Part shown: positions 1-33,312 of the stretch, piece after piece
How the letters are laid out: each line of letters opens with the position of its first letter
How positions within the stretch are numbered: the stretch's first letter is position 1
Assembly (NCBI GenBank): GCA_044377775.1
Contig: JBILYL010000003.1
Location: 1-33,312 of the forward strand
Length of the DNA: 33,312 nt
Reading direction: 5' to 3'
From: Bacteroidia bacterium
GTDB taxonomy: Bacteria; Bacteroidota; Bacteroidia; 2-12-FULL-35-15
Made by a program: the position numbers and the translations under genes
The notes under the pieces: model-generated
Told to the model about the DNA's origin: nothing
The model's database searches: none
Seen by the model: only the letters and a program-made list of their open reading frames with translations

Positions 1-2
1 CC

Positions 3-536
3 ATTATTAATTCTAATAAAGTTGACATATCATGGGCGACTGCCTCTGAACTAAACAATGATTATTTCAGTATTGAACGAAGCAAAGACGGAATTGTATT
101 TGAAGAACTTTTTAAATTAGATGGTGCAGGAAATAGCACTTCAATTATTAATTATTTTGAAGTTGATTATCATCCAATTTTAGGTGTTTCTTATTATAGA
201 TTAAAACAAACAGATTTTAACGGAGCAACATCATATTCAAGTCTTGTTCCTGTTAGATACCAGCCAAATGGAAACTTTGGATTCTCTTTATTTCCAAATC
301 CAGGAGAAGCAAAAGATATAAAAATTGAGTTGAGTGCTGTAAAAGGACAAAACATTTTAGTGGTAGTGAGAGATATTGCTGGAAGAGAATTTTACTCTAA
401 AGTTTTTATTACAGAAACAGATGGAAATAAAACTGAAGCGATTGAAATAGAAAACACTCTTGCTCCAGGAATCTATATGGTAACTGCTTCTAGTAAAGAT
501 GCTTCCTTCAGCAAAAAACTGGTTATTATGAAGTAA
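3..536 (+). CDS. T9SS type A sorting (CTD) domain-containing secreted protein, 5'-truncated by the window edge
   Basis: The frame is open from position 3 and is in frame with the 330..536 ORF. It reads ...VDISWATASELNNDYFSIERSKDG...GAGNSTS...YYRLKQTDFNG (Ig-like module common in T9SS cargo), then LFPNP...DIAGR...PGIYMV...KKLVIMK, a typical type A CTD. Confidence 0.9.
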   Translation: MINSNKVDISWATASELNNDYFSIERSKDGIVFEELFKLDGAGNSTSIINYFEVDYHPILGVSYYRLKQTDFNGATSYSSLVPVRYQPNGNFGFSLFPNPGEAKDIKIELSAVKGQNILVVVRDIAGREFYSKVFITETDGNKTEAIEIENTLAPGIYMVTASSKDASFSKKLVIMK

Positions 537-539
537 AAA

Positions 540-1559
540 CTATCCGTTTGCCTTCAAAACCATATTCTTCAAGGCCTTGATCCAGATAGGCGAATCATTG
601 AGGCTCTCTACCAAGGTTACTTTGTTTCCACCGTTGTGTTTAAATATTTCATCATACTCGGTACCGATCTCATAGATCGTTTCCAAACAATCTGCAACAA
701 ATGCTGGAGAAAAGATTAGAATATTTTTCATTCCCTCTTTTGCTTTAGCTTCAACTACTCTATCACTATAAGGCTTGATCCATTTATCATCTAAACGCGA
801 TTGAAAAGTAGTTTCGAATTTTCCTTGAGGAATATTTAACCTTTTCACCAATTGACGAGTTGTTTCAAAACAATTGGCACGATAACAATATTGATTTTTT
901 TCAGTTATGCTATCGCAACAGCTTCCTAATTTACATGAGTTAGCGCCATAATGTGCCGAACCTTTCATAATATGCCGTTCGGGCAAACCGTGGTAACTAA
1001 AAACAAAATAATCATAGGCATTTAAATCATATTTTTGCGCACGATCAACACACGCATCAATAAAATCGGGATTGTCATAAAACTTAGAGATTACTTCAAT
1101 GGAGGGAGTTACTTCCCAATTTTGCATCAGCCGGATGGCTTCGGCAACAGAAGAACCAGTACTGGAAGATGCATATTGCGGATAGAGTGGAATCATTATG
1201 ATCTTCTCCACCTGAGCGGCTTTCAATGCATTTAAGGCCAATTCTAAACTTGGATTCTGATAACGCATACCCAATGCAACAACAAAATTTTCTCCCAATT
1301 CTTTTTGCAAAAGATCTTTCATCTTCATGCTGTTTATCAGCAGAGGAGAACCATCTTTTGTCCAGATCTGCTGGTATAATTTTGCAGATTTAGAAGAACG
1401 AAAGGGAACGATGATCCCGTTCACTAAAATAAAACGACCAATCGGATTGATATCTATCACGCGCGGGTCGTTCAAAAATTGTGTTAAATAAGTTCTGACA
1501 TCTGAGGTCTTCGGACTATCAGGTGTACCCAAATTTATTAATAGTATTCCTGTTTTCAT
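540..1559 (-). CDS. hemH: Ferrochelatase (protoheme ferro-lyase) with a Cys-rich insert
   Basis: Motifs LINLGTPDSP, GSPL, LGMRYQNPS, PLYPQYASSSTGS, FSYHGLP, FQSR, W.KPY and PAFVADCLETIYEI. Confidence 0.97.
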   Translation of the reverse strand: MKTGILLINLGTPDSPKTSDVRTYLTQFLNDPRVIDINPIGRFILVNGIIVPFRSSKSAKLYQQIWTKDGSPLLINSMKMKDLLQKELGENFVVALGMRYQNPSLELALNALKAAQVEKIIMIPLYPQYASSSTGSSVAEAIRLMQNWEVTPSIEVISKFYDNPDFIDACVDRAQKYDLNAYDYFVFSYHGLPERHIMKGSAHYGANSCKLGSCCDSITEKNQYCYRANCFETTRQLVKRLNIPQGKFETTFQSRLDDKWIKPYSDRVVEAKAKEGMKNILIFSPAFVADCLETIYEIGTEYDEIFKHNGGNKVTLVESLNDSPIWIKALKNMVLKANG

Positions 1560-1568
1560 GGTACAGTA

Positions 1569-2972
1569 TTAAATATGCAAAGCACGTTTAGCAGTCGCAT
1601 CCAAACAAGCTTCTTTCAAAGATTCTGTGTATGTTGGATGCGCATGACTCATACGAGAAATATCTTCTGCGCTCGCACGGAATTCCATGGCAACAACAGC
1701 TTCTGCAATCATATCAGCAACACGAGGCCCGATCATATGTACGCCTAAAATTTCATCCGTTGTTTCGTCCGCCAAAACTTTTACAAAACCATCGGTATCC
1801 ATAGAAGCACGTGCACGACCACTTGCTTTAAAAGGAAAACTTCCTACTTTGTATTTTTTCCCCTGCTCCTTCAATTGTTCTTCAGTGAATCCAACAGCAG
1901 CAACTTCCGGCCAGGTATATACAACTCCGGGAATCAAATTATAATTGATATGCGGTTTTTGTCCTGCCATAATTTCGGCAACAAAAGTACCTTCTTCTTC
2001 CGCTTTATGAGCTAACATGGCTCCTTTAACAACATCACCTATCGCATAAATACCGGTTACATTCGTTTGCAGATGCGCATCAGTTTCTATTCTTCCTCTG
2101 TCATCCATTTTAACTCCGGCTTTATCTAAACCAAGATTATCAGTATATGGTTTACGTCCAACAGAAACGAGACAATAGTCTCCTTTCAATTCCAGTTTTT
2201 CACCCTTTGCATTATCAGCAGAAACAATTACTTCTTTCCCTTTTGCAACAACACCGGTTACCTTATGATTAAAATAAAATTCAAATCCGATTTTTTTCAA
2301 ACTCTTTTGAAGCTCTCTACCTAATGCGCCATCCATAGCGCTGATGATACCACCTGTAAATTCTACAACAGAAACCTTTGCACCCAAACGGGCATAAACA
2401 GAACCTAATTCCAATCCGATTACACCGCCACCGATGATCACCATATGCTTAGGCACTTCGGTCATTTCCAACGCTTCAGTTGAAGTGATAACACGTTTTT
2501 TATCAATCTCAATTCCTTTTAAAGAAGCTGGTTTTGAACCTGTAGCGATAATTGTTTTGGCTGCTTCAACTTGTGTTTTATTACCATCAGCGGAAGCGAT
2601 TTCAATTGTATTTTTATTAATAAAAGACCCATGACCTGTAAAAACAGTGATCTTATTCTTCTTCATTAAAAAATTAATGCCATCGCATGTTTGCTTTACA
2701 ACCTCACCTTTACGTTTGATCATTTGAGCGAGATTTACTTTCACATCTTTCACATCAATACCATGCTCAGCAAAAGTATGTGTAGCATTATGAAAATGTT
2801 CAGAAGAATCCAACAAAGCCTTAGAAGGAATACATCCCACATTCAAACACGTTCCGCCAAGTGTGGAATAACGTTCTATAATTGCAGTTTTCATCCCTAA
2901 CTGAGCACAACGGATTGCCGCAACATACCCACCGGGCCCTGAACCAATAATTACAACATCAAATTTTTCCAT
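1569..2972 (-). CDS. lpdA: Dihydrolipoamide dehydrogenase (E3)
   Basis: GSGPGGY FAD motif, GGTCLNVGCIPSK redox disulfide, GGGVIGLE NAD motif and HAHPTYTE. The start is moved to the ATG at 2972 (MEKFDVVIIG) because the 3020 start lies inside a promoter element. Confidence 0.97.
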   Translation of the reverse strand: MEKFDVVIIGSGPGGYVAAIRCAQLGMKTAIIERYSTLGGTCLNVGCIPSKALLDSSEHFHNATHTFAEHGIDVKDVKVNLAQMIKRKGEVVKQTCDGINFLMKKNKITVFTGHGSFINKNTIEIASADGNKTQVEAAKTIIATGSKPASLKGIEIDKKRVITSTEALEMTEVPKHMVIIGGGVIGLELGSVYARLGAKVSVVEFTGGIISAMDGALGRELQKSLKKIGFEFYFNHKVTGVVAKGKEVIVSADNAKGEKLELKGDYCLVSVGRKPYTDNLGLDKAGVKMDDRGRIETDAHLQTNVTGIYAIGDVVKGAMLAHKAEEEGTFVAEIMAGQKPHINYNLIPGVVYTWPEVAAVGFTEEQLKEQGKKYKVGSFPFKASGRARASMDTDGFVKVLADETTDEILGVHMIGPRVADMIAEAVVAMEFRASAEDISRMSHAHPTYTESLKEACLDATAKRALHI

Positions 2973-3017
2973 AATCAATAAAATTAAATAAATATTAATC
3001 CCCAAAATGAGGATGCA

Positions 3018-3025
3018 CAAAATTA
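3018..3025 (-). promoter_or_regulatory. Bacteroidota housekeeping-sigma -7 element (TAATTTTG) for lpdA-hemH
   Basis: Exact TAnnTTTG match on the minus strand about 45 nt upstream of the lpdA ATG. Its TAA is also the lnt stop codon. Confidence 0.6.
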
Positions 3026-4618
3026 CGATTTTTTAATAATCTTAAAGCGAATTAACCAAGAATAAATAATCAGCAGAAATGCTGTATACATTGCAATACA
3101 ACCAATATAATCACCAAATCGGGTATAAAAAGTAAGTTCATTTTTTAAAGTTACGCGGCCGGAAATGGCAGCAGGTAGCCAGTAGTCTGTTGCTTGCAAA
3201 ATTTCTCCGGACGGGTCGATAAAACAAGAAATGCCGGTATTGGCAGAACGGGCGATCCACCTGCGGTTTTCAATCGCACGGAGACGACCCAACTTTAAAT
3301 GTTGAATATGTCCGGGTGTATTCCCCCACCAGCCATCGTTTGTAATGATGGAGATGAAGGTTGCTCCTTTTTTTACATAATCCGTAACAAATTCGCCATA
3401 CACACTTTCATAGCAAATTACGGGAGCAATAGTTGCAGAATTATCAGAAGAGTTAAAAACAGTTCTGTAAGTCTGAGAACCTAAACTACCGGTTGTTCCA
3501 CCCATCTCCAGGGCAAACTCTTCAAAATATTTAAAAATAAACTGCAAGGGCATTTGTTCCACTCCTGGAACTAATTTGGACTTGTGATACTTTTGAATTT
3601 GTTGGCGACTATCTAATTGGAAGGCCGTATTAAAAACATCATAATAACCCTCTCCATGAGAAAACTTCCTGGCAGTAGGAGAGACTTCTTCACTTTGGCT
3701 GTATGCTTTTGCCGTTGCCGCACCAATGATCACTTTTAATTTAGGGAAAGCAATAATAAATTTCTTGATCGTATTTAACGATTTTGATTTTTCCAATTCA
3801 TCCTCCCAAATATCCTCGATAAGTGCCGTTTCCGGGAAGATGACATAATCGGTTGTAGAGTCAACTTTCAGAGAAGCTAAGTCCAGCATTTTTTGAAGCT
3901 GCTGTTCATAAGAGCCAGTAAATTTTTCGTTATAAGGATCGATATTGGGTTGAACAATTACAACATTTTGTTGTCCGATCCCTTTTTCATATTTATCCTT
4001 TGGATATAAAATAAAAAGGGAAAATAGGATTGGCAATAAAATGAGAGAAGCGATCGCAATGAATTTGTTTTTTGTCCTTTCACCAATTATCAAAGAAAAA
4101 AGCAAACAATTCATGGTGAGTACCCATAAACTGCCGCCCAATATCCCTGTGTATTCATACCATTGGATCAAGGTGGTACTATCCGCGAAAGCGTTACCAA
4201 TAGAAAGCCAGGTCCAGGTGATCTGATCACCATGATACAGAAATTCAAATGTGATCCACAAAGAGATAAAGATCAGATAGCCCCACTTTTGGCCGATTCG
4301 TTTTTTTACTTTATGAAAAAATAAAAAAATAAGTGCCATAAATAGAGAATTCAAAACGATGGCCATAACGGCTCCTCCCCAAGAAGCATTTTTTAACCAC
4401 CATGTAGTTAATATATTCCATGTAAAAAAAGATAGGTATGCAGTAAAGAAAACGATGCGGGATTTAAATTTATCCGGGTTAGAAAACACAGTGTGTTCTA
4501 TCAACAACAAAGGAATGAATGCAAAAAACAAAAGAGCGATCCAGCCATGAGGAAACCATGCGAATGCTAAAAGCAGTCCGGATAGAATTGACAATAGATA
4601 TAGTTGGTATTTTTTCAA
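3023..4618 (-). CDS. lnt: Apolipoprotein N-acyltransferase
   Basis: Multi-TM N-terminus, then VQPNI and the nitrilase triad FPETAL / YHKSKLVP / ICYES, followed by ITNDGWWG, RAIENRR and RSANTGIS. TTG start. Confidence 0.96.
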   Translation of the reverse strand: MKKYQLYLLSILSGLLLAFAWFPHGWIALLFFAFIPLLLIEHTVFSNPDKFKSRIVFFTAYLSFFTWNILTTWWLKNASWGGAVMAIVLNSLFMALIFLFFHKVKKRIGQKWGYLIFISLWITFEFLYHGDQITWTWLSIGNAFADSTTLIQWYEYTGILGGSLWVLTMNCLLFSLIIGERTKNKFIAIASLILLPILFSLFILYPKDKYEKGIGQQNVVIVQPNIDPYNEKFTGSYEQQLQKMLDLASLKVDSTTDYVIFPETALIEDIWEDELEKSKSLNTIKKFIIAFPKLKVIIGAATAKAYSQSEEVSPTARKFSHGEGYYDVFNTAFQLDSRQQIQKYHKSKLVPGVEQMPLQFIFKYFEEFALEMGGTTGSLGSQTYRTVFNSSDNSATIAPVICYESVYGEFVTDYVKKGATFISIITNDGWWGNTPGHIQHLKLGRLRAIENRRWIARSANTGISCFIDPSGEILQATDYWLPAAISGRVTLKNELTFYTRFGDYIGCIAMYTAFLLIIYSWLIRFKIIKKS

Positions 4619-4634
4619 TCAAAAAGTTTGTTGG

Positions 4635-4642
4635 CAAAGATA
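4635..4642 (-). promoter_or_regulatory. -7 promoter element (TATCTTTG) for lnt
   Basis: Exact TAnnTTTG followed by CC, 16 nt upstream of the lnt TTG. Confidence 0.65.
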
Positions 4643-4648
4643 ACAAAA

Positions 4649-5275
4649 TCAATGGTAGAATGATTGCACGATACATTTAGGTATATTCCACTTACCGGCC
4701 CACTCTATCTTTGAAATGAGCGAGCCATTACAATCAACAAAATTACCATTCTGATCTTTTTTAATAATGGTCAGTTTACCGGAAGCAAGCGCATCCAATA
4801 TTTTATTGATGAGTTGATCCTTTGAGATATTTTCATGTTTTTCAACAAGGGAAACACCTAATTCATTATTTTTCAGATCCATTACAGAGCTAACCGAATC
4901 GGGCAGAACAGCATCTTCCAGCCGATGTTTTTTGAACTCCAGATAATTCGCTTCTTCGTGTGCATTTCCCAATTTCAATGCTTGCTTTCTGCCAATTTCC
5001 AATGCCAGCGAAGCCATCCAGAAACTGTGCTTAAATGCATCAAGGGAACCTCCGTTAATATCTGAGCCGATGCTTCCGGAGCGCTTGAGGGAATCAACAA
5101 TCTGCTGAACGGCAAGAGTAATTCCCTGAGCTTTTTTGGCTTTAAAAGGATGTAGCATCACCCATTTTTTTTCTGGAGGAGAAAGGGCTTTAAAAGAAGA
5201 TTGTGAAAACGCGTTTTCAGAAAAAATAACAATAAAAAGCAGAAATATAAGAGCTTGAATTTTTTTAGCTTTCAA
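4649..5275 (-). CDS. Secreted helical protein of unknown function, DUF6973-like
   Basis: A TTG at 5275 gives the signal peptide MKAKKIQALIFLLFIVIFSENAFS|Q (alternative ATG at 5299). Conserved-looking motifs DAFKHSFWMA, LGNAHE and MDLKNNELG. Confidence 0.6.
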   Translation of the reverse strand: MKAKKIQALIFLLFIVIFSENAFSQSSFKALSPPEKKWVMLHPFKAKKAQGITLAVQQIVDSLKRSGSIGSDINGGSLDAFKHSFWMASLALEIGRKQALKLGNAHEEANYLEFKKHRLEDAVLPDSVSSVMDLKNNELGVSLVEKHENISKDQLINKILDALASGKLTIIKKDQNGNFVDCNGSLISKIEWAGKWNIPKCIVQSFYH

Positions 5276-5464
5276 AATAAAAACCGTTACTACTTGCATA
5301 TATTTTTTTACATTTAAGTAATTTAACTATCGAACTTCATACAATTGGCTAAAACAAATACTGAAAACTGGAAGACCTTATTATTATTTGAAAACAAAAA
5401 AATGATCTGGGGAAGTGAGGATGAGCGCTATTACATTTATTCCATTGAATTCAAAAAAGAAACT

Positions 5465-8400
5465 TTAGCGCATTAAAAACATTTTACCAAATCCTTTTTT
5501 GAAATATTGATCCGCTCCGCTTTCGCGTTTTTCAATATCCTCACCACGCATAGAAGAAACGACACGGTATAAATAAACACCATTGGCAAGTTGATCTCCA
5601 AATTCGTCTTTTCCATCCCAGGCATAATCAGTAATATTTCGACCGATGTGAAGCGCACCCAATTCATCATTCGTTATTTCACGTATGACCTTACCGGTAA
5701 TCGTTAAAATCTGAATTTTAAAATACGTTGGCACTTCCGAACCTGTAAGTGTAAATACAAAATGTGTTGCCGTTGAAAATGGATTTGGGTAATTCATTAC
5801 TTCTGTTATCGTAGACCGGTTTATTACCTCGAAATTAATTTTATAATCAATTGCTCCCGATTGATTATCCGACTTATCTTTCGCCTGAACGATCAGTTGA
5901 TATTTTCCATCTTCCGTTAAGGTCGGTGTAAGGTTTATTTTACAACTATTATTTGGCAATACAGCAGGAACAAAAGACATCAGAGAACCAAAATAAATTC
6001 TTTGGGCTACCGGTAAAGAAGGAGACTGAATAAACAATTTAAAATCATTTGTATCATTCAATGCTAAAAACTGATTCTCGTCCTTCAGCTGAATTAATAT
6101 GTTTGGTTTGGAGGATACAATATCACTGTTTAAAATATGGACTCCATCGAATGTCACATCTAAGAGCGGATTGATCTTATCAACCGAAACATTGAAAGGA
6201 ATACGAACAATATTATTAAAGTGATACTGTTCCAATTGAATTTTCGGAAGATCCAGCGTATCTGTAGGATGAATTGGATTCACTTCCACCCACAGCGCAT
6301 TTGTTCCGGGATAAGAGTTCGTATTTACATTTATAGTATCCACAATTATTTCTGCAGGAGCAAATAAATTCTTTTTTAGCTTTGAAGGCAAAGGATGATT
6401 GATACGATTGGCATCTTCTATCCAATATGTAACTAAAAGACTATCGCTGAAAGTATATTCACTGATATTCTGAATCGGCAGATGAACAATTATATTATCA
6501 CCCTCATCAACCGTATCTTTTGCATAATAGGCAAGAGCGGGATTAATAGCCGCTTCAGGAACCGGAGTATATATAACCTGCCAGCGCTCCAATTGTGGAG
6601 GAGTATTCAGCGTATCATCTCTCATATACGCAACCAAACGAATATTCGGATAAACAGAAGCATTCGCATACGTACCCAAATTTCCAATATCCAATTGTGA
6701 GGAATTAAAACTTGCAAGCGTATCTTCCGAGCCATCCGGCATGATCCCGATCAGTTGAACAAAGATACTGTCATCAGTAGAAATGCCATCAATATGATGT
6801 TGTTTCCAGGATAGTGAATCCCAGCTGAAAGCCGGACCGATAATAGGAGAAGAAATGGATCCTTCGTTCCAATTACTGATTAATGCAGTATCTAACTGTA
6901 TAAATGAATTTAATGAATCGGCAATTACTTCTGCAGCGGAACCGATTGGATCTCCTTTGGTACCAAACAGAATATATGAACGTTGGGAAGGAACAGTTCT
7001 TATCTGAGAACTCCCTAATGATTCGAAAGCGAGGTAAAGATTTTCTTCATAAGTAGGAATAGAGTGGTAATCTTGGGAATAAGCCAATACATTATAACCG
7101 TTAGGAATATCATTCATAATAAAGTTTGTAATTTTTGCTCTGTTAAGAGAATCCGTATCAAAAAAGTCACAGGCATTTTCCGGAGTTCCTATCGGAGCAT
7201 ATGTATAACTTCCAAATTGAGAAAAACCGCCACCAACGGCAATGGATTTTACACAAATATTACTAACAGGATCAAAAACAGCAATCGTAAATCCGGGAAT
7301 AGCCCAGCTGGAAACATATTCCATGCTTCCATTTATTTTATAATTCACATTGATCCAATTGATATAAGAAGATATTCCATTGTTACATTGCAAACTTTTT
7401 ATATCGTTCACAAAATCAAATTTTCTTAATGGACGGTTGAAGTTCACATATTGATAACGATCATTCTTAAACTGAAAAAAATGAGCTTGCCCCCAGCCAC
7501 GTTTATCGGGGATATATTGAAATGAGCTTTCTCTCCATTTAAAACCGCTTGTTGCACTTGTCGAATCCGGGCTAACTCGCCAGTAATAAACAAGAGTCGG
7601 ATCGAAATTAAATGACGGCTTCCAGGTGATCACACCACCAACAGAACTGATCAACGGTGAACTTTCCATAAACGGACTATCAAATGTGTCAGTCGTATCT
7701 ATTTGAAACACATAATCACGAAGAGGCGCAAACATATCGGCAGTAGATGCCTTAAGTGTAACGGTATCTTTCGGGATTATTGCAAACTCATAAGGATAAA
7801 CAGGAACGATATCTCCTCCACTGATCATAAAAGTGATATCGGTTGTCGCATTATTGGTTTCGTTTAATTCATCAACACGATTAAAATAATCTAAAGTGAT
7901 ACGTACTTTATTTAAACCGATATCTTTAGAAAAGTCCCACGGGATTTTTATTGCGATTGTATCTTTAAATTTGGGGGCGATAGAAAACGACAAATACGTT
8001 TGATTGCTACCATCGGGAAATGTTCTGTAAGCCTGAGTAAAAATACTGTCGTTACTTGCTCTCCCTAAATTTGTTCTTACAACATAAATAACAATTGAAT
8101 CGGGAGCCGGCTTCGTTAAATCAAAAAACACATCACTATTTGTAATTTTATAATCCGGTTTTTTATGCGCATTAATTACTATAGCAGGATCCGCGTGTAA
8201 GGTCATTTCATTACATGTTGCCATCAAAATCGGATCGGAGAGCGCAACTAATTCATTTAACGCAATTACATTCTTGATAGCGCTTCCAACAGATTTCCCG
8301 TAATTTGAAATAGCTGTTTGCTTATAAAATACAGATGAATACATATTTAGTGCGTAGGGAACACCGAGTCCTACAGAGGCCAAATAGCCGATCATCCCTT

Positions 8401-10471
8401 TATTGGGATTGATCACATAATTTTCAGATGTAGTTAATTCAGTTGAATGAATATCACCTGAGTAACAGCCATTGGCAATCATAAAAGGATAATGACCAGG
8501 CAAAGGATTGTATGAAGTAATATCATCGATACTCAAATCAAAACCACTTCCGGAAGCATGCCCAAAAAACGTCATTAACGAAACACCGTTGTCCATAAAT
8601 TCCTGCAATGTATCAGAAGTATTTATGCTGATAGGAGAAGAGCTTGTTTTCAAAAAAGTACTCACCACACCACCAAATAAAGTATCTTCAATGGTCGTTT
8701 CGTAAGCATTGAGATACGTCTTAAAAGCGAGTTGTTCATAAGAAGTGGTACCTCCTCCAAAATGCAACACATTCTTCATCCATTCAGCAGGAGGATTTGT
8801 CACGGTGTTTTCATATTGCTGCACTTTATTTAAATAAGTATCAACATCAACTATTGATTTGGCAGCTAACCGACCAGTTGCAATTGCAGGAACAACCACA
8901 CCACCGGACAAGCCTGCAGTGAATAAATTATCGCTCGAAGGATTTCCGAAAGAAGGAACAAGATCTAAGGCGTAATAAGCAGGATCTGTTCTCAAAAGTG
9001 CCATGTGGTATGATTTTCCGATAAGGAATAAATTTTTGGGAGGAGTAGGAAAGCTATTCAATAAAAACTTACTGAAACCTCTTATGGAAAGCGGACTCTT
9101 GACGATACCGTAAGCAAACTGATCATACAATTGATCAATATCTGCAATTACAACATTATGAAAACCACCAAACATATTTGTACTCCGGTAATTTTTATAA
9201 TCCTGGGCTGCCGTCATTAATGTTTGATGCGTAACAATAATGTAGGCTGAATCAGCTGCCATGAGCGAGTAATCGACAAACTGAGCAGAAGGGCCTACAG
9301 GCTGTAAAGACAAAACAGAAGAAATGAAACCATCTGAAGTAATAAAACATTTTTTATCGGCACCGCTATTTGCAATTAACACGCTATCATTTGAGCCATC
9401 CGTAACAACATTAATCCGCTTGGCATTAGTAAGATCATAAACGCGAACTGCTCCGGAAGCAGTAAAATTAGTAAATGCAAAAAATGATTTTGTCTGACTT
9501 AAATTTTCGGGAACATAAAACAAGTAGTTGCTTTTATTCTCCAGATTCAGTGTATGTGGATATTTTACATTTATATATGACACAGCTGTCCGGTTGGAAG
9601 TAAAACCAGAATTGATACTTGAATATAAGAAATTTGTGAAGGCAGCACCTAAGTTGATTGAAGGAACAGCTTTAACAAATTTGTTTGCTGCATAACCCTT
9701 AAACAAAGTATCAACAAATAAATTGCTGTTGTATTCGATCTTTAATTCGTGATCGGTTAATATAATTGCTGCATCTTTTGATGCACCAACAGCAACCGTT
9801 GTGATTATTGAATTTGGTCCGGCACTATAAACATTGGAGGTGGGCACGCTATAAGAAACAGAACCACCGAGATTAATTACATTGGCATCAAACCACCCTT
9901 CCGCTTTTGTATAACGTGCATCCGTTCCACCAACATTATCCGTTTCACCTTCATAATATCCATTGTGAAAATCAAGTACTTCATCTCTTATAAAATAATC
10001 ATCGGGAACATAAGAACTAAAAGCAATATCTGTTTCCACCTGCATACGATTATTTAAAACAGAGGAATTCCAAGTTAAAAAATAAACTGCGGTATCATTA
10101 ATTAAACTATAAAAGGGGTTTGGAACAAATCCTGTATTCACATATAAAGAAGAGTCGAGGACGCCATCATTTTTCTGCGCATAAAACTCAATAAAATCAG
10201 AACTATTAAAAACGTTATCACTTTCTCCTTCGATGTAAATAAATTGCTGAAGGCCGTTATGAAAAAGCTGGAAATTTTTGGGATTAATTGTACCGAGGGG
10301 AATACCGGCATTTGCAAGAGTGGCCGAATCAATTCGAAACACACCGTTTTGTGCGATTTTTATTTTATAATAATTCTGAGAGTAGTTGATCCATTCATTG
10401 CCATATGTTTGTGCTCTTACCTGTAAAGAGATTAAAACGATCACACATAAGACAAGTAAACGTTTGATCAT
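5465..10471 (-). CDS. PorU-like T9SS sortase / peptidase C25 (gingipain-clan) protein, PorU2 type, 1668 aa
   Basis: Signal peptide VRA|Q, then YYKIKIAQNGVFRI, IEFYA, LYDQFAYG, LFLIGK, PSSDN and ATGRL. The predicted catalytic dyad is FFGHASG (His638) and ANGCYSG (Cys669). It also has a CARDB-like VDELNETNN and a C-terminal YPNPF...WDGKDEFGDQLANGVYLYRV CTD. Confidence 0.85.
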   Translation of the reverse strand: MIKRLLVLCVIVLISLQVRAQTYGNEWINYSQNYYKIKIAQNGVFRIDSATLANAGIPLGTINPKNFQLFHNGLQQFIYIEGESDNVFNSSDFIEFYAQKNDGVLDSSLYVNTGFVPNPFYSLINDTAVYFLTWNSSVLNNRMQVETDIAFSSYVPDDYFIRDEVLDFHNGYYEGETDNVGGTDARYTKAEGWFDANVINLGGSVSYSVPTSNVYSAGPNSIITTVAVGASKDAAIILTDHELKIEYNSNLFVDTLFKGYAANKFVKAVPSINLGAAFTNFLYSSINSGFTSNRTAVSYINVKYPHTLNLENKSNYLFYVPENLSQTKSFFAFTNFTASGAVRVYDLTNAKRINVVTDGSNDSVLIANSGADKKCFITSDGFISSVLSLQPVGPSAQFVDYSLMAADSAYIIVTHQTLMTAAQDYKNYRSTNMFGGFHNVVIADIDQLYDQFAYGIVKSPLSIRGFSKFLLNSFPTPPKNLFLIGKSYHMALLRTDPAYYALDLVPSFGNPSSDNLFTAGLSGGVVVPAIATGRLAAKSIVDVDTYLNKVQQYENTVTNPPAEWMKNVLHFGGGTTSYEQLAFKTYLNAYETTIEDTLFGGVVSTFLKTSSSPISINTSDTLQEFMDNGVSLMTFFGHASGSGFDLSIDDITSYNPLPGHYPFMIANGCYSGDIHSTELTTSENYVINPNKGMIGYLASVGLGVPYALNMYSSVFYKQTAISNYGKSVGSAIKNVIALNELVALSDPILMATCNEMTLHADPAIVINAHKKPDYKITNSDVFFDLTKPAPDSIVIYVVRTNLGRASNDSIFTQAYRTFPDGSNQTYLSFSIAPKFKDTIAIKIPWDFSKDIGLNKVRITLDYFNRVDELNETNNATTDITFMISGGDIVPVYPYEFAIIPKDTVTLKASTADMFAPLRDYVFQIDTTDTFDSPFMESSPLISSVGGVITWKPSFNFDPTLVYYWRVSPDSTSATSGFKWRESSFQYIPDKRGWGQAHFFQFKNDRYQYVNFNRPLRKFDFVNDIKSLQCNNGISSYINWINVNYKINGSMEYVSSWAIPGFTIAVFDPVSNICVKSIAVGGGFSQFGSYTYAPIGTPENACDFFDTDSLNRAKITNFIMNDIPNGYNVLAYSQDYHSIPTYEENLYLAFESLGSSQIRTVPSQRSYILFGTKGDPIGSAAEVIADSLNSFIQLDTALISNWNEGSISSPIIGPAFSWDSLSWKQHHIDGISTDDSIFVQLIGIMPDGSEDTLASFNSSQLDIGNLGTYANASVYPNIRLVAYMRDDTLNTPPQLERWQVIYTPVPEAAINPALAYYAKDTVDEGDNIIVHLPIQNISEYTFSDSLLVTYWIEDANRINHPLPSKLKKNLFAPAEIIVDTINVNTNSYPGTNALWVEVNPIHPTDTLDLPKIQLEQYHFNNIVRIPFNVSVDKINPLLDVTFDGVHILNSDIVSSKPNILIQLKDENQFLALNDTNDFKLFIQSPSLPVAQRIYFGSLMSFVPAVLPNNSCKINLTPTLTEDGKYQLIVQAKDKSDNQSGAIDYKINFEVINRSTITEVMNYPNPFSTATHFVFTLTGSEVPTYFKIQILTITGKVIREITNDELGALHIGRNITDYAWDGKDEFGDQLANGVYLYRVVSSMRGEDIEKRESGADQYFKKGFGKMFLMR

Positions 10472-11547
10472 TTGACTTTTTTGTTGATGTCCACTTTGAT
10501 AGAGAATACATTGGAGTAAAGAGCAACGGATTGATCACCAATATCTGTTAAAGCATAATCGATGTAAACAGATTTGATCTTAACACCGACTCCGATATTC
10601 GGCTGAAATGTTTTTATTTTTTTCCCAAGAGCATCCGTATATGTTTGGTAATTCCCAACTCCTGCACGCAAGAAAATCATATTCATATACGAAGCCTCTA
10701 AACCTAAATGAGGATCTAAACTAACGGCCTTACTTTTTATAAGTACATTTCTTTTTCCGTCAAAAGTAGCATCCACATCCAATTCCGCCAACAAAGAAAC
10801 CTTCTCATTAAAATCGAATTTACGCGCAGCGCCCAATAATAATTTTGGTAAGGTGATCTCAACCGAGTTTTCAGGAATTTCATTTCCTGTAGCCAAAAAC
10901 ACTTGTTTGGTTTCCTCTGATAAATTAAAACTCCAGGCATTAAAAGTAGACGTTACATCACGTGCCATCACAGCAAATTTCCATTTTTTATAATCGTACT
11001 GCGCACCGGCATCCAGGCCAAAACCCCACGCACCGGCAAAATCACCCACTTTCCTGCGGATGATCTTCACATTTGCTCCCAAGCGCAATCCGGGGATCTT
11101 CAGTTGTTTTGCATACGAAACCAAAAAGGCATAATCAACGGCAGAAAAAGTTGTGATCCTGTTGTAATCAACATTCCCGTTTGCATCAATCAATTCGGTT
11201 GTATTGGGAATATCATCAACACCAAAACGAATTAAACTTAAGCCCAAGACACTCGATGAATCAAGGCGTGTAGCAAATGCTCCGTAATCATATTTGGCAA
11301 TACCGGCAAAATATTCGCTGTGCATCAAGGCAACCTGATGCTGGTTTTTGATACCCAACAAACCAGCCGGATTCCAATACCCTGCAGTAACATCGTTTAC
11401 AGAAGTAATGTATGAATTTGACATACCCAAGGCTCTTGCCCCAACACCAATATTCAGAAACTCATTACTGTATTTAGGAGCCTGAGCAACAACCGTTGAA
11501 AAAAAACATAAAAAAGCGACTGTAGCAGCGGAAAATTTCTTATTCAT
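10468..11547 (-). CDS. PorV-family (FadL-like beta-barrel) T9SS shuttle protein, PorV2 type
   Basis: Signal peptide VVA|Q, FLNIGVGARALGM, AGYWNPAGL, GFGLDAG and amphipathic beta strands. It overlaps the PorU-like gene by ATGA. Confidence 0.85.
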   Translation of the reverse strand: MNKKFSAATVAFLCFFSTVVAQAPKYSNEFLNIGVGARALGMSNSYITSVNDVTAGYWNPAGLLGIKNQHQVALMHSEYFAGIAKYDYGAFATRLDSSSVLGLSLIRFGVDDIPNTTELIDANGNVDYNRITTFSAVDYAFLVSYAKQLKIPGLRLGANVKIIRRKVGDFAGAWGFGLDAGAQYDYKKWKFAVMARDVTSTFNAWSFNLSEETKQVFLATGNEIPENSVEITLPKLLLGAARKFDFNEKVSLLAELDVDATFDGKRNVLIKSKAVSLDPHLGLEASYMNMIFLRAGVGNYQTYTDALGKKIKTFQPNIGVGVKIKSVYIDYALTDIGDQSVALYSNVFSIKVDINKKVK

Positions 11548-11644
11548 ATAGACAATAAAATTAAACTAATTTGCAATAATATCCAAACCTTTGTCTAACG
11601 AATTTATCGCTCGGATATTGCGTCAGAAAAACCTATTACTTCAG

Positions 11645-11652
11645 TATATTTG
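11645..11652 (+). promoter_or_regulatory. -7 promoter element (TATATTTG) for the methyltransferase-GT2-GT-C operon
   Basis: Exact TAnnTTTG followed by CA. It covers the ORF-track start at 11650, so the true start is probably the TTG at 11668. Confidence 0.65.
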
Positions 11653-11667
11653 CATAAATTATTCAGT

Positions 11668-12264
11668 TTGAAGAAAAAAGGTTTCATATACAGTAACATC
11701 CACTTCTATCGCTTTGTGATGTCATTGCTATATAGAGGCAATTACTATCAACGATTCGATCCTGTATTTAAGCACATTACAGGTAAAAAAGTTACCGAAT
11801 TATGCTTTGGTGACACCATTATTGCCGAGCATTGCAAAAAGAACGGAATAGCCTGGACAGGAATCGACATCAATGAGGTTTTTGTAAAAAATGCATTAAA
11901 AAAGGGCTTTACAGCAGCACAAGAAGACCTGGAACAGATCAACACCCTGCAACAAGCAGACACGTGCGTTATTTGCGGCTCCTTGTATCATTTTCAGAAA
12001 GATCAGGAATCTCTTTTCAGAAAGATGCTGGACTGCGCCAATCGGGTGATCATTTCGGAGCCGGTAATAAATCTCTCAAATAATAAAGGAATAATTGGTA
12101 AATTGGCAAAGGCTTCTGCAAACGTGAATGGAAAAAAACAAGCATTCCGTTATACTGAAAAAACACTATTGGAAACAATAGAAGAACTCAGCAAGAAGTT
12201 GCTGTTTAAATATACTGTCGAAGTGAGATTTGACAAAGACCTGATAATTGTTATCAAAAAATGA
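11668..12264 (+). CDS. Class I SAM-dependent methyltransferase-fold protein
   Basis: Degenerate motif I (VTELCFGD), acidic motif II (GIDIN), SLYHF and VIISEP. It overlaps the next gene by ATGA. Confidence 0.7.
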   Translation: MKKKGFIYSNIHFYRFVMSLLYRGNYYQRFDPVFKHITGKKVTELCFGDTIIAEHCKKNGIAWTGIDINEVFVKNALKKGFTAAQEDLEQINTLQQADTCVICGSLYHFQKDQESLFRKMLDCANRVIISEPVINLSNNKGIIGKLAKASANVNGKKQAFRYTEKTLLETIEELSKKLLFKYTVEVRFDKDLIIVIKK

Positions 12265-13193
12265 ATGACGTAGAGATAAGTATTGTTATTCCAGTTTACA
12301 ACAGCTCTTCTATTGTAGAGGAACTGCATAAACAAATTGTGTTGGCGGTAACACTTCCCTATGAGATTATTTTTGTGAACGATTGCAGTAAAGATGACAG
12401 CTGGCAAAAAATTGTTTCGCTGAGCAAACTACATCCTGCAATTACAGGAATAAATCTCCGTAAAAACAGCGGACAGGACAATGCAATCCTTTCCGGACTT
12501 CGTATCTCAAAAGGAAACTACTGTGTAATCATGGATGATGATTTGCAGCACAACCCGAGTGACATCTTACAATTATACAATGAATGTAAGAAAGGATTTG
12601 ATGTTTGTTACGCAAATTTCAGTTCGCGCAAACAAAGCATTATCAAAAATATCGGAAGCAACACAAATGGTAAACTGGCGGAAATACTCGTTTCAAAGCC
12701 GAAAGGAATTTATCTTTCTCCCTTTAAAATAATTAACAAATCGACCGTGACAGAGATTGCGAATTTCGCAGGACCGTACCCTTATATTGATGGAATTATT
12801 TTAACGATCACTCAAAACCTTTGTCAGATCAATGTTGAACATCAAGTTCGGTTAAACGGGAAAAGCAACTACACACTATCAAAATCGGTATCTGTCTTCA
12901 TGAAGTTGTTCACAGGATTTTCTGTTTTACCACTTCGCTTAGCCACCATTATTGGATGTATCGCTACCTTTGTTGGATTTATTCTTTCATTAAAATATCT
13001 GTACGATTATTTTATCGCAAAGAATTATATCGAAGGCTGGACTACAGTTGTTGTTCTGATCATCTTTTTCGGTGGACTGATATTGATTACACTGGGAATC
13101 ATCGGAGAGTATATCGGCCGAATGTATCTGACCTTGAACAACAAACCACAATATAGCATTTCTGAAATTGTAAGAAGCAATGAAAAACGCTAA
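12261..13193 (+). CDS. GT2 polyprenyl-phosphate glycosyltransferase (GtrB/ArnC-like)
   Basis: ISIVIPVYN, FVNDCSKDDS, RKNSGQ, VIMDDDLQH, R..GKSNY, two C-terminal TM helices and LGIIGEYIGR. Confidence 0.92.
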   Translation: MNDVEISIVIPVYNSSSIVEELHKQIVLAVTLPYEIIFVNDCSKDDSWQKIVSLSKLHPAITGINLRKNSGQDNAILSGLRISKGNYCVIMDDDLQHNPSDILQLYNECKKGFDVCYANFSSRKQSIIKNIGSNTNGKLAEILVSKPKGIYLSPFKIINKSTVTEIANFAGPYPYIDGIILTITQNLCQINVEHQVRLNGKSNYTLSKSVSVFMKLFTGFSVLPLRLATIIGCIATFVGFILSLKYLYDYFIAKNYIEGWTTVVVLIIFFGGLILITLGIIGEYIGRMYLTLNNKPQYSISEIVRSNEKR

Positions 13194-14565
13194 GCTCCTC
13201 CTTCCGTTTTACATTTTACTCACACTCCTAACAATTTTCTGCACCCCGATTCCATTCTTTTGGGATGGAACCTTTTTCTCTGCACTGTCGGTTTACTTTT
13301 ATGAGAACGGGATGAATGGATACATTGCTCCGTTGCCAATCGACACAGGTGGTTTCCCATTGTTTTCAAGCTATTTAACGTTTGCTTGGAAACTTTTCGG
13401 AAAAACACTTACTGTTTCTCACCTTGCAATACTTCCATTTATATTCGGTATCGTATTTGAATTTTATAAACTTTCAAAACGATTCTTAAATGAAAAAACA
13501 ATTTTGTTCGCGTTGATCTTACTGATCATCGAACCGGTATTTATTACACAATCAATTTTAATGGGCTATGACATTTTGATCGCCTATTTCTTTTTGCTCT
13601 CGCTAAATTCACTTTACGAAAAAAAACAACTATTATTTTCAATTGCCCTGACATTGCTCTGTTTAATAAGCATACGCGGAATAATGCTGGCATCCGCTAT
13701 TTTCACGATCGATTTGGTTACACAACGGAAAATCAACCTTAAGTTTATCCGAAATTACACCCCTGCTGTTTTCATCTTATTAACCTGGTTTGTCTATCAC
13801 AAGACACAAACAGGCTGGTATTTATTTTCACCAACAAGAGAAAATAATGCAGAACAACTTTCCGGAGCTGGAATGGTCATCCGGCAATTCATCTATATAT
13901 TCTGGAAGACAATTGATCTTGGAAGAATCACCTTGTGGATAATTTTGGTCAGCTGCGGATTATATTTTCTAAAGAAAGATCGTTCAAATAAAACGAAAGA
14001 ACTACTACAACTGATCTTTATTCCATTAGTTGCAATGTCTTTATTCATGTTGTTGATAAGGAATCCGATCGGACATAAATATTTTTTGGTTGTATTTATA
14101 CTCTTAAATATCGGAGTTTGTCATTTGCTGGAACAAATTGATAACAGAAAAAAAAGAACGGTTTTGTATTGTCTGATCTCAATAAGTTTAATAGGAGGGA
14201 ATTTCATTACATATCCTCAACGGTATGGAAACGCTTGGGATTCATCACTAAAGATATTCCCCTACTTCAAATTAGAAAACGAAATGAACATCTATCTTTT
14301 ACAAAATAATATTGCTGACAAGCAGATAGGAACTCAATTTCCCCTTTCAGGCGATCTTAGGAATTCACACCTCTCCGATTCCTCTTATCAGTTCACCGAC
14401 ATTGAAAATAAACCAATTAACAATTTTCAGTATTTTCTGTATAGCAATATCATTAACACAAATAGAATAAATGACTTGAATAAAATAACGGAACAATGGA
14501 TAGTCGTAAAAAGGATGAAAAGCGGAACAATTGAACTTACGCTCTTTCAGAATCCGGACTTTTAG
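13180..14565 (+). CDS. Integral membrane GT-C fold glycosyltransferase (ArnT/GT39-like)
   Basis: About 10-12 hydrophobic segments, PFFWDG in the first outer loop, a P-L-F (HPPL-like) segment and a soluble C-terminal tail. It sits directly downstream of the GT2 donor synthase. Confidence 0.7.
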   Translation: MKNAKLLLPFYILLTLLTIFCTPIPFFWDGTFFSALSVYFYENGMNGYIAPLPIDTGGFPLFSSYLTFAWKLFGKTLTVSHLAILPFIFGIVFEFYKLSKRFLNEKTILFALILLIIEPVFITQSILMGYDILIAYFFLLSLNSLYEKKQLLFSIALTLLCLISIRGIMLASAIFTIDLVTQRKINLKFIRNYTPAVFILLTWFVYHKTQTGWYLFSPTRENNAEQLSGAGMVIRQFIYIFWKTIDLGRITLWIILVSCGLYFLKKDRSNKTKELLQLIFIPLVAMSLFMLLIRNPIGHKYFLVVFILLNIGVCHLLEQIDNRKKRTVLYCLISISLIGGNFITYPQRYGNAWDSSLKIFPYFKLENEMNIYLLQNNIADKQIGTQFPLSGDLRNSHLSDSSYQFTDIENKPINNFQYFLYSNIINTNRINDLNKITEQWIVVKRMKSGTIELTLFQNPDF

Positions 14566-15991
14566 ATCGTTTTAATTTTTTAAGCAAAGCATCTTTATCA
14601 ATGCAAAGCATGAAAATAGTATACAGAAAGGGCAACGCTACAACTTTGTAACGAACCATTGCACCGATTACAGGGGTTGTTAATCCGATAACAGCAAACT
14701 GAATAAGTGCAAAAAACAAAGCAAACAATACAACTTGTTTCTGCTGAAGATTTTTTTTATCAAAGAACAAAATCGCCAAAACCAGTATAAGCAGAAGCCA
14801 CATATTTTCTAGCCATGGAAGCAACTGTAAAACATTTTTAATCTTAAACAATGTCGGCTGGGTAAAAACACTAAAGATCGAACGAGGTACTTTTTTCACA
14901 ATCCCGCAAAAAGAAGGATCTGCTTTTTCGATCTCAATCACTAATTGAGCGGGTGAAATGATATAAAGCAATTTATAAAAAGCACTTTCTCCTGAACCGG
15001 AAACAAAAGTAGTATCCTGCATATTATCTAATTTCCAGGATAAAAAACTACTTCCTTTCTTGATTGAAAATATTGAATCAGACTGAGGAATCAGCACGTT
15101 AACGTTAGCGTATTCAATCCGAATAAAATTCTTGTCGTTCATCAAAAATATCCCGCCATGTGCTTCGCTGATGGCTTTTGATTGCTTATCAGCAATCAGC
15201 TTATATACATTGAATCGTTCACTTGTTTTTGAAAGCAGATGAAACAGGCCGGTAAATAAAAATAAAATCAATAAGAATTTCAAAAAATAATTCCGGGATG
15301 ATACTTTCGAGAGAATCCAGCCGATCAAAAGTAACGGCAAGAGCGCAGCAAGAATATAAATTTTAAGAAAAAACAATAGTAAAAGCAAAGCGACTACAAC
15401 AATTAACTTCTTAAGAGTAATATTTTTTTCCAGACCAAAGTCTGTCAGATAAACAATAAAGCCAACACAAAACATTGCGATTGTCTCTTTATAGATACCT
15501 GCCGTCCAGAATAGAACCGAAGGTATAAAGTATAATCCAACAATCAGCACATTTTTTTTTGAAGGGAAATATTTATAAAAAGATTTATAAAGCGCTGTTA
15601 ATCCGGCAAAAGAAAGGAAGCAAAAGAAAACTATATGAACAAAAATAGTGTTAAATGATAAAAAACGGATCAAAAAATTCAGATAAATAATTATCCTTGA
15701 ATTATTAAATAAGGTATCATCAATACTGGAATGCCATCCGGGAATATCTACAACGGTGGTGTTTCCTAAAAACCGGTCAAAAATTATATTACCGCTCTCG
15801 AAATAGAGATTAAAGTCGGAGTCGGTATAATAAAAAGTATATACTGCAAAAACACAAAGCCCTGCAATAATTTTCAAAACAAACAGTCCGGTCAACTGAA
15901 GTTTTGAAATAGCAGGAACATCAAAAAACTTCATTTTAAACATCAAAAAAATGAAGAAAACAGCATATAGAAGAGGCAAAATAATTTGCAT
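14537..15991 (-). CDS. Polytopic membrane protein, probable GT-C superfamily (Wzy/ligase-like) enzyme
   Basis: About 11 TM segments with YYTDSDFNLYF, PSVLFWTAGIYKE and GAMVRYK motifs, plus a large soluble loop. It overlaps the previous gene convergently by 29 bp. Confidence 0.55.
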   Translation of the reverse strand: MQIILPLLYAVFFIFLMFKMKFFDVPAISKLQLTGLFVLKIIAGLCVFAVYTFYYTDSDFNLYFESGNIIFDRFLGNTTVVDIPGWHSSIDDTLFNNSRIIIYLNFLIRFLSFNTIFVHIVFFCFLSFAGLTALYKSFYKYFPSKKNVLIVGLYFIPSVLFWTAGIYKETIAMFCVGFIVYLTDFGLEKNITLKKLIVVVALLLLLFFLKIYILAALLPLLLIGWILSKVSSRNYFLKFLLILFLFTGLFHLLSKTSERFNVYKLIADKQSKAISEAHGGIFLMNDKNFIRIEYANVNVLIPQSDSIFSIKKGSSFLSWKLDNMQDTTFVSGSGESAFYKLLYIISPAQLVIEIEKADPSFCGIVKKVPRSIFSVFTQPTLFKIKNVLQLLPWLENMWLLLILVLAILFFDKKNLQQKQVVLFALFFALIQFAVIGLTTPVIGAMVRYKVVALPFLYTIFMLCIDKDALLKKLKRSKSPDSERA

Positions 15992-16071
15992 ACTATAAAG
16001 ATATTAAAACTTTCTATTATTGAGGGAAAGGCAGGAGAAAGAGAAAATCAATCCCAATCATTAATTTTTAG

Positions 16072-16079
16072 TAATTTCG
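16072..16079 (+). promoter_or_regulatory. -7 element variant (TAATTTCG) for pssA-purS
   Basis: One mismatch to TAnnTTTG, ending 5 nt before the ATG at 16085. Confidence 0.5.
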
Positions 16080-16084
16080 CCACG

Positions 16085-16849
16085 ATGAACATTAAAAAAC
16101 ACATCCCAAATGCGATCACATCCGGCAATCTTTTCTGCGGTTGTTTAGCGATCGTTTGCGCATTTAATGAAAACCTGATTTGGACAGGTTACCTTGTAGT
16201 ACTTGCAGCCGTATTGGACTTTTTTGACGGTTTTGCCGCACGACTTTTAAAAGTGGGCGGTGAAATGGGTAAACAGCTAGATTCATTAGCCGACATGGTA
16301 ACTTTCGGTGTCGTTCCGGGAATCGTAATGTATAAACTCATCAGCCATGCTTCACCCATTCTTTTTCAGTCGATTTCAAGGGATCTTTCTGTTACGGTAT
16401 TAATATTTCTCCCATTTATTGCATTTACAATTACCATTTTTTCAGCAGTCAGGTTAGCTAAATTCAATATTGATACCCGCCAAACCGATTCTTTCATTGG
16501 AGTTCCAACACCTGCAAATAGTATTTTAATATGTTCGATTCCTTTAATAAATGCCTACCAAGCTGAAATTTTCGGATTTCAAATACATTCGATAACAGGA
16601 AACATTTATTTTCTTATCGGATTAACCCTTATGATGTCCTACCTACTTATTGCCGAACTTCCTTTGTTTGCACTAAAATTTAAGAATTTTGGATGGGATG
16701 ATAATAAACTGAGGTACTCATTTTTGATAATTTCTGTACTTTTGTTAATACTATTTCAGTTCATTGCAATCCCTTTTATTATATTTTTGTACATCCTTTT
16801 ATCAGTAATCAGTAATCGGATGAATAAAACCAAAACAACGGAAAACTAA
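16085..16849 (+). CDS. pssA: CDP-diacylglycerol--serine O-phosphatidyltransferase (CDP-alcohol phosphatidyltransferase family)
   Basis: IPNAITSGNLFCG, DFFDGFAAR...GKQLDSLADMVTFGVVP, RLAKFN and FIGVPTPA. The start is set at MNIKKHIPN. Confidence 0.9.
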   Translation: MNIKKHIPNAITSGNLFCGCLAIVCAFNENLIWTGYLVVLAAVLDFFDGFAARLLKVGGEMGKQLDSLADMVTFGVVPGIVMYKLISHASPILFQSISRDLSVTVLIFLPFIAFTITIFSAVRLAKFNIDTRQTDSFIGVPTPANSILICSIPLINAYQAEIFGFQIHSITGNIYFLIGLTLMMSYLLIAELPLFALKFKNFGWDDNKLRYSFLIISVLLLILFQFIAIPFIIFLYILLSVISNRMNKTKTTEN

Positions 16850-16861
16850 ACACAACATAAA

Positions 16862-17113
16862 ATGAAATTCAGAGCAGAAATTGACGTAATGCCATTAAAA
16901 GCATTATTGGATCCACAAGGAAAAGCAGTTACAGGAAGTATGAAAAATTTAGGGTTACCTGAAATTGAGAATGTACGAATTGGCAAACACATTACCTTAG
17001 AAGTTGAAGCAGATTCAAAAGATGCAGCATCTGCAAAAGTGGATGATGCGTGCAAAAAACTTTTAGCGAATCAGATCATGGAATTTTATGAATTTGAGAT
17101 CTTTGAAAATTAA
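16862..17113 (+). CDS. purS: Phosphoribosylformylglycinamidine synthase subunit PurS
   Basis: 83 aa with LLDPQGKAV, VRIGKHI and C.KLLAN.IME. Confidence 0.96.
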   Translation: MKFRAEIDVMPLKALLDPQGKAVTGSMKNLGLPEIENVRIGKHITLEVEADSKDAASAKVDDACKKLLANQIMEFYEFEIFEN

Positions 17114-17130
17114 TATTCAGAATATATCAT

Positions 17131-17162
17131 AAAAAACCGAAGAAAATTTCTCCGGTTTTTTT
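17131..17162. terminator. Bidirectional intrinsic terminator between purS and lptB
   Basis: AAAAAACCG-AAGAAAATTTCTC-CGGTTTTTTT hairpin flanked by A and T tracts, between convergent genes. Confidence 0.8.
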
Positions 17163-17182
17163 ATTTGATTTCGACAAAAACA

Positions 17183-17929
17183 CTATTCGGCTTCCGTCTT
17201 TTTATTTGCTCTTAATTCAAAGTTCTTACCCAGATAAACTCTTCTTACCTGCTCATCACCGGCTAACTCTTCTGCAGTACCCGCTTTCAATATGCTACCT
17301 TCAAAAAGCAAATATGCACGATCTGTAATTTGCAGCGTTTCCTGAACATTGTGATCGGTAATTAAAATGCCGATATTTTTTTTCTTCAACTTAGCAACAA
17401 TACTTTGAATATCTTCCACTGCGATGGGATCAACGCCTGCAAATGGTTCATCCAATAAAATAAATTTAGGATCAGCAGCTAAACAACGAGCAATTTCGGT
17501 TCTGCGCCTCTCTCCTCCGGATAAACGATCGCCCAAATTTTTACGGATATGTTGTAAATGAAATTCGTCCAACAATTCTTCCAATTTTTCATTTTGCTCC
17601 TGTTTGTTGAGTTTCGTCATTTCCAAAATCGCTCTGATATTATCTTCCACACTCAGCTTTCTGAAAACAGAAGCTTCCTGGGCTAGATATCCGATTCCAA
17701 GCTGTGCGCGTTTGTACATTGGCTCATCGGTAATGTCTTTATCATCCAGATATATCTTTCCGCTGTTCGGTTTTATCATCCCGACAATCATATAAAAAGA
17801 AGTCGTTTTTCCGGCACCGTTCGGACCAAGAAGTCCGACAATTTCACCTTGATTCACATTTACTGTTACGTTTTTTGCAACAGTTCTGCTTTTGTATTTT
17901 TTAATTAAATTATCTGTACGTAAGATCAT
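17183..17929 (-). CDS. lptB: LPS export ABC transporter ATP-binding protein
   Basis: [57 protein letters not shown] and VRRVYLG. Confidence 0.97.
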
Positions 17930-17940
17930 TTTTTAATGTA

Positions 17941-20433
17941 TTAAAATGAAAATTGCAAAGAAGCTTTTATGCTGAAGGGAACCGCTTTCGGATTATCCAA
18001 ATAAGATAATCGCCAAACAGCATCCACTCTGAATATTTTAAAAATATTTTCAATCCCGGTAGTTGCTTCAAAATACGGACCACGATCCAAAGCATATAAA
18101 TGTTCGGGGAAGATTAGCAAACTTTTATTTTGATCATTTACTCTTCCTATTAACGCTTTTGCTCCAACAACTTCACGCCATTTTAATTTGCGCATCAAGG
18201 GAATACGATTCAGAAAAAAACCATCAAAATGATGTGATATAGTAGCTGAGGCATATTCATCACTAACAAACTCATAGTAATTCATTGAATTATAAGCATA
18301 CATATCAAAAATATATGTTTCATTACCACCATGAAGTTCAAGCAAAGGATAAGGTAAAGGATTCCATACTTTTCCATACTCCAACACATAATCAAAATAT
18401 CCGATCGGATTAATCCGGATACGATCATCAACATTCACGGTAAGTTTCTGATAATTATAATCACTGAAAAATAAATTTTTTATCCCTAGTGTATATTGCG
18501 CCTGCACAATAGGATAATGCGTACCAAGACTAACACGGCTAAATTCACCATCTATGAATTTTTCGTTGTAAGCTAAACGTGCTAAGAAGCGAATTTCAGA
18601 TGTAGTAATATTTTCCTTTAAAGCAGTTGTTGTTGATGTTTTCTGGTATTCGTAATGAAAGTTTGCCAGTGGCATCATCGTCCTGTTATAAAAACTTAGT
18701 TTCGTATTAAAACCGGTGAACCATTGACGCTCGATATATGCATGTACTTGTTTCACATTCGTTAAATTACGAAGAGGAGTGATCCGAAAGAGTGATGCAA
18801 GAATATTATCGGTGGTAAATCCATTCTGACTCTGACCTAAAATCTCGTTATCATTTTTGTAATACATCCCGACCATCATGCGTGGCTTTTTGCTGATAAA
18901 TGCGCGCACACCAAGACTATATTTAAATTTTTCGTCACGGGTTCCATAAGCGACATAACCACTCAACTCATACCATTTACTGAATTGATTACTTGTCCGT
19001 CCACCAAATCGAAAGCGGTTTCCTTCGATTTCATTCGTACTGAACATATTATAATACGGACCGTATTCAAAATTCCCTTTTACTTTATAGCCAGTAACAA
19101 AGATTGTTATAACATCGATCCAGGTTTTATAAACGGGTAATGATTGAAGCGTATCAACCATTTTATAGATCTGTTTTTCGTTTTTCGATAAGGAATCATG
19201 GCGGTGAGCTTCCCAAAATTCCTCCGACTTTTTAAATGCATCATCATTGACCTTTAAATTTTCGGTCATCGAATAAAACTTATCCTCCCGTTGCTGATTA
19301 ACCTTAAAATTGCTGTAATCAGCAGTTTTACGACCATAAATACCCATCATCGATTTCTTTTTCTGTTCAATAGGAAAAGGATTAAAATCGATAACCAAAC
19401 GTTCCTTCTGCATCATCCATGCGCTATCTACTTTCGTATATGTTTGAACAACAGCAGTTGAATTAATAAAATTTATATTGGCATCGTCTGCGATGCTCAT
19501 TTCAATTTGCTTGATAGCAAAAGCGGTATCCGCAGCCCACAGATTTCCAACAAACGCTAATTCTTGTTTTCGTCTTGGTTTAAATTGTAACTGATAACAT
19601 TTATGGCCATCGATTACCATACTGTCAATGAGATAAAATTTATAAAAAAGAAGAGCGTTATCAGAAATCGGACTTACAAAGTTTTTACCAAAGACTAAAA
19701 TTGTATTTTCATAAATATTTACATTTTGGTACATATCGCCCATAAACTGGGAAACACTGGAGTTCTCAACTCCGGCAACCTTACTTGCTTTAATCACTTC
19801 ATTGCGTGCTTGGGGACTTCGTCTGTAATAATAATCCGACAACGCTTCGGTCATAAAAACAGGCAGATAAGGTTTTTCTTTCGCGTTTGTACTATCGATA
19901 TTATCGAAGATAAATGAAAAGGGCTGTAGCAATTTTTTGTTTTTAAAGTCATCACTTAAATTATTAAGATCAAACTCAACCTTGTTATAAACTTCATATT
20001 CGTATGCATCCAGTTTCTCTCGGTCATTTTTATCTTTATTCGCGATAATTTTTCTGAGAATCCGGTGTGCCGGATTTTCTCCGGGACGAACTTCCACAGT
20101 TATCAGATCTATTCCTTGTGTTAAACCGATATTCAGCGTTTGCTCCACACCTCTTTTAATCGAACGGGTCAACTTATTATAACCAACATATGAGATTGAA
20201 ATCGAATCGACACGAAGAGTAGTTGTTATTGAAAATTTTCCTTCGAAATCGCTGGTTCCACCAACAGTGGTTCCTTTAAAAACAATATTTACAAACGGTA
20301 AAGGTTCGCGGGTGATCGCATCAACAATTTTACCAGTCACTTTTGTTGTCTGAGAAACAGCGGAAACAGAAAGCAAAAGCATTATAAAAAATAATGCAAC
20401 GTTGAAAAAATTATATTTAAATTTATTTCTCAA
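17941..20433 (-). CDS. Outer-membrane protein with a carboxypeptidase-regulatory-like domain and DUF5686-like region
   Basis: Signal peptide AVS|Q, N-terminal GKIVDAITREPLPFVNI...SDFEGKF, then YEYEVYNK, FVSPI and NEIEG.R, ending in a C-terminal Phe typical of beta-barrels. Confidence 0.8.
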   Translation of the reverse strand: MRNKFKYNFFNVALFFIMLLLSVSAVSQTTKVTGKIVDAITREPLPFVNIVFKGTTVGGTSDFEGKFSITTTLRVDSISISYVGYNKLTRSIKRGVEQTLNIGLTQGIDLITVEVRPGENPAHRILRKIIANKDKNDREKLDAYEYEVYNKVEFDLNNLSDDFKNKKLLQPFSFIFDNIDSTNAKEKPYLPVFMTEALSDYYYRRSPQARNEVIKASKVAGVENSSVSQFMGDMYQNVNIYENTILVFGKNFVSPISDNALLFYKFYLIDSMVIDGHKCYQLQFKPRRKQELAFVGNLWAADTAFAIKQIEMSIADDANINFINSTAVVQTYTKVDSAWMMQKERLVIDFNPFPIEQKKKSMMGIYGRKTADYSNFKVNQQREDKFYSMTENLKVNDDAFKKSEEFWEAHRHDSLSKNEKQIYKMVDTLQSLPVYKTWIDVITIFVTGYKVKGNFEYGPYYNMFSTNEIEGNRFRFGGRTSNQFSKWYELSGYVAYGTRDEKFKYSLGVRAFISKKPRMMVGMYYKNDNEILGQSQNGFTTDNILASLFRITPLRNLTNVKQVHAYIERQWFTGFNTKLSFYNRTMMPLANFHYEYQKTSTTTALKENITTSEIRFLARLAYNEKFIDGEFSRVSLGTHYPIVQAQYTLGIKNLFFSDYNYQKLTVNVDDRIRINPIGYFDYVLEYGKVWNPLPYPLLELHGGNETYIFDMYAYNSMNYYEFVSDEYASATISHHFDGFFLNRIPLMRKLKWREVVGAKALIGRVNDQNKSLLIFPEHLYALDRGPYFEATTGIENIFKIFRVDAVWRLSYLDNPKAVPFSIKASLQFSF

Positions 20434-20437
20434 TAAG

Positions 20438-20779
20438 TTATTCTTTATTTAATTCTTCCCAAAATTCAAGTGCTCTACGTGTATGAGGAATAACAATTGT
20501 TCCGCCAACAATGTTCGCGACAGCAAAAACTTCAAATACTTCTTCCGTACTTAAATTATTCTCCTTGCATTTTTCAAGATGGTATTTAATACAATCATCG
20601 CAACGCAAAACCATGGAAGCGACAAGCCCAAGCATTTCCTTTGTTTTAACAGGCAACGCACCTTCCGCATAAGTGTTTGTATCTAAATTAAACAAGCGCT
20701 TTAATACGATATTATCGGCTGCCATAATTTTGTCATTCATTTTAGCGCGATAATCATTAAATTCTTTAACAGTGGACAT
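20438..20779 (-). CDS. Carboxymuconolactone decarboxylase (AhpD-like) family protein
   Basis: GAL..KTKEMLGLVAS.VLRCDDCIKYH, containing a CxxC motif. Confidence 0.9.
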   Translation of the reverse strand: MSTVKEFNDYRAKMNDKIMAADNIVLKRLFNLDTNTYAEGALPVKTKEMLGLVASMVLRCDDCIKYHLEKCKENNLSTEEVFEVFAVANIVGGTIVIPHTRRALEFWEELNKE

Positions 20780-20866
20780 CGAATATTTATTTAAAATTAA
20801 ATAGAATGAATATGGATAAAAATAATAAAACGGGAGACAATCGGATTAAACGAAGTTACTCAATTT

Positions 20867-21706
20867 TTAAGCCATTCTCTCTTTTTTCTTAATCACAAAG
20901 TAAGAAACAAAGATACTCGCTTCATACAAGAAATACAAGGGAAATGCAACCAGCAATTGGGAGGTAATATCAGGTGAAGGAGTAATAACACCGGCAACGA
21001 TCAGAATAATGACAACAGCATGTTTACGATATTTTCGCATAAATTGTGGTGACAGTAAACCGAATTTTGTAAGAAAAAAGACCAAAATAGGCAACTCAAA
21101 AATAAGTCCGGCAGAAAGGGTTAGTGTTGTAACAGTTGAGATATAAGAATCCATCGTAAAGTTATTCTCCACCATATTACTAACCTTATAATTCCCAAGA
21201 AAATTGATCATCAAAGGAGCAATTACAAAATAACTAAAGGCTACACCAATAACAAATAAAAGGGTTGCTGAAATGATAAAAAGAGACGATGCTTTTTTCT
21301 CTTTTTCCTTAAGAGCCGGTTTAATAAATTTCCAAACTTCCCAAAGAACATAAGGCGAACCAAGGATCAATCCACCTATAAAAGCGATCCACATTTGAGA
21401 TGTGAACTGATCGGCCAGACCAAGACTCTGAAGTTTAAATGTGTAATGCCCAAAGCATAAGTCATCTCCCAAATTAAGCATGTGACTCAGGCTACAGAAT
21501 GCTTTATACGTTGCAAAATCCTCTTTTAAGGGACCAAAAATGATTGTATCAAAAAGGAATTCTGGAAAGCAAAAAAGCACGACAGACAGCGTAACTACGA
21601 CTATTGCAGAACGGAACAAATGCCCGCGCAAAGCATCAATATGTCCCCAGAAGGACATTTCACCTGTGTTTGTACCTTGTTTATTTAAGAGTCCGAATAG
21701 TGCCAT
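20867..21706 (-). CDS. tatC: Twin-arginine translocase subunit TatC
   Basis: EMSFWGHIDALR, WKFIKPAL, FELP, KYRKHA, ITPSPD and LYEASI. Confidence 0.96.
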   Translation of the reverse strand: MALFGLLNKQGTNTGEMSFWGHIDALRGHLFRSAIVVVTLSVVLFCFPEFLFDTIIFGPLKEDFATYKAFCSLSHMLNLGDDLCFGHYTFKLQSLGLADQFTSQMWIAFIGGLILGSPYVLWEVWKFIKPALKEKEKKASSLFIISATLLFVIGVAFSYFVIAPLMINFLGNYKVSNMVENNFTMDSYISTVTTLTLSAGLIFELPILVFFLTKFGLLSPQFMRKYRKHAVVIILIVAGVITPSPDITSQLLVAFPLYFLYEASIFVSYFVIKKKERMA

Positions 21707-21716
21707 TTTTCAGCGG

Positions 21717-21724
21717 CAAAGTTA
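21717..21724 (-). promoter_or_regulatory. -7 promoter element (TAACTTTG) for the tatC-CMD-DUF5686-lptB run
   Basis: Exact TAnnTTTG followed by CC, 10 nt upstream of the tatC ATG. Confidence 0.7.
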
Positions 21725-21770
21725 ATATTATTTAGCTAGTCTGAATCTTATATATAGAAAGAAAAATATG

Positions 21771-21778
21771 TATTTTTG
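21771..21778 (+). promoter_or_regulatory. Candidate -7 element (TATTTTTG) for the TMTC-like gene
   Basis: Exact TAnnTTTG covering the ORF-track TTG start, which favours the ATG at 21821. Confidence 0.45.
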
Positions 21779-21820
21779 GGTATTAAAGACCTTAAATCTC
21801 GTTTAATGTTATTTTTTGAT

Positions 21821-24073
21821 ATGCAAAAACAATTCAAGTTTTACGTTTTAGCGACAATATCCCTACTATTATTGATTGGAGCATATTGGAACCATTTCGA
21901 TAACGAATTTCAGTTTGATGATGCCCATACGATCGTAAACAACAATGCGATCCGGAGCATAAAAAACATCCCTTCATTTTACACGGACGCCCGCACTACC
22001 AGCTCATTGCCGGCAAATCAGATTTACCGTCCAGGACTTACTACATTAAATGCCATTGATTATTGGATTGGCGGAAATACTGAACCTCAGCCACGTATCT
22101 TTCACATTTCTATTTTCATCAGTTATTTGTTTTTAGGCATTCTGCTCTATTTTTTATTTCTGAAATTGTTTAACGAAACGACCGACCACAAATGGAACAA
22201 ATATTTTGCCCTCTTTGGAGCCTCCTTCTATAGTTTACATGCTGCAAATGCCGAAACGGTGAATTACATTATCGCCCGCTCGGATTCCTTTTCAACATTA
22301 ATGATCGTTCTATCGCTGGTCATCTTCCTATACAAACCAAACTGGAGAAAAAAATGCATCTATCTCCTACCCGTTACGATCGGCTTCTTTGTAAAAGAAC
22401 CCACAATAATGGTTGCTCCACTTTTACTGATATATCTTTTGTTGTATGTAAAAGAACTATCCATTATAAAGTGGTTCTCCATCAATGGAATTAAAGAAGG
22501 CATATCTGCTGCAATTTCTTTACTCCCTTTATTTATTCTGGTAGTACTTTTATTTCTTCTTTCTAAATCGATGGCCTCGGATACGTTTATTCCCGGTGCC
22601 GGTTCAGGCTATGAGTATATTTTAGCACAGCCTTTTGTGATCATACATTATTTCAACAACTTCCTGTTGCCACTTAATCTATCAGCTGATACAGATTGGC
22701 TCCCTATCGCTCGATTTTACGATGACAGGGTTATTGCAGGAACATTATTTATTATTGCAATGATTGCTGCAGCAGTATATTGTTCTCGAAAAAAAAAACT
22801 GTTACCTATCGCCTTTGGAATTTCATGGTTTCTATTAGCATTACTACCAACATCCATCATGCCTTTGTCTGAAGTATTAAACGACCACCGTACATTTTTT
22901 CCATATATCGGATTAGTGATTGCATCAGCTTGGTCTTTAGGCCTAATCGCAATTAAGTTGCAGGCAAAAATTGAAGCACATTTTATCTATAAATCAGTAT
23001 TTATAATTCTACCACTGCTAATACTTTGTGGTCATGCTTATGGAACTCGACAAAGAAATAAAGTTTGGAGTACCGGTGAAACTCTTTGGGCAGATGCTGT
23101 TCAGAAAAGTCCGAATAATGGACGTGCACTAATGAATTACGGTCTTGCAAAAATGAAAAAACAAGACTACCCGGCAGCACTTGATTGTTTTGAACGCGCT
23201 TTAAAAATACTTCCCAACTACTCCTATCTCTTCATAAATATGGGGGTTTTAAAAAGCAGTATGGGAAATGCTGCTGAAGCAGAAACAAATTTCAAACAAG
23301 CATTATTTTTGAATCCTGGAAATCCGGAAAGCTATTACTTTTATTCCAACTGGCTTCGTTCACAAGGCAGGTTTAAAGAAGCATTTGACTTAGCAGAAAA
23401 AGGATTAAAAATCAGTCCGGATCACAGCGGCAACAAAACACTTTTTTCTGAATTATCAACTTTGGCTGCAAGTGAAAAGGACCAGTTACAGATTGCTGAA
23501 CAAACAGCAAAAGAAAAACCGAGTGTCGACAGCTATATTGCATTGAGCTTACTGTATTACCAAAAACAGCAATATGAAAAATGTATAGAAGCAGCGAATG
23601 AAGCAATAAAAATAAAACCGGATTGTATAGAAGCATACAATAATATTTGTTCGGCACAAAATATTATAGGCAATTACGATGAAGCAATTTTAGCGGGGCA
23701 GCAAGCATTAAAAATTGATCCTGAGTATGAGTTAGCAAAAAACAACTTAGCGGATGGTATAGCAAGAAAAGAAAAGGTACATCCGGTTTTAGCACTTATA
23801 AAAAAGGATCCATCAGAAGCAAACTATATCAATTTGAGTTTAGTTTATTATAATTTAGGCAGTTTTCAGAAATGTGCTGATGCTGCAGAACTTGCAATAA
23901 AAGCGAATCCAAATTCTGATGCAGCATACAACAACATCTGTTCAGCATATAATATGCTTAAACTTTGGGACAAAGCCATTATTGCAGGAGAGAAAGGATT
24001 GACCATTAATCCAAACAATCAGCTTTTAAAAAACAATTTAGAAGTTTCAAGAAGAGGAAAGGCCGGTAATTAA
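21821..24073 (+). CDS. TMTC-like membrane glycosyltransferase (GT-C membrane domain plus C-terminal TPRs)
   Basis: NEFQFDDAHTI (acidic DD pair after TM1), YRPG, LH...ETVNYIIARS, KE, P.NLSAD, DHRTFFP and RN.VW.....LW.DAV.KSP...R, followed by multiple TPRs. Confidence 0.8.
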   Translation: MQKQFKFYVLATISLLLLIGAYWNHFDNEFQFDDAHTIVNNNAIRSIKNIPSFYTDARTTSSLPANQIYRPGLTTLNAIDYWIGGNTEPQPRIFHISIFISYLFLGILLYFLFLKLFNETTDHKWNKYFALFGASFYSLHAANAETVNYIIARSDSFSTLMIVLSLVIFLYKPNWRKKCIYLLPVTIGFFVKEPTIMVAPLLLIYLLLYVKELSIIKWFSINGIKEGISAAISLLPLFILVVLLFLLSKSMASDTFIPGAGSGYEYILAQPFVIIHYFNNFLLPLNLSADTDWLPIARFYDDRVIAGTLFIIAMIAAAVYCSRKKKLLPIAFGISWFLLALLPTSIMPLSEVLNDHRTFFPYIGLVIASAWSLGLIAIKLQAKIEAHFIYKSVFIILPLLILCGHAYGTRQRNKVWSTGETLWADAVQKSPNNGRALMNYGLAKMKKQDYPAALDCFERALKILPNYSYLFINMGVLKSSMGNAAEAETNFKQALFLNPGNPESYYFYSNWLRSQGRFKEAFDLAEKGLKISPDHSGNKTLFSELSTLAASEKDQLQIAEQTAKEKPSVDSYIALSLLYYQKQQYEKCIEAANEAIKIKPDCIEAYNNICSAQNIIGNYDEAILAGQQALKIDPEYELAKNNLADGIARKEKVHPVLALIKKDPSEANYINLSLVYYNLGSFQKCADAAELAIKANPNSDAAYNNICSAYNMLKLWDKAIIAGEKGLTINPNNQLLKNNLEVSRRGKAGN
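23513..24050 (+). repeat. Internal tandem duplication of a TPR module (period 291 nt, 97 aa)
   Basis: PS..sYI.LSL.YY.....KC..AA..AIK..P....AYNNICSA.N....D.AI.AG...L.I.P...L.KNNL occurs twice. GCATACAAyAAyATyTGTTCrGCA is found at 23633 and 23924. Confidence 0.85.
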
Positions 24074-24873
24074 TTTTTCTTGCGGATCACAATAATGTGA
24101 TGAAGTGCAAAAACAGAATTAAAAGGCATAAAAATAAATTCTAAAAATTTAATGACAGGTGAAAAGAAAGAGGGAAGAATCTGCCTGAAATTCAGTCCAC
24201 CGGATAACACATAGCGCATATAATTATTTAGCGGTTTCTGAACTACAATTTCTAAATTGGGATATCGTTCTTCAAATTTTTTCTTGTCACGGATAAAAAC
24301 AATATATGAAAGCGCCTGATTTGCTCCATTCATAAAACCAAGAGATTCATTGACCCAATCTTTTTGAGTCATATCAAATGTTTCGGTGTCAAATATTTTT
24401 TTGTAGAACCGTTTTGCAATCGTTCCGTAATATGGATCTATCAAAACACATCCACATCCTTTTACCAAAACACGATCCAGTTCATTAAAAAACAGATCAG
24501 GATTCGGAAAATGATGAAAGCAATTAATACCATAAATTGCGCGAACACAGTTTTGCTCGAATGGCATATTTTGAGCATCAACAACCATATCCAGATTCTC
24601 TGCTTTTTTTATATCGGTAGAAATGATCTCAGGATATTTTTTTTTAAAGAAACTAACCCCTGCACCTATTTCAACACGTTTAGCTTTAGAATCAGAAAAG
24701 TATTTTTCATCCAACCGGATACATTCATCATAAAACTCAGAGAACACTTCACGCATCATTGGTTTTTCATACAACACTTTGCTGTGAATTTCCAACATCT
24801 TCTCACTATCAGGATCAACTCCGATCAAGCGGGGCTCTTGCAGCCACGTTCTTAACTTTTTAAATAAACTCAT
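24070..24873 (-). CDS. Class I SAM-dependent methyltransferase
   Basis: VEIGAGVS, ISTDI, VDAQNMPF, CFHHF and RVL..G....LIDP. Confidence 0.85.
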   Translation of the reverse strand: MSLFKKLRTWLQEPRLIGVDPDSEKMLEIHSKVLYEKPMMREVFSEFYDECIRLDEKYFSDSKAKRVEIGAGVSFFKKKYPEIISTDIKKAENLDMVVDAQNMPFEQNCVRAIYGINCFHHFPNPDLFFNELDRVLVKGCGCVLIDPYYGTIAKRFYKKIFDTETFDMTQKDWVNESLGFMNGANQALSYIVFIRDKKKFEERYPNLEIVVQKPLNNYMRYVLSGGLNFRQILPSFFSPVIKFLEFIFMPFNSVFALHHIIVIRKKN

Positions 24874-24890
24874 ATTGAACAGATTCTTTT

Positions 24891-25733
24891 TTAATATGCA
24901 TCAAAATCAAAGGCATTAAAACTGACATTCTTAATATCCAATCTCCTGTTTTTATTTGAGAGATCCTTAAAAATAAAATTCAAAGGAGAAGGACGTAAAT
25001 TTTTCGGAACAGAAAAATACAATGAACGACTCCAATTGATTGACTGATCGATACCAATAAATAATTTAATGGGACGAAATCCAATAGTGACTTTATTATC
25101 GGGTAAGGGTGAAACAAGCGAAATATCAAGCAAGATTGCTTCAACGCCAGGTTTATCCGTTGCCGAATAAATAATATTCTTTACTATTTTATAGTTGTTT
25201 GCAGGGTTAGACAATCGCCATACCAGAGATTGATTGTTCCAAATCCTGACAAAACAAGCATCTGAATCGATATCAGAATGAACAATTTTTCCAAAACCAA
25301 TTTTTGCTTCCAATTTGCCGACCCACTGAAAACCTAACTTATTGACAAATCCATGAGTGCTGTTCGCATTCGCAACCCCAATTACAAATCCATATCCTTT
25401 TTCAGTAGCTGCATTATAACTAAGTTCAGCAAGCGATGTAAATAATTTATTCCCCTGATGATCGGGATGAGTAGCGGTATTTAAGGAAAGTAATCCTTTT
25501 TCATCTACACCAAACAACAATGCAGTAAAAGGGATCAATGCATAATGAGCCGCCAGCACGCCATTTTTATAGGCATTAAATCCGACAACACTTCCTTCAG
25601 GATTATTTTTATATTGCCACTTAATAAACGCTTCAGAATACTTATCTGCCATTGGAAAAACAAGACGCAATAAGTCTGCAATTTCTTTAATTGCTTTATC
25701 ATCAGTACCAACAGGTGAAAATTCGTAACTCAT
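24891..25733 (-). CDS. GNAT family N-acyltransferase
   Basis: WQYKNNPEG, acyl-CoA motif A (TATHPDHQGNKLF) and GVANANS.HGF. Confidence 0.85.
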   Translation of the reverse strand: MSYEFSPVGTDDKAIKEIADLLRLVFPMADKYSEAFIKWQYKNNPEGSVVGFNAYKNGVLAAHYALIPFTALLFGVDEKGLLSLNTATHPDHQGNKLFTSLAELSYNAATEKGYGFVIGVANANSTHGFVNKLGFQWVGKLEAKIGFGKIVHSDIDSDACFVRIWNNQSLVWRLSNPANNYKIVKNIIYSATDKPGVEAILLDISLVSPLPDNKVTIGFRPIKLFIGIDQSINWSRSLYFSVPKNLRPSPLNFIFKDLSNKNRRLDIKNVSFNAFDFDAY

Positions 25734-26596
25734 TATTTCAAAACCGATTGTAAGCTTTCACGATAATTCAGGATATTGACCTCTAATTTTTCCAAGTCAA
25801 CCTTTGTTTCAAATTTAAGCAAATGTTTCAAGCCAAGAACACTTTCAGAAGAAACCCGGAGATGCAGCCCCATAAACTCTGCCGTTTTACAAATAAAAAA
25901 CAATAGCGGCAAAGGAAAATAAATGAACCGAAGCTTTTTATTCAGCTGCTGTGCGATCTCCTGATAAAAAAGTTTCATAGTTATCGCTTCAGGTTCTGCA
26001 ATATAAAATAAGCCGTGAATATTTCTTTCAAACGCCAACTCAATGATCAGACACAGATCATCAATATGAATAGTTTGTATTGACTGCATACCACCACCGA
26101 TCAAAGGAAAAAAGGAAGTATTTCTTATCGTTTTTATCAATTCTGCCGCAAGTCCTTTTTTACCGATCACGAAACCCGGTTTCAAAACAACATCTGTTGC
26201 TAAGTCAAACAAATGCTCACACTCCAGTTTTGTTTTACCATAATGTGACTCTGCAAGTTTATGAGCAGAAAAAGAAGAAAGAAATAGTGGTGTAATATTT
26301 TTTTTACGACAGATTGCTATAAGTTTTTTTGTACCGGAAATGTTTATTGCATCGGCATCGTTATTTTCGTCAAATCGTAAATATGCGCAGTGCACTAAAT
26401 AATCAACCGATTCGAATGCATTTTCATCGAGTTGTGTTTCAAGACTATATTCAACATATTCAACATCCCTCACTATTTCTTTGGGGATGTTCCGCACAAA
26501 TGCTTTCACATTCCAACCATTCACAAAAAAATAATGAACCAGATGCTCTCCGATAAATCCATTCGCTCCCGTGATTATAATTGTAGGCTTAATCAT
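25733..26596 (-). CDS. NAD-dependent epimerase/dehydratase (extended/atypical SDR)
   Basis: ITGANGFIG, LVHCA, FLSS, YGKTK (YxxxK) and IHIDDL. Confidence 0.88.
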   Translation of the reverse strand: MIKPTIIITGANGFIGEHLVHYFFVNGWNVKAFVRNIPKEIVRDVEYVEYSLETQLDENAFESVDYLVHCAYLRFDENNDADAINISGTKKLIAICRKKNITPLFLSSFSAHKLAESHYGKTKLECEHLFDLATDVVLKPGFVIGKKGLAAELIKTIRNTSFFPLIGGGMQSIQTIHIDDLCLIIELAFERNIHGLFYIAEPEAITMKLFYQEIAQQLNKKLRFIYFPLPLLFFICKTAEFMGLHLRVSSESVLGLKHLLKFETKVDLEKLEVNILNYRESLQSVLK

Positions 26597-28205
26597 TTTT
26601 TAAAACATTTTTTGCAACGTTATATGCATTAGCCATCAATGTAAATGTTAATCCTTTTGCCGGCAAATAATTAAATCCGGAACCATCAGCTACAAACACA
26701 TTTTTCGTTCCGGCCAATTTCCCATTCGGGTAAATTGTATATTCATCGCCCCGATCATTGAAGGGCAATGTTCCCGCATAATGAATACTACCGCCATGGG
26801 GAGTATGAACTGTTTTTAATGGCTGACATCCTAAAGCTCTGAGAGCACTTTTAATTTTCTGTTCACGCAAACTATTTGTACTTATTTCCTGATCCGATAA
26901 AATATATTGTCCGGTTAAAACATCTCCTGTATAAGCGTCAGCATGCTTTTTCATGCGGATGAATTTAGTAGCAGAACCTTTTTCAGGATGATGAATTCCT
27001 GCAATAGTAAAAGAAGATTGCAAATATTGCATGATGATACGGGCATCCGCAAAATTCAATGGCGTTTCTTTAATAAGTTTAAACAACAATAAAGAACGAT
27101 AGCTAAACAGTGCAGCCATTCCTACATCATAATTGTTTTTATTCTCATCGAGGTACAAAACCAATTGCCCTAAACTGGTTTTCTTTTGCTCTGTCTCTTT
27201 CCCTAACATGCGCCATTGAATACAAGGAATATAGCAATATGGATTACAAATTACAGGCAATTGTTCTTTTTTATAATCAAAAGAGCGCATCACGATTCTT
27301 GCTGTACCAAGTACTCCAGGAGATAAAATTAGTTTTTTGCAACTGAAAATTTGTTCCTCATTTGTATCTGTTCTTTTAACAATTACATCTATGCCATTTT
27401 CATGTTCACGAAATTTCAGAACCAGGCAATTTTTATGATAAACAAAATTTGTTTTTTTATTCAACTGCTCAATCGTCATCCAGGAGCGGTATGCAGATTG
27501 ATCTTTGTCCGACCAAAAATCCATGTCCTTGTAATCTACAGCAGAGCGATTATCCTTATCCTTTGTAAGCAAAGCCAATGCAGACCTCCCAAGAAAAACA
27601 CCTTTTTTATTCAAGGATTTTTTTTGATTGTTGTAAGAAGAGTAAACTCCAGATAAATTTTGTTCCAAGTCCGAAACAGGCATTATATTTTGGAGATCAC
27701 CTAAACAGTATGGGGCACCATCATCCCTCGTTCCGGAAACACCAATATGAGATGCAACTGCTTCATAGGCCTTTTTCATTTCAGCTTCACGGAGCCCGAT
27801 TGCCTGCAATTCCGGATTCGAAAACACATAACACCCTAAGCCCCAACCACCACCCAATCCACCCTTCGCCATACTTTCCATCGGCTTAAAAGAATCCGAT
27901 TCAAAGGGAATCAATTTATCGGTTAGTTGCGTTAAAAAATTTCTGGGAGGCGTAAGCTGAGATCCTACTTTAGTTGATTCCCATGGAATACCTTCGTAAT
28001 TATTTCCCAAAAAATAGCGATGCTGATCGGATTCTTCTTTGCGAATAGAAATAAAATCTTTAGCCGGAATAATTTGCTTATACGTTTCATCCTCAACACC
28101 AACATCCAGAAGAGCGACAACAACACCTTCTTCAACGAGTGAATGCGCAGCAATTGCACCTGTAGCTCCTGAGCCAACAACAATGTAATCGTAGTTTAAT
28201 TGCAT
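26589..28205 (-). CDS. GMC-family flavin oxidoreductase
   Basis: DYIVVGSGATG FAD motif, GGLGGGWG, C-terminal SIHYAGTLP, VADGS and P....TFTLMANA. No signal peptide. Confidence 0.82.
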   Translation of the reverse strand: MQLNYDYIVVGSGATGAIAAHSLVEEGVVVALLDVGVEDETYKQIIPAKDFISIRKEESDQHRYFLGNNYEGIPWESTKVGSQLTPPRNFLTQLTDKLIPFESDSFKPMESMAKGGLGGGWGLGCYVFSNPELQAIGLREAEMKKAYEAVASHIGVSGTRDDGAPYCLGDLQNIMPVSDLEQNLSGVYSSYNNQKKSLNKKGVFLGRSALALLTKDKDNRSAVDYKDMDFWSDKDQSAYRSWMTIEQLNKKTNFVYHKNCLVLKFREHENGIDVIVKRTDTNEEQIFSCKKLILSPGVLGTARIVMRSFDYKKEQLPVICNPYCYIPCIQWRMLGKETEQKKTSLGQLVLYLDENKNNYDVGMAALFSYRSLLLFKLIKETPLNFADARIIMQYLQSSFTIAGIHHPEKGSATKFIRMKKHADAYTGDVLTGQYILSDQEISTNSLREQKIKSALRALGCQPLKTVHTPHGGSIHYAGTLPFNDRGDEYTIYPNGKLAGTKNVFVADGSGFNYLPAKGLTFTLMANAYNVAKNVLKND

Positions 28206-28606
28206 TTTCGTTTGATGGTATTAACAATAAATATTCCAACCAATGCTCTCATAATAGCACGAACTCCTACAAGACCTATTTTAAACAAATAGACGATCGA
28301 ATATTTTCGTGAAAGAAAGTAAGAAGTATAATTTGGGGATGCTTCTAATATAGCCAGCATTGTAAACAGTTTTCTACGAACAGCGCTGGTTGGTTCTTGA
28401 ACTGCCAATGCAGCATCGATGCAGGCCATGTGCCATTTATTTTTAAGCATCTTATTCCAAAGCAATTGCTCATATTCCGAAAATGAAATATTTAATTTCA
28501 GCATCGCATCGGCATATTTTTTTTTTTCAGTTTCCTGAATTGAACTATTTAGGAGATACAGGCCGATCTGTTCTGCTTCAAAAATATGATTGCTATTTGT
28601 TTCCAT
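28196..28606 (-). CDS. Hypothetical protein (136 aa), translationally coupled to its neighbours
   Basis: The ORF overlaps both the deacetylase stop and the GMC start. It contains IDAALA...RRKL.TMLAILEASP.Y and an amphipathic/hydrophobic C-terminus. The start is set at METNS (28606). Confidence 0.75.
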   Translation of the reverse strand: METNSNHIFEAEQIGLYLLNSSIQETEKKKYADAMLKLNISFSEYEQLLWNKMLKNKWHMACIDAALAVQEPTSAVRRKLFTMLAILEASPNYTSYFLSRKYSIVYLFKIGLVGVRAIMRALVGIFIVNTIKRKCN

Positions 28607-29438
28607 TAAACGCGGATGCATATTCTCTATAAGTAATAATTTTACAATCGAATGTATTCATAATATCTTCTAATCGTTCAAACATATTTTTACGATTAAA
28701 ATACATGAGTCGGTTATAAAACCAACTGTTATTTATTCCAGGATGCATAAAAGACTCTTGCTCTGTATCAATATCATAAGGATGAAAATAACTTGTAACA
28801 GCTAATCCTTTAGAAAAATGTTCCAAGAATCCTTTTTTAATAAGCGGCATAGGTAAAACTCTAAAATATACTCCTCCGGAAAAAGGAACATTCAAAAAAC
28901 GGCTACCTCTCACACTAACAGGAATTTCCAACAGTTTATCGCTGACTTTTCTAGGACTTTCTCCAAATGCTTCCCATCCGAACAATGGATTTTTTGCCGG
29001 AAGAACAGAGCTGGAATAGGTAAAACCTAATTCTGTCAGTATATCAAATGCCCAATCAGTTTTTTCTGTAACAGAAAATATTGGTGCACGGTATCCAACA
29101 ATATCAGTTGCACCGGCCTTGGATAAATTTTCAAGATTTTGCAAAAGATCCTTTTTAAAAAGTTCTTTCGTCTGAGATGAAACCGGGATATGTTTATCTG
29201 AATGACAAGCGATTTCGTGTCCTTCGGAAATGATAGATCTGATCAAAGAAGGGTATTGCTCAGGAATATCGCCAACTGTAAAAAAAGTTGCTTTGGATTT
29301 ATGTTTGTCCAGAAAGCGAAGATATTGTTCTGTCAGTTCCTCCACACGTGGTTTGAAATGTAAACCATCAGACATCCGCAAACGGACATCCTCAAGATCG
29401 ATGCTGAACAAAAATGTATTTTTCGTTGGCTTCGCCAT
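28593..29438 (-). CDS. CE4/NodB polysaccharide deacetylase (PEP-CTERM-locus/DUF3473-like subfamily)
   Basis: FSIDLED, KATFFTVG, GHEIACHSDKH, GYRAPIFS, YSSS, GGVYFRVLP and YFHPYDID.EQ. No signal peptide. Confidence 0.9.
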   Translation of the reverse strand: MAKPTKNTFLFSIDLEDVRLRMSDGLHFKPRVEELTEQYLRFLDKHKSKATFFTVGDIPEQYPSLIRSIISEGHEIACHSDKHIPVSSQTKELFKKDLLQNLENLSKAGATDIVGYRAPIFSVTEKTDWAFDILTELGFTYSSSVLPAKNPLFGWEAFGESPRKVSDKLLEIPVSVRGSRFLNVPFSGGVYFRVLPMPLIKKGFLEHFSKGLAVTSYFHPYDIDTEQESFMHPGINNSWFYNRLMYFNRKNMFERLEDIMNTFDCKIITYREYASAFNGNK

Positions 29439-29519
29439 TCTAGTGTGAAGTAATTTTTGTTATTTTGCTTTAATTTAGCGACAAATTACGAAAAAACCAG
29501 CACAAAAAAACAATAATAA

Positions 29520-30203
29520 ATGATAATCATTACCGGAATCACAGGAGGAATTGGAAATTTTTTATTCAATAAATTTTCACAATCCGGGGAACAACTTATT
29601 GGCACTTATCATTTGAATAAACCGGAAGGAAAACAATATGACAATTGCGTGCAATTGGATATTACAAATTATTCACAGGTAGAACAATTTATTTCTTCGA
29701 TCCGGTCAACAGCCAAAGAAATAACACTTATTAACTGTGCGGGAATAAGCGCAAATGCTTTTGCTCACAAATCAGATATTGACGAATGGAAGAATGTGAT
29801 CAATGTAAATCTAACGGGCACTTTTCATTTGATTCGGGCAACATTGCCATTAATGCGCGAACAGCAATTTGGCCGCATCATTAATTTATCCTCCATTGTC
29901 TCACAAACCGGTGTAATGGGCACCAGCGCATATGCAGCTTCCAAAGCAGGAATTAACGGAATGATAAAAAGTATTGCCCTTGAAAATGCACAAAAGGGAA
30001 TAACAATTAATAATATCAATCTGGGCTATTTTAAAGTTGGAATGATCGATACTGTCCCGAAAGAAATTCAGGATATAATCAAATCTAAAATAGCATCCAA
30101 TGAATTTGGAGAACCTGAGAATATCCATTCCACAATTCAATACATACGTAATACATCTTACCTGAATGGAGCATGCTTAGATCTGAATGGAGGATTGGTA
30201 TAG
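29520..30203 (+). CDS. Classical SDR, FabG/acetoacetyl-CoA-reductase-like
   Basis: ITGITGGIG, LINCAGI, VNLTG, GRIINLSS, YAASK and LGYF. Confidence 0.88.
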   Translation: MIIITGITGGIGNFLFNKFSQSGEQLIGTYHLNKPEGKQYDNCVQLDITNYSQVEQFISSIRSTAKEITLINCAGISANAFAHKSDIDEWKNVINVNLTGTFHLIRATLPLMREQQFGRIINLSSIVSQTGVMGTSAYAASKAGINGMIKSIALENAQKGITINNINLGYFKVGMIDTVPKEIQDIIKSKIASNEFGEPENIHSTIQYIRNTSYLNGACLDLNGGLV

Positions 30204-30211
30204 CAATTATA

Positions 30212-30229
30212 TAGGAAGTCTAGGAAGTC
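30212..30229. repeat. Perfect 9-bp tandem direct repeat (TAGGAAGTC x2)
   Basis: Read directly from the sequence, 8 nt after the SDR stop. Confidence 0.8.
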
Positions 30230-30250
30230 ACATCATTGGAATAGAAGTGT

Positions 30251-30286
30251 AACAAAAAAGCAGCTTTAAAGCTGCTTTTTTTTGTT
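30251..30286 (+). terminator. Intrinsic terminator after the SDR gene (could work on both strands)
   Basis: AACAAAAAAGCAGC-TTTAAA-GCTGCTTTTTTTTGTT stem followed by a T8 tract. Confidence 0.88.
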
Positions 30287-30697
30287 AAATTGATTGTACC
30301 CCTATACAATCATTTTTATTGAATACCTGTAAGACTACTCCTAGAAAACAGATACTCAGGGCCAACCGTTCAGTCTCTCTCCTTACTGAACAAGTAGTAT
30401 CTTAGTAAATAATTATATGTTTTATAGGATTTCGTTTGAAGTGTATTTTCATGATTCCGTCCATATTATAAATCGATTCTTATATTCGTTAACGAAGAAT
30501 ATATGGTAAATGAGATTTTTTAGATAAAAGGAGCCTTTTTTACGGAGAACGACAATATGGATGCTGAATATGGAAAAAGATGAGCTTAACCTAATATTTT
30601 GAATAATAAACAGATTCATGTCAGGAAAACAAAACCATTTTATTATTTTAGCGTACAAATATGAACAATTATTGTATTCTAAGTCACAAATAATCAC

Positions 30698-31240
30698 ATG
30701 TACGGCATTGTAAACAAAGCAATTCAGGGTCTGGTAACAGAAAATTACGGACATGAATCCTGGGAAGAAATAAAAAAAAGAAGCGGTGTTTCTGTCGAAG
30801 CATTTCTGAGTAACGAACCCTATGCTGATAAGACAACATTTGACCTGGCATTTGCCACTTCAGAATATTTAAAAATTGACTTGAAGGATGTACTTATCTC
30901 TTTCGGGGAATATTGGGTCCTAAAGACAGGACAAGAGAGTTATGGATCACTGATGAAAGCCGGGGGAGATAATCTGAAGGAATTCCTGATAAACCTTCCG
31001 AACTTTCACAGCAGGGTGATGCTGATTTACCCCAACCTTACGCCACCAGAATTTAAAATTTCTAACATTGAAAACGCTGCTCTGCATGTTCATTATTTTT
31101 CAATGAGAAACGGTCTTCAATACTTCATGTTCGGGTTACTTCAGGGCTTGGGAAAAATGTACAAAATACCAACAGAGATATCCATAATTGAATCTAAATC
31201 GGATGGTGCAGACCATGATGTATTTTGTGTAAAATGGTAA
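30698..31240 (+). CDS. Stand-alone H-NOX (heme NO-binding) protein, sGC-beta/Nostoc type
   Basis: MYGIVNKAI N-terminus, FGEYW, proximal His104 (NLPNFH), YPNLTPPEF and the YxSxR motif (Y133-S135-R137). Confidence 0.95.
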   Translation: MYGIVNKAIQGLVTENYGHESWEEIKKRSGVSVEAFLSNEPYADKTTFDLAFATSEYLKIDLKDVLISFGEYWVLKTGQESYGSLMKAGGDNLKEFLINLPNFHSRVMLIYPNLTPPEFKISNIENAALHVHYFSMRNGLQYFMFGLLQGLGKMYKIPTEISIIESKSDGADHDVFCVKW

Positions 31241-31244
31241 TTGA

Positions 31245-33312
31245 TTGAATAAAAACGATAACATATCCTTTGATCACGATAAAATAGAAATCATATTTCC
31301 ATTCTATTTTGTATTCGATAAGTCATTAAAAATAATCTCATCCGGGAAAAGTCTGAGTAAGATATTTCCTAATGTTATTAATTCTAATTTCGAAGAGTCA
31401 TTTTTATTTAAAAGACCCTTTAGTATTTCTTACTCCATTACTTCTATTAGTGAATATACAAATCAGATCATAATCCTTGCTTCAAAAAAAAATCCTGAAA
31501 TAATATTAAGAGGACAAATACTGAACTTAGAAAATGAGAAGCTGATCTTTATCGGAAGCCCATGGCTGACCTCACCCGAAGATCTTTCCAAACTGAACCT
31601 CAACATTCCAGACTTTGCAATTCATGATGCAACTACTGACATGTTACAACTTCTAAAAAACAAGGAAATAATGTCCATAGATATTCTTTCACTTGTTGAA
31701 AGTCTTAAAGAACAAAAAAGTGAATTAAAAATTTCTGAAGACGAATTAAAATATAGCAACAACAGATTTTCTGTTCTTATTCAAAACATGCAAAGCGGAA
31801 TACTTTTAGAGAGCACTGAAAGAAAGGTAATTCTGACGAATAAGATCTTTTGTGAATTCTTTCATATTCCGGCACAACCTGAACAACTGATTGGATACGA
31901 TTGCATAACAGCTGCAAGAGATTCAAAAACATTGTTTACTGATTCTGAGCATTTTATTGATAGAATTGATGAAATACTGACTGAGAAAAAACTAGTGCAA
32001 AATGAAGAACTTCACATGATGGATGGTACTTTTCTTGAGCGTGATTTTGTACCCATATTCTCCGAAAATCAATATCATGGACATTTATGGATCTATAGAA
32101 ATATAACAGAGAGAAAGAAAAATGAACATGAACTTATATATGCTACAGAACAAGCGATTATAAGCAAAAAAACCAAGGAACAGTTTCTTGCGAATATGAG
32201 TCATGAATTGCGAAACCCAATTAACATAATTACTGGCGTAACGGGTTTAATATTCGACACGGATCTTTCAGAAAAGCAAAATGAATATTTAGGGATTATT
32301 AAAACTGCTTCCGAGAACCTATTGGCATTGGTGAATGATATATTGGATTTTGAAAAAATTCAAGCAAAAAAAATAAAATTTCATAATGCCCCATTTGACC
32401 TCCGAAAATGCATTAACGAAGTGTATTTGTCTATGAAGTTTATTGCAGCAAACAAAAACATTTCTCTTACAGTTGAAATTGATGATTTCCAACCAACACA
32501 TTATGTTTCGGGGGATTCACTTCGTCTCAAGCAAATTTTATTTAACCTCATCAACAATGCCATAAAATTCACCGAGAGAGGAGCGGTAAAATTGTCGGTA
32601 ACCCTTGAAGAAACGAGTGGAAAACAAAAACGAATAAAATTTAAAGTTCAGGATACAGGCATCGGCATCTCAAATGAAGATCTAAAAACGATTTTTGACC
32701 GGTATGTTCAGGTAATAAGCCCGTCCAGCAACCAACCCAAAGGAAGCGGGCTAGGACTGACTATTGTAAAAAATCTTGTTGAGCTTCAAAATGGAACAAT
32801 TGAAGTAAAAAGCACAATCAATGTTGGATCAACATTCAGTGTTACCATTCCTTATCAGATTATAGAACACTTGAATACAAAACAGAAAGAAAAGAAAATT
32901 GAATCATTTGACCTTTCAGGTAAAAACATTCTTATTGTTGAAGATGATAAAATAAATCAGATGATCATCACAAAAATGCTTGAAAAACATGGAGCAACTT
33001 CTGAAACAGCGGATAATGGCAAGATAGCCTTGGAAAAATTAAATATAAACAGATATCACATTATTTTATTAGACTTACAAATGCCTGTTATGGATGGCTA
33101 CACAACAGCGGAACAAATAAGGAAATCAAAAAATTCAAACCATTCAACCATTCCAATTATTGCTATTACCGCAAATATATTGTCCGGAGAAAAAGAAAAA
33201 TGTATGGAGGCCGGGATGAACGACTACTTGAGCAAACCTTTCATGGAAATAGATTTAATCAAAAAAGTAAATGAACTTAGCAATCGCTCCACTTATGAAG
33301 AAACGAATTTAG
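31245..33312 (+). CDS. Hybrid sensor histidine kinase HNOBA(H-NOXA)-PAS-HisKA-HATPase-REC, 3'-truncated; absent from the ORF track
   Basis: Manual translation from the TTG at 31245 stays open to the window end (689 codons). HNOBA motifs: IFPFYFVFDKSL, KRP, LRGQ, IGSPW, HDATTD. The PAS ends RNITERK. H-box FLANMSHELRNP (His codon 32202), then NLINNAIKFT, DTGIG and GSGLGL. REC motifs: ILIVEDD, LLDLQMPVMDG (Asp codon 33072), ITAN, SKPF. Confidence 0.93.
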   Translation, partial: MNKNDNISFDHDKIEIIFPFYFVFDKSLKIISSGKSLSKIFPNVINSNFEESFLFKRPFSISYSITSISEYTNQIIILASKKNPEIILRGQILNLENEKLIFIGSPWLTSPEDLSKLNLNIPDFAIHDATTDMLQLLKNKEIMSIDILSLVESLKEQKSELKISEDELKYSNNRFSVLIQNMQSGILLESTERKVILTNKIFCEFFHIPAQPEQLIGYDCITAARDSKTLFTDSEHFIDRIDEILTEKKLVQNEELHMMDGTFLERDFVPIFSENQYHGHLWIYRNITERKKNEHELIYATEQAIISKKTKEQFLANMSHELRNPINIITGVTGLIFDTDLSEKQNEYLGIIKTASENLLALVNDILDFEKIQAKKIKFHNAPFDLRKCINEVYLSMKFIAANKNISLTVEIDDFQPTHYVSGDSLRLKQILFNLINNAIKFTERGAVKLSVTLEETSGKQKRIKFKVQDTGIGISNEDLKTIFDRYVQVISPSSNQPKGSGLGLTIVKNLVELQNGTIEVKSTINVGSTFSVTIPYQIIEHLNTKQKEKKIESFDLSGKNILIVEDDKINQMIITKMLEKHGATSETADNGKIALEKLNINRYHIILLDLQMPVMDGYTTAEQIRKSKNSNHSTIPIIAITANILSGEKEKCMEAGMNDYLSKPFMEIDLIKKVNELSNRSTYEETNL

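Follow-up and report, generated by a model that had tools for sequence, protein, structure and literature searches.

Does a membrane glycosyltransferase gene that converges on an operon of putative sugar-modifying enzymes belong with that operon to a single pathway, and if so, what would the pathway modify? This question is raised by the locus at 21821-30203 of the 33,312-nucleotide stretch of Bacteroidia DNA analysed here (the window). Judging from the sequence, the cluster probably supplies the tailoring and transfer steps of a pathway for glycosylation with lipid-linked monosaccharides; most likely, a sugar is edited on its membrane lipid carrier and then handed to a membrane glycosyltransferase whose targets lie outside the cytoplasm.

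The locus comprises eight genes, arranged as in the original prediction. The gene for the 750-aa GT-C/TPR protein lies on the forward strand and begins with an ATG (21821-24073); its frame can also be opened by an upstream TTG at 21776, and the starts of orthologues align with the ATG at 21821. This gene converges on a tightly coupled run of six reverse-strand genes, the two stops sharing the palindrome ttaa at 24070-24073 (a 4-bp overlap). From the convergent end, the run encodes a SAM-dependent methyltransferase (24070-24873; Pfam Methyltransf_11, 9.8e-7), a 280-aa GNAT-fold acyltransferase (24891-25733; Acetyltransf_9, 7.7e-10), an extended SDR or 'epimerase' (25733-26596; Epimerase, 5.7e-12), a GMC-like FAD flavoprotein (26589-28205), a 136-aa protein of an unnamed family (28196-28606; 141 aa if the start is at 28621) and a CE4 de-N-acetylase with DUF3473 (28593-29438; Polysacc_deac_1, 1e-18; DUF3473, 9.1e-22). 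In the order of transcription, the junctions are overlaps of 14 (or 29), 10, 8 and 1 bp and a single 17-bp gap. Sequence reading showed an 81-bp, A+T-rich spacer (29439-29519) between the operon and a divergent forward-strand gene for a FabG/acetoacetyl-CoA-reductase-like SDR (29520-30203; adh_short, 1.6e-40). The arrangement is more than a chance assembly, as it recurs in related loci of several phyla.

Catalytic and cofactor motifs are intact in the enzymes of the window. As had been claimed, the tailoring enzymes appeared to lack signal peptides, since no hydrophobic N-terminal segment was found by reading the N-termini or by a hydropathy scan. The absence of nucleotidyltransferase, Wzx and soluble GT genes from 21821-30203 was likewise borne out by a Pfam search; a GtrB/ArnC-like GT2 is encoded outside the cluster, at 12261-13193. 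No GT2, DUF2304 or GtrA gene adjoins the operon in the window, and the usual GT2/DUF2304 neighbours are missing because synteny breaks at 30203.

We surveyed 52 loci encoding orthologues of the GMC-like flavoprotein, together with 28 control loci (L053-L080) mostly from other phyla. Most of the 52 loci come from Bacteroidota metagenome bins, so that shared descent inflates the counts given here. The fixed six-gene system originally envisaged did not hold: the conserved core consists only of the genes for the 136-aa protein, the GMC-like flavoprotein and the extended SDR, while the CE4 and GNAT genes (8 loci), the methyltransferase gene (11) and a carbamoyltransferase gene (8) are accessory. 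The SDR was detected by tblastn in 49 of the 52 loci and the 136-aa family in 42, every time directly upstream of the GMC gene. This core enzyme trio, which has no described function, is kept in records from Bacteroidota, Acidobacteriota, Verrucomicrobiota and Vulcanimicrobiota/Eremiobacterota. The 136-aa family had no match in ten loci (L022-L028, L030, L040, L048), most of which have no nearby GT2 or GT-C gene and lie near genes for cyclopropane-fatty-acid synthase, DUF1365 and amine oxidase; this setting makes another lipid substrate possible.

The predicted co-occurrence with GT2, GtrA and TMTC-like genes was found. A PpgS/GacI-like GT2 gene is located near the GMC gene in 31/52 loci, a DUF2304 (GacJ-type) gene in 24/52 and GtrA in three further, more distant loci (L038, L039, L044). 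GT-C/TPR genes belonging to the window's family occur in 21/52 loci, and in eight further loci there are contig-end fragments or GT-C-type membrane proteins of other kinds; GT-C-type partners in the more distant loci include GT87 (L023), DUF2079 (L052) and PMT_2-type proteins with TPR (L011, L012, L017). The presence of GT2 and that of GT-C did not covary significantly. The SDR, the 136-aa protein, GT2, DUF2304 and the window's GT-C family were all absent from the 28 control loci. Among the scanned ORFs of the 52 loci, we found a single Wzx-like gene and neither Wzy nor O-antigen ligase. The best NCBIfam match of the cassette GT2 is PpgS, polyprenyl-phospho-GalNAc synthase (6e-26 to 7e-31), followed by AglJ, PgfS, Dol-P-hexose transferase and ArnC, and in PDB it matches DPMS, GtrB and ArnC best. 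The original proposal that a polyprenyl-phosphate sugar is remodelled thus gains from the GT2, DUF2304 and GT-C neighbours of relatives and from the gene fusion described below, although the window itself lacks GT2/DUF2304 neighbours.

The 136-aa protein, which had no match in Pfam, NCBIfam or PDB, consists of a helical domain and a C-terminal hydrophobic helix with basic residues; 30 of the 31 sequences have one to three charged residues in this helix, and the family numbers 1828 cluster representatives at E<=1e-3. We propose that it serves as a membrane adaptor for the oxidase. In one protein (P0225), GT2, GtrA_DPMS_TM and the 136-aa family are joined in one clean frame, tying the 136-aa protein to a lipid-linked sugar synthase, and in another lineage (P0238) the family is followed, in an in-frame fusion, by the GMC N-terminus. 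The naming of the flavoprotein as a GMC oxidoreductase draws on weak matches: its profile matched solely GMC sugar oxidases in PDB (E 2e-6 to 1e-4), and the GMC_oxred_C match (E 7.9e-4, 20.4 bits) fell below the cut-off of 24.6. The protein carries GSGATG at residue 11, H475 and N526 are invariant in A1, and its 855 homologues are annotated as 'hypothetical' or generically. We propose that it acts as a sugar-hydroxyl oxidase and that the extended SDR, with GANGFIG at residue 10 and YGKTK at 119, is the ketoreductase half of the pair. The nearest PDB proteins to the SDR are weak matches, namely an NDUFA9-like protein, UDP-GlcNAc 4-epimerase and sterol 3-dehydrogenase (best E 1.4e-5).

The remaining genes behave as swappable modules among the 52 loci, namely CE4 with GNAT, and methyltransferase or NodU-like carbamoyltransferase. 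GNAT occurs in eight loci, seven with a whole CE4 gene and one (L004) in which the contig ends within CE4; the two genes change jointly on the GMC tree, with four changes each in an identical pattern, albeit only two of the contrasts are independent (p 0.5). The methyltransferase gene, found in 11 loci, is absent from all eight loci with the NodU-like carbamoyltransferase cluster (1e-50). Such paired gain and loss, and such replacement, are the behaviour of sugar-tailoring genes. The CE4 protein carries DLED at residue 14, HSDKH at 79 and RAP at 117, and the methyltransferase the SAM motif VEIGAG at 67; GNAT had no PDB match. Membership of the FabG-like SDR in the system is doubtful. Its gene occurs in four loci, all of close relatives and two of them without CE4/GNAT, L003 retains a remnant only, and its NCBIfam matches all fall below the cut-offs; it is a lineage-specific gene.

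The product of 21821-24073 is predicted to be a GT-C-type membrane glycosyltransferase with about 11 TM segments in residues 1-405, nine from a hydropathy scan and two weaker ones inferred from sequence reading. [quoted passage not shown] The FDD motif and the TPRs noted earlier were both recovered: FDD at 32-34 is accompanied by YRP (69-71), KEPT (192-195), DTDW (290-293) and DHR (355-357), and the motifs are conserved in 18-23 of 23 aligned relatives (DD of FDD in 22/23). The likeness to TMTC stands at the level of motifs and does not extend to the Pfam model TMTC_DUF1736, which did not match the window protein. Indeed, the GT-C N-terminal domain had no Pfam match even at E<=10, and none in PDB. 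A link to Pfam PMT_2 runs through one intermediate only, a protein of L037 matched by both the window's family HMM (E 1.5e-18) and PMT_2 (1.5e-9); hhalign against PMT_2-positive neighbours returned a probability of 0.5%.

From these features, we infer a pathway with a carrier-bound sugar as substrate. [quoted passage not shown] The GMC-like flavoprotein, held at the membrane by the 136-aa protein, would then oxidise a sugar hydroxyl to a ketone, which the adjacent SDR would reduce to yield an epimer, following the logic of DprE1/DprE2 with unrelated enzyme families. In the window's lineage, CE4 would remove the N-acetyl group, GNAT add another acyl group and the methyltransferase add a methyl group. 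After flipping, the GT-C enzyme would move the edited sugar to a periplasmic acceptor chosen with the TPR domain.

We favour a protein as this acceptor. It is possible, with lower probability, that the same donor pathway feeds a GT-C enzyme decorating a glycan or lipid (LPS core, lipid A, O antigen, capsule or peptidoglycan), in which case the TPR domain would bind polysaccharide or a partner protein. ArnT, GacL, Gtr and GT136 enzymes are precedents, and a KdsD/KpsF gene of the Kdo pathway (2e-95) heads the cassette in nine loci. Most characterised bacterial users of polyprenyl-phosphate monosaccharides covered by two sources (PMC11127046; bioRxiv 10.1101/180810) modify glycans or lipid A, and the TfpW paper (bioRxiv 10.1101/2020.04.19.049825) describes TPRs as able to mediate protein-sugar contacts. 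Nevertheless, both characterised GT-C-plus-TPR types that we found in the literature, TMTC and TfpW, are described as acting on proteins, and four loci (L011, L017, L033, L037) hold two or three TPR-bearing paralogues each, as expected for several classes of protein acceptor; neither point is decisive.

It is unlikely that the operon instead acts on a soluble nucleotide sugar, or on a completed polysaccharide as in loci of the EPS/PEP-CTERM type, and lies beside GT-C through inherited synteny with no link in function. The best NCBIfam match of CE4 is indeed an XrtA-system polysaccharide deacetylase (TIGR03006, 7e-53), and DUF3473-bearing CE4s occur in EPS/PEP-CTERM-type loci; yet the score of 179.5 bits is below the cut-off of 276.2, and Pfam and NCBIfam searches of the window found no XrtA/PEP-CTERM, Wzy, polymerase or export gene. 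The Pfam families of SDR 'epimerases' act mostly on nucleotide sugars, whereas this SDR is distant from canonical UDP-sugar epimerases and a nucleotidyltransferase occurs in just one of the 52 loci. The GT-C gene is kept beside tatC in nine loci, so synteny can be conserved without obvious shared function, but across four phyla the core is accompanied by GT2/DUF2304/GtrA genes and by genes of GT-C type, the 52 loci hold a single Wzx-like gene, and the 136-aa protein is fused to a GT2+GtrA synthase. Still less probable is that GMC, SDR and the small membrane-associated protein act on a non-sugar lipid (hydroxylated, hopanoid-like or the carrier) apart from the glycosylation genes. Lipid-facing proteins (HpnA, OleD, SdmB, the NDUFA9-like subunit, sterol 3-dehydrogenase) are among the weak NCBIfam/PDB relatives of the SDR, the methyltransferase matches lipid O-methyltransferases best, again weakly, in NCBIfam, and one GMC-SDR sub-clade has genes for CMAS, DUF1365, amine oxidase and fatty-acid desaturase nearby. 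Those lipid genes, however, are on the opposite strand, behind a pseudouridine synthase gene and in closely related bins; the sugar oxidases matched by the GMC profile, the CE4, GNAT and NodU-type partners pointing to an amino sugar, and the fusion to a glycosyl-phosphate-lipid synthase all argue for a sugar.

The proposed carrier-linked sugar editing shares parts with several known systems. Nod-factor tailoring (NodB, NodA, NodS, NodU) comprises the same set of chemistries, i.e., CE4 de-N-acetylation, re-N-acylation, and methylation or carbamoylation on GlcNAc, and the relatives' carbamoyltransferase is NodU-like; Nod enzymes, however, act on free chito-oligosaccharides and are not known to involve a lipid carrier or GT-C, and NodA is not a known GNAT. 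In the Arn (ArnC/ArnD/ArnT) and Francisella FlmF2/NaxD/FlmK systems, a sugar is deacylated on undecaprenyl phosphate, ArnD being of CE4 type, and then transferred by GT-C. Their acceptor is lipid A, they are not known to include a carrier-linked re-acylation, methylation or oxidase/reductase step, and ArnT has no known TPR domain.

GacI/GacJ/GacL of Streptococcus pyogenes and PpgS/Rv3632 of Mycobacterium tuberculosis are described as combining a short GT2 with a DUF2304 activator to provide polyprenyl-P-HexNAc for GT-C, GacJ activating GacI (GlcNAc-P-undecaprenol synthase) and Rv3632 likewise PpgS (bioRxiv 10.1101/180810). Those systems pass an unedited sugar to cell-wall glycan, whereas in the present case genes for a putative oxidase/reductase pair and further tailoring enzymes come between synthase and GT-C, and the window itself has no GT2/DUF2304 pair. 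According to PMC11127046, an SDR epimerase acts on undP-ribofuranose in three-component systems; that of Citrobacter youngae (ORF13) joins synthase, flippase and GT-C with this auxiliary cytoplasmic SDR altering the carrier-linked sugar. It differs in relying on one SDR epimerase alone and on a pentose derived from PRPP; its flippase is of the MATE type, and a GT136 enzyme bearing a carbohydrate-binding module transfers the sugar to O antigen.

The eukaryotic protein O-mannosyltransferases TMTC1-4 resemble the GT-C/TPR protein in architecture and predicted topology (~11 TM, N-terminus inside, TPR outside) and, as described in PMC7801869, in motif positions (DD in loop 1, YRP, and K-E, DW and Arg in loops 3, 4 and 5, respectively). 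The mannose-contacting S-H-K of their M2 motif is A-N-Q in the window protein, however, and M6 is PxxxxP instead of PxxP; the donor would probably be an edited HexNAc on bacterial polyprenol, not Dol-P-Man. TfpW of Pseudomonas aeruginosa is described as a GT-C that has 11 TM segments and a TPR domain in the periplasm, as predicted here; it glycosylates pilin from a donor made by DprE1/DprE2, and its cluster includes a small GtrA-like membrane protein (bioRxiv 10.1101/2020.04.19.049825). In its D-arabinofuranose pathway, as in mycobacterial DprE1/DprE2-Emb/Aft, an FAD oxidase and an SDR reductase are reported to epimerise the carrier-linked sugar (PMC11127046). Compared with TfpW, there is no pilin gene near the window cluster, the oxidase is GMC-like rather than DprE1-like, and in relatives a PpgS/GacI-type GT2 serves as entry enzyme in place of a PRPP-dependent phosphoribosyltransferase; the window adds the 136-aa partner and putative deacetylase, acyltransferase and methyltransferase steps.

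The gene layout that had been read from the sequence was borne out in its coordinates, its convergent stop overlap and its divergent FabG-like gene. A single gene for a 750-aa GT-C/TPR protein (21821-24073, + strand) faces a run of six genes on the - strand, which starts with a CE4 deacetylase carrying DUF3473 (29438-28593) and continues with a 136-aa protein of no family (28606-28196), a GMC-like flavoprotein (28205-26589), an extended SDR (26596-25733), a GNAT protein (25733-24891) and a SAM methyltransferase (24873-24070). Within the run, neighbouring genes overlap by 14, 10, 8 and 1 bp, and one pair is separated by 17 bp; the stop codons of the GT-C/TPR and methyltransferase genes have ttaa at 24070-24073 in common. 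The FabG-like SDR gene (29520-30203, + strand) diverges from the operon across an 81-bp spacer. The operon gene families were confirmed by Pfam and NCBIfam, with caveats for the GMC assignment and the membrane domain of the 750-aa protein, and the cofactor or catalytic motifs of the SDR, CE4, GMC-like and methyltransferase proteins are intact. The window has a low GC content (about 0.32-0.40) and carries hallmarks of Bacteroidota, namely a T9SS sorting domain, PorV and DUF5686. The region at 3-11547 is a neighbourhood of type IX secretion and encodes a protein with a sorting domain at its C-terminus (3-536), a C25-peptidase protein of 1668 aa (5465-10471) and a weak PorV-like protein (10468-11547), besides a ferrochelatase, a pyridine-nucleotide disulphide oxidoreductase and an Lnt-like gene. 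Because of its low complexity and the lack of a homologue in related loci, the ORF at 30449-30754 (- strand) is probably not a gene.

A genome scan with an alignment of twelve flavoprotein homologues (A1) yielded at least 80 loci (L001-L080). Among the loci listed, L001-L052 encode full-length flavoprotein orthologues (42-84% identity; core loci), and L053-L080 (n = 28), with distant matches to the N-terminal part of the flavoprotein only, served as a rough control. Loci were annotated by tblastn with the window proteins, ORF clustering and family HMMs over six-frame translations. Pfam was run on cluster representatives and 147 unclustered neighbours within 4.2 kb, covering ORFs of 110-900 aa that lie within 4.2 kb of the GMC gene and any ORF in clusters of at least three loci. 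The SDR was found by tblastn in 49 of the 52 listed core loci, the 136-aa protein in 42, a short GT2 in 31, DUF2304 in 24 and the GT-C domain of the window's family, encoded with the operon, in 21; each was found in 0 of the 28 control loci. In Bacteroidota, the usual order is KdsD, GT2 and DUF2304, followed in some loci by the FabG-like gene (opposite strand) and CE4, then by the 136-aa protein, the flavoprotein and the SDR, in some loci by GNAT and by either the methyltransferase or a carbamoyltransferase on the opposite strand, and finally by the GT-C/TPR gene (opposite strand) and tatC. At more distant loci equivalent parts are swapped in: GtrA in L038, L039 and L044, GT87 in L023, DUF2079 in L052, and PMT_2-type proteins in L017 and L044. 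For instance, the acidobacterial L011 has a GT2-methyltransferase fusion (L011:7973-9559, 529 aa) 5' of the 136-aa gene and three TM+TPR proteins 3' of the SDR, of which one matches PMT_2 weakly. On the flavoprotein tree, GT-C-type neighbours are present across all major clades. The flavoproteins of L039, L044 and L034, labelled Candidatus Saccharibacteria and Enterobacteriaceae, nest among Bacteroidota, and the labels of these bins may be wrong. In one sub-clade (L015, L022-L026, L028, L030 and L048) the GMC-SDR pair has no GT2 nearby and, in all loci but L015, no 136-aa gene either. The pair adjoins a pseudouridine synthase gene there, and several of these loci have genes for cyclopropane-fatty-acid synthase, DUF1365, amine oxidase and fatty-acid desaturase nearby; in L023, the GT87 gene lies directly 3' of the SDR.

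A Wzx-like gene occurs once (L038) and a nucleotidyltransferase gene once (L040) among the 52 listed core loci, and no Wzy was seen among the neighbour ORFs scanned in these loci. The homologous operons thus do not sit mainly in Wzx/Wzy loci devoid of a TMTC/GT-C link, the pattern that would have told against the original prediction.

Homologues of the flavoprotein number at least 855 and are named "hypothetical protein" or generically. It carries GSGATG at residue 11 (the N-terminal GxGxxG FAD fold), and its match to GMC_oxred_C falls below the Pfam cut-off (20.4 against 24.6 bits). Its profile gave weak matches to cellobiose dehydrogenase (N- and C-terminal parts), pyranose oxidases and 6'''-hydroxyparomomycin C oxidase. 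The assignment of this putative GMC protein rests on the N-terminal FAD motif and these weak profile matches. As in DprE1/DprE2, the gene for an FAD oxidase adjoins that for an SDR reductase, the two overlapping by 8 bp in the window. The oxidase itself falls outside the DprE1 family, matching GMC-type and generic FAD-binding models only; the pair may work like DprE1/DprE2, though it is not a member of that family. A seeming GMC-SDR fusion in L047 (an 821-aa ORF) was rejected: the SDR frame is extended upstream in high-GC DNA, and the genes are separate with an ATGA overlap.

From its gene neighbours and fusions, the substrate of the flavoprotein-SDR pair would be a polyprenyl-phosphate sugar. 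A non-sugar lipid may instead be the substrate, as ten of the 52 listed loci have the pair without a match to the 136-aa family, most of them also without GT2 or GT-C nearby and close to lipid-modifying genes. On the side of the sugar, the link of the operon to lipid-linked sugar synthesis and GT-C genes, drawn in the original prediction, is backed both by the neighbourhoods, in which GT2 and GT-C genes recur, and by the fusions.

Both of these fusions involve the 136-aa protein, a member of a family with 1828 cluster representatives at E<=1e-3 (183 at E<=1e-30), almost all of them stand-alone proteins of about 130 aa. A PDB sequence search with it gave nothing useful, and a search for longer proteins with the 136-aa query found none, which is weak evidence. 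The predicted protein P0225 is a clean in-frame fusion of GT2, GtrA_DPMS_TM and the 136-aa family. As we take GtrA-type membrane domains to have an even number of TM segments, and the GT2 in front is cytoplasmic, the 136-aa domain should be cytoplasmic as well. In a second predicted protein, P0238, a whole 136-aa-family protein is directly followed by the flavoprotein N-terminus, and the flavoprotein there comes after the hydrophobic helix of the 136-aa protein. This helix bears 1-3 charged residues in 30 of 31 sequences, and is on that account more likely to be an interfacial anchor than a membrane-spanning segment. The 136-aa protein would then be an adaptor that brings the oxidase to a membrane-bound substrate or synthase. 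The only longer protein found with the GMC query was P0271 (1520 aa, predicted), which reads 136-aa protein, GMC, SDR and methyltransferase. We regard it as probably a frameshift or assembly artefact, since the middle of its GMC part is unmatched Arg-rich sequence, and take it as evidence of gene order only; its methyltransferase is 52% identical to that of the window. P0271 and P0238, which are ENA-derived and from a high-GC lineage, both read the 136-aa protein and GMC as one polypeptide with the same junction.

The GT2 of the relatives' cassette matched best, in NCBIfam, PpgS (polyprenyl-phospho-N-acetylgalactosaminyl synthase), followed by AglJ, PgfS, dolichyl-phosphate hexose transferase and ArnC, all below the equivalog cut-offs; among solved structures, it is closest to DPMS, GtrB and ArnC. 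The neighbouring DUF2304 is the family of GacJ, which is described as binding and activating the GlcNAc-P-undecaprenol synthase GacI, and Rv3632 as likewise binding and activating PpgS (10.1101/180810). The combination of a PpgS-like GT2 and a GacJ-type DUF2304 indicates that the cassette begins with a polyprenyl-phosphate sugar synthase, the sugar most likely being a HexNAc. By tblastn, no GT2 of the three-component type adjoins the window operon, and no small membrane partner of the GtrA/DUF2304 type was found in the window. DNA similarity to L001, L002, L007 and L050 ends exactly at 30203, the stop of the FabG-like gene, and the place of the relatives' DUF2304, GT2 and KdsD is taken by an H-NOX (HNOB) gene (30698-31240) and an HNOBA hybrid histidine kinase/response regulator gene (31245-33311, running off the window). 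Either the donor synthase is encoded elsewhere in the genome, or a GT2 at 12261-13193 fills that role. Positions 11650-15991 hold a second glycosylation-type module, which consists of a methyltransferase (11650-12264, +), a GT2 with two C-terminal TM helices (12261-13193, +; PgfS 3.6e-45, ArnC 2e-41), an overlapping gene for a 461-aa protein with about 8 TM segments (13180-14565, +) and a convergent gene for a 484-aa protein with about 10 TM segments (15991-14537, -), the latter two proteins without Pfam matches. This GtrB/ArnC/PgfS-like GT2 could belong to a three-component system of the Gtr kind, or it could be the donor synthase that the operon lacks, and it is a matter of speculation whether it serves the operon in that role.

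The remaining operon genes come and go among the 52 listed loci. CE4 and GNAT co-occur, with seven whole CE4 genes plus that of L004, which is cut by the contig end, against eight GNAT genes. Their patterns on the flavoprotein tree are identical, with four changes each, amounting to two independent contrasts, too few for testing. The methyltransferase was found in 11 loci and a NodU-like carbamoyltransferase (1e-50 to NodU) in eight, never together; L017 has a different methyltransferase beside the carbamoyltransferase. Such a pattern of gain and loss, together with the chemistries involved, fits the tailoring of an amino sugar by de-N-acetylation, re-acylation and methylation or carbamoylation. 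The window CE4 has DxED, HSxxH and RxP, which we take to be the defining motifs. It scores below the equivalog cut-off of the XrtA/PEP-CTERM polysaccharide deacetylase model TIGR03006 (179.5 against 276.2 bits), and no XrtA or PEP-CTERM genes were found within the window, so that it differs from the deacetylase of that system in both score and locus context. PDB sequence searches with GNAT and the methyltransferase gave nothing useful. L001, L002 and L004 have an extra conserved ORF of 206-210 aa, absent in the window, between GNAT or SDR and the methyltransferase; it had no Pfam or NCBIfam match. The FabG-like SDR occurs in only four of the 52 listed loci, all of them close relatives of the window and two of them without CE4/GNAT, and a remnant persists in L003; we do not count it in the system. 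The idea that it makes a 3-hydroxyacyl donor for GNAT is not supported by this distribution.

The N-terminal domain of the GT-C/TPR protein has nine clear TM segments in a hydropathy scan and two weaker ones, at about 127-147 and 176-191, read from the sequence. Its Lys/Arg-rich loops are all on one side, which predicts that the N-terminus is inside and the TPR domain outside. The FDD motif (residues 32-34) falls in the first extracytoplasmic loop, and 22 of the 23 relatives in the alignment have both D33 and D34. The membrane domain matched no Pfam family at E<=10, and a PDB sequence/profile search with the N-terminal domain found nothing relevant. The sole sequence link of this family to a named GT-C family runs through L037: an HMM of the window's family, built without the two L037 paralogues, finds L037:1905-3803 at 1.5e-18 and the second paralogue at 4.6e-14, and L037:1905-3803 matches PMT_2 at 1.5e-9 (38.7 bits against a cut-off of 26.1). 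Comparison of the N-terminal domain with other PMT_2-positive neighbours by hhalign gave a probability of 0.5%. The GT-C fold of the 750-aa protein is putative. The tatC gene adjoins the GT-C/TPR gene in the window (20867-24073) and in nine loci (L002-L005, L021, L030, L035, L046 and L050). The two are divergent neighbours in the window and most of the nine; L046 has another gene between them, and in L030 they are adjacent though the GMC-SDR pair lies several kb off. Since all such loci are from Bacteroidota, the adjacency may be inherited synteny; a link of the transferase with exported proteins is nevertheless worth a thought.

Taken together, it is attractive to speculate, albeit with more doubt than confidence, that a three-protein module found in at least four phyla, comprising a membrane adaptor of the unnamed 130-aa family, a GMC-like flavin oxidase and an SDR reductase, epimerises a polyprenyl-phosphate HexNAc on its carrier, having arrived independently at the strategy of DprE1/DprE2. 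The module would feed bacterial TMTC-like GT-C/TPR enzymes that attach the edited amino sugar to proteins in a general O-glycosylation, and lineage-specific N-reacylation, methylation or carbamoylation would set the final sugar. The substrate, the epimerisation by oxidation and then reduction, the order of the steps and the protein acceptor are what we infer. DprE1/DprE2 is a leading tuberculosis drug target. To our knowledge, editing of carrier-bound sugars is known in a few systems only, among them DprE1/DprE2, ArnD/NaxD and one SDR epimerase for O-antigen side chains. The authors of a 2024 paper state that they knew of no other epimerase acting in side-chain systems of this kind (PMC11127046). 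The cluster points to a second route for carrier-level editing through other enzyme families, and the 1828 representatives of the 136-aa marker and at least 855 flavoprotein homologues argue that it is widespread. It also offers a testable handle on bacterial GT-C/TPR proteins, which resemble the human TMTC enzymes, as to what is transferred and to what, and a working hypothesis for DUF3473-type deacetylases and the unnamed 136-aa family. No description of such a system was found in the literature searched, which was that outside subscription journals.

The TMTC-like character of the transferase, part of the original prediction, stood in some respects and not in others. TMTC enzymes use Dol-P-Man to mannosylate Ser/Thr of their protein substrates. 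The layout of 11 TM segments followed by a luminal or periplasmic TPR domain is, by predicted topology, that of TMTC proteins (PMC7801869), in which seven motifs, M1-M7, are listed as conserved in human TMTC1-4 (Table 4 therein). The window protein has M1 (DD) and M5 (DW), and RSD at 153-155 for M3 (RxD). It keeps the YRP of M2 but has A-N-Q where TMTC has the mannose-contacting S-H-K. For M4, K192 is found in 23 of 23 relatives and E193 in 19 of 23, the rest being different; M6 is PxxP in TMTC and PxxxxP in the window protein; and the Arg of M7 (R357, in 21 of 23) stands within DHR instead of ER. [quoted passage not shown] The TMTC motifs thus stand in part only at the corresponding positions of the window protein. 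Set against the three-component systems (GtrB/GtrA/GT-C), the window has the GT-C, but the GT2 and the small partner are not beside the operon. The cluster reads as carrier-level sugar editing, a known principle, feeding a GT-C enzyme. The closest characterised bacterial analogue is TfpW, which is described as having 11 TM segments and a periplasmic TPR domain and as glycosylating pilin; DprE1/DprE2 make its donor, and its pathway includes a GtrA-like protein (10.1101/2020.04.19.049825).

Follow-up and report, generated by a model that had tools for sequence, protein, structure and literature searches.

Gene organisation at the contig end

The window, which is the whole stretch of 33,312 nucleotides that was analysed, is identical to an entire contig (C179). 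Its last part holds a gene for a stand-alone H-NOX protein, hnoX, and most of a gene for a hybrid histidine kinase, whose frame crosses the contig end. The features of this part are, with residue numbers referring to the kinase:

30212-30229: TAGGAAGTC in tandem, obtained in a repeat search of the hnoX upstream region
30254..30281 (no strand): perfect 14+14 nt palindrome, an inverted repeat of 100% complementarity with flanking A and T runs
30698..31240 (+): hnoX, stand-alone H-NOX haem sensor with ATG start, 180 aa, Pfam HNOB
31241..31244 (+): spacer of 4 nt, from the stop of hnoX to the TTG of the kinase gene
31245..33312 (+): residues 1-689 of the 802-residue hybrid histidine kinase, ORF 31245-33311 with TTG start and open 3' end
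31275..31790 (+): HNOBA (H-NOXA) region, residues 11-182, with Pfam profile stretches at 31275-31493 and 31485-31790
31629..31784 (+): long continuous helix, residues 129-180 (52 residues), AlphaFold model with a mean pLDDT of 85.3
31797..32102 (+): second PAS domain, residues 185-286, five-strand PAS topology in the AlphaFold model
32175..32366 (+): HisKA (DHp), residues 311-374, Pfam, 69 bits
32511..32858 (+): HATPase_c, residues 423-538, Pfam, 95.6 bits
32928..33269 (+): receiver (Response_reg), residues 562-675, Pfam, 96.9 bits

An earlier note made from the letters alone had claimed an H-NOX gene, a 4-nt gap and a TTG-started kinase, and all three were present at the claimed positions. 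The hnoX stop codon TAA lies at 31238-31240. An in-frame TGA at 31242-31244 directly precedes the TTG at 31245, so the kinase frame has no possible start further upstream. As the first internal methionine is residue 133, within the HNOBA domain, translation must begin at or near 31245. The aligned start position has TTG in the related loci L012, L013 and L015 and ATG in L014, L016, L017 and L019. The junction of hnoX and the kinase gene showed 0 differences in independent metagenome contigs (X6 record 6 and X9 record 21); the split is thus not an assembly error. The kinase was most likely missed by the track of open reading frames because its frame runs off the contig end.

With its last 29 bases, the contig overlaps the end of a second one from this genome (C404). 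On the reverse strand of C404 the kinase frame continues for 113 more residues, giving a protein of 802 aa. The added part holds an Hpt domain (Pfam, 43.2 bits) with the phospho-acceptor His741 in the usual motif. A database protein of 802 aa is identical to the joined kinase over residues 2-689 and in 122/122 residues of the tail, and the related locus L012, 92% identical, has the same gene order as found across the two contigs. The identical protein and the syntenic locus confirm the join. A contig of 57,986 b from run X2 also spans the stretch and extends past the window end, but it is possibly the source DNA and not independent.

The kinase gene is followed on the second contig by a 229-aa ORF encoding a REC-LytTR response regulator (Response_reg 74.8 bits, LytTR 53.7 bits). 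Kinase stop and regulator start overlap in ATGA. The three genes stand in the order hnoX, kinase, regulator and are tightly coupled. A LytTR regulator gene is also located 3' of the kinase gene in L012-L015. Both the Hpt domain and the response regulator had been predicted to lie beyond the window. Downstream of the regulator, a 96-aa ORF had no match to a Pfam family; its structure model has a pLDDT of 65 and no Foldseek match at E<=0.001. C404 has a 40-aa ORF as well.

The palindrome is located just 3' of the upstream SDR gene (29520-30203) and is conserved in L012. In its sequence it looks like a terminator, which would make hnoX the first gene of its own transcription unit. An alignment with three relatives and the repeat search revealed no conserved direct-repeat motif, a possible LytTR site, upstream of hnoX and did not establish a Bacteroidota-type promoter.

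Domains of the H-NOX protein and the kinase

The hnoX product matched HNOB (PF07700) with 147.1 bits (cut-off 25.5; E 5.8e-43), covering profile positions 1-162 of 163. The motif residues are the proximal His104, Pro112 and Tyr133-x-Ser135-x-Arg137. The proximal histidine is the haem ligand, and Y-x-S-x-R is the propionate-binding motif. In the alignment with Nostoc Alr2278, His104, Tyr133, Ser135 and Arg137 correspond to His105, Tyr134, Ser136 and Arg138. Among 18 HNOBA-linked H-NOX sequences, no variation occurs at His104, Pro112, Tyr133 and Arg137 and almost none at Ser135.

A search against solved structures found Alr2278 with an E value of 7.8e-47 and human sGC beta1 with 1e-29. The proteobacterial class, represented by Shewanella, Vibrio and Caulobacter, followed at 2e-6 to 1e-5, and the match to the O2-binding H-NOX of Thermoanaerobacter was weak (E 2.7e-4) and limited to residues 75-165. 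By these sequence comparisons the protein is assigned to the Nostoc/sGC subtype and not to the proteobacterial or the anaerobe subtype. Where Nostoc has Met144, this protein has Phe143 and thus no distal tyrosine; we take this position to be that of the O2-binding tyrosine of the Thermoanaerobacter protein. The H-NOX has a single cysteine. A profile search of the genome yielded exactly one H-NOX and one HNOBA.

The kinase starts with the HNOBA region, which matched PF07701 with 82.8 bits (cut-off 23.4). With HNOB as well, both profiles whose search the earlier note had proposed as a check gave matches above cut-off. The matched profile positions 5-78 and 109-207 include the PAS-like core and not the coiled coil alone; the region comprises this core (strands 21-106) and extends into the first part of the signalling helix. 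The N-terminal motifs named in the note (FPF..FD..L, RP, LRGQ, GSP and HDAT.D) were located as FPFYF at 18, RP at 57-58, LRGQ at 88, GSPW at 104 and HDATTD at 127. They align with the PAS domain of the Nostoc kinase and with sGC beta1. In the sequence search of solved structures, the best matches of the N-terminus were 2P04/2P08 together with sGC beta1/alpha1 (2P04, E 1.8e-10). The fold search placed sGC beta1 chains at ranks 1-4 and found 2p04_A with a TMt of 0.83 and 2p08_B with a TMt of 0.76 and an rmsd of 1.3 A.

In the AlphaFold model, the 52-residue helix is predicted as a linker of the signalling-helix or coiled-coil type. The second PAS domain, well defined in the model, stayed below the Pfam threshold (PAS_7 with 20.7 bits, cut-off 27; also PAS_4, PAS_8 and PAS), while PAS_8 was above the cut-off in the homologue L015. 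The phospho-acceptor His320 of the HisKA domain lies within a SHELRNP motif (codon 32202-32204, +). The ATPase domain has an N box near 434-442, the G1 box DTGIG at 470 and the G2 box GSGLGL at 500. The acceptor Asp610 of the receiver is part of an LLDLQMP motif (codon 33072-33074, +). Pfam hits and, for the helix and PAS domain, the model bear out the order of helix, PAS, HisKA, HATPase and REC that had been read from the letters. Transmembrane segments, whose absence had also been noted, were not indicated in the kinase: all Kyte-Doolittle means over 19 residues were <=1.18.

Relation to known systems and distribution of the gene pair

The arrangement of an H-NOX with an HNOBA kinase has reportedly been known since the Nostoc work of Iyer in 2003 and Ma in 2008, both cited in PMC2828450, and in Nostoc both genes are presumably adjacent. 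The earlier comparison with Nostoc and sGC was right, with Alr2278 as the best solved match of the H-NOX and 2P04/2P08 and sGC as those of the kinase N-terminus. Alr2278 of Nostoc sp. PCC 7120 (PDB 2O09/4IAH) is likewise a stand-alone H-NOX of the sGC type. The Nostoc punctiforme kinase (PDB 2P04/2P08) has an HNOBA PAS domain like that at the N-terminus of the soluble kinase described here. As at our locus, the genes for H-NOX and HNOBA kinase are adjacent and on one strand in the cyanobacterial locus L024. In contrast to the cyanobacterial system, the present pair belongs to a member of the Bacteroidota, and its hybrid kinase carries REC and Hpt domains and is followed by a LytTR regulator.

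Animal sGC beta1/alpha1 (PDB 6JT0, 6PAS and 9OXN) has the regulatory modules in the same order, H-NOX, HNOBA PAS and long helix, and shares the motifs FPF..FD..L, RP, L(R/K)GQ and HDAT.D with the kinase. Unlike in sGC, the H-NOX is a separate protein, and in place of the cyclase output there are a second PAS domain and a histidine-kinase phosphorelay. A class III cyclase domain was absent from the Pfam matches of the ORFs in the window and on the C404 continuation. The locus is partly sGC-like in its working, but not a member of sGC.

The HnoK, HqsK and HahK systems of Shewanella, Vibrio and Caulobacter also combine a stand-alone H-NOX with a neighbouring soluble, sometimes hybrid, kinase. We know of no HNOBA domain in these proteobacterial kinases. 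The H-NOX described here is only distantly related to theirs and, with one cysteine, lacks the zinc/Cys site. According to two reports, NO-bound H-NOX controls kinase autophosphorylation in the proteobacterial systems (PMC12329717, PMC8738867).

The pair is conserved beyond this genome. A search for related loci, with an alignment of 5 closer sequences as query, yielded 22 HNOBA loci from about ten phyla. An H-NOX gene was adjacent in 14 of them and 6 were without; the count leaves L027, where another ORF was scanned, and L030, with only 283 b upstream, unassessed. Among the 13 related genomes having an H-NOX, its gene adjoins the HNOBA gene in 8. The H-NOX and HNOBA trees nest identically: the window together with L012, then L014, then L015. 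An HNOBA kinase in the absence of any H-NOX gene was present in 4 of 41 related genomes (G006, G008, G034 and G035), and the kinase gene of L013, whose product is 71% identical, has no hnoX upstream. Hence, the HNOBA domain is not strictly dependent on an adjacent H-NOX.

Representative proteins matching at E<=1e-10 numbered 888. In all of the best 150 of 1782 representative relatives, the HNOBA match begins within the first 16 residues, which identifies separate H-NOX and HNOBA-kinase genes as the bacterial norm. The genes are separate even in relatives with an identity as low as 27%. Longer, fused H-NOX proteins were not found at E<=1e-10, a weak piece of evidence. The description of the sensor as split therefore holds relative to animal sGC, but not for bacteria. 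The locus is a real and ordinary case of a gene pair that cyanobacteria are known to have and that occurs in many bacterial phyla. To this known type it adds a lake lineage of the Bacteroidota and the LytTR output. Its components, the way they are ordered and the logic that they probably follow are already known and would not surprise a specialist. The literature search found no characterised example from Bacteroidota, in agreement with the earlier note.

Proposed phosphorelay and alternative readings

The three genes probably form a cytoplasmic operon for an NO-responsive phosphorelay, consisting of the H-NOX, an HNOBA-PAS hybrid kinase with REC and Hpt domains and a REC-LytTR factor. The most likely function is a four-step relay in the cytoplasm that ends in the LytTR factor, with ligand, binding and sign of regulation predicted from the family. 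The H-NOX would bind ferrous haem via His104 and the Y-x-S-x-R motif. Like the Nostoc H-NOX and sGC, it is expected to bind NO (and CO), but not O2. A ligand-dependent H-NOX conformation may be read by the N-terminal HNOBA PAS dimer of the kinase. The signal could then pass along the 52-residue helix and the second PAS domain to the DHp domain and change the autophosphorylation of His320. From His320, the phosphoryl group would be transferred to Asp610 of the receiver, to His741 of the Hpt domain and to Asp53 of the LytTR regulator, altering transcription. The control could have either sign: sGC is activated by NO, whereas in the H-NOX/kinase pairs described in one report NO-bound H-NOX inhibits the kinase.

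The same operon may respond to CO or, via the haem redox state, to oxidants instead of NO, with the H-NOX as a redox or CO switch. This is unlikely but has some grounds. The Nostoc H-NOX, the nearest solved relative, is represented by PDB entries in several ligand states. PMC12329717 cites a paper entitled 'Is Nostoc H-NOX a NO sensor or redox switch?' and describes an oxidation-driven control of Caulobacter H-NOX. It also shows that H-NOX in the Fe(II)-NO state can be inactive towards its kinase, a point against the NO-responsive relay. However, the residues lining the haem pocket match the NO-sensing sGC/Nostoc type. The proteobacterial oxidative switch operates via a zinc site of 3 Cys plus 1 His/Gln, according to PMC12329717, and this redox route is unavailable to an H-NOX with a single cysteine. 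Oxygen sensing, as in obligate anaerobes, is very improbable: the Pfam family is the same, but the likeness to the Thermoanaerobacter H-NOX is confined to the weak, partial match mentioned above, and a phenylalanine instead of a tyrosine occupies the position of Nostoc Met144, presumably that of the O2-binding tyrosine.

There is also a small chance that the kinase acts alone via its two PAS domains, and that the H-NOX has another target or is merely co-transcribed. Kinases of genomes without any H-NOX gene, L013 and the 6 of 22 loci without an adjacent H-NOX would fit this. On the other side stand the 4-nt gap on the same strand, the adjacency in 14 of 22 loci across phyla, the single H-NOX and single HNOBA of the genome and the matching gene trees; moreover, both domains belong to one regulatory unit in sGC. 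The two ORFs lie 4 nt apart in different frames and their domains are fused in animals, as could be expected of a once-fused sGC-like gene broken by a frameshift or nonsense artefact or decayed into a pseudogene. Such an origin has a negligible probability in view of the unchanged junction in contigs of other samples, the separate genes in distant relatives, the N-terminal position of HNOBA in the best 150 of 1782 relatives and, as weak evidence, the lack of fused H-NOX proteins at E<=1e-10.

For the favoured NO-responsive relay, the origin of the signal was considered. In the 94% complete genome, NO synthase (PF02898) and cd1 nitrite reductase (PF02239) had no match, and nothing convincing was found for a copper nitrite reductase (TIGR02376, 33 bits against a cut-off of 296). 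With no NO source detected, the sensed NO probably comes from other organisms or from lake chemistry. The locus could help to ask how non-denitrifying freshwater bacteria respond to the NO of others. The literature search did not find a functionally studied HNOBA kinase, which makes the soluble bacterial two-protein sensor with its docking modules a possible simple system for the study of H-NOX signalling via the PAS and helix modules.

A broader reading is doubtful but worth stating: H-NOX and an N-terminal HNOBA domain may constitute a portable two-gene 'sGC regulatory cassette' with interchangeable outputs, used here for an NO cue between species. If so, a lake bacterium with a small genome would read the NO of its neighbours, such as algae, cyanobacteria and denitrifiers. 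The targets switched by the LytTR regulator would then be a small membrane peptide, a YolD-like small protein and, nearby, genes for cell-surface polysaccharides, and the inter-species cue would govern surface or attachment behaviour. In bacteria of about ten phyla the two parts of such a cassette would have stayed separate proteins, and the outputs named for it are a kinase, STAS, MCP and a GGDEF-EAL regulator. The communication between an H-NOX and the PAS and helix modules of sGC would then have a minimal model in the two proteins of the pair.

The hnoX-kinase gene pair and its domains

The genome (G000; 2.88 Mb in 412 contigs, 94% complete) encodes one HNOB (H-NOX) and one HNOBA (H-NOXA) gene. 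Both lie side by side at the end of the window, which is contig C179 in its entirety (GC content 35.7%). Kinase residues are numbered from the TTG start codon.

30698-31240, + strand: hnoX, ATG start, 180 aa, TAA stop
31245 to last base of window, + strand: kinase ORF, TTG start, 689 aa, 3'-open
Kinase residues 21-106 (strands), + strand: PAS-like core (AlphaFold model)
Kinase residues 129-180, + strand: single continuous helix (AlphaFold model)
Kinase residues 185-286, + strand: second five-stranded PAS (AlphaFold model)
Kinase residues 311-374, + strand: HisKA (Pfam)
Kinase residues 423-538, + strand: HATPase_c (Pfam)
Kinase residues 562-675, + strand: Response_reg (Pfam)

The ORFs and the sequence confirm the arrangement described in the earlier note, an H-NOX gene followed after 4 nt by a TTG-started kinase: four bases separate the hnoX TAA from the TTG. 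The kinase frame is closed upstream by an in-frame TGA (31242-31244). The first internal methionine is residue 133, and the kinase therefore starts at or very near TTG 31245. In aligned loci of other genomes, the equivalent start codon is TTG in L012, L013 and L015 and ATG in L014, L016, L017 and L019. The junction shows 0 differences in contigs from other samples (metagenome assemblies X6, record 6, 30789-32446, and X9, record 21).

Pfam recognised both regulatory modules, as the earlier note had expected: HNOB in the first ORF with 147.1 bits (E 5.8e-43) and HNOBA at the kinase N-terminus with 82.8 bits (cut-off 23.4). NCBIfam offers no specific model and gave generic hybrid-kinase similarities only, all under their cut-offs. 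The motifs read from the sequence (FPF, RP, LRGQ, GSP, HDAT.D) are all present, as FPFYF at position 18, RP at 57-58, LRGQ at 88, GSPW at 104 and HDATTD at 127, and line up with the PAS domain of the Nostoc punctiforme kinase and with beta1 of animal soluble guanylate cyclase (sGC). Together, the Pfam matches and an AlphaFold model covering residues 1-315 (mean pLDDT 85.3, from an alignment of 16 sequences) give the proposed order of HNOBA, helix, PAS, HisKA, HATPase and REC; in the model, the helix after the second PAS runs into the DHp domain. In Pfam this second PAS is below threshold (PAS_7, 20.7 bits versus 27) and above it in the homologue L015 (PAS_8, 29.2 bits). The absence of TM segments was borne out by a Kyte-Doolittle scan: since no 19-residue window exceeds a mean of 1.18, the kinase is predicted to be a soluble protein.

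Predicted haem pocket and relation to Nostoc proteins and sGC

Among all solved structures, Alr2278, the H-NOX of Nostoc sp., is the closest to the H-NOX (E 7.8e-47, full length), followed by human and Manduca sGC beta1 (E 1e-29 to 1e-23). The Thermoanaerobacter O2-binding domain (E 2.7e-4, partial) and the proteins of Shewanella, Vibrio and Caulobacter (E 2e-6 to 1e-5) are remote. The H-NOX does not belong to the well-studied proteobacterial HnoX class. In the alignment, His104, Tyr133, Ser135 and Arg137 correspond to the haem ligand and propionate motif of Alr2278. Across 18 H-NOX proteins encoded beside HNOBA genes, His104, Pro112, Tyr133 and Arg137 are invariant and Ser135 is nearly so. 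Phe143 occupies the position of Nostoc Met144, which we take to be that of the O2-binding tyrosine in H-NOX of anaerobes. The H-NOX has one cysteine and therefore lacks the three-cysteine zinc site of the proteobacterial class, a site that can serve as a redox switch according to PMC12329717.

The kinase N-terminus is most similar in sequence to the PAS domain of the N. punctiforme kinase (PDB:2P04 and 2P08, E 1.8e-10), then to the PAS regions of sGC beta1 and alpha1. In the fold comparison, the top matches are sGC beta1 chains; the TMt is 0.83 for 2p04_A and 0.76 for 2p08_B, which superimposes at 1.3 A over 94 columns. The likeness to Nostoc and sGC proposed in the earlier note thus holds for both proteins. 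The locus belongs to the cyanobacterial H-NOX/H-NOXA-kinase type. The regulatory modules of sGC resemble those of the locus, but the locus does not belong to sGC: it has no cyclase domain and its H-NOX is a separate gene.

The founding papers of the cyanobacterial type are Iyer et al. 2003 and Ma et al. 2008; PMC2828450 cites both. No experimental work on an HNOBA histidine kinase was found in the searchable literature, which does not include subscription journals, so that a miss is possible. A query for H-NOX, Nostoc and histidine kinase autophosphorylation, within the same limits, returned proteobacterial systems only. In the available parts of two papers, Bacteroidetes are merely listed among phyla with H-NOX (PMC9510103) and Flavobacterium occurs in a reference title only (PMC8738867). 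The H-NOX/HNOBA-kinase type was already known; the locus is a new member of it, from a lake lineage of Bacteroidota, and combines a PAS-hybrid kinase with an Hpt domain and LytTR output.

Proposed phosphorelay and signalling

The last 29 bases of the window are the reverse complement of an end of C404, a second contig of the same genome (locus L034). C404 adds 113 kinase residues in frame, then a stop, including an Hpt domain (43.2 bits) with an HKLKGS motif. In an ATGA overlap, the kinase stop shares bases with the start codon of the next gene, which encodes a 229-aa REC-LytTR response regulator. The earlier note had predicted an Hpt domain and a response regulator past the window end; C404 encodes both. 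The join of the contigs is confirmed by an 802-aa protein in public collections, which matches kinase residues 2-689 and the complete 122-residue C404 piece without a difference, by L012 (92% identical, 94-kb contig), which has the same order of deacetylase, SDR, H-NOX, 802-aa kinase, LytTR regulator, DUF2304 and GT2, and by metagenome contigs that extend past the window end. Conserved phospho-acceptors are His320, Asp610 and His741 of the kinase and Asp53 of the regulator.

Domains, order, coupling, acceptors and adjacency were observed; they confirm the observation in the earlier note of an H-NOX gene beside an HNOBA kinase and support its interpretation as a phosphorelay. From family knowledge we infer the ligand and the binding of H-NOX to the kinase. 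The His104-bound ferrous haem would take NO, and CO, and exclude O2. H-NOX would dock on the HNOBA PAS dimer together with the helix, in the way these modules pack in sGC. The signal may then reach the DHp domain by way of the 52-residue helix and second PAS and alter autophosphorylation, with phosphotransfer presumably from His320 to Asp610, His741 and Asp53 of the LytTR regulator. sGC is activated by NO. According to PMC12329717, every H-NOX/kinase system studied earlier shows inhibition of the kinase by NO-bound H-NOX; the Caulobacter H-NOX of that study is the exception. The NO is probably exogenous, since profiles for NO synthase and cytochrome cd1 nitrite reductase had no match in the 94% complete genome and the sole match for copper nitrite reductase reached 33 bits versus a cut-off of 296.

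Distribution and genomic neighbourhood

Within 41 related genomes, G000 included, HNOBA matched in 18 (10 of the 24 others of the genus) and HNOB in 13. The genes are adjacent in eight (G000, G009, G012, G018, G019, G021 with three pairs, G022, G028). Four encode HNOBA kinases without any HNOB (G006, G008, G034, G035) and four a lower-scoring HNOB without HNOBA (G004, G013, G017, G025). Of 301 genomes sampled evenly across the phylum, with G000 among them, 16 matched the HNOBA profile at E<=1e-6; seven of these, all of another class, matched only its coiled-coil end (positions 164-215). This leaves 9/301 with the PAS-type domain, every one in the class of the window. Window DNA was found in lake and freshwater metagenomes (20 rows from 16 studies, 5 of which are possibly source DNA).

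A search of species-representative genomes with two conserved peptide patterns yielded 22 loci, of which eleven carry the label Bacteroidota (Chitinophagaceae, Terrimonas pollutisoli, Cyclobacteriaceae, Flavobacteriales, Saprospiraceae and others); the remaining labels are Deltaproteobacteria, Byssovorax, Acidobacteria, Herpetosiphonaceae, Leptolyngbyaceae, Phycisphaerae, Jatrophihabitantaceae, Burkholderiaceae, Verrucomicrobia, Gemmatimonadaceae and one 'uncultured bacterium'. HNOB is beside HNOBA in 14 loci and not adjacent in six; two were not assessable. Outputs vary: kinase alone, kinase-REC, kinase-REC-Hpt, STAS and MCP. A LytTR regulator follows the kinase only in the four closest loci, L012-L015. 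An N-terminal HNOBA is joined to PAS-STAS with an adjacent H-NOX in L023 (Herpetosiphonaceae MAG) and to HAMP-MCP in L033 (uncultured bacterium); in L021 (Deltaproteobacteria MAG) a REC-GAF-GGDEF-EAL gene lies downstream of the kinase. The HNOBA-PAS-HisKA-HATPase-REC-Hpt kinase of L019 (3995-6769, Chitinophagaceae MAG) spans four consecutive ORFs, which probably reflects frameshifts in a long-read assembly rather than a true split.

Kinase residues 1-165 matched 1782 of 1.84 billion representative proteins at E<=0.001, 888 at 1e-10 and 23 at 1e-30. In all of the best 150 of the 1782, the match starts within 16 residues of the N-terminus, so that these cannot carry an N-terminal H-NOX. In trees of 18 H-NOX proteins and their 18 HNOBA partners, the 11 Bacteroidota rows group with one Verrucomicrobia MAG (support 98/98 for H-NOX, 79/70 for HNOBA) and the inner nesting is identical. 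This shared grouping and nesting is compatible with the two genes being inherited together. L013 (4001-6418; G009:C69) encodes a kinase 71% identical over residues 1-190, with a LytTR regulator next; upstream, in place of hnoX, is a Por_Secre_tail gene of opposite orientation. G009 also encodes an H-NOX elsewhere, next to another HNOBA protein that is more divergent (G009:C6:24882-26115). Either one H-NOX serves two kinases or the L013 kinase has lost its sensor.

Genes of surface-polysaccharide type flank the operon (window 24073-30203 and L034 6836-8990). On the upstream side they encode a polysaccharide deacetylase with DUF3473, a GMC-oxidoreductase-like protein, an epimerase, GNAT, a methyltransferase and SDR, and on the downstream side DUF2304 with a family-2 glycosyltransferase (GT2) and a SIS-CBS (KpsF-like) isomerase. 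L012 and L014 share the downstream DUF2304-GT2 pair, and L013 has DUF2304 there. Immediately 3' of the LytTR regulator gene are two small ORFs, oriented as it is.

L034 9392-9514 (- strand), L014 7223-7345, L015 7212-7328: 40-aa single-TM peptide (Kyte-Doolittle mean 2.36)
L034 9043-9333 (- strand), L014 7406-7696, L015 7334-7627: 96-aa protein, no Pfam family

Both are kept in L014 and L015 and absent from the closer loci L012 and L013. In the Atlas, the 96-aa protein falls into 'hypothetical' Bacteroidota clusters with a possible YolD-like fold; its model has a helix and a small beta-barrel (pLDDT 65) and no significant PDB match. Both proteins are possible targets or accessories of the pathway.

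Just 3' of the SDR stop codon is an exact tandem, TAGGAAGTC TAGGAAGTC (30212-30229), which L012 lacks, with an alignment gap at that site. The tandem is followed by a perfect 28-nt palindrome (30254-30281) between A and T runs that looks like a bidirectional terminator. Elsewhere in the window, a 1668-aa Peptidase_C25 (gingipain-family) protein (5465-11547) adjoins a weak PorV-like gene, and a Por_Secre_tail ORF is at the window start (3-536). The Peptidase_C25 and Por_Secre_tail ORFs are cargo of type IX secretion, consistent with the Bacteroidota assignment.
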